Below are positions 1-53,610 of a stretch of DNA of 53,610 bases, in pieces. The translations under genes and the position numbers were made by a program. The notes below the pieces were generated by a model that was given only the letters and a program-made list of their open reading frames with translations, was not told where the DNA came from and searched no databases. The DNA is from a virus, in the IMG/VR virus record IMGVR_UViG_3300021426_000022, positions 1 through 53,610 of that record, one strand, 5' to 3'. Within the stretch, counting starts at the first letter, position 1. Every line of letters starts with the position of its first letter.

Positions 1-120
1 CCGGTACGCATAAATCTCCATCATCGTCAAAATTATGCATCGGGCATTCGCTCAACACGTCAGGATGAACGCCCTCGCATGCACAACGTGCGTTATCCGG
101 AAGCACATGAAATGCAATCC
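1..120. repeat. Terminal direct repeat, copy 1 (identical to 53491-53610). Indicates circular closure or a DTR of a 53,490-bp genome.
   Basis: The same 120-nt string (ccggtacgca...aatgcaatcc) is present at both window ends. A minus-strand ORF reads continuously through the join. Confidence 0.95.
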
Positions 121-142
121 CGTCTTTTGTTTTGTATATCAT
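1..142 (-). CDS. Small Cys/Asp-rich protein, 58 aa once the circle is closed. The first 47 codons are here; the remainder is at 53456-53490.
   Basis: The ATG at 142-140 overlaps the upstream stop (ATGA). Hand translation across the junction gives MIYKTKDGIAFHVLPDNARCACEGVHPDVLSECPMHNFDDDGDLCVPELCDYYDEVTE. Confidence 0.5.
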   Translation of the reverse strand, partial: MIYKTKDGIAFHVLPDNARCACEGVHPDVLSECPMHNFDDDGDLCVP

Positions 143-381
143 TCTCTCACCCTCTCGAATCCCAGCGACTTGACAGCCGTACTATACTGAAAAAGCCTGT
201 TCTCCATCCTCTCACCGGCGTCCTTGGCCTTCTCGGCCACTTCCATGATGTCACGGAACGCCTGATACACTCCGCAGTATTCTTCCGGTGCTTCCGGTTC
301 AGGGGGCAGCTCTTCAAGCTGCTCCCTGCAAATACCAAGAATCTCCTCATGCATCGTGCAGATCAAATTACCGCTGTCCAT
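139..381 (-). CDS. Hypothetical acidic protein (80 aa)
   Basis: ORF preceded by AAGGAGGCAAATC-ATG and tightly packed with its neighbours. Confidence 0.6.
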   Translation of the reverse strand: MDSGNLICTMHEEILGICREQLEELPPEPEAPEEYCGVYQAFRDIMEVAEKAKDAGERMENRLFQYSTAVKSLGFERVRE

Positions 382-392
382 GATTTGCCTCC

Positions 393-926
393 TTACGCAT
401 TCATCAGCAAAAGCTTAACTGTACCCCAGCCCGACTTGCAGAAAGCAACGTTATCTTTCTTGCAGACAAGCCTCCAACAGTTCTTTATTGTTCTTCCTCC
501 GCATGTCGTGGAGCTGTACCACTTGAGGCGGAACTTCTGTGTATCCGATATCTTTCCGCTTTCCGGCCAGTCCATTGAGAATCCCTGGCCGGGCTTATAT
601 GTAAGCACCCGCGGATTATGACCGCCCATCGGAAGCATCTCCTCAATCCTGTAATATCCGCTTCCTGCCGGAACGATTAGAAAAGACTGTGAGACATCGT
701 TGTAATCATTATTGTTTCTGTGCTTCCGCCATGACAGCGAGCCATTCTGGTTTACCTCAAGTGCTGTCGAAAGTCCTGCATTGATGATGTGGATCTGCGG
801 GGCATAGCTCCCGAAGGTGAAACGCTTCTCAATGTACCTTGTCTCTGCATTCGCCGTCACGATCAGGATTGCCGTGATTGCCATTGCGACGATAAGTGCC
901 GTGGTTGCTTTTAAAAATTTATTCAT
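393..926 (-). CDS. Secreted protein with a cleavable signal peptide (177 aa); Cys-containing mature domain
   Basis: N-terminus MNKFLKATTALIVAMAITAILIVTANA|ETR shows n-h-c regions and an AxA cleavage site. SD is GAGAGGAGACAAACC-ATG. Confidence 0.7.
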   Translation of the reverse strand: MNKFLKATTALIVAMAITAILIVTANAETRYIEKRFTFGSYAPQIHIINAGLSTALEVNQNGSLSWRKHRNNNDYNDVSQSFLIVPAGSGYYRIEEMLPMGGHNPRVLTYKPGQGFSMDWPESGKISDTQKFRLKWYSSTTCGGRTIKNCWRLVCKKDNVAFCKSGWGTVKLLLMNA

Positions 927-950
927 GGTTTGTCTCCTCTCTACTGTTTT

Positions 951-2693
951 TTATGCAAATGCTATCTGTCCATTGTTTTCTACCGTAACGCTCAGCCTCG
1001 GCTGACGTTCTCCGACTTTTATCTCTGAGCAGTTCGCCTCAACGATTGCCCTGGCAACTATAGGCACTACGCTGTTGCCGATCCGCGCCACCTGTGCGCT
1101 CTTCGGGTAAGGCTTCCACCTATAATCACGGTCAATGATGTAGTCTTTAGGGAATCCCTGTGCCAGCTTCAGCTCTTCCGGCGAGAGCATTCTCAAAAAG
1201 ATATCCACGATGCAGTATTCACTGCCAAGGATTGTGATCAGTGCGAGCCTGTCCTTCGTGACCACCGTGTGAAGCGGCTCATCCAGAGACTGGCCCGTAC
1301 CACATCCGTAGTACTCCATGATGAATTGAGATACCCAGGTGCATTTCTGAGCTGTTTCATCATCGATACCGGATTGCTTCAGCTGCTTCCAGTCAACTGC
1401 CAATATTGACACCTGCCCGAAGTGCCCGGGGGATGTCGTAATGGTGTGGAGCGGTTCCATAACGCTCTGTCCGGTACATGTTTTGTAAAACTTTGTCAGG
1501 AATGCAGATACCATCGCATATCTGTTGCTCGTATCAATGGTCTTGATTGGTTCGGTAACATACTGTCCCCTCGGTTCCTTTGTTGTTTCGGAATGATACT
1601 GAATCAAGATGGGGGTAACCAGTCTGTTATGGTCTACAGTTGTTACCGTCGACAACGGTTCATCTGACTTACTTCCGCATCCTTTATAATTTCCCGCATA
1701 TGCCTTATCAATGAATGGGCTCAAAACCGGAGTGATAAGACCATGGTGCCCACCTGTTGTAATTGTCAGGAGCGGTGATTTTGCATTGCCTCCCGGGGCT
1801 CCATGATTATTGCGCATCATGTAAGGGGCGAGAACCGGTGTTACGACACCATATCCATGTTTTGAAGTAATCGTTGACAACGGCTCATGTATGCTCTGGC
1901 CTCGGAACTTCTCGCCACCATGATTCACCGTTACGATAAATGGTTCGGGATTTTTAAAAACGAACTTGTCAAGCCCGGCAGCGATCCGCCTCATGGTCTT
2001 TTCTGCGAGCGGTTTCTTTCGCCCGAAAATTGATTTCCCGAAATCCAAAAGATTAAGGTACTTCCAAATCGGCTCCCACCGTGCTGTTCCCGGAACGGAG
2101 CCATCCCTGCTGTGTGTCTGCTTTGGCCAGACTATAGGCTGCCCGTCGCATCTGAATATCGCATACCACCTTTTTCGGGTAGTCGGTGCTCCGTAATCGG
2201 CAGCCACAAGTTCACGGCAGTCGAACACGTATCCCATGCTCTTGATTGCAGCTATGAAGCGCTGATACTCCTCGCCGGCCTGTTCTTTGATTGGATGACC
2301 GTTCTTGTCAAGCGGTCCCCATTGCTGTATCTCCTCGACATTCTCCATGATGATTACATCGGGATGAACTGCCTTTGCATGTTTGTAAACCGCCCATGGG
2401 AGCATCCGTATCCCGCTCTCGCGGGGCTTTCCGCCTTTAGCCTTGCTGAACTGTGTGCAGTCCGGAGAAGCCCACATAAGAGCTACATGCTTACCCTTTG
2501 TGTATTTGAGCAGGTCGACCTCGAATACATCCTCTGTAAGGTGAAGCGTATAAGGATGATTCGTTCTGTGCATCAGGATTGCAGCAGGATCGTGATTGAC
2601 TGCAATATCCGGAGACCTCCCAAGTGCAAGCTCTATGCCTACGGAAGCGCCGCCACCACCCGCAAACATGTCAATAATCAGTCCGTCCCGCAT
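951..2693 (-). CDS. DNA (cytosine-5)-methyltransferase with six tandem TRD-like modules
   Basis: Motifs I DMFAGGGG, IV ASPDCTQFS, VI ENV, VIII TTRKR, IX RMLSPEELKLAQGFP and X GNSVVP. Start placed at the ATG overlapping the upstream stop (TGATG), with a GGGAGG SD. Confidence 0.93.
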   Translation of the reverse strand: MRDGLIIDMFAGGGGASVGIELALGRSPDIAVNHDPAAILMHRTNHPYTLHLTEDVFEVDLLKYTKGKHVALMWASPDCTQFSKAKGGKPRESGIRMLPWAVYKHAKAVHPDVIIMENVEEIQQWGPLDKNGHPIKEQAGEEYQRFIAAIKSMGYVFDCRELVAADYGAPTTRKRWYAIFRCDGQPIVWPKQTHSRDGSVPGTARWEPIWKYLNLLDFGKSIFGRKKPLAEKTMRRIAAGLDKFVFKNPEPFIVTVNHGGEKFRGQSIHEPLSTITSKHGYGVVTPVLAPYMMRNNHGAPGGNAKSPLLTITTGGHHGLITPVLSPFIDKAYAGNYKGCGSKSDEPLSTVTTVDHNRLVTPILIQYHSETTKEPRGQYVTEPIKTIDTSNRYAMVSAFLTKFYKTCTGQSVMEPLHTITTSPGHFGQVSILAVDWKQLKQSGIDDETAQKCTWVSQFIMEYYGCGTGQSLDEPLHTVVTKDRLALITILGSEYCIVDIFLRMLSPEELKLAQGFPKDYIIDRDYRWKPYPKSAQVARIGNSVVPIVARAIVEANCSEIKVGERQPRLSVTVENNGQIAFA

Positions 2694-2887
2694 CAGTCCC
2701 AAACCTCCCAAGGATCGTCATCGTCCCCGAAACTAATATCATCATCTTCGTACTCGTCATCATCCCACAGCTTTTCTGCCGCGTGCTTTCTTACATGATA
2801 GATGATAAGTGCCACATCGATAATCGTGGCAATAACAAGGATAATGAGAGTCACTCTAACATCATTTGCATTTGCAGCAGCCATCAT
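2693..2887 (-). CDS. Small single-pass membrane protein with a poly-acidic C-terminal tail (64 aa)
   Basis: Hydrophobic segment VTLIILVIATIIDVALIIY followed by DDDEYEDDDISFGDDDDPWEVWD. ATGA overlap with the upstream stop; GGGAGGG SD. Confidence 0.6.
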   Translation of the reverse strand: MMAAANANDVRVTLIILVIATIIDVALIIYHVRKHAAEKLWDDDEYEDDDISFGDDDDPWEVWD

Positions 2888-3105
2888 AAATTCTTTCCCT
2901 CCCATTCATATATTCTTCCATACCGCGAATCGCGCACCTGGATATATTGGACGGTGATGTCCTTGTTGATCAGAGCGAAGATAGCCTGACATATTACGCA
3001 TGCTTTTCTCAGGTCTTTCGGCATTCTCGTCTTCTGTGTTACATTCTTTATAGCCTCGCAGGCTGTCGGGTCGCGGTATCCTTCAGCGTTATAAAAATTA
3101 CTCAT
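2884..3105 (-). CDS. Hypothetical protein (73 aa)
   Basis: Start moved to the internal ATG (MSNFYNAEGYRDPTA...) preceded by GGAGGAAGAACAGT. Overlaps the upstream stop. Confidence 0.55.
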   Translation of the reverse strand: MSNFYNAEGYRDPTACEAIKNVTQKTRMPKDLRKACVICQAIFALINKDITVQYIQVRDSRYGRIYEWEGKNL

Positions 3106-3391
3106 ACTGTTCTTCCTCCGGATAGAGCTGAGCATATTCATCGGAGTTAAATGCATCAGCATCGCACTCCCTCTTGTAGCAGTGAATGCTCACGCTCTTG
3201 CCTCCATCTCTTACGCTGAGGAATTCAGACGGTCTCATATTGAGAATGGTCCGGTAATCTGCCTTGCAGAACATTCCTTTCCAGTGCTTGTCAAGGAATG
3301 CGATGGTCTCCCGCGCTGTCCGGAAGATATCAATCGAATGAATAGTTCCTTCGACGTTCTTGCATCTGGTCTTTACCCTGTATGTGATCAC
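3098..3391 (-). CDS. Hypothetical protein (97 aa)
   Basis: ORF in the operon frame series with plausible packing. No family recognised. Confidence 0.55.
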   Translation of the reverse strand: MITYRVKTRCKNVEGTIHSIDIFRTARETIAFLDKHWKGMFCKADYRTILNMRPSEFLSVRDGGKSVSIHCYKRECDADAFNSDEYAQLYPEEEQYE

Positions 3392-3402
3392 TTATGTACC
3401 TC

Positions 3403-4560
3403 CTAATTCAAAAAGTCATTGATTGACATTTGGCCCGGTATCTGACCTGCATTGATCAGGTCTCCGTATTCCACCCCGATATAGTCAAGCACTCTCGCCC
3501 ATCCGTAAGGAGTGCCGTCCGGATCCTTGCAGCATTTGTACATCCAGAAATCCCATTCCTTCGGGTTTTTCTCTTTGAGAAGGTCAAAACGATGCGGTCT
3601 CTTTTCGATGTGGATGCCAAATCCACACATGGTGCATCCTGTCCTCTGTGCCTTGGTCGTGTAGAGCGTTCCGTCTGATCTGCGCTCTATCGTGCCGTAA
3701 ATCTCAGGTACTGGTACATTCAAATCAAGAGCCAGTTGCAGAAGGTCCTGTCTGTAGAAAATTGCAAAAGGACAGCTCCTGATTGTTGACTTCCCCCAAT
3801 AATTACAACCGTGCATCATGAGGCTTTTTGCTCTGCGTCCTCCCTCGGAAGCCATCATGCCGAGGAACGGCACGGAATTGTGCTCCTTCGCCCAATCGTC
3901 GCAGGGCTTCTCCTTCAGGTAGTAACAGCATTTCTGGCTCACCTTGAAATTGTCCGGCTTTCCGTAATTCGTCCCCTCGTTCTCGTTTTCATATCCGCCA
4001 AACAGCTCCAACCATCTCTGTGATAGCTTCATCCGGCTGTTTTTCTGCCATCCGCCATATTCGCCTGTTTCCCCGGTGATGATGGCATGCCTGACCGTTT
4101 TGTTATCCTCAGATGGATTTTCAAGCAATTCGATTTTCCCGGCTATTTCCTTACTCAGGACAGGGAATCCATACTCCTGGAGTATCTCCATCTTTGTCCA
4201 TGGCTTGCCTTCTCTCGGCCCGTCTGTATGCTTTGCAGGCGTCAGTCTTGTTACACCCATAAGCCGGTGCACATATTGGATGCTCCTGTCTTCCAATCCT
4301 GAACAGCTGATAAGCTCGACGTCATGAAATCCGCAATGATCTCTGATGAAGTACGACAGTGTAATAGAATCGAGTCCGCCAACGCTTACATGCGTGTTAT
4401 ATCCTTTCTCTCTTGCCTCTTTGATATACTCTCTTACAAGATTCTCGGCATAGCGGACTTTCATCGCATATGATAAGCAGCGCTGTTTCTGGAGGAACGC
4501 CGCCTTCTTTTCCTCGACGTTGTTCTCTTCCATCATCTCAAATACACTTTTACCCATCAC
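3403..4560 (-). CDS. Phosphoadenosine-phosphosulfate (PAPS) reductase-like / PP-loop ATPase family protein with a Cys-rich C-terminal domain
   Basis: PP-loop-like HVSVGGLDS near the N-terminus. C-terminal cluster CTMCGFGIH...KCC. Size and layout are typical of phage PAPS_reduct (IbrA/DndC-like) proteins. Confidence 0.8.
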   Translation of the reverse strand: MMGKSVFEMMEENNVEEKKAAFLQKQRCLSYAMKVRYAENLVREYIKEAREKGYNTHVSVGGLDSITLSYFIRDHCGFHDVELISCSGLEDRSIQYVHRLMGVTRLTPAKHTDGPREGKPWTKMEILQEYGFPVLSKEIAGKIELLENPSEDNKTVRHAIITGETGEYGGWQKNSRMKLSQRWLELFGGYENENEGTNYGKPDNFKVSQKCCYYLKEKPCDDWAKEHNSVPFLGMMASEGGRRAKSLMMHGCNYWGKSTIRSCPFAIFYRQDLLQLALDLNVPVPEIYGTIERRSDGTLYTTKAQRTGCTMCGFGIHIEKRPHRFDLLKEKNPKEWDFWMYKCCKDPDGTPYGWARVLDYIGVEYGDLINAGQIPGQMSINDFLN

Positions 4561-4566
4561 CGCACC

Positions 4567-4989
4567 TCAACACAAAATCTTCTGCTGCATCAGGTCTTTC
4601 GGGAACTCCAGTTTCACGCCCGTTTCTGCTTCGAGACGAGCTACGATGTCATGCCAGTCAATGCTCCCTTCCATCAGCGCATCGATATGGCGGTTAAATT
4701 CTTTCTGGAACCGGAGGAGCCGTTTAGCTCCCCACTGGTTCTGTTCGTACAGGATAATCATCGCCATGGCCTGCACGCTACTGTAGCAGTAGCATTTCAT
4801 GGTCAGCGTTGCCGCGTCCAATTCCTTCTTTGTCATCGGGAGTGTGACACCCGTAGACCGTCTCATGCGTATCATCCTCTTAAGCTCGTCCGAAACGCAT
4901 CCCCCATCCTGTTCTACTTCAAGGGCTGTCTTCCGTGCGGTCTCAAGTCCGCGAAGGAAACCCTCAAACTCTGCGTCTTTCTTGCTCAT
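4567..4989 (-). CDS. Hypothetical protein (140 aa)
   Basis: ORF with AAAGGAGATTAAGAC-ATG initiation region. Confidence 0.6.
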   Translation of the reverse strand: MSKKDAEFEGFLRGLETARKTALEVEQDGGCVSDELKRMIRMRRSTGVTLPMTKKELDAATLTMKCYCYSSVQAMAMIILYEQNQWGAKRLLRFQKEFNRHIDALMEGSIDWHDIVARLEAETGVKLEFPKDLMQQKILC

Positions 4990-4992
4990 GTC

Positions 4993-5358
4993 TTAATCTC
5001 CTTTAGTCGCTAACCTTTCGCACTCTTCTTCTTCCGTCCATCCGAGCAGCTCCACCATGAGCATTGCCTTTTCAGCCTTCGTCCACTGAGAAGCGAAAGT
5101 TTTTATAACAAACTTTGTCTGACTGAACATTACTTTCGGATCGCCGATAAGTACTTCGCCCATCAATTCCGAGGGTGTAGTCTGAAGTTCTTTTGCAATC
5201 TTGAGCAGGATAGTGGCTTTCGGAATCCGATCTCCGCTCACATATCTTGATATGCTTTGCTCCGTCACCCCAACATGCTCTGCAAGCATTCTCTGATTCA
5301 TTCCGAGTGCGTTCAGCCGTTTGCAAATGTTTATGCCTATCACATTGTCTTCCGTCAT
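4993..5358 (-). CDS. XRE-family helix-turn-helix DNA-binding protein (121 aa)
   Basis: HTH_3 pattern: ICKRLNALGMNQRMLAEHVGVTEQSISRYVSGDRIPKATILLKIAKEL. Confidence 0.85.
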   Translation of the reverse strand: MTEDNVIGINICKRLNALGMNQRMLAEHVGVTEQSISRYVSGDRIPKATILLKIAKELQTTPSELMGEVLIGDPKVMFSQTKFVIKTFASQWTKAEKAMLMVELLGWTEEEECERLATKGD

Positions 5359-5361
5359 GTC

Positions 5362-5649
5362 TTAATCCCCTCCCACGTATTTCATAAGCTCGCTTGCCTG
5401 CCGCTTCTGCTGTATTTCATACCCGCCACAGGATATATACCGCTTCTCTTTTCTCTCAAAATCATACTCAATATCTTCTGCATGATCCTTAACCATGTCT
5501 TGCATCGCTTCCATGGCAAGCTCCACGGCTGCATCAAATCCCTGCCAGAATGATTGATACGGATCCGCACATCCCTTGAATTCTGCTTCATCGCGCAAAG
5601 AAATGAACCTGTTTGTCAGTTCCTGTATTTCTGTCGCTTTCATTTTCAC
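5362..5649 (-). CDS. Hypothetical protein (95 aa)
   Basis: ORF packed 3 nt from both neighbours. Confidence 0.6.
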   Translation of the reverse strand: MKMKATEIQELTNRFISLRDEAEFKGCADPYQSFWQGFDAAVELAMEAMQDMVKDHAEDIEYDFERKEKRYISCGGYEIQQKRQASELMKYVGGD

Positions 5650-5652
5650 CTC

Positions 5653-6579
5653 CTACAGTCCGGACATTGCTCTCATCATCAGGTCGACATCTTGATTTTC
5701 CAGTTCCTGAATGATATGCAGGTAGACTTTCTGCGTTGTATTAATGCTCGAATGGCCGAGTCTTCTGGAAACGCTGGCGACTGATGCACCTGCATGTAAA
5801 AGGAGACTTGCGTGCGTATGGCGTAGACCATGCAAGGATATAACCGTTATTCCGAGTTTCTTGCAGTGCCTTTCTAAAATGTCGTTCACGGTTGAGTTGT
5901 AAACGGGATACTTTGGGTTTACGAATATCGGCTCATCTTTTTTTAATCCGGACACAAGTTCCGAGAATTTTGTAACAACCTGCCAGTCTATCCGTATGGT
6001 TCTTACAGACGACTTGTTTTTTGTCGGCAAAAATCCAGTTCCGGTCTTATAGTCCCATGTCTTAGAGATGCTCAAAGACTGATTTGAGAAATTGAAATCA
6101 TCCGGTGTGATGGCAAGTGCTTCGGAAAATCGCATTCCGGTTTTAACAATCAGGAAAATGAGCCAGTCCCAGTTGGCGGTTTTTGAAAGCTCCAAATCCT
6201 CTATCAGCATATGCGTTTCATACTGGTTGAGAAACTTCACCTTTTTCTTTCTCGGCTGTTTCCCCTTTATCACTGCCTTGCGTGTCGGGTCTCTTTCTAT
6301 GAGACCTTCGTCTATGGCATCGAGAATTGCTCCTTTCAGATGATGGTGAAAATCCATTACGGTTTGCTTTTCGTGCTCATCTGCATATGCATTCAGCAAA
6401 GACTGGTAGTGCATTCTGTCCATCTCGCTTATCCGAAGATTGGGAATGAGTTTTTTGAGCCACTTTATCGTCAGCTCGTATTTTCTCAGGGTGACATCTC
6501 GAACAGCTCCTTTTTTGTATGTCTCAACCCACTGTTCGTACCACTCACAAAAAAGGGTGTTTCTGGTATCCATGTTCAC
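5653..6579 (-). CDS. Second tyrosine recombinase (phage integrase family), embedded in the early operon
   Basis: Catalytic pattern: R in TGMRFSEAL, HxxR in HGLRHTHAS, H and Y in LGHSSINTTQKVYLH. N-terminal SAM-like region. Start overlaps the upstream stop. The region looks more AT-rich than its surroundings by eye (not counted). Confidence 0.9.
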   Translation of the reverse strand: MNMDTRNTLFCEWYEQWVETYKKGAVRDVTLRKYELTIKWLKKLIPNLRISEMDRMHYQSLLNAYADEHEKQTVMDFHHHLKGAILDAIDEGLIERDPTRKAVIKGKQPRKKKVKFLNQYETHMLIEDLELSKTANWDWLIFLIVKTGMRFSEALAITPDDFNFSNQSLSISKTWDYKTGTGFLPTKNKSSVRTIRIDWQVVTKFSELVSGLKKDEPIFVNPKYPVYNSTVNDILERHCKKLGITVISLHGLRHTHASLLLHAGASVASVSRRLGHSSINTTQKVYLHIIQELENQDVDLMMRAMSGL

Positions 6580-6860
6580 ATCCTCACGTCAAATCCGCCC
6601 TTGATGACATCGGTCTTCAACGCCTCGAATTCGTTCCAGCTGAACTTCCGCCCTGCCTCGTACGCAATGCCGGCAATCTTAAGCATTTTGTTGCGGTACT
6701 CAACCTTGTCGATTTCGATCAGGTCGCGGATGGCCTTGATCTGCGCCTCGGTGATTGCACCGTTCGCGCCGTCCATATCGTCAAGCACCTCACCGATGTT
6801 GTTGTAGTGGATCCGCTTGCTCTCTTTGATTTTGACTTTGCCTTTATGTCTTGGAATCAT
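6576..6860 (-). CDS. Hypothetical protein (94 aa)
   Basis: ORF with GGAAAGGAGAGATTAAGACA-ATG initiation region. Confidence 0.6.
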   Translation of the reverse strand: MIPRHKGKVKIKESKRIHYNNIGEVLDDMDGANGAITEAQIKAIRDLIEIDKVEYRNKMLKIAGIAYEAGRKFSWNEFEALKTDVIKGGFDVRM

Positions 6861-6864
6861 TGTC

Positions 6865-7056
6865 TTAATCTCTCCTTTCCTCGTTCTCCCAAATTTCTAT
6901 GACGTCGAATACGATCTTCTTAAAAACCTCGTGCCTATTTGTGATAACTGCGGCGTCATGCATGAGCATGTCCCAGTCCCTGGGAGATTCGTTATGCTTT
7001 TTGATGAATCTCCACACATCGTTGATGAACTCCCACCATTTACGGGCTGCCATCAT
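6865..7056 (-). CDS. Hypothetical protein (63 aa)
   Basis: Short ORF overlapping the rusA stop by 4 nt. Confidence 0.5.
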   Translation of the reverse strand: MMAARKWWEFINDVWRFIKKHNESPRDWDMLMHDAAVITNRHEVFKKIVFDVIEIWENEERRD

Positions 7057-7448
7057 TCCACCTCTTCAATCTCGATATAGATCCCGGGGACACTCGCCCA
7101 GAACTTTTCAACCAGCTCACTGCACACGAGTGCGTCGTCCTTCCAGAAGTGCAGATCCGTCATGACGTCCTTGAGCAGCTTCTGCAGGTTGTCCGTGTCC
7201 GGCTTTGTGATTCTGTACTCACCGTCCTTGTGCCTGCCCCTTGGAAAGCACCACCGCACGATCAGCCGGATCCCGTCCTCATACGGCACGTCTGGCCTGT
7301 GCCTTGCAAGGTGCGCTTCGAGTTTCGACCTGGCGTCCTTCAGCTCCGGAGGCTCGTAGAAGATCGGCTTCCTGTTCTTTGTGTTGACCTGCTTTTCCTG
7401 ATACGTAGCGGTCGGCGGGATCATTGCCACAAAAAATCTATCGCTCAT
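7053..7448 (-). CDS. rusA: RusA-family Holliday-junction resolvase
   Basis: Size 131 aa and the signature ITKPDTDNLQKLLKDVMTDLHFWKDDALV (KPDxDNL...D..DD). Confidence 0.88.
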   Translation of the reverse strand: MSDRFFVAMIPPTATYQEKQVNTKNRKPIFYEPPELKDARSKLEAHLARHRPDVPYEDGIRLIVRWCFPRGRHKDGEYRITKPDTDNLQKLLKDVMTDLHFWKDDALVCSELVEKFWASVPGIYIEIEEVE

Positions 7449-7449
7449 G

Positions 7450-7587
7450 TCACACCTCGAATAAGTCCGTCATCATTTCCACGTAGTCAAAGAAATCGGA
7501 AATGTCCTGCATGCTGATCGAATCGTTTTCATCAATGTTCTGTTCAAAACACCAGTCTCTGAAAAGTCGTTCAAGTTCTTCTTTCAT
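7450..7587 (-). CDS. Possible small acidic protein (45 aa)
   Basis: Only the last 45 codons (MKEELERLFRDW...) of track ORF 7450-7956 lie outside the repeat region. Preceded by a purine-rich stretch. Confidence 0.35.
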   Translation of the reverse strand: MKEELERLFRDWCFEQNIDENDSISMQDISDFFDYVEMMTDLFEV

Positions 7588-7648
7588 TTTTTCTTTTTCT
7601 CTCTTTCTATCCACTTTGCCGCCGCATGTGTAGGTGGGTTCCCTTTTG

Positions 7649-7858
7649 GACAAGGGGCGTGCTCTAAGCCCCCTTGTCAAAGGGTACCAACACATGCATA
7701 TGTGGCTACATATACCCCCCGTAGGGGGGTACCTTGTCTGTCCGCGGACAAATAGGAGTTTTTTTCCTTTCTGTCCAAATTTGGACAAATAGGAGTTTTT
7801 TTCCTTTCTGTCCAGTTTCAGCCAACGGACAAAAAGGAAATTTTTTCTCCTTTCTGTC
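7649..7858. repeat. Iteron/palindrome cluster; candidate replication origin just downstream of the primase-helicase gene
   Basis: Three direct repeats GGACAAATAGGAGTTTTTTTCCTTTCTGTCC: 7746-7776 and 7783-7813 are identical, 7827-7858 is degenerate. Palindromes TGTCCGCGGACA (7739-7750) and TGTCCAAATTTGGACA (7772-7787). Hairpins GACAAGGGG/CCCCTTGTC (7649-7678) and CCCCCCgtaGGGGGG (7715-7729). Confidence 0.5.
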
Positions 7859-7861
7859 TGT

Positions 7862-10096
7862 CTAATCGTTGCGAATATAGCCGTTCGAATCGATGCTGTA
7901 CCTGCCGTCAAAGAGTGAAATCCGCCTTTTAAGTGACTTCTCGCTGTACCCGACACTGGTCAAAAATTCGTCCTTTTTTACTTTCCCTTTACCTTCGACG
8001 TCGAGCATTTCAAAAGTCTGTTCGAACTCGGAGCGCATCTCGTCGTCCCGTTCTTCCTTTGTCTTCGCCCGTTTTCCGGACTGCTTCAGGTTTCGGTTGC
8101 TCCGCGATCTGCCCTCTTCATCGGGCTTTATGTCCTGCAGCATCCCGGTCGTGTCCACCTCGTGAATCGGATACTTGAACCAGATATCTACCGGCTTGAA
8201 CCGTTTGAATTCTCGAAGAGTACCGTCTACCCTGAGGCCTGTATAAGCGTCCGCTTCCTCTTCCGCGGCAAGCATGACATTGAGAAAATCACCGAGCCAT
8301 TCCGTGATGCCCGTCCTGTCTTTTACTGCGTTGTAGTAATCTTCCGGCATGTTGAAATCGTATGCCTGCGGAAGTTCCGCCCATACTTTTCTGTAGTTCT
8401 CCTTAAGCCATGTGCTGCCGGCTTCAAGGGCTGCATTCCTTACGGTCTGACGCTTTGCATCCTCGGTGAGAGGAAGCTCGATCAGGTCGAGAAGCGCGTC
8501 AGGATCGCGTCCGAAGACGCCGGATCCGGAAGCTCTGTCCATGGACTTCTTACCGCCCTGGGCTCCCTTACTATGATGGTGGACGTATACGACAGCTGCT
8601 CCTGTCTCCGTAGCGATCCGGTCAAATTGGTTACAGAACTTCGCCATCTGTTCGGCAGAGTTCTCGTCTCCTGTCAGCACTTTATAGATCGGGTCTATCA
8701 CAATGACTTTGTAGCTGTGCTTTTTCGCACGCCTCACGAGCTTCGGAACGAGCTTGTCAATGCTCTCTGTCCGTCCTCTTAAGTTCCATATGTCAAGGTG
8801 CCTGAAGGCCTCTCTCGGCGTTCCTGTCGCTTCACATACGTCCTTGAATCGGTGCAGACAACTATTCCTGTCTAACTCAAGATTGACGTACAGGACGCGC
8901 CCCTGAGCGCATTTCCAGCCAATCCATGTCCTGCCTGATGCAACCGCCAGACAGAACTCTATAAGCAGAAAAGACTTGCCTGTCTTGGATCCGCCGACGA
9001 TCAGCATCTTGTGCCCTTCTCTCAGTACGCCCTCGACCAGCTCCGGCGCTTTCGGGGGGAGATTATCGATGATGTCGTAGATGTTTTCAAAATCTGGAAG
9101 ATCGTCGTTCACGGATTCGATGTACTCTTTCCATTCATCCCACGACCGCTTACCGATATTCGTGTCTACGATGTACTGCTTCTGTTTTCCCCGGATACAT
9201 CCCGGCAGCCGGGAGAGCCTCGACGGATTCTTGTTCTGTTCGTCGATGCTCATGCCATTCTTCTGGCATATCTTGTACAAAAAGTTGACTCGTGTTTTGT
9301 ATTCCGCGTAATTCGTCGCATCGATCCGAACAATGGCGTGCAGGCTCTTCCCGCCTGAATGCACGAGGACCGCGACAGGAAGCTCAAGCTCCCGGATCAG
9401 CGCGTTCTGCTTCTCAATGGCGAGTGTGTCAGATTCGACCAGGGCATACCGGAATTCCGTCACGTTCTCGTTCTTTCCGCCTTTACCATCGAGAGGATTG
9501 AAGCGCACCCATGCCCCTGCCTCCTTGTTGTAATCGCCGATCGCAGCTCCTATGTCATCACCGCAGGTGTCGAGTCGTTCCAGAATTTCGCTGACCGTGA
9601 AGGACATTCCCGCATTTCTGGGGATATATTTATTCCGCTCGTCATCCATACGGCTTTGAACGACAAGGCCGAAGGTCTCGTTCGGCTCGAAGAGCGTTTC
9701 GAGGTATCGCTTTAACTCCCTCGCCGGATGCCACTTGTCCGGCTCTTTTACTTCCCGATCTTCCACCCAGCCCGGGTCTACGATCTTCCCGTCAGCGATG
9801 AACTCCGCGTCCCAGTCCATAAAACCGCTCTGGATCTCTCTTGTCGGGTCCCATCCGTGGTCTATTGCGAGCTGATAGATTGTCCCGCCCGTGACAGGTT
9901 CCGCGGAGCCGTGGAAGGTCTCCCATTTTCGAAGGCATTCCCCTTCGTGGTACCTTGCCCGGTCTTTTGCGCTCCACGCCTCCCAGTCCTCGGCGGAATA
10001 GCCCTCATATTTGAGAGCCATTCCCACCTCGGTCCATTCGGTGTAGTCGCAGGATCCAGGGTCAAGATGTCTTAATATCTCTCTCAAATCATCCAT
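7862..10096 (-). CDS. Bifunctional primase-polymerase / RecA-fold (RepA/DnaB-like) helicase
   Basis: Prim-pol-like core VLVHSGGKSLHAIVRI. Walker A GGSKTGKSF and Walker B VIVIDPIYK. 744 aa. Confidence 0.82.
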   Translation of the reverse strand: MDDLREILRHLDPGSCDYTEWTEVGMALKYEGYSAEDWEAWSAKDRARYHEGECLRKWETFHGSAEPVTGGTIYQLAIDHGWDPTREIQSGFMDWDAEFIADGKIVDPGWVEDREVKEPDKWHPARELKRYLETLFEPNETFGLVVQSRMDDERNKYIPRNAGMSFTVSEILERLDTCGDDIGAAIGDYNKEAGAWVRFNPLDGKGGKNENVTEFRYALVESDTLAIEKQNALIRELELPVAVLVHSGGKSLHAIVRIDATNYAEYKTRVNFLYKICQKNGMSIDEQNKNPSRLSRLPGCIRGKQKQYIVDTNIGKRSWDEWKEYIESVNDDLPDFENIYDIIDNLPPKAPELVEGVLREGHKMLIVGGSKTGKSFLLIEFCLAVASGRTWIGWKCAQGRVLYVNLELDRNSCLHRFKDVCEATGTPREAFRHLDIWNLRGRTESIDKLVPKLVRRAKKHSYKVIVIDPIYKVLTGDENSAEQMAKFCNQFDRIATETGAAVVYVHHHSKGAQGGKKSMDRASGSGVFGRDPDALLDLIELPLTEDAKRQTVRNAALEAGSTWLKENYRKVWAELPQAYDFNMPEDYYNAVKDRTGITEWLGDFLNVMLAAEEEADAYTGLRVDGTLREFKRFKPVDIWFKYPIHEVDTTGMLQDIKPDEEGRSRSNRNLKQSGKRAKTKEERDDEMRSEFEQTFEMLDVEGKGKVKKDEFLTSVGYSEKSLKRRISLFDGRYSIDSNGYIRND

Positions 10097-11705
10097 TAAA
10101 CATTACCTGCTGTGATGGCGGGATGTATTCCACCGGATAGATGCCCTGCGGAATCCGCCAGCCGTTACCGGCTATCCTGTCGATCATTCTCCGCGCTTCG
10201 TCAAACTGCCATGTGCCAACATGCTGGAATCCCTTGTTCTCCAGGAATCGAATCTGCTTCGGTGTGGTCAGTCCTTCCATGCGTCTTGCCTGAAGCCTGT
10301 CGAGGATCTTAGCGGCCTTGCCGGCGTTCTCGATTTCCTCCGGAAAAATCCCGAACTTTTCAAGCGCCTGTTTCTGCTTGTCACTTGCCGGTGCCATCTC
10401 CCAACCGAAGGACGGGACATAGCCGGATAAATCCTCTGCCTGTATGGACATTTCGAACTGAAGCGGGTCAACAAGCTTCCGTTTCCGTGTCCGCATGGCT
10501 GCAAGCTCTTTTGCAAGGGCTTCCTCTCTCTGTGCGACAACATCTTCTGAAGCCTTCTGCTCTGCCTCTTCGAGATCCATTTCCGCGCCGGCATTCTCTT
10601 CCAGGTTTTTTGTCATCTGCTCCGCAACATCCGGAGAATCGCAGATGAGCGACGCCGGCCGGCACAGCTCGTGCTTCTCGGTCATCCAGAGAAAGTCGAG
10701 CAGAAGCAGGTGGTCTTTTCCGGGGGAGAGCCGCGTTCCGCGCCCTACCATCTGGCAGTACAGTCCTCTTACCTTTGTCGGTCTTAAGACCACGATGCAG
10801 TCCACCGCTGGACAGTCCCAACCTTCCGTAAGAAGCATGGAATTGCAGAGTACGTTATACTTTCCCGCCTCAAAATCCGCTAAAATCTCAGCACGATCAG
10901 CGCTGTCCCCGTTCACTTCTGCAGCCTTAAATCCCCGGCTTATTAAGATGTCCCGGAACTTCTGCGACGTTGCTATAAGCGGAAGGAATACGACTGTTTT
11001 CCTGTCCATGCAGTGCTCCGCCATCTGGTCTGCAATCTGGTCAAGGTACGGATCGAGTGCCGTTCCAATCTCTCCCACCTTGTAATCGCCGGCAGAAATA
11101 CCGACCTTAGATATGTCGAGCTTCAGCGGAATGGTGAGCGCCTTTATCTTGCAGAGATAACCCTGCTTTATTGCCTGTGTGATGCGGTATTCATAAGCTA
11201 AGCTGTCAAATACTTCGCCCAGGTTCTTCATATCGCCCCTGTCAGGCGTTGCCGTCACACCGAGCACCTTCGCACCGTCGAAGTAGTCTATGACGTTCCT
11301 GTAAGACGGAGACAGGGCGTGATGTGCCTCATCGATGATGATCGTGTTGAAGTAATCCGGCTTGAATCTGTCAAGCCTTGACTGCCTCATGAGTGTCTGC
11401 ACGCTTCCGACCGTTATCCGGTAGAAGCTGTCGAGGCAGGATTCCTCAGCCTTCTCTACGGAGCATCCGAGTCCCGTTGATTTGGCTATTTTGTCTCTTG
11501 CCTGGTCGAGCAGCTCTCCCCGATGAGCGAGGATGAGCACCCTGTCGCCCATCCTCACACGGTCTTCCGTTACCTTTGCAAAGCAGATCGTTTTTCCTGT
11601 TCCTGTCGGGAGCACGAGGAGCGTTCTCTTGACGCCTTTTCCCCATTCATCTTCAATGGCGTTTACGGCTTCTTTCTGATAGGGTCTCAGCTCCATCTTT
11701 GCCAT
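10089..11705 (-). CDS. Superfamily-2 DEAD/DEAH-box helicase
   Basis: Motif I LPTGTGKT, II IIIDEAHH, III VTATP, VI QMVGRGTR. Confidence 0.9.
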   Translation of the reverse strand: MAKMELRPYQKEAVNAIEDEWGKGVKRTLLVLPTGTGKTICFAKVTEDRVRMGDRVLILAHRGELLDQARDKIAKSTGLGCSVEKAEESCLDSFYRITVGSVQTLMRQSRLDRFKPDYFNTIIIDEAHHALSPSYRNVIDYFDGAKVLGVTATPDRGDMKNLGEVFDSLAYEYRITQAIKQGYLCKIKALTIPLKLDISKVGISAGDYKVGEIGTALDPYLDQIADQMAEHCMDRKTVVFLPLIATSQKFRDILISRGFKAAEVNGDSADRAEILADFEAGKYNVLCNSMLLTEGWDCPAVDCIVVLRPTKVRGLYCQMVGRGTRLSPGKDHLLLLDFLWMTEKHELCRPASLICDSPDVAEQMTKNLEENAGAEMDLEEAEQKASEDVVAQREEALAKELAAMRTRKRKLVDPLQFEMSIQAEDLSGYVPSFGWEMAPASDKQKQALEKFGIFPEEIENAGKAAKILDRLQARRMEGLTTPKQIRFLENKGFQHVGTWQFDEARRMIDRIAGNGWRIPQGIYPVEYIPPSQQVMFNG

Positions 11706-12212
11706 TTAAAATCCCCTCTTCCATGCCGGAGCAGTCGCCGAAGGATCGCAGAAGCGGTCGATCTGATTGCTCTGTCCCTTGGATCCGTCTCTCTTCGTGT
11801 ACTCGTTCACGCTGACTTCACACTGTCCGCCCCTCGTAATCAGTGCAGGCCAGTTCATGCGCAGCTGTTCGCCCTGCTTGGCAAGCCCTACGGAAATGAA
11901 AAGCTGTGAAATCTTCCATTTGAACTTCTGGTGCAGGATGAAGTTCTCATGACGGGTGACTTCGATCTCTTCACCGTCATCTGCTTTTCCGGTGATGCGG
12001 AAGGTCACATTTGCCATCGGGCAGCCTGCATACTTGCTGACGCTTCCGTCATTCTTCTTCTGATCGGATACATACGTGCGCTCTACATCCTCAATTACAA
12101 AGGGATACGTACCTGCGGGAAGGGTCTTCCATTCCGGGGCTGTAGCGTCCGCCTCGAACGAGTCTTCCCATGTCATGAATTCTTCATCGTGAGTGTATTT
12201 GTTGTCTGCCAT
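11706..12212 (-). CDS. DUF669-like protein (accessory to Sak4-type recombinases)
   Basis: 168 aa, positioned immediately downstream of the AAA_24 gene as in Sak4/DUF669 modules. Pattern LPAGTYPFVIEDVE...KFKWKISQLFISVG. Confidence 0.6.
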   Translation of the reverse strand: MADNKYTHDEEFMTWEDSFEADATAPEWKTLPAGTYPFVIEDVERTYVSDQKKNDGSVSKYAGCPMANVTFRITGKADDGEEIEVTRHENFILHQKFKWKISQLFISVGLAKQGEQLRMNWPALITRGGQCEVSVNEYTKRDGSKGQSNQIDRFCDPSATAPAWKRGF

Positions 12213-12228
12213 TTCAAATCCTCCTTAC

Positions 12229-13506
12229 TTAGTCGTTGAATGGTATTTCTGCTTTGTTTCTTGCTTCTTTTGCCATAGCCGCGACCTTGTCAAAGTACGG
12301 CATAAGCCATCCGTTCACGAAATCATCCGGATATTCACTGACCGGCATATCAGGCGGGAAGTAGCCCTTTGTCGATACGACGTTCTGAATGTCCCACTCA
12401 TCCGTGTCGTACTGCTTCATGAGTCTTGCGACCTTCTCGGGGATTGCAGGATCAATCTCAAGCTCCCGGGTCTCTTCCTTTATGTTCTGCCACGCCGCGG
12501 CCTGCTTCGCCTTATGCTCTGCCACCTTCTTCTCGGCAAACGCGGTCTGCTTCGGGCTTGCGTCTTCCTTCGGCTTGTCACCAAGAACAGACTTTGCATC
12601 ATACTCGCGCTTCGTGATCTCTTTTGCGTCCCGAAGAGCATCTTCAGTCGGGATCGGCTCGCCCTTCTCCACCTTCCAGAACTTGTCACCCGTCACGAAG
12701 TAATGCGTCTTCTTTGCAACTTCGACCTTCGGTGCGGGTGCTTCCGGAACAGTCGGCTTGTTCATGGCGAGCATTCCCTCTTCGATGATTCCCCGGATGC
12801 CTTCATAGGAAAAATCCATCTCAGATGGAAGGCCGTAACGGTTCTTCGCATCCCAACACGGATGATGCTCCGTATACATGACGCGCCGGCCGCCTTTGCC
12901 TTTGCCCTTGCCCTGCTTGTCCTTGTCCGTCACAATCGTCTTGTAGTTGGCAAAAAGAACCATGTCTCCCCATTCCTTAACGGTCGCGCATATGTTGGAC
13001 TTCGGGCTGTTCTGGAGCTTCATTTCCCACCTGTCATAACTTCCGGCCTCGTCCGGCTGTTCGAACTTCCGCATCATGGCGTGTGCAGTGATGACGATAT
13101 TGAACCCCTTATCCGCAGCCTCGGAGAGCAGATTCAGGAGCTTTCCGAACTCTTCCCATGCTACGCGGTAGCCGGTACCGTATCCGGGTGATGAAATGCT
13201 GTCCCAATGATTCATGCTGCAAACATGGTCGGCACACATCTTTTCAGCCCAGTCGGCCGTATCAACTACGATGGTCCTGCATGGAACATCAATGTTTCCG
13301 CTGATGATTTCCTTAATGTCGGCAAGCAGCTCCGTCCATGAGAGCGGTTCAATTCTCGCTACATCCATAGCTGCGGTAGACCCTTCGGTGTCCAGGAACA
13401 CCGGATCCGGGAACTGCGCTGCAAATGTGCTCTTGCCGATTCCTTCCGGGCCGTAAAGCACGACCTTCTTTGCTTTGGGAATTCTCCCCTTTGAAACTTT
13501 AATCAT
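12229..13506 (-). CDS. AAA_24 (Sak4-like RecA-fold) ATPase with a ~190-aa C-terminal extension
   Basis: Walker A LYGPEGIGKST and Walker B IVVDTADW. Module context alongside DUF669 and the helicase. Confidence 0.78.
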   Translation of the reverse strand: MIKVSKGRIPKAKKVVLYGPEGIGKSTFAAQFPDPVFLDTEGSTAAMDVARIEPLSWTELLADIKEIISGNIDVPCRTIVVDTADWAEKMCADHVCSMNHWDSISSPGYGTGYRVAWEEFGKLLNLLSEAADKGFNIVITAHAMMRKFEQPDEAGSYDRWEMKLQNSPKSNICATVKEWGDMVLFANYKTIVTDKDKQGKGKGKGGRRVMYTEHHPCWDAKNRYGLPSEMDFSYEGIRGIIEEGMLAMNKPTVPEAPAPKVEVAKKTHYFVTGDKFWKVEKGEPIPTEDALRDAKEITKREYDAKSVLGDKPKEDASPKQTAFAEKKVAEHKAKQAAAWQNIKEETRELEIDPAIPEKVARLMKQYDTDEWDIQNVVSTKGYFPPDMPVSEYPDDFVNGWLMPYFDKVAAMAKEARNKAEIPFND

Positions 13507-13518
13507 TTAGATACCTCC

Positions 13519-14856
13519 TTAGAACTCTCCCGGTGTCCATGCCTTAGCCTGGAACGTCTTCTTAGTTTCCTTCTTCGGCACACCTTTTTTCGGTGCTTCG
13601 GCAATGGTGCCGTCCTCGATGATGATGGAGCATTCATCGCCGGTGCTTACCCTGGTGGCGATGACCTGTAATCCTTCGGCTTCAAGCCATTTTCCGAACT
13701 CTGCGAGTGTGTCTGTATCCATCTGCTCCAGCTTGTCCATGAGGACGAATCCACACTCCGGATTAAGCTTCCGGACAATGGCAGTTGCTACGATCAGCTG
13801 CTCCGCACTGGACATGTCTGACCACTGCTGACCTTTGTATACGAGAGCGCCTTCGCTGACGGAAAGTCCTTCAAGGGGCAGGTCCGCGGAATCAAGCAGG
13901 GCCTTACGCTGGCTTCTTACGGCTTCCAGTTCTCCGGTCATCTTGTCATACTCATTCCGGAGCTGTTCTGCTTCATCTACGGCATTGGCCTTTGTGAGGT
14001 TCGCCCTGACACGGCGGTTGATTTCTTCGATGTTGGCAATGCTCTCTTCGATCTCCGCTGTACTCTCATCCTCAAGCTGGGCGGCGTCCTTCATGGCGAT
14101 GGCTTCATCCTCGGCGGTCTTCTCATAAGCCTTTTTGCGCTCTTCCAGTCTTGCAGTAAGTTCTGCAATCTGATTTTCAAGCCGCTGAGCCTCGTCAAAG
14201 ATACGATGCTTTTCAAACGTGATTTCCTTTACCCGGTCACGCTTGCGCTGATTCTCGCCGTTCCGGGCAAGGATCTCCTGCTGCTGTTTGATCAGATCGG
14301 AAGCACTGACCAGCTCTTCCGGTGCATCGGGGTAATATTCCAGAGCTTCCGCGAGCTTGCTCTTTTTGTCCGCATCCCTGCCGACGAGCGTGCGTTCGCT
14401 GTAAATGAAGTTTTCCTTCTTATCCAGTTCGGCAAGTTCTTCGCCCACACCGATAATCTGTAGCAGCGTTTCGCCCTTCTCCTTGTCGGAAGCATTCAGA
14501 AACTTCGGAAGATTGAGGGCAAGCGGCTCAATGAACTCGTTCAGGAGCCTCTGACCGCCCTTGCGTCCGCTCGGATCCGTGACCTTGAGCGAGGCATTCT
14601 TACCGGAACGCTCCACGATGAGACCATTAGAAAGTTCAATTCTGATTTTTCCGGGAACCGCAGAACCTTCCCGGTTGAAGTTCTTCGGACGGTTCTTTTC
14701 TCCACCCAATGCATACACGATGCCGTCCAGGACGCTGGTCTTGCCGTTGGCGTTCTTTCCCCCGATGATGGTCAGCCCATCCTCTGACGGAGTGAACTGT
14801 ACCGCCTTGATACGCTTCACGTTTTCTGCTTCAAATGATGTGATTTTTACTGACAT
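13519..14856 (-). CDS. SbcC/Rad50-like (AAA_23) ATPase with a central coiled coil
   Basis: N-terminal GGKNANGKTSVLDGIVYALGG, a long heptad-rich middle, and a C-terminal FVLMDKLEQMD Walker B/D-loop. Confidence 0.78.
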   Translation of the reverse strand: MSVKITSFEAENVKRIKAVQFTPSEDGLTIIGGKNANGKTSVLDGIVYALGGEKNRPKNFNREGSAVPGKIRIELSNGLIVERSGKNASLKVTDPSGRKGGQRLLNEFIEPLALNLPKFLNASDKEKGETLLQIIGVGEELAELDKKENFIYSERTLVGRDADKKSKLAEALEYYPDAPEELVSASDLIKQQQEILARNGENQRKRDRVKEITFEKHRIFDEAQRLENQIAELTARLEERKKAYEKTAEDEAIAMKDAAQLEDESTAEIEESIANIEEINRRVRANLTKANAVDEAEQLRNEYDKMTGELEAVRSQRKALLDSADLPLEGLSVSEGALVYKGQQWSDMSSAEQLIVATAIVRKLNPECGFVLMDKLEQMDTDTLAEFGKWLEAEGLQVIATRVSTGDECSIIIEDGTIAEAPKKGVPKKETKKTFQAKAWTPGEF

Positions 14857-14868
14857 GAATCTCCTTTC

Positions 14869-14883
14869 TGTGATACAATCACA
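14869..14883. promoter_or_regulatory. Palindrome TGTGATacaATCACA upstream of the SbcC-like gene (operator-like)
   Basis: 6-bp perfect arms with a 3-bp spacer, 13 nt upstream of the ATG at 14856 and next to a GATTAAGACA motif copy. Confidence 0.3.
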
Positions 14884-14929
14884 ATGTCTTAATCTCTGAG
14901 CCGTTTAGGAATCCCTCACTCCTTGCGGC

Positions 14930-15535
14930 TCATTTTTTGCGTGCTTTACCTTCTTCAATCAGCTCGTAAAAGAGCTTTGTGTGATTCTTCCGTATGCGGC
15001 TAATTGCGGAACTGACGTCCTTTCTCGTCATCCCGTTTTTTTCACCGATTTCCTTCGGCGCGTATCCCTCACCGAGCAGCCGCACGATTTCTTTTGTCTT
15101 CTCGGCAATAGGTCTGGTTTGTTTGTGGAATACTACGGGTCTTGACGGGTCATTTCCGCAGGACGGCTTGTTAATTGGCGTCCACATCTCCGCCCCTTTC
15201 TTTTTGCGGGCCTGGAGCAGACAAAGCGTGTTGACGATGTCCCATGTATTGGGCTTGTGGAACCGCTTCGACAACTGATCGTAGGTGTACTTCGGCTTGC
15301 GCTCGTATCTGAGGCGCCATAATTCCTTCAGCTCTGCCGATGTCCATGTTCCGCAGAATCCGCTCCGGTCATTGTGTAGGTTTGCCCTGAGAAGACTCTG
15401 ATTTAACGCATCCTGCTTGCCTTGCTTCGCTTCTTTGTTGCTCGTCTTTTTCCGGTATGTCTCCGCGCCGTGTTGGAAGTTCTCCCACCCTGCCGGCTTG
15501 TAAGCCTTGTACGGCACGGCAGTCACGGCGCTCAT
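14930..15535 (-). CDS. Putative transcriptional regulator with a C-terminal LuxR/sigma-70 region-4-like HTH
   Basis: C-terminus GYAPKEIGEKNGMTRKDVSSAISRIRKNH. 201 aa. Confidence 0.55.
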   Translation of the reverse strand: MSAVTAVPYKAYKPAGWENFQHGAETYRKKTSNKEAKQGKQDALNQSLLRANLHNDRSGFCGTWTSAELKELWRLRYERKPKYTYDQLSKRFHKPNTWDIVNTLCLLQARKKKGAEMWTPINKPSCGNDPSRPVVFHKQTRPIAEKTKEIVRLLGEGYAPKEIGEKNGMTRKDVSSAISRIRKNHTKLFYELIEEGKARKK

Positions 15536-16053
15536 TGGTTTCCCTCCGTTACCTCGGTCGGATTGGAATATTCCGCTACAAGCTCGGCATAGCGGTCAGG
15601 ATGCTTCGATTTAAAGTTACTCACGTTAGCGGAAACCGTCGCAGGTGCGACATGGCACAAGGCAGCGACATCTTTTGTCCGCATTCCCGACAACTGCATT
15701 TTCACTTGGTCCTCAACCGAACGAGAAAGCTTCTCGGGCTTTTCTTCGGGTACATCGGGCAGGTCGGCGGGTTCTGCTTCTCCGCCTTCAGAATCTCCGG
15801 CTTCACATACGGTCTCAGCTTCTTCTGCCTCTTCGTTTCCGCCTGTTTCCAGTCCGCTACAATCTTCTCCATGCTGTGCATTCAAATTGCCTCCTTCCAT
15901 CCAATCACTCAGCTCATCCGTGCATTTCGGGCATAAATCCCGCGGACTGCCGACCGTCTCAACTCCGTACATCCAACAGATACCCGACACTTCGCCGGTC
16001 TTTGGTATGTCGTAAAATGTTCCGCATCGGTCACATTTTCTTGCTACTGCCAT
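15532..16053 (-). CDS. Zn-ribbon plus C-terminal HTH protein with an acidic linker
   Basis: CDRCG...CPKC ribbon at the N-terminus and MRTKDVAALCHVAPATVSANVSNF near the C-terminus. SD is GAGAAAGGAGAGACG-ATG. Confidence 0.55.
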   Translation of the reverse strand: MAVARKCDRCGTFYDIPKTGEVSGICWMYGVETVGSPRDLCPKCTDELSDWMEGGNLNAQHGEDCSGLETGGNEEAEEAETVCEAGDSEGGEAEPADLPDVPEEKPEKLSRSVEDQVKMQLSGMRTKDVAALCHVAPATVSANVSNFKSKHPDRYAELVAEYSNPTEVTEGNQ

Positions 16054-16066
16054 CGTCTCTCCTTTC

Positions 16067-16195
16067 TCAGTTGAATGTGAACATTATCGGAATGAGCAAC
16101 ACGGCAAGCACGAACGCGATCGTCGCGCATCCCATTCCCATTGCGATCCCTTCAAAGAATCTATTTTTCAGTTCCTCGTCATACTTCTCAAACAC
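16067..16195 (-). CDS. Possible small membrane protein (42 aa, GTG start)
   Basis: Below the ORF-track cutoff. GTG overlaps the upstream stop, with a GAGGAGG SD 6 nt upstream. Hydrophobic core GCATIAFVLAVLLIPIMF. Confidence 0.4.
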   Translation of the reverse strand: MFEKYDEELKNRFFEGIAMGMGCATIAFVLAVLLIPIMFTFN

Positions 16196-16403
16196 CTCTT
16201 GCCTCCTCGATCAGCTCCCTGAGCTTCTTCTTTTCCTGCTCCGTCAAGTCGTGCCTGGCACCGTCCAGAAAGTAAAACGGGCTTTCGGAAAACGGTTCCT
16301 TGATAGCTGCCTGATATACATCACCCGTTCCGATGACGTAGGTGTTAAGCGTGGCGCGGATGCCCTTGCCGACTGTCTCGACCTTGATACTGATTGTTTT
16401 CAT
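16188..16403 (-). CDS. Hypothetical protein (71 aa)
   Basis: ORF overlapping the upstream stop by 4 nt. Confidence 0.55.
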   Translation of the reverse strand: MKTISIKVETVGKGIRATLNTYVIGTGDVYQAAIKEPFSESPFYFLDGARHDLTEQEKKKLRELIEEARGV

Positions 16404-16645
16404 GCTGGCTTTCTCCTTCTTCCGAAGATTCTCCGCCGCGTCGACCGTTTGACTGTCTCGGATAAGTTGTTCTGCCTCAGATTGAATCTCTCAATCCAGT
16501 CGGGAAGGTCGTCAACGTAGACGAACCACTTCCCGCCCCCGGGTGTCTTAAATCCAGGAAAATCTTCTTCTTGAGCGTAGCGCTTGAGCTGATCACGGGA
16601 ATAGCCAAGCTCTACCAACTGGGTAAAACTCATAACCCGTTTCAT
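16400..16645 (-). CDS. Excisionase/MerR-like (HTH_17) DNA-binding protein; candidate Xis
   Basis: MSFTQLVELGYSRDQLKRYAQEEDFPGFKTPGGGKWFVYVDDLPDWI matches the winged-helix Xis-type pattern. Confidence 0.65.
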   Translation of the reverse strand: MKRVMSFTQLVELGYSRDQLKRYAQEEDFPGFKTPGGGKWFVYVDDLPDWIERFNLRQNNLSETVKRSTRRRIFGRRRKPA

Positions 16646-16668
16646 TTCTGCGCCTCCTTTCCGTGAAT

Positions 16669-16884
16669 TTAATTCACACTTCCGGCCAAAAAAATAGCGT
16701 CACGTTCTTCGGTTGTGAGACGAAGCACGTTAGTGATCCCGACTATCTCCTTGGCTGTGAATTCGCCGATGCCCTTCTTGCGATTATAATAGGTCTCTCT
16801 TGAGATCCCCGCCGCCTTACTGATCGCTTCGATTGTTGATCCTGAACGCTTCATAATGCTTTCAAGCATTTCAAAATCTGTCAT
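16669..16884 (-). CDS. Small HTH protein, Cro-like candidate (71 aa)
   Basis: HTH segment STIEAISKAAGISRETYYNRKKG. Confidence 0.65.
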   Translation of the reverse strand: MTDFEMLESIMKRSGSTIEAISKAAGISRETYYNRKKGIGEFTAKEIVGITNVLRLTTEERDAIFLAGSVN

Positions 16885-16904
16885 GCATTACCTCCTTTCT
16901 CTTT

Positions 16905-17381
16905 TCATGCTCCGATTGCACTGATTACTGCAAATACAGGTTCAAGTTCCTGCAAGTCCCGGTATTTGCGCTTGAATGCTCCAAGCTCTGCCAATGCGTT
17001 ACGGTAGAGCACCCCGCGAGACCTGTCATCAGCCATCGCCGATGCGATATTGATGTACCGGGCTTTGTTGTGCTGGCTTCCATTGGATACATTGACAAAT
17101 GCTTTGACCGTCTTCGGTTCAGCTCCTTCGGCATCGATCTCAATTCGAAGATTGTTGATGATTGTTTTGGACTGATGGAGACGATACTTCTCAGCTGCAA
17201 CATCATCTCTCCACTCAAACATCCCGTGTGTGGGTGAGTCTTCCGGTCTGGAAGCATCCAGAAATGCTTCCTTGGTGACCTGTCCGTCTCTTGCTTCAAT
17301 GACTTCCAACGTCTGCCCTACCGTTTCCGCCGGCACCTTGTATGCTTCTGCCGCGTAACTGTACTTGCGTTTGTATACCAT
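16905..17381 (-). CDS. Hypothetical protein (158 aa)
   Basis: Start moved to the ATG (MVYKRKYSY...) behind AAAGGAGGTGTACGA. The upstream part of the track ORF lies in the repeat tract. Confidence 0.65.
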   Translation of the reverse strand: MVYKRKYSYAAEAYKVPAETVGQTLEVIEARDGQVTKEAFLDASRPEDSPTHGMFEWRDDVAAEKYRLHQSKTIINNLRIEIDAEGAEPKTVKAFVNVSNGSQHNKARYINIASAMADDRSRGVLYRNALAELGAFKRKYRDLQELEPVFAVISAIGA

Positions 17382-18019
17382 TCGTACACCTCCTTTCTGG
17401 CTTCCAAGCCTGCCTTGACTTACCACAGCTCACCACGCCTCTCCTTTTCCAACCCTACCCTGCCTGCCTTGCCCTTGCCTGACAAGCCTTAACCCGACAC
17501 ACCCCGCCAATCCAAGCCTGCCCTGCCTCGCCCGTCATGCCCTATCTTGACGTACCACACCATTCCTGCCATATCTCGCCATTACACACACTGACAAACC
17601 CTAACTAACAACACCCATATGTACCAAGCCTGCCATACCGAGCCGCTACTTATCCCGCCCCAACTTGACCTACCCCACCATGCCTGCCATACCTCGACTC
17701 AGCTCACCTCGCCGTACAGGACCACACCGGAACACAACAAGCTTTTCCTTACCCCGCCTGCCATGACTTACCCCGCCCCACACAGACGTAACAGTCCCTA
17801 CCACACCAAGCCTGCCATGACCTACCAAGCACAAACTTGCCCCAACAGAACTCGACTCGCCTCACCTGGACTGCCAGACCATAACAAGCCTTACCGCACC
17901 TTGTCACGCCCCACCGAGCAAAACCTAAACGCGCCGAACCTTGACTGCCGTACCGTGCCAGGCCTCGCCCCGACAAAACACACCTCACAGAACCTAACCT
18001 GTCCTGCCTTGCATGGGAA
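17382..18019. repeat. Non-coding, strongly strand-asymmetric tract (C-rich and G-poor on the plus strand) with at least 10 same-orientation copies of a degenerate CCTGCCAT-centred motif
   Basis: Core copies are near 17406, 17514, 17563, 17626, 17680, 17755, 17808, 17866, 17940 and 18000. Consensus is AAGCCTGCCATGACYTACC. Two 35-nt units (17546-17580 and 17664-17698) match at 30/35 positions. Sampled 60-nt lines contain about 27 C against 8-10 G. Confidence 0.85.
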
Positions 18020-18039
18020 GCGGCTGATTACTCAGCCGC
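18020..18039 (-). terminator. GC-rich hairpin overlapping the stop codon of the 223-aa gene (no U-tract)
   Basis: GCGGCTGA-gtaa-TCAGCCGC, an 8-bp stem, followed by TTCCCAT. May act as a terminator or RNA stabiliser. Confidence 0.35.
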
Positions 18040-18699
18040 CTCTACGTGATACATTCCGTTCCGTCCGTCTTTCTCGGGCCGCCACTCTCCGATTCCGCAG
18101 GCAAAGCCTCCGGCATTAATGCAGTTGATGATCTGTTCAATCGTCATGGATCCGTTGGAGTTGTACTCGATTACTAAGTCCATGTACCAGGTCGAAAACT
18201 CTCCGCGGTATCTCAGATCCGTGCCGCCGATTCCTACGCGGACCATATCCTCGCGCATCTCGGGGACACTGCCCTTAATCTCTGCATACTCTCCAAACTC
18301 TGTTGAAAGGAAGTATGATCCTCTGAGAGCCATCTGGTTTGATACCCAGCCCATACGATATGCGGCGCTGTTTGCACTCTGCTTGATACCACCGACCGGA
18401 AAACCAAACTTTGCACCATCCTCGACTGCCTTGATGAATTTCTCTTCCAGTTCCTCATCAGTGTCTGCTTCCGGCTTAGGAGTAAGCCAGTACAGAGAAT
18501 TGACAAAGTCCTCAAACGGTCTTCTGCTCTCACGAGCCTTGGTCTTCGTTGTCTTCTGCTGCGCTTCGAGCATCTGGCGCTTTGCCTTCTCACTCCAAGC
18601 GTGAACGATGAGCGGCGTGTCTCCAACGATCCTGATCGGGATCCTCTCTACACTGATGGGCTTAATCTCAATAGTTGCTTCTTTCTTTGCTGTTGCCAT
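18028..18699 (-). CDS. Orphan protein (223 aa) immediately downstream of the RNA island
   Basis: Clean ORF. Beta-rich N-terminus IRIVGDTPLIVHAW and a glycine-rich C-terminal loop GGFACGIGEWRPEKDGRNG. No family recognised by eye. Confidence 0.8.
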   Translation of the reverse strand: MATAKKEATIEIKPISVERIPIRIVGDTPLIVHAWSEKAKRQMLEAQQKTTKTKARESRRPFEDFVNSLYWLTPKPEADTDEELEEKFIKAVEDGAKFGFPVGGIKQSANSAAYRMGWVSNQMALRGSYFLSTEFGEYAEIKGSVPEMREDMVRVGIGGTDLRYRGEFSTWYMDLVIEYNSNGSMTIEQIINCINAGGFACGIGEWRPEKDGRNGMYHVEAAE

Positions 18700-18747
18700 T
18701 TTGTTACCTGCCTTTCTTATCTTTTTCTTTCTTTATGCTTTTACACT

Positions 18748-18768
18748 GCCGGTCTTTCCCGGCTGTCA
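18748..18768 (-). repeat. Conserved 21-nt hairpin element, copy A
   Basis: GCCGGTCTTTCCCGGCTGTCA matches the copy at 19008-19028 at 20/21 positions. On the minus strand it folds as GCCGG-GAAAGA-CCGGC. Lies about 50 nt upstream of the 223-aa ORF. Confidence 0.8.
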
Positions 18769-18911
18769 GAGCGTTTTACCTTACAAGCTCACAACGTATC
18801 CAGTCTCTTCTTCCTTGCGTCACGCGCTGGCGCCCGACTGCCTGAGGCTCATCTTCAGGATTTCGGATAGTGCACCTAAGGTTTGTCGACAAACACTATC
18901 CAGAAGCCTAA

Positions 18912-19002
18912 TCGGGATGATAGGAATCGAACCTATATCAAGAGGTTTCGCGGGACTACCTTCTTATCAACCACCGAAGCTCTACCATTGAGCTACATCC
19001 CG
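18912..19002 (-). ncRNA. tRNA-like cloverleaf #3 (91 nt) with a non-canonical anticodon region
   Basis: Acceptor CGGGAUG/CAUCCCG, D arm GCUC-AAUGGUA-GAGC, T arm AUAGG-UUCGAUU-CCUAU. There are 42 nt between the D and T arms; the best helix there is AAGA(A)GG/CCUCUU closing a 13-nt loop UAGUCCCGCGAAA. Confidence 0.6.
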
Positions 19003-19007
19003 TTGTT

Positions 19008-19028
19008 GCCGGTCTCTCCCGGCTGTCA
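19008..19028 (-). repeat. Conserved 21-nt hairpin element, copy B
   Basis: GCCGGTCTCTCCCGGCTGTCA. It ends 5 nt (AACAA) upstream of the 5' end of cloverleaf #3. A partial third copy, CCGGTCTCTC, is at 19119-19128. Confidence 0.8.
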
Positions 19029-19158
19029 CGGATTCCTGACAGGCTGCTTGCAATCTCCGTCATCACAATTCGCACCGTGCCTGCTTGGCGTGGGTTTAGC
19101 CATCCACATCGCATCCCCCCGGTCTCTCGCGCTTATAGCGGGTGGATTGTCGACCAAA

Positions 19159-19241
19159 TAGGGAATGAAGGATTCGAACCTTCGTCTCGGATTATCCTGA
19201 GTTTAAGCGCGCCCCGCGCTCTACCACTGATCTAATTCCCT
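19159..19241 (-). ncRNA. tRNA-like cloverleaf #2 (83 nt) with no recognisable anticodon arm
   Basis: Acceptor AGGGAAU/AUUCCCU, D arm GAUC-AGUGGUA-GAGC (one mismatch), T arm GAAGG-UUCGAAU-CCUUC. The 33 nt between them contain GCGCG-GGG-CGCGC and CUC(A)GG/CCGAG helices. Confidence 0.55.
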
Positions 19242-19246
19242 CTATA

Positions 19247-19274
19247 AAGGGCGGCCAGCACGATTGCCGCCCTT
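19247..19274 (-). other. 9-bp GC-rich hairpin 5 nt upstream of cloverleaf #2
   Basis: AAGGGCGGC-10 nt-GCCGCCCTT. Flanked by a TTTATAG tail on the minus strand and GTTTGTT on the plus strand, so it could be a weak terminator or a processing hairpin. Confidence 0.5.
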
Positions 19275-19354
19275 GTTTGTTATGCAATTTTGGCGTTGGC
19301 CCTTAATAGACTGCTATAGTTACGGGTGTATGATTGTGTCCATAGCCTGTGCCG

Positions 19355-19393
19355 TTATTTAGGACCGTTTATATTCACATGACCTTTACCTCC
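19355..19393 (-). promoter_or_regulatory. Consensus SD followed by a start-stop (ATG-TGA), or a 7-codon GTG micro-ORF (MNINGPK)
   Basis: The minus strand reads AAAGGAGGTAAAGGTC ATG TGA, with 7-nt SD spacing. The overlapping reading GTG AAT ATA AAC GGT CCT AAA TAA ends at 19355. Confidence 0.4.
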
Positions 19394-19479
19394 TTTCTTT
19401 GAATTTTTATAAGCATCGCAGGAGAAATCAAAACCCAATCTCGTTGCAATTCGTACAATGCTTCCTGCGTGTTTACCGA

Positions 19480-19695
19480 TTAATCAAGACACTGCATGAT
19501 GTCGCGGATCATAGCGCTTCCACTGTCCCCGGTAACGTCTATGCGGGTTTTGCTTCCGCAGCTAAACACCGCCAGCACATAAGCGTCGTCTGTGTAGTCG
19601 TTGTCGTGGTATTCTAAATCTACAAGCTCCCTGTATTGGCGGGTGGCCTGCAACGCTGCTGTAAGACTCGCACAAATCAATCTCTTGTCTTCCAT
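19480..19695 (-). CDS. Hypothetical protein (71 aa)
   Basis: Start moved to the ATG (MEDKRLICASL...) behind AAAGGAGATGGCGAA. The upstream part of the track ORF overlaps tRNA-like gene #1. Confidence 0.55.
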   Translation of the reverse strand: MEDKRLICASLTAALQATRQYRELVDLEYHDNDYTDDAYVLAVFSCGSKTRIDVTGDSGSAMIRDIMQCLD

Positions 19696-19786
19696 TTCGC
19701 CATCTCCTTTCTTGGGAGCCGGTGTATTATCTACCCCACCGGCAGGGCTTGAGCAGGTATTATGGATTCGGTCTGGGGAAGACCGA

Positions 19787-19858
19787 CGCGAGTGCCAGGA
19801 ATTGAACCTGTGGTATGGACTGCGCGACATCCATGTTCTGCCACTGAACTACACTCGC
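19787..19858 (-). tRNA. tRNA-like gene #1 (72 nt) with an 8-nt anticodon loop; identity undetermined
   Basis: Acceptor GCGAGUG/CACUCGC, D arm GUUC-AGUGGCA-GAAC, T arm (A)CAGG-UUCAAUU-CCUG(G). Anticodon helix UGGAU/GUCCA encloses GUCGCGCA. Variable region is 4 nt. In the canonical 7-nt register only 2 Watson-Crick pairs and 1 wobble pair form. Confidence 0.6.
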
Positions 19859-19897
19859 TTGTTTGCCCTCGTGACCTCCGGGGCGGGTCGCTTGTTC

Positions 19898-20140
19898 TTA
19901 TTTGATTGCTCGCAGAGCGCAGAACGTGAACTCGTGACCACTTGCCACCTTCGTCGTCTTATGCGTCTCATAGTCGACGCCCTCTTTGAGCCCTACGGCC
20001 CGCGCGATAGCCGAGATCGCGTTGAGAGCTTCGCGGCACTTGCCTTCGGCCTCGTGGTCGCCGGCCGCCTGATGATACGCGGCGGCGTATGCATATGTGT
20101 AATATTCCTCAATCAGTGCGTTAAGAACTTTCTTTTTCAT
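19898..20140 (-). CDS. Hypothetical early protein (80 aa)
   Basis: Start moved to the ATG (MKKKVLNALIEEYY...) behind AAAGGAGGACACC. Confidence 0.55.
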   Translation of the reverse strand: MKKKVLNALIEEYYTYAYAAAYHQAAGDHEAEGKCREALNAISAIARAVGLKEGVDYETHKTTKVASGHEFTFCALRAIK

Positions 20141-20186
20141 GGTGTCCTCCTTTACCCTCGCAACCTCTGGGGCGGGGTTATGATCC

Positions 20187-20324
20187 TCAGCGGTAAAGTC
20201 CGTATGGATCATCGTAATCATCGGCGCAATAATTCGGGTTAAACTCCATATCAGCCGCTCTGCAAGCGTCTTCTTCGCTCATCCCCATGTCCATGTAATA
20301 ATCGATGGTTTCTAAATAGTTCAT
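20187..20324 (-). CDS. First early ORF, small acidic protein (45 aa)
   Basis: ATG (MNYLETIDYYMDMG...) behind AGAGAGGATTGCA. Lies about 70 nt downstream of the early promoter. Confidence 0.45.
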   Translation of the reverse strand: MNYLETIDYYMDMGMSEEDACRAADMEFNPNYCADDYDDPYGLYR

Positions 20325-20373
20325 TGCAATCCTCTCTGTTTTCTTTTTCGTATGTACTTTATTTCCTTTAAAA

Positions 20374-20390
20374 CGTGAATTTCCTTCACG
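20374..20390. promoter_or_regulatory. Operator-like inverted repeat O1 (CGTGAAtttccTTCACG)
   Basis: Perfect 6-bp arms with a 5-bp spacer, just downstream of the early promoter -10. Related to the site at 20445-20461 (13/17 positions). A half-site, CGTGAA, is at 20416-20421. Confidence 0.6.
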
Positions 20391-20398
20391 CATTTCCT

Positions 20399-20427
20399 AC
20401 TATAAATGTTCTTTGCGTGAATGTCAA
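20399..20427 (-). promoter_or_regulatory. Early (lytic) sigmaA-type promoter
   Basis: The minus strand reads TTGACA, 17 nt, TATAGT (-35 at 20422-20427, -10 at 20399-20404). Confidence 0.7.
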
Positions 20428-20444
20428 GCACATTTACTGATTTT

Positions 20445-20461
20445 GTTGAATTTCTTTCACA
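20445..20461. promoter_or_regulatory. Operator-like site O3 (GTTGAAtttctTTCACA)
   Basis: Same architecture as O1. Overlaps the -35 of the repressor promoter. Confidence 0.5.
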
Positions 20462-20474
20462 GAAGGAGTATATT
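20446..20474 (+). promoter_or_regulatory. Repressor (maintenance) promoter
   Basis: TTGAAT, 17 nt, TATATT on the plus strand, about 30 nt upstream of the repressor ATG. Confidence 0.6.
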
Positions 20475-20504
20475 CTAATTATCAGAAGTGAAGGAGGGGG
20501 TACT

Positions 20505-20894
20505 ATGGAACAGTTGTATAAGAACATAAAAGCAAGGCGGATAGAGCTTGGCCTAACACAGCAGGAGCTCGCCGAAAAGATGGGCTATACGAACAGGTCG
20601 AGCATTGCCAAGATAGAAAATGGTGCTGTCGACCTCAGTCAGTCGAAAATCATCCAGTTTGCTAAAGTTCTGGAAACTACTCCGGGGTCCTTGATGGGAA
20701 GCGCAGACCATCATGAGGAACTCATTAACACACAGTCTGAACATCAGGAATATTATGAAGATGAAACCGTCCGGGCAGTTACAGATCGTCTCAGGAAGAA
20801 TCCTGAGTATTCCGTCATGTTCAAGGCTGCATCTAATGTAAAACCGGAGGACATTGATTTTGTTACACAATTTATCGAGAAGATGTCTAATTAG
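20505..20894 (+). CDS. XRE/ImmR-like phage repressor (129 aa)
   Basis: Start at MEQLYKNIKARRIELGLTQQELAEKMGYTNRSSIAKIENG behind GAAGGAGGGGGTACT. HTH_3 pattern. Followed by an ImmA-like gene. Confidence 0.88.
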   Translation: MEQLYKNIKARRIELGLTQQELAEKMGYTNRSSIAKIENGAVDLSQSKIIQFAKVLETTPGSLMGSADHHEELINTQSEHQEYYEDETVRAVTDRLRKNPEYSVMFKAASNVKPEDIDFVTQFIEKMSN

Positions 20895-21129
20895 ACACAA
20901 GGCACCAGAGAACACGAGAGTTTATATTGTAGCCACGCCACCGACTATATCAAGTTTTGTGGTACGAAAAGATGGATGGTATACGATATGTATCAGTGAT
21001 GCGCTCACGCCGGAAGGGAGGATTATTGCCTACAATCATGAAGTAGACCACATCATCAACGGAGACTTTGATTCCGACGAGCCTACCGGCCTGATTGAGA
21101 TCAGGGCGCACAGAAGAGATAGGGAGTAA
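20854..21129 (+). CDS. Short ImmA/IrrE-like metallopeptidase (anti-repressor protease candidate)
   Basis: HExxH in AYNHEVDHIINGD. Position immediately after the repressor. TTG start 3 nt after GGAGG, so the start is uncertain. Confidence 0.5.
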   Translation: MILLHNLSRRCLIRHKAPENTRVYIVATPPTISSFVVRKDGWYTICISDALTPEGRIIAYNHEVDHIINGDFDSDEPTGLIEIRAHRRDRE

Positions 21130-21135
21130 AAGAGT

Positions 21136-21471
21136 ATGGGATTATTTGGCAAAAAGCAGAAAAAGAAGGCGCTGAAAAGCCAGGACCGTATGCAGACTAA
21201 GCTCTCCATGATGGAAATGCAACGCCAGTCATTTATTAAGAATGGATTTGAACTGTATCAGATAATCGGATCAAGAGATGGATGCGAGATTTGCAAATCC
21301 ATGAATGGGAAAGTCTTCGAAGTAAAAGACTTTGAGCCGGGGAAGACTGCGCCGCCGTTCTGCTCGAATTGTAGATGCTCCGTAAGTTCCTATATGGACA
21401 AAGATAAGTATAACCGCTGGCTAAACGCATTGGCTAACGGGAAGGATGTCAGATTCAAGGATTTTAAATGA
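21136..21471 (+). CDS. Stand-alone paralog of the MuF/SPP1-gp7 C-terminal Zn-binding domain (111 aa) in the lysogeny module
   Basis: A by-eye alignment to the C-terminus of the head-morphogenesis protein (44860-45110) gives about 35/76 identities (NGF.YQ.I...C..C...G..F.V....G..APP....C.CS.SSYMD..KY..W..AL.NG.DVR...F). Confidence 0.8.
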   Translation: MGLFGKKQKKKALKSQDRMQTKLSMMEMQRQSFIKNGFELYQIIGSRDGCEICKSMNGKVFEVKDFEPGKTAPPFCSNCRCSVSSYMDKDKYNRWLNALANGKDVRFKDFK

Positions 21472-21579
21472 AATGATAACAAAAAAATACCTGCCCCGCG
21501 CCGTCACTCGCAGAACAGGTATTTAGTTAATGGGCATTGCGCACCATCAACCGATCACGTTGATAGTATACCACAATGC

Positions 21580-21605
21580 CCTCCTTTAAGTCACCCTTAA
21601 GGAGG
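21580..21605 (+). promoter_or_regulatory. Hairpin sequestering the integrase Shine-Dalgarno sequence
   Basis: CCTCCTTTAAG-tcacc-CTTAAGGAGG: a 10-bp stem with one bulged T. The 3' arm is the SD, 8 nt before the ATG at 21614. Nested inverted repeats GGGCATTG/CAATGCCC lie upstream at 21531-21580. Confidence 0.55.
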
Positions 21606-21613
21606 TTATTTTT

Positions 21614-22735
21614 ATGGCAAAATCTAAGTACAAGAGACGCGCAGACGGTCGTAAGGAAGCCACGATCCGGATTGACGGAAAGCGGATCCACGTCTACGGC
21701 TACACTGATTTGGAGATTGAACTCCAGAAAGAAGAACTGATTAAAGCATCCCATGACGGGACACTGTATGTCGACAAGGTAACAACATTCCGGGAATGGT
21801 CCGGAAAGTGGCTGGAGCTGACGAGGCCGAATCGAAGCGTGAACACCATGAAGATGTATGATAGTTCCGTAGCAAAGCTTGACGCGCTCCTGGGAGATTA
21901 TCCGCTGTCTGCTCTGAAGACGTCCGACCTGCAACTTGCGCTTAACCGGTATGCTGACAATCCGAGGACTCAGGAAATCCTTTACATCACCCTTGGCCAG
22001 ATCTATAGCAAGGCCTTAGCCGAGGAAATGATTGTCAAGAATCCGTGTACGAAGCTTGAAAAGGTGAAGTATAAGGCACCCGAAAAGAGATCTCTTACGG
22101 ATGCTGAGAAGGATGCAGTTGAAAGGGCGGAGCTGAAGCTCTCGGACAGGATCCTGTTGGACTTACTCTACTACTGCGGACTTAGAAGAGGGGAAGTTCT
22201 GGCACTGTCCCGGGGACAGTTTGATTTGAAGAAGTGGACCGTCAAGATTGATGCAGCTATCGTGTTCGTAACAGACAGCCATTCGGAGCGAAAGCCTATG
22301 CCGAAGACCGAAGCAGGATTCCGAACGCTTCCGATCCCGTCCCCGATCAGAGACAGAATCACAGAGTATCTCAGCGAGTTAGATGGGATGTATCTGTTCA
22401 CGAAGCAGGACGGAGCTTTTGTTACTCACAACAGCTATGCTTCTCTTTGGAAGAGAATCCTGCTCGCAGTCAACACGGCTGCCGGCGGAGTGAATTACTA
22501 TGATAAAGCCAAGCGAAAGACTCTTATGCAAATAAATGCAATCCCGGGACTCACCGCGCATGTCTTCCGGCACAACTACTGCACGATGCTCTATTATGCA
22601 GGCGTGCCGGTCAAAGACGCGCAATATCTCATGGGACACGCCAACCCCATGACGACGCTCAGCATATACACACATCTCGACCAGATGAATACATCCTCTG
22701 CCGAGCTCCTTGAGAATTACTTGATCGGTACTTGA
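21614..22735 (+). CDS. int: Tyrosine integrase
   Basis: R in CGLRRGEVLAL, HxxR in AHVFRHNYC, H and Y in MGHANPMTTLSIYTHL. Adjacent to attP. Confidence 0.93.
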   Translation: MAKSKYKRRADGRKEATIRIDGKRIHVYGYTDLEIELQKEELIKASHDGTLYVDKVTTFREWSGKWLELTRPNRSVNTMKMYDSSVAKLDALLGDYPLSALKTSDLQLALNRYADNPRTQEILYITLGQIYSKALAEEMIVKNPCTKLEKVKYKAPEKRSLTDAEKDAVERAELKLSDRILLDLLYYCGLRRGEVLALSRGQFDLKKWTVKIDAAIVFVTDSHSERKPMPKTEAGFRTLPIPSPIRDRITEYLSELDGMYLFTKQDGAFVTHNSYASLWKRILLAVNTAAGGVNYYDKAKRKTLMQINAIPGLTAHVFRHNYCTMLYYAGVPVKDAQYLMGHANPMTTLSIYTHLDQMNTSSAELLENYLIGT

Positions 22736-22751
22736 ATAATGTCAATGCCGA

Positions 22752-22784
22752 TGTTTTGCCAGTGTTTTGCCAGCTTTTTGCCAT
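22752..22784. repeat. 11-bp tandem repeat x3 (TGTTTTGCCAG, TGTTTTGCCAG, CTTTTTGCCAT)
   Basis: Read directly. Begins 17 nt after the int stop codon. Confidence 0.85.
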
Positions 22785-22796
22785 TGAATCTTTTTT

Positions 22797-22854
22797 GACG
22801 ACATTTTGACGACCACCGTCTTCCTTTTCATGCCGTGACGACAGTTTGACGACC
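22797..22854. repeat. Two copies of the 18-bp arm-type element GACGACAKTTTGACGACC (22797-22814 and 22837-22854)
   Basis: Direct copies 40 bp apart. A third copy is on the other side of the core at 23041-23058. Confidence 0.85.
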
Positions 22855-22862
22855 GCTATTTC

Positions 22863-22892
22863 CACCTATTTTCACCTATTTTCGCCTATTAC
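22863..22892. repeat. 10-bp tandem repeat x3 (CACCTATTTT, CACCTATTTT, CGCCTATTAC)
   Basis: Read directly. Helical-turn periodicity. Confidence 0.85.
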
Positions 22893-22898
22893 AGGACA

Positions 22899-22947
22899 AA
22901 CAAAAAATGCCGGAAAAGCCTTTAAATATCAGCTTTTTCCGGCATTT
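22899..22947 (-). terminator. Rho-independent terminator following the tRNA fragment (possibly bidirectional; also downstream of int)
   Basis: The minus strand reads AAATGCCGGAAAAAGC, a 12-nt loop, GCTTTTCCGGCATTTTTTGTTTG. Confidence 0.75.
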
Positions 22948-22955
22948 ATAAGGTC

Positions 22956-23002
22956 TGCGCCTCCGGGGACTCGAACCCCGGACACCCTGATTAAGAGTCA
23001 GC
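22956..23002 (-). tRNA. Partial tRNA-Lys(CUU): anticodon loop to 3' acceptor end only. Predicted attP core.
   Basis: The minus strand reads CTGACTCTTAATCAG GGTGTC CGGGGTTCGAGTCCCCG GAGGCGCA. It shows a CU-CUU-AA anticodon loop, T arm and 3' acceptor. No D arm or 5' acceptor lies upstream. Confidence 0.75.
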
Positions 23003-23040
23003 TTAACCGCCTTGATTTTATGCGGAGTTTCGGCACAGCT

Positions 23041-23058
23041 GACGACATTTTGACGACC
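23041..23058. repeat. Third copy of the arm-type element GACGACATTTTGACGACC
   Basis: Identical to 22797-22814 and lies on the opposite side of the tRNA-derived core. Confidence 0.85.
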
Positions 23059-23227
23059 ACTCTTTACCACTCAATTCGTTCGAGTTCACTCGTATAAACT
23101 CATATCCGCACTCGATTCCATGATATTTATTATCGGTTTCATGATATTTAATATCATTTTCTGGTATTTGATAATATTTCCCCACACAACTTCGCAAGCA
23201 GGGCAACGGTATATACCCGGCGCAAAA

Positions 23228-23260
23228 TTGCAATAAAGTTGCAATAAAGTTGCAAGCAGT
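23228..23260. repeat. 11-bp tandem repeat x3 (TTGCAATAAAG x2, then TTGCAAGCAGT)
   Basis: Read directly. Followed by the inverted repeat TAAATTGAT-5-ATCAATTTA at 23262-23284. CATGATATTTA also occurs twice, 21 bp apart (23119 and 23140). Confidence 0.85.
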
Positions 23261-23390
23261 GTAAATTGATATCAAATCAATTTATTTTGGGAGAACCCAA
23301 ACCCCGAAGAGGCTGAACAATTATCTTTCGTATTTCATGCAAAAATACAAAGCTTATTTGTATCTTGCGATATTCAAGTGCTATTCAAAA

Positions 23391-23423
23391 GTTAGTCAAA
23401 TGTTAGTCAAATGTTAGTCAACC
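23391..23423. repeat. 11-bp tandem repeat x3 (GTTAGTCAAAT x2, then GTTAGTCAACC) overlapping the endolysin stop codon
   Basis: Read directly. The third unit contains the TAA at 23414-23416. Confidence 0.85.
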
Positions 23424-25723
23424 AGCTTCAGAACATCCTCGCCGCTGAGATACTGTGTACCGAGTGCCGCAGCAAGACCGCTGCCGAATTTGCCAGGATA
23501 CTCCACTCCCTGCGGATCGCGTCCAAGGCAGTAGCAGATAATCTCGACGGCCGTGACCATCTTCTGAGATTCGCCGAGCTTGATGTAATGCCCGTGGAAC
23601 GCAGCTCTTGTCTTCGGTCCGATGATTCCGTCTTCTGTGAGTCCTGCCTGCCAGTCAAGATTGGCCGCCCTCTGAAGGCATCTGACCATGTTGCGCGTCG
23701 TCTCTGCTCCGCGGATCCCGTCGACCTCGATAGACACGCCGGTGAAATTGATGCTGTGCTCCTGCCCTTTTTTGACAAGAAGTTTTCTCTCATCAATGAA
23801 CGGAAGCCTGTAAGCTGCTTCGAATGCGTAAATGCCTTCTATGAAGGGCTGAGAGCCTCTCAGGCGGTCGTTGCTTCCCCCGTCGTATCTTTCCCACATG
23901 TTACCCTTTTTGTTGCCAAGGATGCACACATGTCCATGGCTAAACTTGATAATATCGCCGGCAGCAATCTTATTCTTATCCGTGATTCTTACGGCACCCT
24001 TTGAAAGCAGATACTTTTCAAGAGCGCCAATATTACGATTACCAACATCGGTAAGTCCGCAAGCGTAAAGTGTCTGATCAATGAACCTGTCGCAGGATGT
24101 CATCTTGCAAATCGGATAAACCGAAGGAAGGGCAGGAGCATTTCCATACTTCCATCCATTATCACGGACAAGCTTAGCAACTTTCGATGCTTCACCAAGG
24201 AACTCTTTTACTGTTTTCTTGAAAGATGACGCCTTTGCCTTCTTCACAAGATCTGTGAGGGCCTTGTCTGACTGCTCACCGTAAATGCCGTCTACCTCAA
24301 GTCCACATGCTTCCTGAAGCATGACAACGCTCTTCTCCGTTCCGGATCCGAAGTCACCGTCTACGAAATTCTGAGATGTATAATATGCGCAGTCAACAAA
24401 TCCTACGAGCTGAAGATTCTCCTGCAGGGTCCTTACCTCATCTCCGCTGTTCCCGCGTCTCAATGTCACGAAGGAATTGACGTCTTCATACATCGGTCTG
24501 CCGAATCCTGCAACACGATTGCCGCCGCCCACATTCGCATAGCTGTAAGAGTGCCTTGCAACGCATCCTCCGTTCGTAGTGAATCCGTCTGAATTGGTAT
24601 TGCCTTCAATCGTGTAGACGGTTTTGCTTGCAGTATCGACCTTCTCGACATATCCGACATGACAGATTCTTCCCATCGAAGAACTGTAGAAATAGATTAC
24701 ATCACCCTTCTGAGGTGTTTTATACCATCTTCCGGCCTGCTTGAAATATCCGCTGCCATCCGGAGTATAACCTGTCATGTAGTTTCCGCTGTTCGTCTGG
24801 CAGAGGAGTTTTTTGGCTTTCGTAATACTGCCCATGACTTCTACCGCGATACCGTCTACAAAGTACTGGCACCACTGATCACCGTTACCGGCTCCTGCAA
24901 GTTCCTGAAACTTCTGGAAGTTTCCGCTTCCTGCATCGGCGGTAAAGTTCTCCATATCGGCAGATGCATGATTCTTTTCGCGGTAGCCGACATAGTGTGC
25001 CGCTCTTTCAATAATCTTATCAGCTGTAGTTCCCATTGCTGTCTCCTTTTTCGTTTCGGCCTGCTCGCCGTCTTTCAGGTCAGCATACTTACCGATGAAC
25101 TCCACGCACTTCACATGCCTGCTCCAATACTTGCTTGAACCGACTCCGTTTTTCTTGTAGTAGTTGTCCGCCTGGTCCTTTTTAAGGACTTCAAGCCACT
25201 CACTGCACGAATACCCGGCATCCTTTGGAAAACGCTCAAATACGCGAAGTACGGCGCTCTTACCGCCAAGATGCTGGACTTCCGCCCACATCATCTGACC
25301 TTCTACATTCTTCACGCCGTTCTCTTCGGCTCTTGCGATATACTTTTTCAATCTCTCCTGAAAGACATATTCAGATGCTTCATGGCCTGCATCGGTCGCC
25401 AGTAGCTTGAGCAGGATCGCTTTCTGTTTTCCACTCGGATTCCAGCGCGTCCCCGTCCACGATACAGAGAGCTTTACGTGGACAATGCCCTTCGGGTCGC
25501 ACTGTCTGAATACATCCCTGTGATGGTCCCAGATGTACTGCACAAGTTCCTGAGCCTCGTCCCCGTATGCCTGATAGGGTCCGAGGGTGCAAGTCACTTC
25601 TGCGGAAGAATTTGTTCCTGCGCCGGCGTACGCTGTCCAGTCTCTTGCCTCGCTGTAAACCTGTCCGCCACTTTCAACAGCTGCTATGATGTTTGAAAGT
25701 ACATGTAAATTCTTTTTATTCAT
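23414..25723 (-). CDS. Multidomain endolysin (769 aa): lysozyme/SLT-like N-domain, CHAP, a second Cys-His peptidase-like domain and three PG_binding_1-like repeats
   Basis: AVESGG...GPYQ (GH23-like). CHAP signature QWCQYF...ICHVGYV...IEGNT. PG-binding segments LRRGNSGDEVRTLQ...DGDFG and DGIIGPKT. Second pair CDRFID...HGHVCIL. Confidence 0.85.
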   Translation of the reverse strand: MNKKNLHVLSNIIAAVESGGQVYSEARDWTAYAGAGTNSSAEVTCTLGPYQAYGDEAQELVQYIWDHHRDVFRQCDPKGIVHVKLSVSWTGTRWNPSGKQKAILLKLLATDAGHEASEYVFQERLKKYIARAEENGVKNVEGQMMWAEVQHLGGKSAVLRVFERFPKDAGYSCSEWLEVLKKDQADNYYKKNGVGSSKYWSRHVKCVEFIGKYADLKDGEQAETKKETAMGTTADKIIERAAHYVGYREKNHASADMENFTADAGSGNFQKFQELAGAGNGDQWCQYFVDGIAVEVMGSITKAKKLLCQTNSGNYMTGYTPDGSGYFKQAGRWYKTPQKGDVIYFYSSSMGRICHVGYVEKVDTASKTVYTIEGNTNSDGFTTNGGCVARHSYSYANVGGGNRVAGFGRPMYEDVNSFVTLRRGNSGDEVRTLQENLQLVGFVDCAYYTSQNFVDGDFGSGTEKSVVMLQEACGLEVDGIYGEQSDKALTDLVKKAKASSFKKTVKEFLGEASKVAKLVRDNGWKYGNAPALPSVYPICKMTSCDRFIDQTLYACGLTDVGNRNIGALEKYLLSKGAVRITDKNKIAAGDIIKFSHGHVCILGNKKGNMWERYDGGSNDRLRGSQPFIEGIYAFEAAYRLPFIDERKLLVKKGQEHSINFTGVSIEVDGIRGAETTRNMVRCLQRAANLDWQAGLTEDGIIGPKTRAAFHGHYIKLGESQKMVTAVEIICYCLGRDPQGVEYPGKFGSGLAAALGTQYLSGEDVLKLVD

Positions 25724-25740
25724 CCTTTTTCCTCTCCAAA

Positions 25741-25773
25741 TTAAAAAAGACGGAGGAACAAGTCCTCCGTCTT
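25741..25773 (-). terminator. Strong intrinsic terminator between holin and endolysin
   Basis: The minus strand reads AAGACGGAGGA-cttgt-TCCTCCGTCTT-TTTTAATTT. The endolysin SD GGAGAGGAAAAAGG follows directly. Confidence 0.75.
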
Positions 25774-25783
25774 GGTTATCATT

Positions 25784-26269
25784 TTACATACCTTCCGCAC
25801 CTGTGCCGGTATCGTCTATCTTGTCTTTCAGTATTGCGATATATTTTACGAGCCAGTCCGGTACATCAGCTCCCATGCGTCCAGAATTTTCAATGATGGA
25901 CAACATCTCGTTAAGTAAGAACCATGATGTTACCAGGAGCGAAAAAAGTGTCGTGATCGGCGGATTAAGTTGCATCTTAATTGCAAGTGTTGCAACAATA
26001 TAATCAAGTACCATCGACACGACGATTATACAAATGATGCCGAACTTTTTGATTATCCCATTAAAGCCAATGGCACTTGACCACCCGTATGCAGGATCAC
26101 CCGGATGATCGATAGCTTCCTTCTTTGCGGCAAGCATGCCGGAAACATAATCGATCACCATCATGAGGACAAGAAGTCCAATCAGCGGGATGAGAATACC
26201 AAGTTTGCCAGATACATAGGCGATTGCCGCGCTGACTACGCCGGCAACCAATAAATACGTTTCTTTCAT
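25784..26269 (-). CDS. Holin (Phage_holin_4_1 / TcdE-like family)
   Basis: 161 aa with several TM segments. Signature MMVIDYVSGMLAAKKE...LNEMLSIIENSGRMG. Position immediately upstream of the endolysin. Confidence 0.85.
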   Translation of the reverse strand: MKETYLLVAGVVSAAIAYVSGKLGILIPLIGLLVLMMVIDYVSGMLAAKKEAIDHPGDPAYGWSSAIGFNGIIKKFGIICIIVVSMVLDYIVATLAIKMQLNPPITTLFSLLVTSWFLLNEMLSIIENSGRMGADVPDWLVKYIAILKDKIDDTGTGAEGM

Positions 26270-26403
26270 GTAATACCTCCGTTAGTAATTTATGCCCTGT
26301 CGGGCTATCATCCTGACTTGCCATTATTGCAACGCAGACACCTTCGCATTTTGTCCGCCCATGTGAAAATCCTTCTAATATAACCGTCTGCATGGACAGG
26401 ATT

Positions 26404-26457
26404 TTATAACCTTCGTTTTTTGAAGCATGAAAAATGCCCGTTTTGCGAAGGTTATAA
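26404..26457. repeat. 12-bp perfect inverted repeat TTATAACCTTCG / CGAAGGTTATAA with a 30-nt spacer
   Basis: Read directly, in the 417-bp non-coding gap upstream of the holin gene. Confidence 0.85.
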
Positions 26458-26480
26458 GGCTGTTTATTGCGAAGATAAAG

Positions 26481-26540
26481 CGTTACAATGCGTTACAATG
26501 CGTTACAATGCGTTACAATGCGTTACAATGCATTACAAAG
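26481..26540. repeat. 10-bp tandem array: CGTTACAATG x5 perfect plus one degenerate unit (CATTACAAAG)
   Basis: Read directly. One unit per helical turn. On the transcribed strand each unit reads CATTGTAACG (contains TTGTAA). Confidence 0.95.
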
Positions 26541-26686
26541 ATATCAGCGAGCACACTGATAAAACGAGAATGTAAAATCCTATGGATATCAAATCGCCTG
26601 CTGTCTGGGATGCATCCCCTATGAGGATTCCATGCACCCCAAACAGTAAGAACGCAAAAGCTGATATCATGCCGATGGCGGCAAAC

Positions 26687-27115
26687 TCAGCCAACTTCTA
26701 CCCATCCGTACACCCCCGGCTCCCAGACATTTCTGCCTTTGCCATCTTCTGTATCTTCCACAATGCTCTCCCAAGTCTTGCCGTTGTGGGTAACTCTGTC
26801 ACCCTTCTTGTAAGGATTCGTGCTGTCGGGCTGTACCCACTCACCGATATCTGTTCCGTCCTGTCCCGGCAAAATCTCAGCAAAGAGAGACGGAGCCGTG
26901 CCGGGAGCCCATCCAGCCTGTGACGTGTGTGCCTGTAAAATCTTGTACAGCGTGCCGTCATAGGTCACGCGCTCACCCGCTTCATATGCTTTGCCCGGCT
27001 CCCATGCCTTATAAAGGTCAGGCACCTCGGCAGCCTGCTCATCCGTAAGGACACTGCGGGCGGCCTGCACGGCGCTCAGGCCGTGCATGATCTTATCTTT
27101 ACTCCCCTGTCTCAT
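26687..27115 (-). CDS. Protein with two CBM5/12-type (chitin/carbohydrate-binding) modules
   Basis: YKAWEPGKAYEAGERVTYDGTLYKILQAHTSQAGWAPGTAPSLF and YKKGDRVTHNGKTWESI...VWEPGVYGW match the AW..G..Y..GD.V.Y.G..Y......H.S...W.P pattern. Confidence 0.75.
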   Translation of the reverse strand: MRQGSKDKIMHGLSAVQAARSVLTDEQAAEVPDLYKAWEPGKAYEAGERVTYDGTLYKILQAHTSQAGWAPGTAPSLFAEILPGQDGTDIGEWVQPDSTNPYKKGDRVTHNGKTWESIVEDTEDGKGRNVWEPGVYGWVEVG

Positions 27116-27623
27116 TTGCGAACACCTCCTCTGCCTTGGCTACGACATCCATGATGTCGTCGTACTCGCTCTGTGTAAGCGTTACCTGGTCGGACGGCTC
27201 TTCCGGGAGAATTTCCGGCGTACCGTGCGTAATAGAAACGCCGCTGTAAAAAGACTTAAATGTCCCTACCGAAAGGCTGTACCGGCCACGATCCGGATTG
27301 CAGATAACAACATCGCCCTTGTCATCCTTGCCACAGAAAACGCAAAAATGATTGTACTTCCACCAGACGATAGCGGGCCTATCCTGATTGATCAGCTCAT
27401 CGACCTGTTCATCTGTGCTGTCTGCCCATATCTGTATATCAAGACCATGCGCGATTCCGGTCCGCTTGATGTCCCGCGCCGTGCATCCGCGCAGCCTCAC
27501 GTTGCACTCCCTATTAAGTTGCTCCAGGCTGACCGATATTCCATAGTACTCCAGGAGCATCTTGAGGCACGTCGGCCCGCAGTCGAGATGTATCTGGGAT
27601 GTGATAGGTTTTACATCGAACAT
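27099..27623 (-). CDS. Stand-alone C39-like cysteine peptidase (bacteriocin-processing peptidase fold)
   Basis: QIHLDCGPTCLKMLLEYYG (catalytic Cys), WWKYNHFCVFCG (His), VVICNPDRG (Asn/Asp). SD is AAGGAGGGCGAAA-ATG. Confidence 0.72.
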   Translation of the reverse strand: MFDVKPITSQIHLDCGPTCLKMLLEYYGISVSLEQLNRECNVRLRGCTARDIKRTGIAHGLDIQIWADSTDEQVDELINQDRPAIVWWKYNHFCVFCGKDDKGDVVICNPDRGRYSLSVGTFKSFYSGVSITHGTPEILPEEPSDQVTLTQSEYDDIMDVVAKAEEVFANETGE

Positions 27624-27634
27624 TTTCGCCCTCC

Positions 27635-27808
27635 TTATCTCTTGGGATCGGCTTTCTTTGTTACGAGCGGGAGCGGGTTGTCAATCGTGTACTGGCAATG
27701 TTCCGCGAGCTTCACTCCCTCATCGTCAAGAGGGATGACTCCATCCCTCTTAATCTCCGACTCTTTTTCTTTCTGGATCGCTTCCATGACTTCAAGTTCT
27801 TTATCCAT
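27635..27808 (-). CDS. Small hypothetical protein (57 aa; XkdX-position ORF)
   Basis: Below the ORF-track cutoff. TAAGGAGGAAAT-ATG; hand translation gives MDKELEVMEAIQKEKESEIKRDGVIPLDDEGVKLAEHCQYTIDNPLPLVTKKADPKR. Confidence 0.55.
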   Translation of the reverse strand: MDKELEVMEAIQKEKESEIKRDGVIPLDDEGVKLAEHCQYTIDNPLPLVTKKADPKR

Positions 27809-27817
27809 ATTTCCTCC

Positions 27818-28189
27818 TTACATGAAGAAAGTGAATCCCCCCACTTTGAGGGGCTCGCTGTAATTTACTCTGGATATCTCTTCATAGCGCAGCATCTCTT
27901 CACTCTTGTCGCAGACGTGCGGTACATCCTCGACCGTGTACTCATCTATCTGCATGGTCTGATACTGGATATACTGCGTCTGCGGATTATACTCCGGCAG
28001 ATCATCCCGCTCCGGGCGCATATGCTTGATCCATCCGAGACGCTTCCTCTCTTCCGGATGTTCGTCGAGCCATGCCGGGACGTTAAAGACAGCTTTGCCA
28101 ATTTCTCCAGTGACCGACCCGTCGTAGTCATTCCTCGGGCACTCTTCGACCGACAGATCCGCTTTCATTCTCTCGTAAGTCCATCTCAT
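27818..28189 (-). CDS. Hypothetical protein (123 aa) downstream of the fibre gene
   Basis: Start moved to the ATG (MRWTYERMKADL...) behind GGAGGATTAAAGCAC. Confidence 0.6.
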   Translation of the reverse strand: MRWTYERMKADLSVEECPRNDYDGSVTGEIGKAVFNVPAWLDEHPEERKRLGWIKHMRPERDDLPEYNPQTQYIQYQTMQIDEYTVEDVPHVCDKSEEMLRYEEISRVNYSEPLKVGGFTFFM

Positions 28190-28194
28190 GTGCT

Positions 28195-30357
28195 TTAATC
28201 CTCCACAAAGCTTGTATGTGTATTCAGCGCGCTCCAAACTTTTGCCCCGTCAATAAAGCTGTAATGCAGGTGCAGCAGGTTTATGCCTTTGGTTGCATTC
28301 GGGGTATTATTGGTCGCAATCTTGACATTTTCTGACGGGGTGAGTGTCGTGCTGTAACTGCCGTTGTGCCTGAATTGGAAATCAAACCACGCGCCGTAGT
28401 TTTCGCCGTCCTCGATAACCGGCAGGACGATCTCCATCGGGCAATCAATTGTCTCATCGAACCGATACGTGACATTCCTGGTCATTCCTTCGACGCGCAG
28501 AAGCTCGTGCTCCATGTATACCGGTATCGGATCGCCGACAGCTACATCAGCCACCATGTACTCAGTGCCGAGATTGATGTAATATGTTACGCCGTCAGCA
28601 AAAGTGTCTTCCAGTGCCTGCGGCCAGGTGATGACCTCTATATGATACTCAACGTCCGGAATATTTTCGCCCGGCACAACATCTGTTTCAGCATATACGC
28701 CTGCCGTTGCAGTGTAGTAAGTCACATCTTCAGAAAATACACCTGTCTCTTTCTGATATCTTGTTACCTGCTCGTAGTACATGTTGTCTTCAAATACTGT
28801 AGCAGATGTGATCTCAGCCTCAACGTAAGAATCGCCGGAAGCGATGTAGTACGTTTTACCCTTTGAGAACCGCTTGTCGCTCGTGAGCTCATAGCTTATA
28901 ACCTGCGTATAGTACGCTGTGGGAATCTCCTCACCTGCGATGACGGCCACCTGCTCATTAACCCCGTTCTGTTCGAGATAGTAGGCTGTGCCAACAAACT
29001 CACCCGCTGCCTCTGTCCACGTATCTACATAATAGGTGTTCTTGGCATATGATGCGCCCACTGTAACTTCTTGGTATTCGTATACTCCGTCAACAAGTTT
29101 GTAGTATCTTGTGTCGGCTGCAAATTTACCCGCTGCCGTCAGCTTGGTGTATGTATGTGTAAAATACTCACCCTCCGGGATTTCTTCACCTGCCTTGACT
29201 GCGGCTCGCGAATATCCCAAATCGCTCTCATCGGGCGTCCAATATTCTGTCCCGACAAACTTAGCTGTCCCCGGGAGCGGATAAGTGTAAAGCTTCGTAA
29301 CGTATGCACAAACCTCACCCGCCTTTACGGCGATCTGCTCGTAAGTATCGCCCGTCACTCTGTAGTATGCCTTGCCAGCAAAATATCCACTCGCAAGCGT
29401 CCACTGGTCAACGTAGTATGTCGATGCCGGGATTTCTTCCCCCACGACAACCTCAGCCGGTGTGTAAACGGTACCTTCTTTCGTGTAGTAGTTCGTGCCG
29501 TCAACAAAAACATTGTCTTCTGTTATAACGTAGGAGTGTGTGTAATAGGTATCAGCCGGGATAGGCGTCCTTGCTTTAACTGCCGCCTGTACATATTCGC
29601 CGTTTTCCATTACATAGTATTTTGTTCCGCTGAATGTAAGATCTGCTGAACGTCTATATACCCATGTTGCATAAGGAGCAAGGTCATACACATAGTATGT
29701 CGTGCGGTAGTCCAGGTTGCGGACTGCAAGGTCGGTAGCCTTAAAGATATAGGTCTCCGTATATGCCCCCCAGTTAATGGTCACGGCCTTGCTCATTGAC
29801 GCGACCTCAAATCGTACGGCGATATCTACATGGTCATTGCCCGCTGTGATGATAGCCCCGTCGGCTCCATCCACGGTCACACCCGCCTCGATAGCCTCGC
29901 CGTCCTTGGTGAGCACTCTGGCAAAAATGTACCAGCCTGTCTCCGTGATGCCATATGCCGCGTACTGCGTGACGTCCCCGACGTATGCCGGCACGCCCAC
30001 GGCCTCGATGACCGACCCGCTTGCAAGCTGAGTCTCAGTGAGCGAGAGCACTCTCGCGTTATTGACCTGCGACGCAATCGCGGCGTCGAGAGCGGCAGAA
30101 AGGTCCATAGAGCCGGAAGAGGTTTTTCCTGCACCTCCCGCCTGTGCGCTCCATTTACCTCCCTCTTCATCGTACATGTACGCCTTCCCGGTATCGATCT
30201 CGATAAAGGTCGACCCGTTCCGGATCCGAATGCCCTTGTATTCCGCCACGGGTTTTGTATCTGTCGAGAGCCCGGCAAGAGTAAAAAGCTCCCGGCTCTT
30301 CGCAACTCCGTCAACAATTTTGTATGGTGCCGGGGTCGAAGAAATAATTGAAATCAT
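28195..30357 (-). CDS. Tail fibre / distal tail protein containing nine tandem ~41-46-aa YY repeats
   Basis: 720 aa at the end of the tail module. Repeats follow the pattern xxYYxxxxGxYxxxxVxxGEEIPxxxYY between aa 243 and 614. Confidence 0.75.
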   Translation of the reverse strand: MISIISSTPAPYKIVDGVAKSRELFTLAGLSTDTKPVAEYKGIRIRNGSTFIEIDTGKAYMYDEEGGKWSAQAGGAGKTSSGSMDLSAALDAAIASQVNNARVLSLTETQLASGSVIEAVGVPAYVGDVTQYAAYGITETGWYIFARVLTKDGEAIEAGVTVDGADGAIITAGNDHVDIAVRFEVASMSKAVTINWGAYTETYIFKATDLAVRNLDYRTTYYVYDLAPYATWVYRRSADLTFSGTKYYVMENGEYVQAAVKARTPIPADTYYTHSYVITEDNVFVDGTNYYTKEGTVYTPAEVVVGEEIPASTYYVDQWTLASGYFAGKAYYRVTGDTYEQIAVKAGEVCAYVTKLYTYPLPGTAKFVGTEYWTPDESDLGYSRAAVKAGEEIPEGEYFTHTYTKLTAAGKFAADTRYYKLVDGVYEYQEVTVGASYAKNTYYVDTWTEAAGEFVGTAYYLEQNGVNEQVAVIAGEEIPTAYYTQVISYELTSDKRFSKGKTYYIASGDSYVEAEITSATVFEDNMYYEQVTRYQKETGVFSEDVTYYTATAGVYAETDVVPGENIPDVEYHIEVITWPQALEDTFADGVTYYINLGTEYMVADVAVGDPIPVYMEHELLRVEGMTRNVTYRFDETIDCPMEIVLPVIEDGENYGAWFDFQFRHNGSYSTTLTPSENVKIATNNTPNATKGINLLHLHYSFIDGAKVWSALNTHTSFVED

Positions 30358-30373
30358 CCGTCCTTACCTCCTT

Positions 30374-32626
30374 TTATGTAAATCGTAGTGTGACAGTAGC
30401 GCCGACACCGCATGGCTCGTTATTAACGACATTTGGAAACGCGGAACTCTTGGTGATTGTGATCCTGATGCCGAACGGTGACGGAGTAGCAGAGACGACG
30501 TATCCTGAAGCTGTCACCAGATCCAGGGAGCTTTCCACCAGATAATTCTCATTCTGGCGAAGATTTACCTTGCAGGATGTGACGGTAATGCTCGGCATTG
30601 CATCAGACGCACTCGGCATGGGATAAGGGATCGTAAAGCGCGCCTCTGCGCCGCCCGATGTGACATATCCGACTCCGTCCCACGATCCTGTCTTTGTCGC
30701 GCCCTTGCGGGCAGTCTCCGCGAGCTGTCTCCATCCGTACCAGATGGAAACATGAGCCACATAAGACCTCACGAAGATATCTCCGTGATACGTCATGACA
30801 ATCTGTGCGCGGCTCTCCTTCGTGAACGGCACCGGAACTACCCACATGACAAAAGCCTGAGTCGTGGGGGCGTTTGTCAGGTTTGTTGCCACCGCTACCG
30901 TAGGGGCCACGTAGCGTCCCACCGTCAACACGTCGTTCAGATCGTCGCCGGCCAGCACTTTTGTGTCCGTCATAGTGTTCTTGCTTTGACCGTCCAAACG
31001 GCTGTCAAACATGAGCTCGGAAACACTCACGTACCGCTGCCCGGACGTATTTGCGATATCTGTCAGCATGTAAATCTTACCGCCTACATTTACAAGCGCC
31101 TTCGGCTCGTCGCCGGTTAAATAGTCGCTCGCTATACGGTATGCTTTTTTCAAGCTGTTGTCGGCATAATTATGCTGAGCGATGTACGCCGCGCCCGGCC
31201 CGGAAAATAACTGTAAAATCTGTTGTCCGTAAACAACGGCCTGTTCTGCCACAAGCGCGTCGGAGGCGCTAAGCCCCGCCGCTTCCTTGACCGTATCAGT
31301 AAGCACCGGGAACGCCTTGTCAATTAACCCGAAGGACGAACTGACAGCGCCGTTTACGAACGCCCCGTCACTATGCTCAAAAGTACAATAGTACATGTCA
31401 TTGTCAGGATCATAAGCGATCCCCCACACGCGATAGGACACGGGCGCAGGCTGCCATGATTCGAGCGCAAGTGTGTCGGGGTCGATTACTGCTATTTTGC
31501 GGCCGTTAGTGCCGTTACCGCACGCCGCATATATTTTGTGCGTGTTGGGGTTGTAGCATATACCGGCGCCCTGGCCGCCGTCCGCGATCACTTTGGACAG
31601 GCCCTCCACGGGGGTGAAATCTGTATCATACGCCGTCAATACCAGATCCGTGTTCTCGTTCTTATCTGCGTAGCTCGTGCCGTACGCTACAACAATCCTG
31701 CCATTGGCGGAATCGTAGCAGGCACCGCGGAGCGTGTAATCTCTCGTGTTTGCCACACTTGCATTGAACTGCTTAACAACGTGCTCCACCGGCGCACTGT
31801 CCCGCACAGCCTTGCTTACTATCAGGGGTTTTGTGTTATACGTCCCGCTGTCATTTACCACAACGCTGTCGTCCGACCAGATCGGAGCGCTGAGCTTATA
31901 CGTGGCCATTGGTACAACAACCTTCTCACCGCTTGCCAGCGCAGTCTCAAATGCAGCTGTATCGTCCGTGGTTCCGTCACCCTTTGCCCCGTACATCTGA
32001 GGAGTTACATATCCGCCGCTGAGAGCCTCAACGCCGCCGCTGCTGTTGAAGGTGAGTATCTTGTTGCTGCCTGACGCATTGGAAAGCGTTGCGGCAAGCG
32101 ACTGGAGGACCTGGGGCATAGATTCGATGTTCCGTGCAACATTGGCGGCGGATTCCGCTGCCTCATTTGCTGCATTTGCTGCTTCCGTCGCGGCTTCTGT
32201 CGCTTCATTTGCGGCTGTGGCCGCGCCCTCGGCTGCTTCAAGGCTCGATTCAATATAGTTTATGACACTCTCGGACTGTGCCCCGTCTTCAAGAGGAGAT
32301 TTTTCAACGTCCAAGATGAAGTTTGCCGTTGCGCGCCTTCCACTTGCATTCGTGAAGACAAGCTCTGCAATGCAGGGTCCCCACATAGCCGTCATCTGCT
32401 CTTCAAGCGTGATAGTGGCCACGTTGCCGCGGAGCACCACCGTGCCGCCTGCATAGACGTTCTTATCCGGTTTTCCGATGTTGATAACTGCCGAATAGCC
32501 AGCCAGTGAGAAGACCGTATCGCCATCGTAGACCGTGAAGTCGATGGTATATCCCCTGTCATACTGATTGACCGGCACAACTACCGGCGCATCGCCGGGA
32601 ATTAAATTCAAGTTGTAGGATGCCAT
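30374..32626 (-). CDS. BppU-like baseplate/receptor-binding protein with a pectate-lyase-type motif
   Basis: N-terminal BppU_N-like Ig domain (VNQYDRGYTIDFTVYDGD...), an Ala-rich coiled coil, and YGAKGDGTTDDTAAFETAL (Pectate_lyase_3 signature). Confidence 0.7.
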   Translation of the reverse strand: MASYNLNLIPGDAPVVVPVNQYDRGYTIDFTVYDGDTVFSLAGYSAVINIGKPDKNVYAGGTVVLRGNVATITLEEQMTAMWGPCIAELVFTNASGRRATANFILDVEKSPLEDGAQSESVINYIESSLEAAEGAATAANEATEAATEAANAANEAAESAANVARNIESMPQVLQSLAATLSNASGSNKILTFNSSGGVEALSGGYVTPQMYGAKGDGTTDDTAAFETALASGEKVVVPMATYKLSAPIWSDDSVVVNDSGTYNTKPLIVSKAVRDSAPVEHVVKQFNASVANTRDYTLRGACYDSANGRIVVAYGTSYADKNENTDLVLTAYDTDFTPVEGLSKVIADGGQGAGICYNPNTHKIYAACGNGTNGRKIAVIDPDTLALESWQPAPVSYRVWGIAYDPDNDMYYCTFEHSDGAFVNGAVSSSFGLIDKAFPVLTDTVKEAAGLSASDALVAEQAVVYGQQILQLFSGPGAAYIAQHNYADNSLKKAYRIASDYLTGDEPKALVNVGGKIYMLTDIANTSGQRYVSVSELMFDSRLDGQSKNTMTDTKVLAGDDLNDVLTVGRYVAPTVAVATNLTNAPTTQAFVMWVVPVPFTKESRAQIVMTYHGDIFVRSYVAHVSIWYGWRQLAETARKGATKTGSWDGVGYVTSGGAEARFTIPYPMPSASDAMPSITVTSCKVNLRQNENYLVESSLDLVTASGYVVSATPSPFGIRITITKSSAFPNVVNNEPCGVGATVTLRFT

Positions 32627-33733
32627 TTACTCTGTTTCCACCTCCTCAACTTCAAGATTTACATACTCGCCAAATGTTACCGTTGTGTACATCTCTTCTT
32701 CAGATTCTTCAATCTTCGTTACTCTTGCGGATACGAAAATCATTCCATCCGTATCAGACAGCTTAACCGTGTCACCGACATTAAGAACAATGTCCGGGTC
32801 AAGAATATCGGCTGAGAATTCTTCCTGCATGTGGTTGCGCTTTCTCAATTCCGCCACTGCCTTGCTGAGAAGCATCTTCTTGTTGGATGTATCATACGAG
32901 AAGAAAGCGATTACCCATCCGCCGCCTTCGTCCTTGGCCTTGAATCTCCGCCAATTCTCTCTACCCTTTCGGCTGTAAAGACTGCCACCCTCAGAGAGCC
33001 AGATATCACCGTCATCGTAAGTCATGCCGACTAAGTTGATGGGTTTCTCTTCGCCTTCCGGAGTGCCGCCCTCTACCCTCAGAGCAGTAGCAAATGTCGC
33101 AAGGCTTCTCTTTCGCTTGATAGAAGATATCTCTCTTCCTGCAACAAGAGGCTTTTGCAATGCCTTTCCGCGCTTCTTGCGGATATCGATGTACATTCCT
33201 GTAATCCGGAGACCGTCAATGTCAAAATCGAACTCAAGCTCTACACCGAAGCTGTTGGCCACAGACAGGATCCTCTCCATGACGGTTGATGTGGAATCCC
33301 AGGACAACGTCCGCTCATTCCTCGGAATGTCATTGTGTCGGATGGTGAAACCGCTGTCCTTGATGAATAGATTCAAGTAGTATGTGATACGATGCTTTCC
33401 ATCGGCAGCCATCGCTTTGGCTTCCTCGCAGACGAGGTCAATTCCCCCGCCTTCAAGGTGCATCCACACGCGCCCTAATTCGGGCTCGCTCTGCGACTCC
33501 AAGATGGTAAAGACCCGATACCGGTTAAGGCGCTTCCTGAGGACATACCCGCCCGGCTCCGCGCATCTCTCCGCCTTCCTGCGCATCCCCTTGGGATACT
33601 CAAGGTAGCATTCCATTATAGGAGCACCCGTGTCCAGCTCGTCCTGATACACATCACCCGTGATGATCATCCCGTCACGAGCACCCGCCATACCGAGGAC
33701 ATTGAGCATTTTGTCCGTAAAGTAGACAATCAT
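32627..33733 (-). CDS. Tail-associated lysin-type baseplate hub, N-terminal structural domain only (Tal)
   Basis: Position after Dit, 368 aa, typical MIVYFTDK...L..L start. ATGA overlap with the Dit stop. Confidence 0.65.
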   Translation of the reverse strand: MIVYFTDKMLNVLGMAGARDGMIITGDVYQDELDTGAPIMECYLEYPKGMRRKAERCAEPGGYVLRKRLNRYRVFTILESQSEPELGRVWMHLEGGGIDLVCEEAKAMAADGKHRITYYLNLFIKDSGFTIRHNDIPRNERTLSWDSTSTVMERILSVANSFGVELEFDFDIDGLRITGMYIDIRKKRGKALQKPLVAGREISSIKRKRSLATFATALRVEGGTPEGEEKPINLVGMTYDDGDIWLSEGGSLYSRKGRENWRRFKAKDEGGGWVIAFFSYDTSNKKMLLSKAVAELRKRNHMQEEFSADILDPDIVLNVGDTVKLSDTDGMIFVSARVTKIEESEEEMYTTVTFGEYVNLEVEEVETE

Positions 33734-35382
33734 TCCCACACCTCCCGGTAAGACATCGTGTATGATGTGGGTTTTGCTCCCATGTCATCTGTCGTGACTG
33801 CACTGCATTCAATCCGATTAAATCCCGGCTTCAGTGAGAACTCCATCCAGTTGTTGTCAATACTTCCAAGTGCGGGATTCGGTCTGCCGTTCGACCTGAT
33901 TTCTCCGGTCGAGCAGTCAATCACGATGTTCTCTGATGCACGCATGACGTTGGCCAGCTCGTCCTGCGATGTCCTGCCGGTTGCTATGCTCTGCGCCAAG
34001 GATATGCCGAGACCGGACATCTGCTGCTGTCCCTTTACTCTGGCCAGAGAGACACATACATACTTGGGATTAGTCCCCTGCATGATGGATGTGTAAGCTG
34101 ATGCATCGATCTCGTAGGTCTCTTCGCCGAGAGTAAAGGTGTAGATATCGCCAAACCTTGCGATTCCGATGCCGATGCCGTTCAGTCCGCTGATCGGATT
34201 ATCTTTGCCGACCCTCACGCGCACTTTCTTGGCTTCCACGCCATAGACGCACATAACTGCTGTAGCGTATGCCGAACCGACTCCGGTCTTTTCAAGAATG
34301 ATTTCAGCCTCTTCGATTTCCGCTGTAAGTGTATCGCTCTGCTCGATAATCTCTGAAACAAGTCCGAAATGGAAATATCCGACCTCACGAAGATCGTCCG
34401 TGTAAAACAACGGCTGTGCTGTGACAACGTAGTTGCGCATTGTCGTCTGCGTGATTGCTTTGTAAAGCGTGATGCCCGTTACTTCGGAAGTATCTATCGT
34501 AGGATCAACGATTTCCTCCTCTTCCTCGGTCTCTTCCTCGTCTTCTGTGATCTGCTCGCTCGGAATGACTCGTGTCATCGTTAAGTAACGAGTGCCGTTA
34601 ATGGTGACCACTTCCTGCGATCCGTCGTTGACTCTGACCGGAGTCATGCGGTAGTATTCCTCCGCATATCTTGTCACCGTATCCGGATAGATTCCCGTGT
34701 TAAGGAAGGAATTTGCATTAACGATGAGGTTTCTCGTGCCTCTTGCCAAGCCTGCATTGTTTGCGTCAGGTGTGCCGATGGCAATCATGTTTCCGGCATC
34801 ATCCGAAAACAGCAAAGACTCTGTCTCTGCCCTCGTTGTTGTCCGGAGAATCGGATAAGCATCCACTGTGCCTCTATAATCAAGCTCGATAGTTGCCCGT
34901 CCGCCGTCTGCCGGAACGGTGATGCTGTGCTCATCCACCGCATACTTGTACGGATCCGAGCAGACGAAGACAAGCTCGCCCGTTACAAAGAGATCTCCGG
35001 TATCCTCCATTTCGATATCTGTCAGCGTGCCACGAAAGAACTTATCCGGTTCATCGTTGAAAATTAATTCCGCCTCTTCTTCCTTCAGGAGCTTCTTGAG
35101 AGCATTGAACTTATAAGCGTAGTCCCTTGCGTTTTTGGTATTCATCTGGAAGCCCACATGGATCTCTCTCGGCTTCCGCCTGACGGAGCGGAAACGCGCC
35201 CCGTCACGATCTGAGGACTCTGTCTGGGATACTTCCCGCTCGTTCCCCTCGCGTCCCGATGTGTACAGTGTCCTGTACCCGGGGACCATTTTCTCGATGA
35301 AGCTCCCGTTGAAGCACAAGGCTTCAGACGGGAGCTCGTCAAGAGGCTTTAAGAGTTCTGCTGTATCATGGAATTTATACAT
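33730..35382 (-). CDS. Distal tail protein (Dit, Sipho_tail family) with an inserted domain
   Basis: Position directly after the tape measure. N-terminal pattern FNG...VPGYRTLYTSGRE...IHVGF...LIFNDEPDKFF. 550 aa, which implies an insertion. Confidence 0.72.
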   Translation of the reverse strand: MYKFHDTAELLKPLDELPSEALCFNGSFIEKMVPGYRTLYTSGREGNEREVSQTESSDRDGARFRSVRRKPREIHVGFQMNTKNARDYAYKFNALKKLLKEEEAELIFNDEPDKFFRGTLTDIEMEDTGDLFVTGELVFVCSDPYKYAVDEHSITVPADGGRATIELDYRGTVDAYPILRTTTRAETESLLFSDDAGNMIAIGTPDANNAGLARGTRNLIVNANSFLNTGIYPDTVTRYAEEYYRMTPVRVNDGSQEVVTINGTRYLTMTRVIPSEQITEDEEETEEEEEIVDPTIDTSEVTGITLYKAITQTTMRNYVVTAQPLFYTDDLREVGYFHFGLVSEIIEQSDTLTAEIEEAEIILEKTGVGSAYATAVMCVYGVEAKKVRVRVGKDNPISGLNGIGIGIARFGDIYTFTLGEETYEIDASAYTSIMQGTNPKYVCVSLARVKGQQQMSGLGISLAQSIATGRTSQDELANVMRASENIVIDCSTGEIRSNGRPNPALGSIDNNWMEFSLKPGFNRIECSAVTTDDMGAKPTSYTMSYREVWE

Positions 35383-35383
35383 T

Positions 35384-38300
35384 TTATGCTCCTATTCCTC
35401 TTCTGCGTTTTTCGTTTCTGTTTATGTCGCCGCTCGTCTCTGCCGCAGCACGTCCGATCTCACGCTTATCGATGTAGGTCTTGACAATGATTGTCTGGTC
35501 TCTCGTGTAGCTCAAAGATTCATCAAGTCTGGCATCCACACCGAAGTCCTTTATATCCGCCTGGGATTTCCGAAGGATGTTGGACGGGATAGCCGCTATC
35601 TTCCGCGCCTGCGTCTTGACCATGCCCATCGACTTCTGGAGACCGATGGCATAGCCTTCACCGGTCCATTCACCGTTTTTGATCTGTACCTTAGACGGCG
35701 ATCCGATTTTGGCTTTTGCCTGAATGGCTGCATTTGCTGCCGCAGCTAAAGCCGCCGCCTGTGAAGCAACCGCACCGGCTTGTGATGCGAGACCTGCCGC
35801 CAGACCTTGACCGATGTAAGAGCCTGCTGAATACGCTGATCCATAGCCGCCCTGCATTGCCCCGGTTGCCGCAGAGACAAGAGAGGCACCTGCCGCAGCA
35901 GCTGATCCTGCCGCGGCTGATATTCCGTTTGCATAGTTCTGGCCGGTCTGCTGGCCTGCAACTCCTGCCTGTGCAGCGCCTCTGTTCATGGTGGCTATGA
36001 TCATAGCCACCGTAGCAGTAACGATTGCTCTGGACCTTGCACCGCCCGAGGTAAGTGCCGCCGTGACTCTGCTTACACCCGTCTTTGTGGCTGATACAAC
36101 GTCTGTACTGCCCTTTTTCACCGTTGCCGTGACCGATGCCATCGTAGCCGTGACCGTAGCCGTTAAGGCTGTCATACCGCTTTCTACAACGCTTATAGAT
36201 GTTTCCATCTGAGAGAGCGAGGATGCCGCACTCGATGCCTTGGAAGCAATACCGGACACCGATGCAAGTACAGCCGCCGCAGATACGGCAAGTGCCGCCA
36301 TGCCAACCGATGAAGCCGTTACCGCCGCAGCAAAGGCCACAAAGCCTGCTGTAGCTCCAACAAGGCCGGCCACCGCCGCGATCATGATAGCCGAGAACGC
36401 TGTGAGTGATGCCGTGAGAGCGATGATACCAGCTGACAGAGCCAGTGTACCGGCTGTCAAGGCCGTAAATCCTGCCGTGACCGTCATGGCGTTGGCGCCT
36501 ATTAACATAAGCCCCGCACCCATTAACGTAACACCGGCCGCGCACGTAAGCACGCCTGCCCCGAGCGCCATAACCGCCACACCGAGCGCAAGCACGCCAG
36601 CCGCCGCCACAACCGCTCCAGCTCCTGCCACAACGAGACCTGCGCCAAGTACAATAGCCCCCGCACCTGCAACAAGCGCTCCCGCGCCCGCTACTAACAT
36701 GGCCGCGCCCAGCGCCAGCAAGGCCGCCGCGCCCGTCATGCCATACGTTGCCAAGTTAGGCAATGCCGAAGAAAGTACCGCCACCGCTGCCGCCGCAAGA
36801 AGCGCACCTACCGAAACGAGCAGAACGGCCGCTCCGAACGCCACAAGGCCCACGGCGCCCGCCGTTAGCGCTGGGGCTAATACTGCCGCGCCAACCGCTA
36901 AAGCGGCCATAACGACCACCATAGCCGCAAACATAGCGATTGCCGGGGCGCCCGCGCTTGTAAGCGCAATAGCCGCCGCGGCCATAATTGCAAAACCAGC
37001 CGCCACAAGAAGCACTGCCGCCCCGATCATGAGGAAAGCTGTTCCTGCCGCCGTCATTTTCGCCGCTGACATTGTTGTACTCGTGACAAGGACGAAAAGC
37101 CCCGCCGCCAAAGCGCCCACAGCTATAACAAGCCCGGCCATAACTGCAATAGCCGCGCCGCCTGCGTTAGATAATGCGATTGCTGACTGTGCAAGGAGGG
37201 CAAAACCGACACTGATAAGGAGCACGCCCGCGCCTATCATCATGAAGGACTTAGCCGCCGAGAGCATTTTCTTGGAAGATGCACCTGCCGCCGTTCCGGT
37301 CTTTGTGAGACCTTCCGCGGCTCCTGCAAGCCCTCCACTGACTCCTTTGGCGAGAGCCCCGCCCAGGGTCATGAACGCGCCTCCGATTGTCGCTATAATC
37401 CCGCCGACAAACATAATAGCCTTGAAGGCCATAAATCCCGCAACAATTTTAGGGAGCCATGTGATAAGCTTTGCAATCGTACTGGAATGTGACTCGATAA
37501 AGCCAGAAAGAGAAACCAATGCACCCGTTACCATACTTAATGCTGATGAAAAGCTGTTAACTGATGCAGTTGATCCAAATTTTCCACTTAATTTTCCTAT
37601 ATCTGCAATAACAGCTGAAGCAGCAGAACCGAAGGCCGCTGAAACTGCACCGACATTTGTTTTAAATATCTCCCAGTACGGAGTTGCTTTATCTATAAAG
37701 GACGTTACTTTTTTAGCGATTGAATCACCGTCAAGCTTTTCTAATTGACCAATAATCCCGTTAATAGAACTAATAGCAACGCTCTGCAAAGCATCGAAAG
37801 AAGGCTGAAGCTTAACGGACATTGTTTCCTGCAACCCGTCCATTGCCTGGTCAGCTGTTTTATATGTTGTTGCTAACTCCGTGAATGCATCATTCGTTCC
37901 TACAGCCGTAACCGCATCAAAGAAATCCTGCGTTTTTATCGTGCCTTCCTGGACTCCCTGAATCATTTCGGACGTTGACATGCCCATCTGCTTTGCGACC
38001 GCTGCAATACCTGCCGGGGTCTGTTCAAGCATGAGCTTAAAGTCCATCCACTGCACTTTTGGCTTTGCGGCCATCTGCGTAGCCTGCTGAGAAAGCGTTT
38101 TCATCGCCTGTTTGGGATTTTCGGCCGCTGATGCGATACCTCCAAAACCTTTTACAAGCTGCTGTGCGGATTTTATTCCAACTGCATCAAGCTGAGCATA
38201 CGTTGTAGCCATTTCCGAAGCGGAGTAAATTGTTGCAGTCGCAAAGTCCTGTAATTCTGTTTTTACTGACTTGATGTCGCTTTCGGCATGGCCGTTCATC

Positions 38301-38545
38301 TCCATGTTTTTTTGGAAAGTCTGCCATGCAGCAGACGAAGAGCCGAGCTCTCCGGTCATGTCTCTAACGCCGTTTATAACAAAATCGACAGCCTTACCAC
38401 CTATGTTCATGAGGGCGCCGAAGCCGATGCCGCCCGTCAAGGTCTTTTGTAATCCGCCGACCTGATTCGAAATCTTTGAGAAGGTCGACGACATCTGCGA
38501 CCCGTCAGCTGACAGAATCGCTTTCAAGCTGTAACTTTCAGCCAT
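35384..38545 (-). CDS. Tape measure protein (1053 aa) with a ~450-aa Ala/Gly/Val-rich hydrophobic core
   Basis: Size and position after the G/GT chaperones. N-terminal minor-tail-protein-like helical region. Confidence 0.9.
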   Translation of the reverse strand: MAESYSLKAILSADGSQMSSTFSKISNQVGGLQKTLTGGIGFGALMNIGGKAVDFVINGVRDMTGELGSSSAAWQTFQKNMEMNGHAESDIKSVKTELQDFATATIYSASEMATTYAQLDAVGIKSAQQLVKGFGGIASAAENPKQAMKTLSQQATQMAAKPKVQWMDFKLMLEQTPAGIAAVAKQMGMSTSEMIQGVQEGTIKTQDFFDAVTAVGTNDAFTELATTYKTADQAMDGLQETMSVKLQPSFDALQSVAISSINGIIGQLEKLDGDSIAKKVTSFIDKATPYWEIFKTNVGAVSAAFGSAASAVIADIGKLSGKFGSTASVNSFSSALSMVTGALVSLSGFIESHSSTIAKLITWLPKIVAGFMAFKAIMFVGGIIATIGGAFMTLGGALAKGVSGGLAGAAEGLTKTGTAAGASSKKMLSAAKSFMMIGAGVLLISVGFALLAQSAIALSNAGGAAIAVMAGLVIAVGALAAGLFVLVTSTTMSAAKMTAAGTAFLMIGAAVLLVAAGFAIMAAAAIALTSAGAPAIAMFAAMVVVMAALAVGAAVLAPALTAGAVGLVAFGAAVLLVSVGALLAAAAVAVLSSALPNLATYGMTGAAALLALGAAMLVAGAGALVAGAGAIVLGAGLVVAGAGAVVAAAGVLALGVAVMALGAGVLTCAAGVTLMGAGLMLIGANAMTVTAGFTALTAGTLALSAGIIALTASLTAFSAIMIAAVAGLVGATAGFVAFAAAVTASSVGMAALAVSAAAVLASVSGIASKASSAASSLSQMETSISVVESGMTALTATVTATMASVTATVKKGSTDVVSATKTGVSRVTAALTSGGARSRAIVTATVAMIIATMNRGAAQAGVAGQQTGQNYANGISAAAGSAAAAGASLVSAATGAMQGGYGSAYSAGSYIGQGLAAGLASQAGAVASQAAALAAAANAAIQAKAKIGSPSKVQIKNGEWTGEGYAIGLQKSMGMVKTQARKIAAIPSNILRKSQADIKDFGVDARLDESLSYTRDQTIIVKTYIDKREIGRAAAETSGDINRNEKRRRGIGA

Positions 38546-38985
38546 TTACCTCGCCCCCTTCCGCTTTAAGAATCCACCGAGACCCTCGAAGCGGCTGTCA
38601 GGCTTTTTCTTATTCTTCTCAATGTTCTTCATCGCCGCCTCTTCGTTCCAGAAGAGCTTGAATTTCGGGTACGCTGTCTTGTATCCCTTGCCCGATTTCT
38701 TCTTACCATTCGCTCTCATCGTCTGCCATGCAAGGAAGTGCGTCCAGAAAGCCTTATCCGTCTCTCTGTACTGCACAGCTTCCATCAGCATCATATAGTC
38801 CGGTATGTCGAGCTTTTCAAACTCCTCTATCGTATAGTCAAGGTAGCGCACGCATGAAATCAGACACTCTCTGTAGAAGTCACTCCAGGACTGGTCTTCA
38901 GAGCCTCCTGCTTCTGCCTCTCTTCCATCTCCTGTACCATCTTGTAGAACTTCCGCGCCTTCGTTCTCGTACAGTTGGCATCCTG
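38546..38985 (-). CDS. gpT-like -1 frame extension of the tail assembly chaperone (made as a G-T fusion)
   Basis: The -1 frame is open from the slippery site at 38986-38992 down to the stop at 38546 (checked codon by codon). The ORF-track segment 38546-38851 is its C-terminal part. Confidence 0.7.
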
Positions 38986-39282
38986 TAAAAAATCCATTAC
39001 ATCCTTGAACGTGTGCTCGATATCGTCACAGTTTTCGATGTAGGATTCCAGATCCGCCTTAGTGACCCGCGGGGTCTGCCCTTTGTTCATCAGGTCAAGC
39101 GTCAGCAGAAGAGCATCTACATCACCGTCATAGAGTGATCCGAGGATATAGTTGAGACCTACATTCTGCTCCGTACCGTTCTGCTTCTGCTTTTTGATGG
39201 GTTCAGCCTCGCGGATGAAAGCAAAGCCTGCCTTGAATGCGTACACTTCTCCATTAATTTCAAGTTCCATAGTATTAGCCAT
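38860..39282 (-). CDS. Tail assembly chaperone (gpG-like)
   Basis: 140 aa between the major tail protein and the tape measure, with an acidic C-terminus. Confidence 0.8.
   Translation of the reverse strand: MANTMELEINGEVYAFKAGFAFIREAEPIKKQKQNGTEQNVGLNYILGSLYDGDVDALLLTLDLMNKGQTPRVTKADLESYIENCDDIEHTFKDVMDFLQDANCTRTKARKFYKMVQEMEERQKQEALKTSPGVTSTESV
38986..38992 (-). promoter_or_regulatory. Programmed -1 ribosomal frameshift slippery heptamer U UUU UUA
   Basis: The G frame reads GAT TTT TTA (codon phase verified from the start at 39282). This is the X XXY YYZ configuration, and the -1 frame stays open through to the gpT stop. Confidence 0.7.
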
Positions 39283-39321
39283 TGTTCTTATCTCCTTTCT
39301 CTGCCTTATGAGAAAAATGCC

Positions 39322-39370
39322 TTATAAAAAAAATAAACCAGCAGGCTCATTCGTTATGCCCTGCTGGTTT
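39322..39370 (-). terminator. Rho-independent terminator after the major tail protein gene
   Basis: The minus strand reads AAACCAGCAGG, a 14-nt loop, CCTGCTGGTTT-ATTTTTTTTAT. Confidence 0.8.
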
Positions 39371-39386
39371 TCTGTGTGTGTCCATA

Positions 39387-39935
39387 TCACGCGCCGGTCT
39401 TTGTCGTATCAGCGAAGACGTAGGATGCAACGGCCTGCTGTGCCGTGGTGACAGTGACACCGGCGCCGCCGTCCGGGGCCCCGATGCCGTTGGCCGCATA
39501 TGTGTAAGAGTACTCAGCAAAGTCCTCAGCGTTGGACGTTTTCGTCCACTCCGTCAGGATGCCCTGATAGTACGTGCCGGCGAATTTATTAGTGCCTGTG
39601 CGCGGGTTGCTCAAATCCGCCTCCCAGCACTCGACAAGCTTGTTGTGGAGCATCGCGTTGCGGAGCTTCTCGCCCAGAGTCTCATCTCCCTTGAGAACGA
39701 TAGCCGTTCCGGTGATCTCCACGGTAACTGCGCCCGGCTTCTGAATTACTCCGTCCTTTGTGACCGTGCTGTCCGAATCTGCCGAAGCGCTGTTCTCATT
39801 TTCGGTTGTGAAGGCAAGAACCGTACCGGCATCAGTAGCCGCATCTTCGAAAACGCGGAACAGATACACGATCTTACTGCCCTGCACTGCCTCAGCCGCA
39901 TCTGCAAAAAGCTGAAGGTTCATTTTTTTGCGCAT
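39387..39935 (-). CDS. Major tail (tube) protein carrying an N-terminal MNLQLFA propeptide motif
   Basis: 182 aa, position and TP901-1/phi13-like pattern. N-terminus MRKKMNLQLFADAAE. Confidence 0.8.
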   Translation of the reverse strand: MRKKMNLQLFADAAEAVQGSKIVYLFRVFEDAATDAGTVLAFTTENENSASADSDSTVTKDGVIQKPGAVTVEITGTAIVLKGDETLGEKLRNAMLHNKLVECWEADLSNPRTGTNKFAGTYYQGILTEWTKTSNAEDFAEYSYTYAANGIGAPDGGAGVTVTTAQQAVASYVFADTTKTGA

Positions 39936-39959
39936 TTTTATACCTCCTGAGTTTTTAGT

Positions 39960-40355
39960 TCAATGTTTTGGTGAAAAATAGACTACAGCCTCAACTATGC
40001 CATGCATAAGAGGCGTTGATGTTGTGTTATCCGGTATGATCCTGCTTACTACACTCCTCACCATGAAGCTGTAGTCTGCGCATGTGGCGCTCCTTAAAAC
40101 GGATTTGACCGCCGCGAGCATTGCCGATACAGTACCGCGCTTCGTAAAGTCTGAGTGCCATACATGGATCGTAACGGGGATATTTCCGAGGATAACCGAC
40201 TTTGTTTCTCGGTCATTCTGATCGAACTCTCCGAGATAGATAAACGGATAAGGCGTATCCTCTCCCGGGAGCTGTCCGTCATACACGGAATCAGGATAAG
40301 ATTCTAAGAGCTTTCCGCGCACTGCCGTAAAGAGTGCCTGCTGTGGTTCCATCAT
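39960..40355 (-). CDS. Tail terminator / tail completion protein (DUF3168-like)
   Basis: 131 aa. Position between the gp10-like protein and the tube protein. Confidence 0.6.
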   Translation of the reverse strand: MMEPQQALFTAVRGKLLESYPDSVYDGQLPGEDTPYPFIYLGEFDQNDRETKSVILGNIPVTIHVWHSDFTKRGTVSAMLAAVKSVLRSATCADYSFMVRSVVSRIIPDNTTSTPLMHGIVEAVVYFSPKH

Positions 40356-40369
40356 CTTGTTCTCACTCC

Positions 40370-40708
40370 TTACTCCATGAGCTTTCTAAGGTCTGATTTG
40401 AATCGGGCCGATTCCTGGATGAATGCCGGCCTCATGTACGGTTGTGCTGACATATAACGAGTACCGTACTCGACATACGCCGCATAGTTTGTGTGAGGCT
40501 CCACTTCTACCGTCATGCCGTTGTCCAGCTCCACAAGCGTTATGCTATCCGCAAGTGTGCCCGTATCTCTCGGACAGATCAGGTGAGCTGTTGTCTGCAT
40601 TTCAGAACCGTGTTTCTGCACACATGCTTTCACATCTTCAAGCTTGACGTTCTTCTTCAGCTTGGCCTGAAGCTCGTCAAAGCCTTCGAGTTTCACGCCC
40701 ATGCTCAT
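40370..40708 (-). CDS. HK97 gp10-family tail component / neck protein
   Basis: Pattern PRDTGTLADSI...YAAYVEYGTRYMSAQPYMRPA. Confidence 0.75.
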   Translation of the reverse strand: MSMGVKLEGFDELQAKLKKNVKLEDVKACVQKHGSEMQTTAHLICPRDTGTLADSITLVELDNGMTVEVEPHTNYAAYVEYGTRYMSAQPYMRPAFIQESARFKSDLRKLME

Positions 40709-40713
40709 AACAA

Positions 40714-41025
40714 TCACCCTCTCTTCTGAATCTCGGAGCAGACAAACGCCTGCTTTGTGCGCAGGGAAATGCGCCTGTCAACCGTGTAGAGCTTTGACCC
40801 GACACGTATCCGGTCGAAGACTTCGCCATAAGCATTGAGCAGGCTGATTGTCTTGGACCCTTTGCGGATGCCGCCATAGATCAGGTGCATCTGTTTCTCG
40901 CTCGTATTGACCACCGATGCAAGGCGCTTTGTGCTCACAACGACAGGCGCTCCATAATCCCCGACAGTCTCGTCATAAACGCCCGGAGAAATCTTCTCGA
41001 AGTATATAGGTGTGTTGTATCTCAT
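40714..41025 (-). CDS. Head closure / head-tail adaptor (SPP1 gp16-like)
   Basis: 103 aa, with matching position and size. Confidence 0.6.
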   Translation of the reverse strand: MRYNTPIYFEKISPGVYDETVGDYGAPVVVSTKRLASVVNTSEKQMHLIYGGIRKGSKTISLLNAYGEVFDRIRVGSKLYTVDRRISLRTKQAFVCSEIQKRG

Positions 41026-41040
41026 GATGGCGTCACCTCG

Positions 41041-41388
41041 TCAAATAAACCTGACATGCATCCCGTATCCGCTGTGTGCGTTCTTCCATGCTTCGATATC
41101 CCTCATGTACTCTGCAAACGGATCTTCTGTCCAGGACATGCTCTCACCCTCAACAGAGTGGGATGATGTGCCCTCGCTTCCGATGCGGTTGTACCTTTTT
41201 ACGGAGACTGCCACGACAATGTAGCTGAGTTTCTCCGGTACCGCATCCTCGCCAAGCATGACGCAGAGCTGAGACTCCGTATCCTCGCATATGTCGCGGA
41301 TCTGGGGCTCGATGTCCTCATGGATGTCGCCTGTCGGGTCGATACGGCGCATGATTCTGTCAATTACCTGCTGTGTCATGGCTGTCAC
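41041..41388 (-). CDS. Head-tail connector (gp6-like, DNA-packaging) protein
   Basis: 115 aa, acidic helical N-terminus. Position after the capsid-associated ORF. Confidence 0.6.
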   Translation of the reverse strand: MTAMTQQVIDRIMRRIDPTGDIHEDIEPQIRDICEDTESQLCVMLGEDAVPEKLSYIVVAVSVKRYNRIGSEGTSSHSVEGESMSWTEDPFAEYMRDIEAWKNAHSGYGMHVRFI

Positions 41389-41756
41389 GCTTTCTTTCTG
41401 GTCGTCCGCTTCTTCGCCGCGCTTGTCTTGCTCGTTGCCGTTTTACGTGCTGTCTGCTTGCGGACGGGCTTCTCAGGCGCTTTCTTCTCTTCGGTGGGCT
41501 GTTCTTCCACCTTCACTTCTTCCGCCGTCTCAGGAGCTTTCAGCGTGTCCTCTTCGGGCAGTTTCTCTTCGAGAATGCCTATGAGTGGAACCTTAAGCGG
41601 ATTGTTACCCGTCAGAAGCGACTGCACTCTTTCCGATGTCGGAGTATATCCTGCTCTCGGATACTCATCACCGACATGGTATCTGTGATACGTCCGGATG
41701 CCGCCCACGACCTTCGTATCCTGCAAGTCATCAAACATCTTAACTACAATGTACAT
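41385..41756 (-). CDS. Hypothetical protein with a Lys/Thr/Ala-rich basic tail (123 aa)
   Basis: Start moved to MYIVVKMFDDLQD behind GAGGAGATATAC. C-terminus KQTARKTATSKTSAAKKRTTRKKA. Confidence 0.6.
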   Translation of the reverse strand: MYIVVKMFDDLQDTKVVGGIRTYHRYHVGDEYPRAGYTPTSERVQSLLTGNNPLKVPLIGILEEKLPEEDTLKAPETAEEVKVEEQPTEEKKAPEKPVRKQTARKTATSKTSAAKKRTTRKKA

Positions 41757-41824
41757 GTATATCTCCTCATATCGCAGAGGATGGATCAGCTCCACCCTCT
41801 GCCGGATAATTGATCAAGTCTGCG

Positions 41825-42892
41825 TCAGACGGATGCGACGTAGTAGGTCTTGCCGCTGGTGACCGTCGTGTCTTCCGTCAGGGCATACTCGCCGTCAACG
41901 AGCTCATACCAGCCCTGCCCAGCCGGGTTGCCTGTCGGATTCTCGACTGCTGTGTAGGTCGTCTCTGTCCCGCCGCCTTCGGACTCGCCGCCTTCTGCCT
42001 CGACGATCTTGCCGATGATGACGCCGTCGATGTATTCCGGATAGAAGATGACAGAGCAGAAGATCAGAGTGTCGATAGAAGCGTTGCCGGTCTTCGGATG
42101 ATGCGTTACACCAACAAGGCCGCTCTCGTCAGCTGTGAGGTCGAACGCATCTGCAAGGTCACCGCCCGTAGCCGGAACGTATGCGCCGTTGAGGTTCTCA
42201 ACAACAGTACCTGCGACCTGACCTTTCTTAAGACCCGGATGCACGAACGCGCTACCGATGCCAAGGAAGTTCTCGATGTAGGTGAAGCCGAAGAGAGTCT
42301 GTGTAGAGACATTTGCATCACCCAGGTAAGTAGCTACATCGTCAGAGCTGACGAAGTAGATCGGAGTGACGTCCATGTCCTCATATCTGTGCTGAAGTGC
42401 GCCCCACACATTAGCGAGTGCCTTCTGGAGTGTGGAACCTGCCGGAGCTGTGCCCGTACCGGCTGCGATGGTGTCGAAGAATGTCTTCTTGATAGCCTTG
42501 CGAATCTCGCGGATCAGGAGCTCATCTGTTCTGTTGATAGCTCTGTCGCGGCCTACCTGCTGGATAAGCTCTGCGGTTGTCTCTTTGAGATACTTGCCAA
42601 GACCAAGCTCGATTGTTCTGTCAAGCACTCTCTTGACCTTGGAGAGCTTGATTTCCTCACCCTCGGCTACCTGATCTGCAAGCGTGACACTCTCTTTGTA
42701 GATTTTGATCAGAGTGCCGGCAGCCATCGGTACCATGTTGACAATGCCGAGGATGCGCTGAAGTGTTGCGATATTCTCACCGATCCTGTTTGCGAAGTCC
42801 ATGGAAATGACCGGAGCGATATCGCCGGTCTGATTGATGTTTTCCGGGACAGCGAAAAGCTGAAGATTCATAAGCCTTCTGTTTGCGTTCAT
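41825..42892 (-). CDS. Major capsid protein (HK97 fold) with an N-terminal MNLQLFA propeptide and a C-terminal YY-repeat unit
   Basis: 355 aa after the scaffold gene. N-terminus MNANRRLMNLQLFAVPE. C-terminus GWYELVDGEYALTEDTTVTSGKTYYVASV after a Gly/Glu linker. Confidence 0.85.
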   Translation of the reverse strand: MNANRRLMNLQLFAVPENINQTGDIAPVISMDFANRIGENIATLQRILGIVNMVPMAAGTLIKIYKESVTLADQVAEGEEIKLSKVKRVLDRTIELGLGKYLKETTAELIQQVGRDRAINRTDELLIREIRKAIKKTFFDTIAAGTGTAPAGSTLQKALANVWGALQHRYEDMDVTPIYFVSSDDVATYLGDANVSTQTLFGFTYIENFLGIGSAFVHPGLKKGQVAGTVVENLNGAYVPATGGDLADAFDLTADESGLVGVTHHPKTGNASIDTLIFCSVIFYPEYIDGVIIGKIVEAEGGESEGGGTETTYTAVENPTGNPAGQGWYELVDGEYALTEDTTVTSGKTYYVASV

Positions 42893-42907
42893 GTGTTTAC
42901 CTCCTGA

Positions 42908-43594
42908 TTAGTTCTTGAAGAGATCCCAGTGCTCTTTGATGAGCTGCTGTCTCTTAATGGGATCCTTCACTTCATAGATTTTTTCTTTGGTCCATTCAGA
43001 TTCAGAGCTACCGCCTTTTCTCTTCGGATTGGAACCGGCAGACTTCATGGCTGCCTTGACGCCCTTGTTGACTGCATCATTGAAGAGCTTAACGAACTCA
43101 TCGACATTCGCCTTGGTCTCGTCAGCTGTCTCAGCGATCAGATGACCGACCAGCTTAGACGATACGTTGATGCCCGCATCCTTCAGGATATCGGAAGCTG
43201 TGGAAAGCATTTCTGCCTGATTCTTCTCCGCTTCAAGGGATGCAAGACGGGCTTTCATCTGCTCGAACTCCGCGTCACGCTTCTCGGCAGCGGACATGTT
43301 CTTAAGCTTCTCGGCTTCAGCCTGCTGTCTTGCCTTCTTCTCGGCGGCTTTGCGCTCTCTGGCAAGTCTCTGCTTGACCATTCTGTCAACGTCAGCATCG
43401 GTGTATTTCTTCTCCGGCTTGTCTTCTTCGCCGTCGTCCTCGTCGGCGTCGTCATCCGCGCCATCATCTTCGCTGCTGTCATCGGCTCCATCATCATCGC
43501 CATCAGCGAAAAGCTGGAGATTCAGCGGCAGTCTGCCGTGAAGTGCGCGTGTCTGCTTCCTGTTAAGTTCTGCATGGATAACTCTGTTCTTCAT
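42908..43594 (-). CDS. Scaffolding protein with an LNLQLFA cleavage motif
   Basis: Acidic run DGDDDGADDSSEDDGADDDADEDDGEED, a coiled-coil region, and position upstream of the capsid gene. Start placed at MKNRV behind GGAGGAAAAAATACAA. Confidence 0.8.
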   Translation of the reverse strand: MKNRVIHAELNRKQTRALHGRLPLNLQLFADGDDDGADDSSEDDGADDDADEDDGEEDKPEKKYTDADVDRMVKQRLARERKAAEKKARQQAEAEKLKNMSAAEKRDAEFEQMKARLASLEAEKNQAEMLSTASDILKDAGINVSSKLVGHLIAETADETKANVDEFVKLFNDAVNKGVKAAMKSAGSNPKRKGGSSESEWTKEKIYEVKDPIKRQQLIKEHWDLFKN

Positions 43595-43711
43595 TTGTAT
43601 TTTTTCCTCCATAAGGTTGTTAATGGTCTCATGCCTGCCAATTACCGTAGCTTTGTTGCGGATCCACGCCTGCCGCCCTCAAAAAATGAGCGATAAACTC
43701 AAAAATGAGCA

Positions 43712-43738
43712 ATAAAAAAACACCGGTCTTCCGGTGCT
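43712..43738 (-). terminator. Rho-independent terminator after the prp-like gene
   Basis: The minus strand reads CACCGG-aaga-CCGGTG-TTTTTTTATT. It is followed by two GCTCATTTTT(T)GAG elements upstream of the scaffold gene. Confidence 0.7.
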
Positions 43739-43740
43739 CC

Positions 43741-44046
43741 TTAAGCAATATCAAATTTTACATAATCGGGATACTGTTCTGCGACATCCCTCAGTCCGAG
43801 GAGACAGCTGTCAAGGAGCAGTCTCGCACTCTCCGAACAACGTCCGCGCCATATCAGGGCGCCGTCTCCCGGCTCCGTCCTTGCCTGTATGAAGTCGTTC
43901 GTGTACTCGTTGAGGGAATTTACCAACGTGAGAAACAAGGCGCTCACAGAGGCGCACACGATGTCGGTCCCCTGTGTGGAGTATCCGGAATGACCGCGAA
44001 TGACAAGGCTCGGCGGTTCTCTGCTCCCGTATGTGATTTCAATCAT
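43741..44046 (-). CDS. prp: Prp-family (ribosomal-processing cysteine protease, DUF464) protease
   Basis: GHSGYSTQGTDIVCASVSAL signature. 101 aa. Confidence 0.8.
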   Translation of the reverse strand: MIEITYGSREPPSLVIRGHSGYSTQGTDIVCASVSALFLTLVNSLNEYTNDFIQARTEPGDGALIWRGRCSESARLLLDSCLLGLRDVAEQYPDYVKFDIA

Positions 44047-44261
44047 GCTTTTACCTCGTCATCTTTCAGGAACATGTCATCGTCAACCGTTCTTTTTTCA
44101 TTGCATACAGGGCAATAGAACTCATAAATGGAACTGTTGTACTGCGCTCCGATGTAGCTCAGGTCTTTTTTCTCTGCCTCAAGGACCGAACCGCAGTAGG
44201 TGCACTTAAATTTCTTCGGCCATTCTGGGTTTGGCTTCCTGCCTTCGATCAGAATTTTCAT
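44043..44261 (-). CDS. Zn-ribbon protein (72 aa)
   Basis: CTYCG...CPVC pairs. 4-nt overlaps on both sides. Confidence 0.6.
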   Translation of the reverse strand: MKILIEGRKPNPEWPKKFKCTYCGSVLEAEKKDLSYIGAQYNSSIYEFYCPVCNEKRTVDDDMFLKDDEVKA

Positions 44262-44761
44262 GGACGCACCTCCGCACCGCTGACACCGTTGCAGCGGATC
44301 GCGAACTCATATGCCTCGTTTTTGCTTCTTGCCCTTGTGAGATCATACGCAAGGGATTCACGAGTGAGCTCCGAATTATTCAATTTAGCTTTGATATCTG
44401 CCAGTTCTTTTTCGTATTGATCAAGCGTGCTTGCAGTGACATGCTGCACTTCTGCGAGTTTCCCTATACACTGTTCAAGATTTGCATTGCGTTCGAGTGC
44501 CTTTTCAAGCTCCGCCCGGCACTTGTCGTATTTCTCGCGGTAGCTGTCGCCGTCTTTGCACCCGTGCAGTAACTCGGCTTTTGTCGGCAAAGACTTGATT
44601 ATTTCGCTTGTGTCTTCTGCTTTTTTGCGAGGATCTGTTTCATACAGATACTCCGAAACAATTGCCGCCATCTCCTCAATCGAAAGGATGTTACCCCCGT
44701 AAGCATTACCGGCTCCCTTGTAATTCTTGAGCCACTCCTGCGCTTTCTCTCTCAGTGTCAT
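44258..44761 (-). CDS. Hypothetical coiled-coil protein (167 aa)
   Basis: ORF preceded by GAAAGGCGGTGATATACC-ATG. Confidence 0.6.
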   Translation of the reverse strand: MTLREKAQEWLKNYKGAGNAYGGNILSIEEMAAIVSEYLYETDPRKKAEDTSEIIKSLPTKAELLHGCKDGDSYREKYDKCRAELEKALERNANLEQCIGKLAEVQHVTASTLDQYEKELADIKAKLNNSELTRESLAYDLTRARSKNEAYEFAIRCNGVSGAEVRP

Positions 44762-44859
44762 GGTATATCACCGCCTTTCTATGATTGCCTTGCATCTCGG
44801 CGCAGAAACAGTCAAGGCACACTGCTTTCGGGTCCGGAGCCCTATCTGCGCCGGTATGA

Positions 44860-45837
44860 TCATTTTCTTCTTTGGAACTCATCCCACCTGACGTCTTCAC
44901 CGTTTGATAGCGCCTCAATCCACTCTTTATACTTCTTACCGTCCATGTAAGAAGACGTTGAGCAGTGACACCTTGGATGCATTGGCGGAGCATTCTCGCC
45001 CACCTGCATCTCGCTGACTTTGAAGTGCTGGCCGTGGAGCTTCGCGCATTCGGGACAGACACGCTCATCACCGGCAGTAATGAACTGATATTCCTTGAAG
45101 CCGTTGCGCTCGAAGGATTCCTTCTGCACGGCTGTCTGAAGGCGCCGCATCTCCGTTATCATCAGTCGTTCTGTGTCCTTCACGGAACCGCCGTAGTGCT
45201 TCCTAAAGCGCCTTGCAAGCTCTCTCGGGTGAATGCCCTGTATAAGCCCGTTACGAAGCTCTACTTCGAGATGTGCGCGAAGGTCGGGCATGTTGACGCC
45301 CCACAGCCTCTCAGAAAACGTAGCGCCCATGAACGAAGCATTGACAAGCTGATGTGCGTACTTCTGATTACCGATGGCAGACTTGCCGAGAATACCCGCG
45401 TACCTTGCGTCGACCTTCATGGCCTGTTCAAGTAGGTCTTTCCGCATCTCTTTCTCGATATCGTTATAACCATCTATCAGTTCCAGATTGATCTCCGCTT
45501 TGAGCAATTCGAGGCGGTTTACCTTCATTGTGAGATTGTAAAGCGCCATCTCCTCATTGGCCTGCTCCGAGAAGTCGTGCTCTCGCACGTACTTTCTTGC
45601 AAGCTGTTCGTAGTGCCGCATGTCGATCTCGCGCACCCTCTTCTTTGCCTCGTTCATCGTGATACCGTTATTCATGGCGTACCGCGCATAGAAGTCGTTT
45701 ATGGTGCGCTGGATGTTCCGCTCTGTGTAGCTGTAGATCTCTTTGATCCGCTTGTTATAGGCTGCCTCGTCTTTGATGGCGTTCTTATTCGCTTCCTGTT
45801 CGCGCTCGCGCCAATAATCGAGGCTGCTCTTAGACAT
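44860..45837 (-). CDS. Head morphogenesis protein (SPP1 gp7 / Phage_Mu_F family)
   Basis: C-terminal CPECAKLHGQHF...APPMHPRCHCSTS signature. Position after the portal gene. Confidence 0.88.
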   Translation of the reverse strand: MSKSSLDYWREREQEANKNAIKDEAAYNKRIKEIYSYTERNIQRTINDFYARYAMNNGITMNEAKKRVREIDMRHYEQLARKYVREHDFSEQANEEMALYNLTMKVNRLELLKAEINLELIDGYNDIEKEMRKDLLEQAMKVDARYAGILGKSAIGNQKYAHQLVNASFMGATFSERLWGVNMPDLRAHLEVELRNGLIQGIHPRELARRFRKHYGGSVKDTERLMITEMRRLQTAVQKESFERNGFKEYQFITAGDERVCPECAKLHGQHFKVSEMQVGENAPPMHPRCHCSTSSYMDGKKYKEWIEALSNGEDVRWDEFQRRK

Positions 45838-46147
45838 AACCAAGCTCCTTCACTAACAGGTTCGCCTTATCAGTGATTTCTCCGGCAAATGCGCCGATGA
45901 AATTGCAGATGCTCTCTTCATCCGTGAGACTGATGCCGTATTCAAAGAGAATTGCATGTGTCAGCTCATGGCGCGCCGTCTGCACGGCGTTCACGTGGTC
46001 AAGATCTTTCCTGAGCCGGATCAGGTGCTTTCCGTAGTACGTGCGTCCAAGATAGGTGACATCTTCCTGCTTTTTATCTATCTTGACGCCTTTTACTCTT
46101 TCCACCTTCCACTTCGTTCCGTGAATATCAACTGTCGTCTTCTTCAT
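45830..46147 (-). CDS. Small putative Zn-metallopeptidase (HExxH)
   Basis: TARHELTHAILFEYG. Start moved to MKKTTVDIHG behind GGAGGTGAAGCGG. Confidence 0.5.
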   Translation of the reverse strand: MKKTTVDIHGTKWKVERVKGVKIDKKQEDVTYLGRTYYGKHLIRLRKDLDHVNAVQTARHELTHAILFEYGISLTDEESICNFIGAFAGEITDKANLLVKELGYV

Positions 46148-47540
46148 CCGCTTCACCTCCGTCATGGCTATGGTCATGCTCTCTGAAATCGCCATAGCTG
46201 TTCGTGCTTGCCTTCAGCTGCTCCTCTTCCTCTTTTATCGCTTCAAGCTCTGCATTGACGTCATCGACGCAGGACAGGAGAGCGAGCTGCGTAGCGCGGG
46301 ATACGATACCGTCCAGCTTCGCGGCATTGTCTGCCTCTTCTGTCGTGTTCGCCGGGAAGTTCGGGGTAAAGGTCGATTTGACGCCGATCCAGTCATCCTC
46401 GTTCACTCCATGCGTTTTTGCGATGGGTGATGAGAAGAGGATCCTGTATCTGCGGTTCATGCCGGCTGAGAACTTCCGTTCTTTCGTTCTGAAGAGGTTA
46501 TACATCGCCGTCAGCTTGTACTTGAGAGCGATGCCTGACGAGGATCCGAAGCTCTCATCCGAGATATTGACCACCATGGACAGTTGGAAGATGAGACGGA
46601 AGAGACGGTCAAGCAGGTGCTCCTGGGAGTTATCCGCATCGGGCTTTGCCATGAACTCCGCATCCATCGGCTGTGAATCATCCGGCGCGTTCGCGTCCTT
46701 ATACAGGTTGATGACTCTTGTCGTGCGGATGAATCGCGTATCATCTTCGCCAATCTTCGGACCGACAACCTTGAGGTACGCATCCGCGAAGTATTCAACG
46801 TCGTTAGCCTTCTCCGAGAGTGCCTTGTTGAAGGCGTCAATGCTCGACAGTGCATCTTCATAGATTCCCATGCGCTCAGCATTGTGGACGTATTCAGTAG
46901 CCGGAACGTCACAGAAGTGATGCTCTGTCGCCTCATCGGTGAAATGAATACCGCCCTCAAACGAGAAATGCCGCACAATCGTATCATCCGAATAGCTTCC
47001 GCGCTCGATACCGTCCGCGCCTTTTGTGTAGCGGACAAAGAACATCGGACGGGACAGAATCGAATCATCGTAGACCATGAACGCATCCATCGGACTCAGG
47101 TAGATGATGCCGCTCTCTCCTTCGTCATCGTTGTAGTACATCTCATAGGCCGTACCGAAGTTAGAGGACAGCTTGCTAAGCTCCGCATTGTTATCGTCCT
47201 GGTTGTTGTAGCTGTCGAGATATTCCAGGTAATCTTTGACCTTCTCATTCTCAGAATCAGATTCAACCTTTATCGGAATTCCGATAAAGAATCCGTTGAA
47301 TGTGTCACTGATGTACTTGGCGAAGTTCACCGCGATCCGGTTGTCAGGCTTCCATGCAGGCTTGCGAGGTTCGTGGAATATCTTGTAATCGCCTTCGTAT
47401 GCATCTTCAAGCGGCTTGTATATCTTTGTCTTCAGCTCTTTATGTTTCTGGATCAATGCGGACAGAAGGTCTACGCTCATTTCCGTATCAGCAGGAACGC
47501 GTATCACACGCTTATCCAGTCTTACTTTTATATTTGCCAT
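46128..47540 (-). CDS. Portal protein (SPP1 gp6-like)
   Basis: 470 aa immediately after terL. Pattern NRIAVNFAKYISDTFNGFF. Acidic C-terminus. Confidence 0.88.
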   Translation of the reverse strand: MANIKVRLDKRVIRVPADTEMSVDLLSALIQKHKELKTKIYKPLEDAYEGDYKIFHEPRKPAWKPDNRIAVNFAKYISDTFNGFFIGIPIKVESDSENEKVKDYLEYLDSYNNQDDNNAELSKLSSNFGTAYEMYYNDDEGESGIIYLSPMDAFMVYDDSILSRPMFFVRYTKGADGIERGSYSDDTIVRHFSFEGGIHFTDEATEHHFCDVPATEYVHNAERMGIYEDALSSIDAFNKALSEKANDVEYFADAYLKVVGPKIGEDDTRFIRTTRVINLYKDANAPDDSQPMDAEFMAKPDADNSQEHLLDRLFRLIFQLSMVVNISDESFGSSSGIALKYKLTAMYNLFRTKERKFSAGMNRRYRILFSSPIAKTHGVNEDDWIGVKSTFTPNFPANTTEEADNAAKLDGIVSRATQLALLSCVDDVNAELEAIKEEEEQLKASTNSYGDFREHDHSHDGGEADEEDDS

Positions 47541-48977
47541 TTAGAATCCCCCTGAGAATCCCTTGTTTCGATTTATACCGGATGCGTTCTCGCTTATCAG
47601 CATCTTCTCCACAACGCCTGTCGTAGCGTCCTCAGCGTCATCGTGGGCGTTCTTGCCGTCCCTCTGGTATCTTGTCATGTCATCGTAGTATTCAGGCCAT
47701 TTATACATCCAGTCAGCCGGGAAATACACATGCTCCATGACCGTTGTCGCATTCGACAGGATACGCGCCCGCTTGTTCTGCGACTGGTAGAACCAATGCA
47801 CGACAGCTCTGTTGTTACCGTATCGGCCTGTGAGGATCTGTTTCACGTTCCGGGCAAATCCGCGCCCACCGTTGTTTGATTCGACATCTGCCCATGTAAC
47901 GCCGTTCTCGTGGATAGACCGAGCGACCTTCGGCTCCGTAATCTCCATCGGGTCTTTTGTGTGGATAACATCCAGAACATAAGCATCATGCGCAGGAGAA
48001 ACTCCGTAAACAATGTGACTGAGGTTATCCGATCCGGTATCCGCTGTATCTGTATAGCTCTTGATCGCAATAAAAAACGGATGTCCGCTCTCATCACGCG
48101 GTACATCCGTATATGTCTTGAATCTGGAATACAGCCTGCCCTTGATGTCAATCGGGTTCTGCTGATAGTTCGCGTCTGCGACTTCGGCACCCATCGCCTT
48201 ACGCTTTGACTCATAGCTTGCTTTGCTGAGTATCTCCGGGCAGAGCATCGTGCCGTCATCGCGCACGGCCTTGAAATTCAAATGCCGAACAGTCCAACCA
48301 TACTCGGCAGCATGCTCCACGATCCGTCCTGCAAGGTCATCCGTCGCCCATCTGGTCATAACGATAATGAGCTTTCCGTGTTCTTCCAGTCGGGAGAGCA
48401 TCGTGCCAGTGAACCAATCCCAGTGCGCTTGCTTCACGTTCGCGTTATTTGCTTCATATCGTGATTTTATCAGGTCGTCGATGATTATCAGGTCTGCACC
48501 GAATCCGGTTGCTGTACCGGTCGGAGACGTCGCCAGATAGTTATTATAGCCGTCTTCCAGTGACCACAGGTTCATAGCGGCGTCACCGCGCTTTACCTTT
48601 GTGCGTGGGAAGATATCCGAGTACACGATTCGGTAACGGTCCGCTTTCGTCTCCATGATAGAATCGCGGACACCCTTCGAGAATGTCGTTGACAGCTTCT
48701 CGTTATACGATCCGGTCATGATCTTGTATCGGTGATTGCGTCCAAGCACCCATTCAACCAGGCATCCTATTGTGCGTGACTTGCCGTGACGCGGAGGCGC
48801 GTTGATGATGAGTACATCATCGTCCGACACAATGAATTCCTGCAAGGTCTCGCAGAATTCTACCAGATAACCCCTGTCCGGCTTGTAGAAGTCCGGCGCT
48901 TTCAGATTGCAGTAATCAAAGAAGTGCCGCCTTGCAAGCTCGCATTTCGCGCCGAGGGCAATCATCCGCCTATCCAT
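47541..48977 (-). CDS. terL: Terminase large subunit
   Basis: Walker A INAPPRHGKS, Walker B-like LIIIDDLI, a C-terminal nuclease-type region, and position. Confidence 0.9.
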   Translation of the reverse strand: MDRRMIALGAKCELARRHFFDYCNLKAPDFYKPDRGYLVEFCETLQEFIVSDDDVLIINAPPRHGKSRTIGCLVEWVLGRNHRYKIMTGSYNEKLSTTFSKGVRDSIMETKADRYRIVYSDIFPRTKVKRGDAAMNLWSLEDGYNNYLATSPTGTATGFGADLIIIDDLIKSRYEANNANVKQAHWDWFTGTMLSRLEEHGKLIIVMTRWATDDLAGRIVEHAAEYGWTVRHLNFKAVRDDGTMLCPEILSKASYESKRKAMGAEVADANYQQNPIDIKGRLYSRFKTYTDVPRDESGHPFFIAIKSYTDTADTGSDNLSHIVYGVSPAHDAYVLDVIHTKDPMEITEPKVARSIHENGVTWADVESNNGGRGFARNVKQILTGRYGNNRAVVHWFYQSQNKRARILSNATTVMEHVYFPADWMYKWPEYYDDMTRYQRDGKNAHDDAEDATTGVVEKMLISENASGINRNKGFSGGF

Positions 48978-49455
48978 TGTCTTTCGCCAGCTTTCTCAGC
49001 TGGTCCTCATTGAGACCGGCAAAAGGATTCGTGTCGAGCTGACCGGATATTTCGACTTGCTGCTTATCGCCGTATTTGTCTTTCATGCGGTTCTTCATCA
49101 GGAATATAAGCAATGTGGAATCCGGTGGAACCTTCTTCTCGACTTCTTTAATGACGACAAGCTCCTTCTTTCCGCTCTCACGGTTGAATTGAAGAGCTCG
49201 TGTAATCTCCTTCACTGTGCGCCATTGTGTAGCTCTCTCGAACGCCGTATCTTCCAGAATGACATCGACGGGCTCTCTGCCCTTTTTTAATGCCTCGCAA
49301 ATCTCGCAGTATTTATCTTTCCACCTGTACAGGGTTGCGACGTTGATTCCCATCTTCTTAGCAATTTCTTCATCGGTTAACCCGTCGCGAGCCCATCCCT
49401 TAAGCAAGAGCAAGCTATCTTCCGTTAACCAGTTTTCAAACTTGCCCTTTGCCAC
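48970..49455 (-). CDS. terS: Terminase small subunit (HTH type)
   Basis: N-terminal HTH LTDEEIAKKMGINVATLYRWK. 161 aa. Overlaps terL. Confidence 0.8.
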   Translation of the reverse strand: MAKGKFENWLTEDSLLLLKGWARDGLTDEEIAKKMGINVATLYRWKDKYCEICEALKKGREPVDVILEDTAFERATQWRTVKEITRALQFNRESGKKELVVIKEVEKKVPPDSTLLIFLMKNRMKDKYGDKQQVEISGQLDTNPFAGLNEDQLRKLAKDNG

Positions 49456-49468
49456 ATAATCACCATCC

Positions 49469-49870
49469 TCAGTGCATTGCCCAGTCTATTCCGTACTTGT
49501 CTATAATCGTTCTGAATTCCTCTACATCATGCGGATTCACGACATACTTCAAATCTTCCCCATCATCCGAGATTCCGATGTGAAGCATCTCGTGATACAG
49601 CAGTATCTTCATCTGCTCTTTTGTCATTCCAATCACGTTAGGCGCATAAATGACAATCAGGAAATCATATGGGATAAAGCACCTGTAAAGATCCTTCACA
49701 AGAATGCATTCTCCGAGAACGAGCCTTCCGCTTTTCTTTTTCTGCCTGTCACTTTCAAGGAATCCTACCTTAACGCCAATTTTAGGGATCCATTGAAGAT
49801 CGTGATGTTCTGCTATGACCTTTTCTGCTAAATCCGCATATCTGATTGATACTTCTGCTGTTTCTTTCAT
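49469..49870 (-). CDS. Putative phage metallopeptidase (PhageMetallopep-like)
   Basis: LLYHEMLHIGI...NPHDVEEFRTIIDKYG pattern. No obvious SD upstream. Confidence 0.65.
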   Translation of the reverse strand: MKETAEVSIRYADLAEKVIAEHHDLQWIPKIGVKVGFLESDRQKKKSGRLVLGECILVKDLYRCFIPYDFLIVIYAPNVIGMTKEQMKILLYHEMLHIGISDDGEDLKYVVNPHDVEEFRTIIDKYGIDWAMH

Positions 49871-49884
49871 AATTGCAAAAATTT

Positions 49885-49906
49885 GAGCCCGGTTTTACCC
49901 GGGCTC
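49885..49906 (-). terminator. Hairpin terminator between the late regulator gene and the packaging genes
   Basis: The minus strand reads GAGCCCGG-gtaaaa-CCGGGCTC-AAATTTTTG. Confidence 0.55.
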
Positions 49907-49972
49907 CACCACATAAAGAAAAGGAACTAGAAAAAGAAAGCTGTCTTAAATGTCTTACGACTTTATATTATA

Positions 49973-50413
49973 TCAAACATCAGTGAGGGATTTCGTGGGG
50001 AGTTTAAACTGAGACAGGGCATATCCGTGCAGTTCTCTCTTCACATAATCTACGTGGTAATTCATGTATGTTGCTATGTCTTCCCATTTCTTCAGTTGTA
50101 TGTATCTGTATCTCAGCAGGATGTTGCAGCGTGGATCCTCGACAGCTTCGATTGCCGATGAGATTTCATGCAGTTCATCAATGAGCGATTCGCGTTTCAG
50201 TCTGAACTTCATTATAAGCCCATCGAGCTTTACAGCATAATCCGACAGGTCGGACATATCTCCGCTTCCGTGCGGCATCCCGTCATAGTTGACCGCGCCC
50301 GGGAGTGCACCAAGCCGGCACGCATTGATTTCGTTTTCGATCTCTTCTAAGGCCTGCACGCCCCATCTGTACCGTGATAAGAATTCTTTCTTCGCTTCAT
50401 TTTCAGGTGTCAC
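49973..50413 (-). CDS. ArpU/RinA-like late transcriptional regulator (sigma-70 region-4-like)
   Basis: C-terminal LLRYRYIQLKKWEDIATYMNYHVDYVKRELHGYAL. Position upstream of the terminase genes. Confidence 0.65.
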   Translation of the reverse strand: MTPENEAKKEFLSRYRWGVQALEEIENEINACRLGALPGAVNYDGMPHGSGDMSDLSDYAVKLDGLIMKFRLKRESLIDELHEISSAIEAVEDPRCNILLRYRYIQLKKWEDIATYMNYHVDYVKRELHGYALSQFKLPTKSLTDV

Positions 50414-50907
50414 TCTTCCTTGCCTCCCTTTTCAGTTATGTTCTCATGTGTCCACCATAAGCATATCAGATTCCAGATGACCGCTCTGTCGTGCGGTTCG
50501 TCATCCTGTCCGTCCATCCACTTGAGATAGTGACGGATCGCGGAATCTATGTAGCAGTATTCCGGAAGTCCCTTCTCCCAGTTGCGTTCTCCGTACTTTA
50601 TCGCTCCCTGCTCAAAATGCTTTGACAGCTCCAACAGTGCCTTCGGGATCGTCCAATTACATACATTACAAAAATCATAAATTGCCATCAGGATATAATT
50701 CACATCTCCTGTCTGCTGATACTCGTAGACATTGGCAATCAATCCATCTTCGGCATCAGCATCACCGCTGATCATCGTTGCCACCTGCTCAAGCGGCAGG
50801 AGGTCGCATCTGCCCTTGCCTTCCGCCATGTCTCTGACTGCCCCCGTTTCAAATTCGCGTCTGTCTCCGCTGTCGAGGATACGTGTTGTCATTTCCATTC
50901 CGTCCAT
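50410..50907 (-). CDS. DUF5664 / dATP-dGTP diphosphohydrolase-N-like (MazG-related) nucleotide pyrophosphohydrolase candidate
   Basis: Pattern TGAVRD..EGKGRCDLLP...GAIKYGERNWEKG...SAIRHYLKW...DEPHDRAVIWN. Confidence 0.55.
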   Translation of the reverse strand: MDGMEMTTRILDSGDRREFETGAVRDMAEGKGRCDLLPLEQVATMISGDADAEDGLIANVYEYQQTGDVNYILMAIYDFCNVCNWTIPKALLELSKHFEQGAIKYGERNWEKGLPEYCYIDSAIRHYLKWMDGQDDEPHDRAVIWNLICLWWTHENITEKGGKEE

Positions 50908-51104
50908 AAGTACTCCTTTCCGTCTGTCCTGTCCCTCATCCTGATATCCACAACGTCATAGCCCACAAGCGACAGCACCTCGCGCAGGCTTTTAAGCATC
51001 TTGTGCAGCTGCTTCGGCAGGAATCTGGAAGGCTTGCCTTCCTTCATCACGTTGGCAACCGCCTGCTCCGCTGTCGGGTCAGGTAATCCACTGATGTTAG
51101 CCAT
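50889..51104 (-). CDS. Hypothetical protein (about 71 aa)
   Basis: Start placed at the ATG (MANISGLPDP...) behind GGAGAAGGGGA. The longer track ORF overlaps the upstream gene. Confidence 0.45.
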   Translation of the reverse strand: MANISGLPDPTAEQAVANVMKEGKPSRFLPKQLHKMLKSLREVLSLVGYDVVDIRMRDRTDGKEYLWTEWK

Positions 51105-51279
51105 TGTCATCGTCCCCTTCTCCATCATTCCCCATGAAATAAACATCCTTTCCGCAATGTCCGCATGAATCAGGAAGGTCGATTGGTGCCTTGCCATCAC
51201 TCACAAACAACGTGCTTCCGCACTCCGGACAAATATACCTTGCAAACTTGCCTTCCTGTCTTCTGATTACGTACTTCAT
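51097..51279 (-). CDS. Zn-ribbon protein (60 aa)
   Basis: CPECG...CGHCG. ATGA overlap with the upstream micro-ORF. Confidence 0.55.
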   Translation of the reverse strand: MKYVIRRQEGKFARYICPECGSTLFVSDGKAPIDLPDSCGHCGKDVYFMGNDGEGDDDNG

Positions 51280-51416
51280 TTTTCTCTTTCCTCCCATGCG
51301 TCATAATCAAATTCATCCTCTTCGTAGTATTCGTCATCGGTGCATGCCGCAAGAATTGCACCAAACATGATAATCACCAAAACAACCACAGCTAATATAA
51401 CCAGTACCTTAATCAT
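51276..51416 (-). CDS. Micro-protein (46 aa): signal/TM segment with a lipobox-like LAAC, then a poly-acidic tail
   Basis: Below the track cutoff. Hand translation gives MIKVLVILAVVVLVIIMFGAILAACTDDEYYEEDEFDYDAWEEREK. Coupled to both neighbours. Confidence 0.5.
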   Translation of the reverse strand: MIKVLVILAVVVLVIIMFGAILAACTDDEYYEEDEFDYDAWEEREK

Positions 51417-51588
51417 CCTGTCTGTCCCCCTGTTCTACGATGTTCTTGATTCCTTCCCAGTTCTCCACGATGAGCATTGCGAATCGGAAGCTGTCCTTCA
51501 TCGGTACTCCACATTTGTCTCTGAGATAAGGATTGAGTTTTCCTACTTTCTTCATCTGGCTTCTGTCCAGTGTTCCGTCTGCGTTCAT
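51409..51588 (-). CDS. Hypothetical protein (59 aa)
   Basis: Start moved to the ATG (MNADGTLDRSQ...) behind AGGAGAGACAAC. ATGA overlap with the upstream stop. Confidence 0.5.
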   Translation of the reverse strand: MNADGTLDRSQMKKVGKLNPYLRDKCGVPMKDSFRFAMLIVENWEGIKNIVEQGDRQDD

Positions 51589-51827
51589 GTTGTCTCTCCT
51601 TCCTGCTCCTTGCGCCACTCGTTCAGGGTCGTTTGTATAATGTCGGCCGTCAAGTCCGCAAACAAATTGTCCATACCTTTTAGGCGTTTTATTTGAGCGG
51701 TGATCCATGAGACCGGGATTGCTTCTTCAGTCTGAATGGTCGGCTGCATATTAACCGCATCAATATTTAACGGTATCCACCGTTCTGCACAAAATTCTAT
51801 TAGTGCATCTGCATCAATCAGTCTCAT
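51585..51827 (-). CDS. Hypothetical protein with an MRLIDADAL...NMQPTIQ N-terminal module (80 aa)
   Basis: N-terminus is paralogous to that of 52158-52709. SD is GAGAGGAGAGCCAA-ATG. Confidence 0.6.
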   Translation of the reverse strand: MRLIDADALIEFCAERWIPLNIDAVNMQPTIQTEEAIPVSWITAQIKRLKGMDNLFADLTADIIQTTLNEWRKEQEGETT

Positions 51828-52107
51828 TTGGCTCTCCTCTCATATCTGCACCGCAATACAAACAAAATTGTGCATAATAATATTGTTCTTCTGGAATCCA
51901 TGAATGGCACAAGCTACAAGAATAAGTGCCGTTATCATTTTGAATCCACTTTCCCTTCTTTCGCTTTGGCTGTTTTTTCAGCTTGGCTATTGCCTTGCTT
52001 GTAATATACTTCTGTCCTTCGTAAGCATTTTTGAGTAATTCTATATATTCAGCATCGTTTACACCGCGAACGTATTTAAAATCCTCAACCGTTATTCCTG
52101 CGCTCAT
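51814..52107 (-). CDS. Zn-ribbon protein (97 aa)
   Basis: CSLCHSW...CLYCG. Confidence 0.55.
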   Translation of the reverse strand: MSAGITVEDFKYVRGVNDAEYIELLKNAYEGQKYITSKAIAKLKKQPKRKKGKWIQNDNGTYSCSLCHSWIPEEQYYYAQFCLYCGADMRGEPNETD

Positions 52108-52157
52108 CAGTTCTTCTTTCTGTTAAAACCAGTTGCTTTATAATTTCCTTTTACACC

Positions 52158-52709
52158 TCATTTCACAAGCAAATCTCTTCCACACATCGGGCAGTATCTA
52201 ATTTTTGCGCTTCCATGCCATCCATTTGCTTTTAAACTCAGTTCCCACCCGTTTATGCCAAATCGTATAAATGCGTGTCCGTTCTTCTCAATTGGCTTTA
52301 CATAACCATCAGAATCTTTATTACAGTATTCGCAAACTCCCAAACGTGCGCGAAGTTTGTTTTCATCCCTTCCATGTCTGCACAATGCATAATATTCACA
52401 CGGTTCTGGCTGTGCAGGTGGCAACATGGACAATGTATATTTTACTGCGCTTCTTCTGATGCATTTGTCGCCGTCTGGCATTGTTGCAATATGTCCTATC
52501 GCATCTACTGCATCAATCGCCACCTGCCTGCCGATTGAATCGCACGTGTGTGTTTCTGCGTGCGTTTCCGTGCGTTCTTCTGGCTGTACGGTTGGTTGCA
52601 TGTTTATAAGAGCTTTTAAAGCACTGTGACTTCCTGCAAAATTTCCATCTGGGAGTGCGGGCAATTTATCGATATGCTGTTTTAAAACATCTGCGTCAAT
52701 TAATCGCAT
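52158..52709 (-). CDS. Hypothetical protein with an MRLIDADVL...NMQPTVQ module and a C-terminal Zn ribbon (183 aa)
   Basis: Start moved to MRLIDADVLKQ behind GGAAAGGAGAGCCG. C-terminus CEYCN...CPMCG. Confidence 0.6.
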   Translation of the reverse strand: MRLIDADVLKQHIDKLPALPDGNFAGSHSALKALINMQPTVQPEERTETHAETHTCDSIGRQVAIDAVDAIGHIATMPDGDKCIRRSAVKYTLSMLPPAQPEPCEYYALCRHGRDENKLRARLGVCEYCNKDSDGYVKPIEKNGHAFIRFGINGWELSLKANGWHGSAKIRYCPMCGRDLLVK

Positions 52710-53181
52710 CGGCTCTCCTTTCCGCAAGACCACAATAATTGTCCTTCGGCACGTATACCCGCTTATCGTCAGGATAATTCTTGCAATAGTAATTTACGCA
52801 ACATCTTCCACCGACATTAATTCCATACTCCACACTTACAAGTCCTGTTCCTAATACGTCAAAAGCTTCTTTCGGCATTTCGGAATATTCATAGCGCACA
52901 CCTTCGTTTTCAACATGCGGAGGATCATAATGAACGCACTCGCCGCACCGGATAATCTCCGGCTGCTTGGAGATTGCATCTGTCAGCTTGAAAATGGTCT
53001 GCTCGTAGCTGTGGGCTTTTTCCTGCCAATAGTCACGTTCTTTCCGTGTCTCCTGCAACTCCCTAAGCCATTCCGCAAGCTGTCTGTGCGCTTCAGCACA
53101 CGCCCGATCCCCGTCCGTAACCTCGCACCGGTCTACCACCTCTTCCGCATGGATAATCGCTTCTTCAAGTGTCATGCTCAT
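52696..53181 (-). CDS. Hypothetical Cys-rich protein (161 aa)
   Basis: SD is GGGAGGTGATTAA-ATG. Contains CGECVHY...CCVNYYC. Confidence 0.6.
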   Translation of the reverse strand: MSMTLEEAIIHAEEVVDRCEVTDGDRACAEAHRQLAEWLRELQETRKERDYWQEKAHSYEQTIFKLTDAISKQPEIIRCGECVHYDPPHVENEGVRYEYSEMPKEAFDVLGTGLVSVEYGINVGGRCCVNYYCKNYPDDKRVYVPKDNYCGLAERRADAIN

Positions 53182-53328
53182 TTAATCACCTCCCGAAAGC
53201 GCACCTGCGACCACAATGGCTATACTTATCAGTGATGCATCATCAGAGATAACCACTCCTTTTGCTCGCATGTATGATAGGGTTGCCGATGTAATAAGCA
53301 GAGCAATCAATGCATTTACAAATCTCAT
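53182..53328 (-). CDS. Micro membrane protein (48 aa)
   Basis: Below the track cutoff. TAATG coupling upstream and TAA-ATG abutment downstream. Hand translation gives MRFVNALIALLITSATLSYMRAKGVVISDDASLISIAIVVAGALSGGD. Confidence 0.5.
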   Translation of the reverse strand: MRFVNALIALLITSATLSYMRAKGVVISDDASLISIAIVVAGALSGGD

Positions 53329-53459
53329 TACACATCACCGTCCCTTCTTCGGTTTTTCTTTCCGTTCTCGCGTATAAAAGCATCTTTCCGTGCTTGTCTT
53401 CTTGCGTGACGCTCACGGTATTTCTTTTCACGGATTTTGCTGAGGGTGTCTGCACTCAT
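53328..53459 (-). CDS. Micro basic protein (43 aa)
   Basis: ATGA coupling to the junction ORF. Hand translation gives MSADTLSKIREKKYRERHARRQARKDAFIRENGKKNRRRDGDV. Competes with track ORF 53243-53455 in another frame. Confidence 0.45.
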   Translation of the reverse strand: MSADTLSKIREKKYRERHARRQARKDAFIRENGKKNRRRDGDV

Positions 53460-53610
53460 TCGGTCACCTCATCGTAGTAGTCGCACAGTTCCGGTACGCA
53501 TAAATCTCCATCATCGTCAAAATTATGCATCGGGCATTCGCTCAACACGTCAGGATGAACGCCCTCGCATGCACAACGTGCGTTATCCGGAAGCACATGA
53601 AATGCAATCC
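53456..53610 (-). CDS. C-terminal part of the junction-spanning 58-aa ORF (bases 53491-53610 duplicate 1-120)
   Basis: The reading frame is continuous from 142 through 1/53490 to the TGA at 53456-53458. Confidence 0.5.
   Translation of the reverse strand, partial: IAFHVLPDNARCACEGVHPDVLSECPMHNFDDDGDLCVPELCDYYDEVTE
53491..53610. repeat. Terminal direct repeat, copy 2
   Basis: Identical to bases 1-120. Confidence 0.95.

Follow-up and report, generated by a model that had tools for sequence, protein, structure and literature searches.

What is the role of a long, strongly strand-asymmetric tract in the early region of a phage genome? The tract (17382–18027, 646 nt) lies upstream of an SMC-like ATPase gene and replication-type genes in the window, by which we mean the whole 53.6-kb stretch of viral DNA analyzed here; the window also encodes an integrase, an XRE repressor, terS, and structural proteins. 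The initial annotation offered three roles: an iteron-type or R-loop/G-quadruplex-primed replication origin, a centromere-like or regulator-binding array, or a protein-sponging RNA. Our analysis leads us to a different reading: the tract is very probably a guide-RNA array of the VIPR (Viral Interference Programmable Repeat) class, carried by a temperate phage whose host is of the Clostridia type. VIPR is a phage-versus-phage, RNA-guided silencing system in which NN dinucleotides pair with DNA and every third base is skipped; it was first described in 2026 preprints, with Escherichia phage SUSP1 and a Pseudomonas fulva prophage as characterized type II examples (bioRxiv 10.64898/2026.04.26.720920, 10.64898/2026.04.26.720927).

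Composition and anatomy of the tract

On the plus strand, the tract is composed of 24.3% A, 42.9% C, 14.6% G, and 18.3% T, compared with 28% C and 22% G in the whole window, which bears out its description as C-rich and G-poor. GC skew ranged from -0.44 to -0.59 over 17300–17999, and GC content was 0.55–0.60 throughout, with no AT-rich dip. We agree that function resides in the G/T-rich minus strand, which runs in the same direction as the flanking genes. The period-3 spectral power of G was 0.4, stop codons were present in every frame, and the lengths of the repeat units differed by 5 nt, not 3. Because of these three observations, we regard the tract as non-coding, as originally proposed, and the absent period-3 signal and the stops in all frames likewise mark the ORFs called over it as artefacts. 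Stop-codon recoding, an idea raised by the tRNA-like genes upstream, was rejected on the 5-nt length steps and the lack of period-3 signal. An Rfam scan of the whole window at gathering thresholds returned three tRNA matches only, with no CRISPR or other family, and blastn of 16300–19300 against the phage collection yielded only one 93-nt coding match. RNA folding of the array revealed neither special structure nor excess folding energy (z = -0.8).

The exact octamer CCTGCCAT was found five times in the tract and six times in the whole window, and nine copies were present in the tract when up to one mismatch was allowed. Of the 52 copies of its 6-nt core, CCTGCC, in the window, 11 were in the tract. 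All tract copies of both motifs were on the plus strand, with none on the other strand. The earlier count of at least ten same-orientation motifs thus holds for the degenerate core, but not for the exact octamer. The 30/35 identity between two 35-nt units (17546–17580 and 17664–17698) was recovered, and the spacing previously called irregular (44–75 bp) proved instead to be quantized as 5n-1 (54, 59, 64, and 74 nt).

To obtain chance expectations, the tract itself was shuffled 1000 times with its dinucleotide content preserved. On the minus strand, GGCAGG was observed nine times versus 1.66 ± 1.2 in the shuffles (maximum 6), and ATGGCAGG five times versus 0.05. The G residues of the tract showed a periodicity of approximately 4.9 nt, with a spectral power of 54 versus 3.9 ± 1.4 (maximum 13), and their lag-5 autocorrelation was 0.377 versus 0 ± 0.04. 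Across 13 arrays, the autocorrelation of G peaked at lags 5, 10, and 15 (0.37, 0.33, and 0.30). The array is the sole pentamer-periodic G tract within the window; a second segment weakly flagged for period 5 (26441–26590) was rejected as an unrelated 10-nt tandem repeat. TRF detected no tandem repeat here, the pentamers being too degenerate for it. Among 1,652 pentamers, the first position was G in 0.84, the second was G in 0.66 and T in 0.21 (that is, the second G was replaced by T in 21% of pentamers), the third was C or T in 0.83, and two positions were nearly unconstrained; these percentages are partly circular, as the register model presupposes GGY, whereas the autocorrelation and spectral tests are model-free. 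Several pentamers of the window array break the motif, for example ATATG, GAAAA, and AGCTT.

Read on the minus strand, the putative vrRNA array (17411–18008) was resolved by Viterbi parsing and direct reading into approximately 117 degenerate GGYNN pentamers, 11 GGCA four-mers, and 10 guide units; for the tract as a whole, the pentamers number about 130. The GGCA four-mer is a register slip that cuts the pentamer run into units of 9–14 pentamers, and this 4-base slip gives the units their 5n-1 lengths; the GGCAGG motif is the point at which the pentamer register slips by one base. Units abut via GGCA, and there is no 3′ tail. In order of transcription, pentamers followed by GGCA form U1 (17946–18004, 11 pentamers), U2 (17872–17945, 14), U3 (17813–17871, 11), U4 (17759–17812, 10), U5 (17685–17758, 14), U6 (17631–17684, 10), U7 (17567–17630, 12), U9 (17465–17518, 10), and U10 (17411–17464, 10). 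U8 (17519–17566, counted as nine) consists of nine tokens with one internal four-mer, GACG, and is irregular, possibly degenerate. U10 was identified by direct reading, being missing from the automatic unit list, in which its last GGCA was parsed as GGCAG. The variable dinucleotides are CA TA TC GA GT TT GG GA CT AC AC in U1 and GG AA AA TT GT CC GT CC AC GA GA GA GA AT in U5, the guide for which a natural target match was identified.

The same punctuation was seen beyond the window. In the 15 arrays parsed first (L001–L014 and that of the window), 106 of 117 units contained 9–16 pentamers. Spacing between successive GGCAG[GT] motifs was congruent to 4 modulo 5 in 242 of 351 cases, and when the twelve most frequent four-mer types of the parse were pooled (529 four-mers), 409 were GGCA. 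Array length among relatives ranged from approximately 300 to 1,200 nt, and the positions between the GGY triplets were hypervariable.

At its upstream end, the array is separated from the stop codon of the preceding gene by a leader (18009–18027, minus strand, up to the first GGCA) that forms one arm of a hairpin. This hairpin (18017–18042; inverted repeat of 11 nt, 91% complementary) overlaps the stop codon; no T-run follows it, and a terminator scan reported none here. Since none was detected between them, the gene and the array are most likely co-transcribed. The array exit (17382–17410, minus strand) reads GGCTTGGAAGCC, followed by the ribosome-binding site AGGAGG (17394–17389) of the downstream gene. 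This ending, of the form GGCA-GGCTT-GGAA(A/G)-(G)CC-(A/T)GAAAGGAG, recurred at the loci L001, L002, L003, and L009.

Flanking genes and their linkage to the array

The gene upstream of the array (18028–18699, minus strand) encodes a 223-aa protein. An AlphaFold2 (AF2) model of this protein (pLDDT 81, pTM 0.75) was compared with the PDB using Foldseek, and the top 40 and more hits were all Csm3/Cas7 backbone subunits from type III-A, type VII, and Cmr complexes (best values: E 4e-5, probability 1.0, TMq 0.45–0.51). The modeled structure is thus that of a Cas7/Csm3-like RAMP; Vipr proteins are minimal RAMPs built of an RRM core, a thumb, and a glycine-rich loop. The earlier suggestion of testing this neighbor as a binding partner was sensible. 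An hhalign comparison of the family profile with SUSP1 Vipr (NC_028808 gp039) gave a probability of 97% and an E value of 8e-11 over 67 C-terminal columns, from the thumb to the G-loop, corresponding to the C-terminal third of the protein only; the alignment indicates homology to the characterized Vipr, and we refer to the gene as vipr henceforth. Invariant E204-W205-R206 and R164 align to SUSP1 D177-W178-R179 and R138. In cryo-EM structures, these SUSP1 residues hold G1, G2, and Y3, and H17 also contacts G1 (10.64898/2026.04.26.720927). By motif comparison only, outside the aligned region, we propose that invariant H32 is the counterpart of H17. The C-terminal G-loop reads ACGIGEWRPEKDG and includes the invariant residues G201, G203, E204, W205, and R206. 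The 223-aa protein had no match in Pfam and matched phrog_4652 in PHROG. It had been considered an orphan; at least 7,921 homologs were found at E ≤ 0.001.

Directly downstream of the array lies a gene (16905–17381, minus strand) encoding a 158-aa protein (p158), which we consider a candidate vap (vipr-accessory protein). An HMM search that followed the module with the vipr and p158 profiles only revealed, in 75 of 84 loci, a p158 homolog directly following vipr in the same orientation. The homologs include Gordonia phage Pipp gp44 and Mycobacterium phage Saal gp52, and p158 matched phrog_15946. No Pfam match was obtained for the 28 members scanned, nothing credible emerged from a PDB profile search, no DNA-binding domain was recognizable, and p158 is not homologous to SUSP1 vap1. 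A single-sequence AF2 model reached a pLDDT of 40. A single-protein search of viral_contigs with p158 found 0 loci, whereas tblastn and the HMM did recover it beside arrays.

Farther upstream, a consensus scan revealed a sigma-70-like promoter (TTGACA-17-TATAGT, 11/12; 20399–20427, minus strand) in the divergent immunity region, opposite the XRE repressor gene (20421–20894, plus strand). It is probably the early promoter of a leftward operon comprising three tRNA-like genes, vipr, the array, and vap, and on this basis would drive the array. Small HTH genes are adjacent to the module at 16400–16884. No ParA-like or ParM-like partner gene was found nearby among the called ORFs. As for cas genes, the lone RAMP was the only one; the other genes scanned (13519–20894) contained no Cas family.

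The combination of gene and tract recurred widely. The order vipr, array, p158 was conserved in 12 of 12 IMG/VR relatives. When the window proteins were searched by tblastn, only the 223-aa protein and p158 were found beside the arrays of 14 phage loci (L001–L014). Among 69 bacterial genome loci spanning Clostridia, Alphaproteobacteria, Actinomycetota, Bacteroidota, and others, 53 had a tract with G at period 5 on the strand that encodes vipr. With three exceptions, these tracts were within approximately 1.5 kb of vipr, and no locus had one elsewhere. Most of the remaining 16 loci were short or ended at vipr. Hosts in which tract and RAMP gene are linked are as distant as Mycobacterium, rhizobia, and Clostridia. 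The module is also present in Gordonia phage Pipp and Mycobacterium phage Saal, where the (NNGGC)n tracts are clean and the ATGGCAGGC junction is identical; in Pipp, the homologous tract is annotated as CDS gene 43. The Vipr family includes cluster-F-type mycobacteriophages such as Saal and Gordonia phages such as Pipp.

Guide matches in other phages

A scan of IMG/VR with the 20-base core of U5 returned a single match, on contig L084. The remaining 8 bases beyond the core all matched as well, giving 28/28 specified positions; the chance of such an 8-base extension is approximately 1.5e-5. The match follows a 1-nt skip per repeat, with the skipped base at the codon wobble position, and the target sequence, GGGCAAGAAGTTCGTCCCGGTGCCGACAGATGAAGAGGACAT, lies within a 223-aa ORF of L084 that had no Pfam, PHROG, or phage-collection match. 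As the match ends exactly at both GGCA sites, it supports exact guide boundaries at these positions.

The rule was then evaluated on the whole 14.8-kb L084 locus with 307 guides from related arrays and a threshold of at least 85% NN match. Under a 1-nt skip, eight of the 307 guides passed, namely U5 and seven further guides from related arrays, whereas 0-, 2-, and 3-nt skips and five shuffles of NN order yielded none. In all eight matches, the base skipped was the third of its codon. One of them, contributed by a guide of L011, was likewise perfect (20/20) and lies in the L084 DNA polymerase gene. In 1.2 Mb consisting mostly of prophage flanks, 33 units reached 85% under the 1-nt skip versus 27, 13, 14, and 20 in controls; of the 0.34 Mb, 1.2 Mb, and L084 sequence tested, the rule was clear only on L084, the target locus.

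A convincing target was found for one of the seven window guides scanned; the other six yielded none within the limits of these scans. Exact core matches in viral_contigs numbered 0 for U1 (20-nt core), U2, U3, U4, and U7. The metagenome scan with U2 gave two matches: one on L085, weak (24/28) and possibly due to chance, is wobble-phased and falls within an RHH/ParG-like ORF that neighbors a ParA gene; the other, on L086, was rejected as an AT-rich chance match. No self-targets were detected, the best window guide reaching 14/18 (78%) against the array-masked window, below the 80% match threshold used in the VIPR preprint (10.64898/2026.04.26.720920 / 10.64898/2026.04.26.720927).

Since the variable NN positions of U5, read with a 1-nt skip, agree without exception with a gene of another phage, the tract behaves as a source of guide RNA rather than as an origin, centromere, or sponge. 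Of the three initial proposals, a protein-sponging or decoy RNA, titrating a host RNA-binding protein or defense factor or, in one version, acting as an RNA anti-CRISPR that misassembles host Cas7 filaments, is the least implausible and is nevertheless highly improbable. Its many short G-rich motifs on apparently unstructured RNA resemble those of CsrB-type sponges, and host type III or type I complexes might conceivably face competition from the phage's own Cas7-like protein. However, hypervariable NN positions are needless in a sponge, and the 28/28 and 20/20 wobble-phased gapped matches were obtained under one skip rule only. Moreover, because the partner is encoded beside the RNA and conserved with it, the protein bound is the phage's own.

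That the tract could be a replication origin, with initiator-bound repeats or a G-rich hybrid priming replication, we consider very unlikely. The strand asymmetry, the G-rich transcript with its many GG and GGG runs, the single orientation of the repeats, and the early-region location all agree with such a role, but no AT-rich unwinding element interrupts the uniform GC content. What is conserved is instead a 5-nt periodicity on one strand, with hypervariable inter-GGY positions and variable length, and the gene that accompanies the tract across distant hosts encodes a RAMP rather than a replication initiator. Nor does an origin have any reason to match a foreign phage gene perfectly through a gapped code. 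We give equally little credence to a centromere-like or regulator-binding array, in which an HTH protein or the 223-aa protein would occupy double-stranded sites. Centromeres of the ParR and omega types typically consist of short tandem sites, and the tract has about 11 same-orientation motif copies with small HTH genes nearby. The conserved neighbor, however, has the fold of an RNA-binding RAMP, not of an HTH or RHH protein; the HTH genes do not accompany the arrays of L001–L014; a ParA-like or ParM-like partner is absent nearby; and GGCAGG simply marks the one-base register slip of the pentamers, whose one-strand GGY/NN periodicity is linked to the RAMP gene across phyla.

Least credible of all is that the tract is low-complexity coding sequence, to which the callable ORFs of 79–166 aa and the Pipp annotation point and the absent period-3 signal, stopped frames, and 5-nt steps are opposed, or a degenerate CRISPR array, which the 54–74 nt unit spacing recalls as a repeat-plus-spacer period but which is contradicted by repeats only about 63–85% identical, "repeat" and "spacer" of equal composition, the lack of an Rfam CRISPR family and of cas genes other than the lone RAMP among the called ORFs, and gapped rather than contiguous complementarity.

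Proposed mechanism and relation to known systems

As a VIPR array, the tract would be transcribed from the minus strand together with upstream vipr, within the early leftward operon. Vipr, a minimal Cas7-like RAMP, would polymerize on the GGYNN RNA with one protomer per pentamer, each protomer sequestering GGY and presenting the two variable bases NN. Breaking the 5-nt register every 9–14 pentamers, GGCA would produce 10 separate guides, perhaps as a processing or filament-boundary signal. Each guide would read double-stranded DNA by a gapped code, NNxNNx..., skipping one target base per repeat, which in coding targets is the codon wobble position, and its binding would block transcription of competing phage or plasmid genes, with the product of the 158-aa gene directly downstream as the conserved accessory partner. 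By analogy with the SUSP1 and P. fulva systems, we infer that filaments assemble, that binding takes place through a triplex/R-loop, and that repression results. R-loops in the VIPR class form at the target DNA, not at the array (10.64898/2026.04.26.720927).

Likeness to the published systems is extensive. The locus shares with them a phage-encoded minimal RAMP of approximately 20–25 kDa with a C-G-[VI]-G-[DE]-W-R-P G-loop and a thumb arginine; an accessory gene adjoining vipr in a minimal locus that lacks a CRISPR array and resides in a phage or prophage; guides of 9–16 YNNGG/GGYNN repeats with conserved GGY and variable NN; and 1-nt-skip, wobble-phased gapped matches to genes of competing phages, without self-targets. 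The differences concern layout. SUSP1 vrRNAs are separate units of approximately 100 nt with a conserved 3′ tail that forms a hairpin or pseudoknot, whereas the guides of the window array are tail-less and abut, with the GGCA four-mer as the sole separator. The window array lies between vipr and vap, whereas the SUSP1 arrays flank both; p158 is unrelated to SUSP1 vap1; and GGY is looser than in SUSP1, often GTY.

Seven VIPR types (I–VII) and accessory families vap1–6 have been published, and VIPR is proposed to pre-date CRISPR (10.64898/2026.04.26.720920 / 10.64898/2026.04.26.720927). Because its units abut through GGCA without a tail and its RNA has no excess folding energy, the window array is not of type II. 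Its layout corresponds to the preprint's "staggered arrays", tail-less and with a 1-nt overlap, which appear in a supplementary figure among architectures unconfirmed by sRNA-seq (10.64898/2026.04.26.720920 / 10.64898/2026.04.26.720927). Since the preprint presents staggered arrays in this way only, the junction rule, the exact guide boundaries, and the vap family reported here may not yet have been described. As a tentative extension, which we regard as possible rather than probable, guides throughout this large Vipr family may be delimited purely by the one-base register slip (GGCA, 5n-1), with no tail, ribozyme, or Cas6-like site; the register of the Vipr filament would then set the guide ends, and the 158-aa accessory protein, not classified before, would be a third component.

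Class 1 CRISPR-Cas systems (Csm3, Cmr4, and Cas7 of types III, VII, and I) resemble VIPR in protein fold (Foldseek probability 1.0 to Csm3 chains), in assigning one RAMP protomer to a fixed length of guide, and in the thumb that periodically interrupts the guide–target duplex. The period is 5 nt in VIPR and 6 nt in class 1 CRISPR-Cas; per protomer, VIPR withholds three guide bases and skips one target base, whereas class 1 CRISPR-Cas withholds one. Unlike class 1 CRISPR-Cas, VIPR binds double-stranded DNA for silencing (10.64898/2026.04.26.720920, 10.64898/2026.04.26.720927). The locus is also distinguished from class 1 CRISPR-Cas by being phage-borne and by its lack of identical repeats, of Cas6, Cas5, Cas10, and Cas11, and of adaptation genes.

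Two further systems are reminiscent of the array. RNA anti-CRISPRs (Racrs) and solitary repeat units borne by phages are non-coding, repeat-derived phage RNAs that assemble with Cas7-type proteins; Racrs mimic host CRISPR repeats and poison host complexes, whereas here the phage brings its own RAMP and the RNA carries target information. In the trp leader RNA, 11 (G/U)AG triplets spaced by 5–6 nt are bound by a ring of 11 TRAP subunits, leading to attenuation. The likeness to TRAP is formal only, in a short motif every ~5 nt and a protein oligomer; motif, fold, and function differ. A TRAP-like ring protein and a two-tier G-quadruplex were both dropped once the neighboring gene product was found to have a Cas7-like RAMP fold in the model.

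Recognition of DNA by RNA guides through a gapped NNx code, as in VIPR, has been reported only very recently, and this locus adds to the described systems one with a tail-less, staggered array. That the 1-nt-skip and wobble-position rules were recovered from different data (rumen/gut-type Clostridia phages and IMG/VR), by an analysis that began without knowledge of VIPR, provides independent support for them. Such arrays are presently mis-annotated as protein-coding genes or left blank; a scan for period-5 G-periodicity beside a CGxG[DE]WRP protein finds them cleanly. The tail-less layout is widespread and reaches culturable, tractable actinophages (Saal, Pipp). U5 and the 223-aa ORF on L084 constitute a specific guide/target pair, and the convergence of several relatives' guides on the L084 DNA polymerase gene offers a worked example of phage-versus-phage targeting.

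A pentamer-periodic array on the minus strand

Two minus-strand genes flank the tract at 17382–18027, encoding proteins of 223 aa (18028–18699) and 158 aa (16905–17381), the latter starting with an ATG at 17381 that has AGGAGG ahead of it. On the plus strand, C makes up 42.9% of the tract and G 14.6%, and GC skew falls as low as −0.59. This asymmetry and the single orientation of the motif agreed with the initial annotation; however, its count of at least 10 did not hold for the exact octamer, as CCTGCCAT was found five times, or nine times at ≤1 mismatch, in a single orientation throughout. The core CCTGCC occurred 11 times, also in one orientation only, and a recount reproduced the 30/35 identity reported between two 35-nt units. 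Shuffling the tract 1000 times with dinucleotide counts preserved gave on average 1.66 ± 1.2 copies of GGCAGG (minus strand), versus nine observed, and 0.05 of ATGGCAGG, versus five.

The spacings of GGCAGG, first seen in related loci, were 54, 59, 64, 69, and 74 nt, that is, in steps of five. On the minus strand, G autocorrelation across 13 arrays was maximal at lags 5, 10, and 15 (0.37, 0.33, and 0.30), and spectral power of the tract at period ~4.9 was 54, versus 3.9 ± 1.4 in shuffles; at period 3 it was 0.4. Pentamer-periodic G was confined to this tract within the 53.6-kb window. The spectral scan flagged one further short segment, 26441–26590, an unrelated 10-nt tandem repeat (intergenic, with five to six perfect copies of GCATTGTAAC on the minus strand at 26480–26535 and a weak period-5 signal).

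Read in fives, the minus strand is GGYNN GGYNN..., with a register slip of −1 at every GGCA. The array was parsed into 117 pentamers and 11 GGCA four-mers, with ten guide units (U1–U10, from 18004 down to 17411) of 9–14 pentamers each, followed 3′ by GGCTTGGAAGCC and then the 158-aa gene's ribosome-binding site. GGCA, the putative guide boundary, accounted for 409 of 529 four-mers when the twelve commonest types were counted, and successive junction spacing was 4 mod 5 in 242/351 cases. The consensus proposed initially, AAGCCTGCCATGACYTACC, is simply the opposite-strand view of this junction (...GGTARGTCAT-GGCA-GGCTT...). No excess fold stability was found when the window units were tested. 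At 18017–18042, an 11-bp hairpin (GAAGCGGCTGA / TCAGCCGCCTC) spans the stop codon of the 223-aa gene with no T-run after it; it could influence the ratio of gene to array transcript, or RNA processing.

A conserved module of RAMP protein, array, and partner

VIPR (Viral Interference Programmable Repeat) systems comprise a phage-encoded ancestral RAMP protein (Vipr), an accessory gene (vap), and guide RNAs (vrRNAs) of 9–16 YNNGG repeats, in which GGY is conserved and NN hypervariable, and they silence competing phages (10.64898/2026.04.26.720920). Cryo-EM showed one Vipr protomer per repeat, with G1 and G2 held by H17, D177, R138, and W178, Y3 held by R179 and its neighbours, and the target bound as a gapped R-loop triplex (10.64898/2026.04.26.720927). 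Gp039 of phage SUSP1 (NC_028808) carries H17, K33, R138, D177, W178, and R179 at exactly the published numbers, and is therefore the published Vipr.

The 223-aa protein, in which no Pfam domain was found, had been described as an orphan, a label contradicted by at least 7,921 homologues. In a Foldseek search of the PDB with its alignment-based AF2 model (pLDDT 81), every match was to a Csm3/Cas7 RAMP backbone subunit, from type III-A, type VII, Cmr, or Cascade complexes (best match: E 4e-5, probability 1.0, TMq about 0.5). The family profile matched gp039 at 97% probability (E 8e-11), covering the thumb and G-loop, and the invariant E204-W205-R206 and R164 aligned with D177-W178-R179 and R138 of gp039. 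These results show that the 223-aa protein has a RAMP fold with conserved GGY-contact residues.

In all 12 IMG/VR relatives of this gene, the next element downstream is a G-skewed GGCAGG array, and after it comes a homologue of the 158-aa gene; in two of the 12, another array lies upstream as well. Array length among relatives ranged from about 300 to 1,260 nt, which implies that guides are gained and lost rapidly. A second pentamer array lies upstream of vipr in L002/L003 (3591–3980), and also in L018, L022, L064, L069, L078, and L080. Scanning genomes with the 223-aa family alignment yielded 69 loci, the closest in Clostridia, Oscillospiraceae, and Acutalibacteraceae MAGs (identity up to 63%) and others in Alphaproteobacteria, Actinomycetota, Bacteroidota, Treponemataceae, and other groups. 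A same-strand period-5 G tract was present in 53/69, all but three within about 1.5 kb of the RAMP gene, and none was found elsewhere in these loci (up to 20 kb each). Two gene orders were observed: RAMP-array-partner (Clostridia type, as in the window) and RAMP-partner-array (e.g. rhizobia). The family HMM of the 158-aa protein matched the ORF directly after the RAMP gene in 75/84 loci; the protein itself contained no recognisable domain, and we infer that it is an accessory factor. Vipr, array, and partner thus form a conserved module.

The module also occurs in isolated actinophages. In Gordonia phage Pipp (MN234179), the array (locus positions 3620–3889) lies between RAMP gp42 and partner gp44 and is annotated as a CDS; this 'gene 43', listed as a hypothetical protein, is a vrRNA array and no CDS. 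In Mycobacterium phage Saal (NC_023580; RAMP gp51, partner gp52), a clean (NNGGC)n tract upstream of gp51 (locus positions 2610–2865) has the ATGGCAGGC junction seen in other arrays. The annotated start of gp51, at locus position 2851, falls within this array; homology and an ATG preceded by a ribosome-binding site indicate a probable true start near 2998.

Guide matches and the 1-nt skip

Under the '1-nt skip' rule, NN pairs with dsDNA and the skipped base is usually the codon wobble position (10.64898/2026.04.26.720920). Units were converted to NNx patterns, and exact matches to 20-base cores were sought in sequence collections. The cores of U1, U2, U3, U4, and U7 had no exact match in IMG/VR. 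That of U5 had a single one, on contig L084 (IMGVR_UViG_3300021399_000277), from the same source metagenome as two VIPR-bearing relatives. Eight specified bases beyond the core matched too (28/28 NN), the match ended at both GGCA boundaries, and all skipped bases were third codon positions of a 223-aa ORF on L084.

When 307 guides parsed from the window and related arrays were compared with the 14.8-kb L084 locus, eight reached ≥85% NN match at a 1-nt skip; U5 alone was search-selected, the remaining seven being independent. With skips of 0, 2, or 3 nt, none of the 307 did so, nor did any when NN order was shuffled (five shuffles). The skipped base was codon position 3 in 8/8 matches, five of which lay in the DNA polymerase A gene, including the second perfect one (an L011 guide, 20/20). 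The arrays therefore show gapped, wobble-phased complementarity to another phage.

Window guides gave no self-target above 78% in the window. A metagenome scan with U2 returned a weak, wobble-phased candidate (24/28) on L085 (Ga0256407_10010841) at 2384–2425, and a second match judged to be chance. L085 is a plasmid-like element with ParA (2634–3383, minus), a 520-aa protein, and a 122-aa RHH-like ORF (2246–2614, minus) holding the U2 match; elsewhere on it an L004 guide matches at 20/22. On this contig, guide matches exceeded controls only weakly (3 vs 0–2). A guide of L012 (unit at 4685) matched, at 23/26, the region coding for the Vipr G-loop (CGIGEWRPEK) in vipr genes of relatives (L008 4573–4611; L001 ~4591–4629).

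Within the window's own terS (48970–49455), the minus strand at 49343–49381, encoding the HTH segment ...TDEEIAKKMGIN, is matched with a 1-nt skip and wobble phasing by guides of two related phages (L006 unit at 5183, 21/26; L011 unit at 5203, 19/22), which resemble each other and are not independent. The window's phage, or close kin, may thus be targeted by relatives' VIPR systems.

VIPR assignment and phage context

Readings of the tract as a replication origin, centromere, or sponge were not supported. We identify the tract as a VIPR vrRNA array with a tail-less staggered layout; seven VIPR types have been described, and 'staggered arrays', in which vrRNAs overlap by 1 nt, are among the array layouts (10.64898/2026.04.26.720920). 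SUSP1 vrRNAs have a structured 3′ tail, whereas the window units have none, and a comparison found SUSP1 vap1 unrelated to the 158-aa family.

The window is a temperate phage, with an integrase (21614–22735), an XRE repressor (20421–20894), a divergent promoter-like site (20427–20399), terS, and structural genes. Three minus-strand tRNA-like genes (18912–19002, 19159–19241, and 19787–19858; Rfam, 44–51 bits) sit in the early operon directly upstream of vipr. At 91 and 83 nt, the first two are unusually long, and ARAGORN reported only the third, with an unassignable four-base anticodon, 'cgcg'.

We propose that the array is co-transcribed with vipr from the early promoter. By analogy with the systems in the preprints, Vipr would form a filament with one protomer per repeat and bind dsDNA targets as an R-loop triplex, and the outcome would be transcriptional silencing. 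The VIPR kind was itself described only months earlier, and the window tract adds a member to it.

Follow-up and report, generated by a model that had tools for sequence, protein, structure and literature searches.

Three phage tRNA-like elements without a canonical anticodon arm precede an apparent VIPR locus

Introduction

Codon usage or escape from tRNA-cutting defences is the usual explanation for tRNA genes in phages. A tRNA shape can also act as a processing signal, as in mascRNA at the 3' end of MALAT1, in the tRNA punctuation of mitochondrial transcripts and in engineered polycistronic tRNA-gRNA arrays. RNase P, RNase Z and the CCA enzyme touch the acceptor, the T arm and the elbow of their substrates, not the anticodon arm. 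RNase P-dependent, non-decoding RNAs of phages include the stable RNAs species 1 and 2 (rnaC, rnaD) in the tRNA cluster of T4, the C4 RNA of P1 and the CI RNA of P4; to our knowledge, species 1 and 2 still have no known function.

[quoted passage not shown] In the engineered tRNA scaffolds of Ponchon and Dardel, the anticodon stem-loop is swapped for a foreign structured RNA (PMC3753655). HDV-like theta ribozymes are phage-encoded, lie immediately 3' of tRNAs and process tRNA ends by self-cleavage (PMC10879173). VIPR systems combine a Vipr protein with GGY/NN vrRNAs (bioRxiv 10.64898/2026.04.26.720920 and 10.64898/2026.04.26.720927). As hammerhead ribozymes that serve processing are scattered through some of their arrays (10.64898/2026.04.26.720920), built-in RNA processing is a known VIPR theme; the word tRNA has no occurrence in either preprint.

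The present analysis concerns a temperate phage DNA of 53,610 nt (IMG/VR record IMGVR_UViG_3300021426_000022), referred to below as the window, and in particular its early region around positions 18700 to 19897.

Results

Three tRNA frames with replaced anticodon arms

Three tRNA-like elements were located in the early region:

19787..19858, minus strand: tRNA-like element 1, 72 nt, with a UGGAU/GUCCA stem and the 8-nt loop GUCGCGCA
19159..19241, minus strand: tRNA-like element 2, 83 nt, with two hairpins instead of the anticodon and variable arms
18912..19002, minus strand: tRNA-like element 3, 91 nt, with a 42-nt insert and a proposed H-type pseudoknot

The Rfam tRNA model (RF00005, gathering score 29) matched the minus strand at 19858-19787 (43.8 bits), 19241-19159 (48.8 bits) and 19002-18912 (50.6 bits), with E-values of 4e-6 to 6e-8 for the whole window, and nowhere else in the 53.6 kb. 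An earlier note on this DNA had placed three cloverleaf genes without a canonical anticodon arm at exactly these coordinates. Each match covers the model over its full length, with a long insertion in place of the anticodon arm; the anticodon region comprises 10, 21 and 32 nt in the three alignments versus 9 or 17 expected model positions. ARAGORN called element 1 alone, as 'tRNA-???' with the 4-base anticodon 'cgcg' that corresponds to an 8-nt loop. Neither program returned ordinary high-scoring tRNAs with 7-nt loops, the result that the note had named as speaking against its folding.

In our own parse, all seven acceptor pairs are formed in each element, and the T stems have 4/5, 5/5 and 5/5 pairs in elements 1, 2 and 3, respectively. 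The T loops (UUCAAUU, UUCGAAU and UUCGAUU) conform to UUCRANY, and the D arms carry G18G19 (D loops AGUGGCA, AGUGGUA and AAUGGUA). The pair 15-48 can be read from the sequence in all three, as G15-C48 in elements 1 and 2 and as A15-U48 in element 3. D and T stems are separated by 23, 34 and 42 nt (22-23 in a normal class I tRNA). A 5-bp stem with a 7-nt loop, U33 and a readable 3-base anticodon is absent from each element.

The helices found in its place are those described in the earlier note. Element 1 has a discriminator G, a 4-nt variable loop and no encoded CCA, and its loop includes the self-complementary CGCG/GCGC. In element 2, where the D stem has one mismatch, folding gave the hairpins GCGCG-GGG-CGCGC and CUC(A)GG-AUAAU-CCGAG. 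The insert of element 3 would form a pseudoknot from stem A (CGGUG/UCCCG, one mismatch) and stem B (AAGA(A)GG/CCUCUU), and with C1-G72/A73 its frame looks tRNA-Pro-like. Elements 2 and 3 are tandem paralogues.

A looser hand scanner gave about 18 matches per shuffled window. In the real window it reached a 7/7 acceptor nowhere outside the three loci, let alone one accompanied by a complete D stem and by four or more of the five T-stem pairs. The three frames exceed chance; they are real, tRNA-derived genes, none of which has a canonical anticodon arm. No other Rfam family matched positions 17400-20500 even at E<=5. ARAGORN found no tmRNA, and within Rfam's tRNA clan tRNA was left as the best model. 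Intron-containing tRNAs were considered and rejected: Intron_gpI had no match at the three loci, the surplus sequence amounts to merely 1, about 12 and about 20 nt, and by inspection no excision would recreate a 5-bp/7-nt arm. Recoding was rejected, the standard-code ORFs of the window being dense and long. Genes for an RNA ligase, a CCA enzyme or Rsr were absent from the 35 window ORFs scanned, and no similarity of 18700-19900 to cultured phages was found.

Hairpins flank the elements in an early operon

The remaining features of the island, in the order of leftward reading, are as follows:

20421-20894: cI-like repressor gene, divergent from the promoter on the next line
20399..20427, minus strand: putative sigma-70-like early promoter TTGACA-17-TATAGT, a consensus match only (11/12 positions)
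19865..19884, minus strand: hairpin ending 6 nt 5' of element 1
19768..19786, minus strand: hairpin UCGGUCU-UCCCC-AGACCGA, beginning at the first nucleotide 3' of element 1
19480..19695, minus strand: 71-aa ORF with a Shine-Dalgarno sequence and tRNA-like elements on both sides
19247..19274, minus strand: 9-bp GC-rich hairpin (z = -3.65), ending 5 nt 5' of element 2
19007..19028, minus strand: 22-nt hairpin motif UGACAGCCGGGAGAGACCGGCA, ending 4 nt 5' of element 3
18855..18911, minus strand: long imperfect hairpin (z = -2.7), beginning at the first nucleotide 3' of element 3
18747..18768, minus strand: second copy of the 22-nt hairpin motif, with a GAAAGA loop, 47 nt 5' of the vipr start codon

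The operon thus reads tRNA-like element, small ORF, two tRNA-like elements and VIPR module (vipr, vrRNA array, vap; see below). The elements lie on the same strand as the flanking ORFs, and no promoter-like site is found immediately upstream of them. The 71-aa ORF, which has no family match and takes the slot held by a DUF3846 gene in relatives, is the only ORF with a readable Shine-Dalgarno sequence within 18700-19897, in agreement with the single credible coding sequence claimed earlier.

In this island and related ones, all six upstream hairpins end 4-6 nt before their element, and downstream hairpins start at +1 to +4 after elements 1 and 3 and after element A of the related locus L001. 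The hairpin 5' of element 1 is part of a 26-nt motif with a second copy at 20151-20176. The loop of the long hairpin 3' of element 3 bears the palindrome UUUGUCGACAAA, and a GUCGAC segment 3' of element 2 (19144-19157) is paralogous to that region.

The island lies upstream of vipr and a vrRNA array

The genes and repeats that follow the island were assigned as follows:

18028..18699, minus strand: vipr gene for a 223-aa RAMP-like Vipr protein, assigned by the profile match to PDB 36pp_D
17410..18010, minus strand: vrRNA array of GGY/NN pentamers, with GG every 5 nt and recurrent AUGGCAGGCUUGG
16905..17381, minus strand: candidate vap (vipr-accessory) gene, the conserved partner 3' of the array

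A profile of 11 homologues of the 223-aa protein matched PDB 36pp_D, 'SUSP1 Vipr protein', with E=8e-10; the single sequence matched the same entry with E=0.0034. When both strands of the window were checked, a GG tract in 5-nt register was seen only on the minus strand at 17410-18010, and such a GGY/NN tract directly follows the vipr homologue in 14/14 related loci. The candidate vap gene lies in a listed ORF of 173 aa, from which a start at Met16 would give a product of about 158 aa. No family matched this product; a post-array partner gene of 152-173 aa is conserved in relatives (62% and 43% identical). Because the 223-aa ORF is a Vipr homologue and is followed by a GGY/NN array, the locus is classified as VIPR, and by sequence comparison the tRNA-like island is its leader. 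Both the identity of the 223-aa ORF and the array had been missed in the earlier note.

The Vipr homologue, the pentamer-periodic array after it and the phage setting are shared with published VIPR systems, and the conserved small partner gene, as a candidate vap, would fit them as well. The tRNA-like elements, which lie outside the vrRNA array, distinguish the present locus from them, and neither a hammerhead nor a 3' pseudoknot tail was seen here.

Conservation and covariation in relatives

All six loci whose Vipr is at least 82% identical have one to three tRNA-like elements of 73-109 nt upstream of vipr. The gene order of the window is repeated in L001, L334 and L336, in which the whole leader is covered; the other three are partial versions. 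Acceptors and inserts of these elements are unrelated to those of elements 1 to 3. The same vipr leader hairpin is directly preceded by three different types of element, which to judge from these leaders are interchangeable at this site. As this group is one close clade, few independent events are represented. In the wider Vipr family most VIPR loci are without any tRNA-like element, which marks the elements as accessory and not required for VIPR.

The insert of element 3 recurs, with 36 of 39-42 positions identical, in L211, an unrelated metagenomic phage contig. Compensated changes set the two copies apart in their acceptor stems (3/7) and in their T stems (2/5 + 2/5), and the insert is more conserved than the frame stems. 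In L211, sigma-70-like promoter hexamers were read by eye just upstream of the element and a second promoter-like sequence lies 15 nt downstream; the copy appears to be a stand-alone gene. The GUC..GCG that the earlier note saw in the loops of both element 1 and element 3 did not hold up, the closest relative of element 3 having GCA instead.

Covariation in homologous loci, proposed earlier as a check, was found in an 11-sequence family of element 3. The proposed structure pairs in 97.9% of cells, compared to 37-49% when partners are slid, and 14 pairs show changes on both sides, which 0/500 shuffles reach. The two-sided changes fall in the acceptor (5/7), the T stem (4/5) and the pseudoknot stems (2/5 and 3/5), and the alignment supports a cloverleaf frame with a pseudoknot replacing the anticodon arm. 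Since single-sequence shuffle tests of the pseudoknot were not significant, its support comes from the family comparison.

Other relatives depart from a normal tRNA in different ways. The D and T arms are only about 10 nt apart in L130 and in a 61-nt element of L040, which suggests that the anticodon arm is dispensable. The loops of L012 and L001-A are merely 2-4 nt too long. Inserts of the L001 type share the invariant GAGUCCUCCUGAAAAC, which includes a CCUCC resembling an anti-Shine-Dalgarno sequence, as well as two conserved CCCC motifs and a palindrome that changes from GCUAGC to GUCGAC via two double changes. In L077 and L078, tRNA frames are arrayed in a 1.4-kb island without ORFs. In one pattern scan, perfect tRNA frames that carry inserts of 29-57 nt came up in about 60 viral contigs. 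Scans for close relatives of elements 1 and 2 by D-arm or 3'-half patterns gave only canonical tRNAs or chance matches, and the type-I insert pattern had no match in IMG/VR.

The compensated stems, the insert conserved across phages and the position kept while the sequence is replaced indicate that the elements are maintained by selection and are not decaying, as had been argued in the earlier note.

Discussion

With mascRNA, mitochondrial punctuation and tRNA-gRNA arrays the elements share a tRNA shape within a longer transcript, from which excision by RNase P/Z would set the ends of the neighbours and for which the anticodon arm is irrelevant; here, too, they precede a guide-RNA system. All three lie in a longer predicted transcript and retain the RNase P/Z recognition surface, as is characteristic of punctuation elements. 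They differ from those examples in being bacterial and phage-encoded, in that cleavage is only predicted and in that inserts are conserved in some families; moreover, they stand upstream of vipr and not between single vrRNAs. Like the tRNA scaffolds of Ponchon and Dardel, they would use a frame that secures processing and stability; the scaffolds are a laboratory design, whereas the present arrangement would be natural and evolving.

The resemblance to Y RNAs is more distant. The 5' and 3' ends of YrlA form the Ro/Rsr-binding stem and its acceptor-like stem is loop-closed, whereas the ends of elements 1 to 3 form the acceptor stem. The YrlA model RF02553 had no match in the window at its gathering score, nor at E<=5 over 17400-20500; L078 gave a weak match (32.9 bits versus a gathering score of 69). 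No TROVE/Rsr gene was found among the 35 window ORFs scanned, a set that includes part of the late genes. The Y-RNA mimic suggested in the earlier note is therefore not supported, and its proposal of GOLLD/ROOL modules fares no better, as the Rfam models for both had no match in the window or in any related locus scanned. T4 species 1 and 2, P1 C4 and P4 CI show no sequence or Rfam relation to the elements (the C4 family had no match), which are full cloverleaf frames. With theta ribozymes the locus shares a phage RNA element placed directly beside a tRNA; the 22-nt hairpin, in contrast, lies 5' of the tRNA-like element, is too small for the theta fold and has no Rfam ribozyme match, and no HDV-type ribozyme was detected by Rfam at E<=5 over 17400-20500.

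Our tentative preference, held at not quite even confidence, is that the elements act as RNase P/Z punctuation and are themselves set free as stable RNAs of tRNA shape; that they mark sites of excision and yield stable small RNAs, and do not decode, is the most likely view. Of the four roles listed in the earlier note, punctuation fits best, considering the close hairpins, the interchangeable cassettes and the armless variants. The elements would be non-decoding, tRNA-derived cassettes within the early leftward operon that carry unrelated structured inserts in the place of the anticodon arm and have kept the parts read by RNase P, RNase Z and the CCA-adding enzyme, namely the 7-bp acceptor, the T arm, the D arm and the D/T elbow. 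We infer that the cassettes are co-transcribed, that host RNase P cleaves each of them at its 5' end and that RNase Z (or exonucleases) trims the 3' end. The long early transcript would thereby be divided into a separate mRNA for the 71-aa ORF and a vipr-vrRNA transcript, with the new RNA ends capped by the hairpins that lie 4-6 nt before and 0-3 nt after the cassettes. The excised cassettes may persist as stable L-shaped small RNAs, of which at least element 3, with its conserved pseudoknot-like module, probably also acts in trans in its own right.

Pure punctuation sits uneasily with some observations. The insert of element 3 is better conserved than its frame stems although punctuation does not need it; its relative in L211 cannot punctuate an operon because it is apparently a stand-alone gene; and the arrayed frames of L077 and L078 lie in an ORF-free island. 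The three elements may instead be trans-acting small RNAs in which the frame serves processing and stability, the insert is the effector (a decoy, an aptamer or a base-pairing module directed against a factor of the host or of a rival phage) and punctuation is incidental. We regard this as possible, if on balance unlikely. It draws on the near-identity of the inserts of element 3 and L211 amid diverging acceptor and T stems, on the promoter-like hexamers read by eye in L211, on the covarying pseudoknot stems, on the conserved features of L001-type inserts (GAGUCCUCCUGAAAAC, CCCC motifs, palindrome) and on the many viral contigs with perfect frames and long inserts. However, the armless variants of L040 and L130 have no insert, inserts are wholly replaced at the same position between close relatives, both proposed pseudoknot stems contain a mismatch in element 3 itself, whose single-sequence shuffles are not significant, and no target or partner protein was identified. 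Complementarity of the inserts to the phage genome is at chance (longest 10-11 nt versus 9-12 nt in shuffles), by which antisense control of the phage's own transcripts was rejected.

A role in decoding is far less probable. Element 1 might be read as a quadruplet or +1 frameshift tRNA, since it is near-canonical, with 72 nt and a perfect 5-bp stem that closes its 8-nt loop, or the set as altered-arm tRNAs that escape anticodon nucleases; the slightly enlarged loops of L012 and L001-A fit such a view, but an anticodon loop is entirely absent from elements 2 and 3. The base after the predicted CGCG anticodon of element 1 is C, not a purine, no recognisable aminoacylation identity set is present (no G3:U70, mixed discriminators), and the window, with its densely packed ORFs, follows the standard code. 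An amber suppressor in L001, where an in-frame TAG within the DUF3846 domain adjoins an element whose loop has CUA at its centre, was considered and rejected: this CUA is part of the palindrome that reads GUCGAC in L334, and DUF3846 is intact in L334-L337. About equally improbable is that the elements serve as decoys or sponges against host defences or toxins that target tRNA, be it anticodon nucleases or CapRel-/MenT-type toxins that act on the acceptor end. In its favour, the island is an accessory conflict region next to VIPR, an inter-phage weapon; acceptor, T arm and elbow are intact; and all copies are non-decoding and would therefore not disturb translation. Anticodon nucleases, however, read the anticodon loop, which here is missing or variable. 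The decoy or nuclease-insensitive substitute proposed in the earlier note thus finds no support, there being no anticodon loop to mimic and the inserts differing completely between relatives. A stoichiometric sponge would, moreover, be a weak strategy against an enzyme, and no tRNA repair or ligase gene is found among the 35 ORFs scanned. Least probable, and disfavoured, are functionless pseudogenes or recombination leftovers. Three of three elements are aberrant, elements 2 and 3 are tandem paralogues, and mismatches occur in the D stem of element 2 and the insert helices of element 3; yet the acceptor stems are perfect, all tertiary-contact nucleotides are retained, changes between relatives are compensatory, all close relatives keep the position and an unrelated phage has conserved the insert, with promoter-like hexamers just upstream.

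Processing and scaffolding may also be combined. The cassettes could be a hitherto overlooked component integral to one VIPR lineage, as tRNA-type modules that mature the vipr-vrRNA transcript; some of the released RNAs, such as the pseudoknot-bearing element 3, could act in trans in phage-phage or phage-host conflict; and phages could broadly keep a large, diverse class of 'anticodon-replaced' frames as a platform for stable small RNAs. That all of this holds together we consider doubtful. In any case, the whole 'tRNA' set of this phage cannot decode, yet selection appears to keep it. If the frames are self-excising, self-stabilising carriers, nature anticipated the tricks of tRNA-scaffold and tRNA-gRNA engineering, and the many 'undetermined' tRNAs in virome annotations would be a reservoir of unrecognised small RNAs. 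The link to VIPR, which is known from 2026 preprints only, would then raise a testable question, namely how the vipr/vrRNA transcript matures in Firmicutes phages.

The 22-nt hairpin that precedes element 3, of which phage mEp390 has a copy, has no Rfam match, and no published description was found in the literature searched. No protein family co-occurs with it within 6 kb, and terminators are not enriched near it. It was rejected as a vrRNA tail, as GGY/NN periodicity is absent upstream, and in a check for put-like elements it was absent from the 22-30 kb region of HK022; a lambda boxB-like nature is only an idea. The hairpin occurs in at least 120 viral contigs and is common to phages of Proteobacteria and Cyanobacteria and to gut or rumen metagenome contigs, a wide spread that could point to a universal host partner.

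A VIPR locus downstream of the RNA island

The window represents an entire temperate phage, and its genes follow the standard genetic code. Its leftward operon comprises, in order, two small ORFs, the tRNA-like cassette #1, a 71-aa ORF, cassettes #2 and #3, a 223-aa ORF, an ORF-free repeat tract, and recombination and replication genes.

Features of the leftward operon and its surroundings
21614-22735, tyrosine integrase, assigned from the translation
20421-20894, cI-like repressor
adjoining the repressor, ImmA-like ORF, labelled from an HExxH motif in the translation
20427-20399, leftward, consensus-like promoter
19858-19787, minus strand, tRNA-like #1 (Rfam RF00005, 43.8 bits)
19241-19159, minus strand, tRNA-like #2 (RF00005, 48.8 bits)
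19002-18912, minus strand, tRNA-like #3 (RF00005, 50.6 bits)
18028-18699, minus strand, vipr (PDB 36pp_D match)
17410-18010, minus strand, vrRNA array of GGY/NN pentamers with recurring AUGGCAGGCUUGG, directly 3' of vipr
16905-17381, minus strand, conserved partner gene and candidate vap (vipr-accessory gene), 3' of the repeat tract

A single-sequence search with the 223-aa ORF gave PDB 36pp_D 'SUSP1 Vipr protein' as sole match (E = 0.0034), which strengthened to E = 8e-10 with a profile built on 11 homologues. Judged by this homology the ORF is Vipr, a family with at least 8000 metagenome members. Within the window, GG in a 5-nt register was confined to the minus strand of 17410-18010, and the same GG-periodic tract was located 3' of the Vipr homologue in 14 of 14 related loci; a conserved partner of 152-173 aa was positioned after it. 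The minus strand of 16905-18699 appears to be a complete VIPR locus. As Vipr is followed by the pentamer tract, the 'RNA island' of the earlier note is the leader of a VIPR operon. In VIPR, the RAMP-like Vipr polymerises on vrRNAs of alternating GGY/NN pentamers and serves in RNA-guided silencing of rival phages (2026 preprints 10.64898/2026.04.26.720920; 10.64898/2026.04.26.720927). Arrays interspersed with hammerheads have been reported (10.64898/2026.04.26.720920), and tRNA is mentioned in neither of the two preprints.

A 26-nt motif, TTTGCCCTCGTGACCTCCGGGGCGGG, occurs twice in the window (19862-19887 and 20151-20176; copies 85% identical), once just 5' of #1 and once just 5' of the ribosome-binding site of an 81-aa ORF (19898-20142). 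The ORF-free DNA separating the 71-aa ORF from #2 contains a start-stop mini-ORF, AUG-UGA, preceded by a strong Shine-Dalgarno sequence, AAAGGAGG (19375-19396, minus strand).

tRNA-like elements with replaced anticodon arms

Three cloverleaf genes with aberrant anticodon regions had been proposed from the sequence, and every detail was confirmed by Rfam, ARAGORN, hand parsing and thermodynamic folding. At gathering score, Rfam matched nothing in the window except elements #1 to #3, and relaxing the cut-off to E ≤ 5 added only chance-level noise in 17400-20500. In the Rfam alignments all three covered the whole RF00005 model, with the anticodon arm replaced by a long insertion. No ordinary tRNA was returned; ARAGORN detected #1 alone, labelled 'tRNA-???' with a four-base anticodon. 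Hand parsing gave 7 of 7 acceptor pairs in each element, good T arms (loops UUCAAUU in #1, UUCGAAU in #2, UUCGAUU in #3), GG in the D loops and a D stem-to-T stem spacing of 23, 34 and 42 nt, respectively. The helices proposed earlier were reproduced by thermodynamic folds, and the sequences retain the 15-48 tertiary pair (G-C in #1 and #2, A-U in #3). Together with their flanks, #2 and #3 form a tandem pair of paralogues, each unit being about 250 nt long. The 8-nt loop of #1 contains self-complementary CGCG/GCGC (19821-19828), and GUCGAC lies 3' of both #2 and #3 (19149-19154 and 18885-18890, respectively).

Hairpins next to the cassettes

In 6 of 6 cases examined a hairpin ended 4-6 nt upstream of where the tRNA-like starts (z = -3.0 for #3 and -3.65 for #2), and downstream hairpins began +1 to +4 after #1, #3 and the type A element of L001, a locus with a close Vipr homologue.

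The 22-nt hairpin UGACAGCCGGGARAGACCGGCA is found at 19007-19028, ending 4 nt before #3, and at 18747-18768, 47 nt before the vipr start codon; a degenerate third copy is located at about 19119-19131. An exact-pattern scan recovered it from at least 120 viral contigs (loci L079-L198). Cultured phages infecting E. coli, Pseudomonas, Stenotrophomonas, Cronobacter, Klebsiella, Acinetobacter and Planktothrix, hosts from several phyla, have it too, nearly always in intergenic DNA that bears no annotation; the copy of phage mEp390 is at L199:2501-2527. Conservation is limited to the 22 nt, with U at -1 in 100 of 109 instances and G very rare at +1 to +3, and the orientation is that of the downstream gene. 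Variant copies, including those in the viral loci L078 and L206, keep the loop and 5' GACA with compensated changes on both sides of the stem. Among the matches listed, about 16 of 113 distinct copies had a tRNA or aberrant tRNA-like 2-7 nt downstream; some others were followed by a ribosome-binding site with its start codon. Searches linked this hairpin to no partner protein, terminator, Rfam family or published element.

Selection on #3 and its relatives

Pattern scans of IMG/VR and JGI metagenomes yielded ten further distinct sequences related to #3. The closest, on the unrelated metagenomic phage contig L211, differs in acceptor (GGGAGUA vs CGGGAUG in #3) and T stem (GCUGG/CCAGC vs AUAGG/CCUAU), and its insert is identical at 36 of 39-42 positions, the first 9 nt being set by the search pattern and the remaining 30 or so free. 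A terminator-looking hairpin precedes it, with sigma-70-like hexamers (TTGACT-17-TATACT, identified by eye) just upstream and a second promoter-like sequence 15 nt downstream; from this arrangement it appears to be a stand-alone gene.

Among the 11 sequences, aligned in a manual register and representing only two or three deep lineages, 97.9% of cells pair vs 37-49% with slid partners. Two-sided changes affect 14 pairs (5/7 in the acceptor, 4/5 in the T stem, and 2/5 and 3/5 in the helices of a proposed H-type pseudoknot), and these values were matched by 0 of 500 shuffles. Element #3 itself has one mismatch per proposed pseudoknot stem, and single-sequence shuffle tests of #3 gave no significance. 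We conclude that #3 is under selection; with the conserved insert and the kept position, the covariation upholds the earlier claim of function rather than decay. The frame of #3 (C1-G72, A73, GUAGCUCA, GCAGGUUCGAAUCCUGC) presumably resembles Firmicutes tRNA-Pro. An element at L201:10742-10850 and, on the minus strand, in L202 has the acceptor and T arm of #3 (CGGGAUG ... AGGUUCGAUUCCUAUCAUCCCGA) with no recognisable D arm, and lies directly 3' of an HNH-endonuclease-like ORF.

Conserved position and replaced sequence

All loci with a Vipr at least 82% identical to that of the window (L001, L334, L335, L336, L337 and L348) had Rfam tRNA matches of 73-109 nt just 5' of vipr. The contigs with the whole leader (L001, L334 and L336) share the order tRNA-like, small ORF (DUF3846), tRNA-like, tRNA-like, vipr; the other three contain one or two of these elements. 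More distant Vipr loci mostly have none, L012 (61% identical) being the sole exception. The three L001-type elements (78, 98 and 108 nt) are unlike #1 to #3 in both acceptor and insert, and the same vipr leader hairpin, CUCGGAUGCGGUGCACAGCAUCCAG, is directly preceded by type A, type B or, in L348, a third type. In the loci compared, the presence of a tRNA frame at the leader sites is thus conserved and its identity is not, evidence that the frame acts in cis. Armless frames occur among the relatives as well, namely a 61-nt element in L040 with about 10 nt between D and T arms and a similar one in L130.

The type A loop changes from GCUAGC (L001:3853-3930) to GUCGAC (L334:3349-3426) via two double substitutions. 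Self-complementary hexamers recur in or beside cassettes (UAUGCAUA in L348) and may reflect loop-loop dimerisation or a DNA-level site. The domain of the L001 DUF3846 gene (L001:3144-3509) is interrupted by an in-frame TAG (the Pfam match spans this stop codon with E = 3.4e-21); since the domain is intact in the close relatives L334-L337, recoding is less probable here than a mutation or an error in sequencing.

Possible functions of the cassettes

The anticodon arm plays no part in substrate recognition by RNase P, RNase Z and the CCA enzyme, which contact the acceptor, T arm and elbow. Together with the selection on #3, the kept position and the flanking hairpins, this suggests that the cassettes could be excised from the early transcript. 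Excision would split the ORF71 mRNA from the vipr-vrRNA transcript, free stable L-shaped RNAs and leave neighbouring RNA pieces with hairpin-protected 3' and 5' ends. We favour this reading tentatively, rating it a little short of evenly balanced. The main rival, that the inserts are the true effectors and the frame a mere carrier, we consider rather unlikely; insert conservation, the apparent stand-alone gene of L211 and the L001-type inserts, in which a CCUCC segment is invariant, a CCCC motif occurs twice and double changes maintain a palindrome, speak for it. The two readings are compatible.

Decoding is very improbable overall: #2 and #3 are unlikely decoders, and #1 is an unproven one. 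A suppressor idea for L001 was dropped because L334 carries GUCGAC where L001 has GCUAGC. An antisense effect on the phage's own transcripts found no support when insert complementarity to the phage's own sequence was examined. The interpretation in the earlier note is thus partly right; of its four roles, punctuation by RNase P/Z fits best, and decoys for anticodon nucleases lack support, as the elements present no anticodon loop. We regard the finding as real and out of the ordinary. The same general kind of element is already known from mascRNA, YrlA and tRNA scaffolds; new are a phage tRNA-frame family with replaced anticodon arms, its conserved position before a VIPR operon and the pseudoknot variant.

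Distribution among viruses

When one D arm and T loop were fixed at 32-62 nt apart, a scan found 62 viral contigs, nearly all with 7/7 acceptor and 5/5 T-stem pairs and middles of 29-57 nt; a second D arm yielded 58 distinct sequences, of which about 6 were aberrant. Related rumen/gut phage islands (L077:870-2320 and L078:4280-6370) contain three same-acceptor frames within 1.4 kb of ORF-free DNA. The L078 island also has a canonical tRNA-Ile(UAU), variant copies of the 22-nt hairpin and a weak YrlA-like (Y RNA-like) match (L078:5901-5993; 32.9 bits, E = 7.6e-4).

In a set of phage tRNA-Ile(UAU) genes (L016:3605-3695, L025:562-654, L029, L053:485-578 and some 20 further loci), the anticodon arm is normal and CCA is encoded. 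Their extra arm is long and ends in a 7-nt loop, CRGAUWA, that is like a second anticodon loop for GAU; the arm may be a device for IleRS charging.

Adjoining the integrase gene of the window, the translation APPGTRTPD at about 22846-23100 points to a tRNA gene's 3' half, and this stretch, where neither ARAGORN nor Rfam called a tRNA, may be the attP core. Three further genes together hint at DNA modification or nucleotide-pool manipulation.

Further genes of the window
5653-6579, second tyrosine-recombinase gene, early region
50410-50907, dATP/dGTP diphosphohydrolase N-terminal domain protein
951-2711, C5 cytosine methylase
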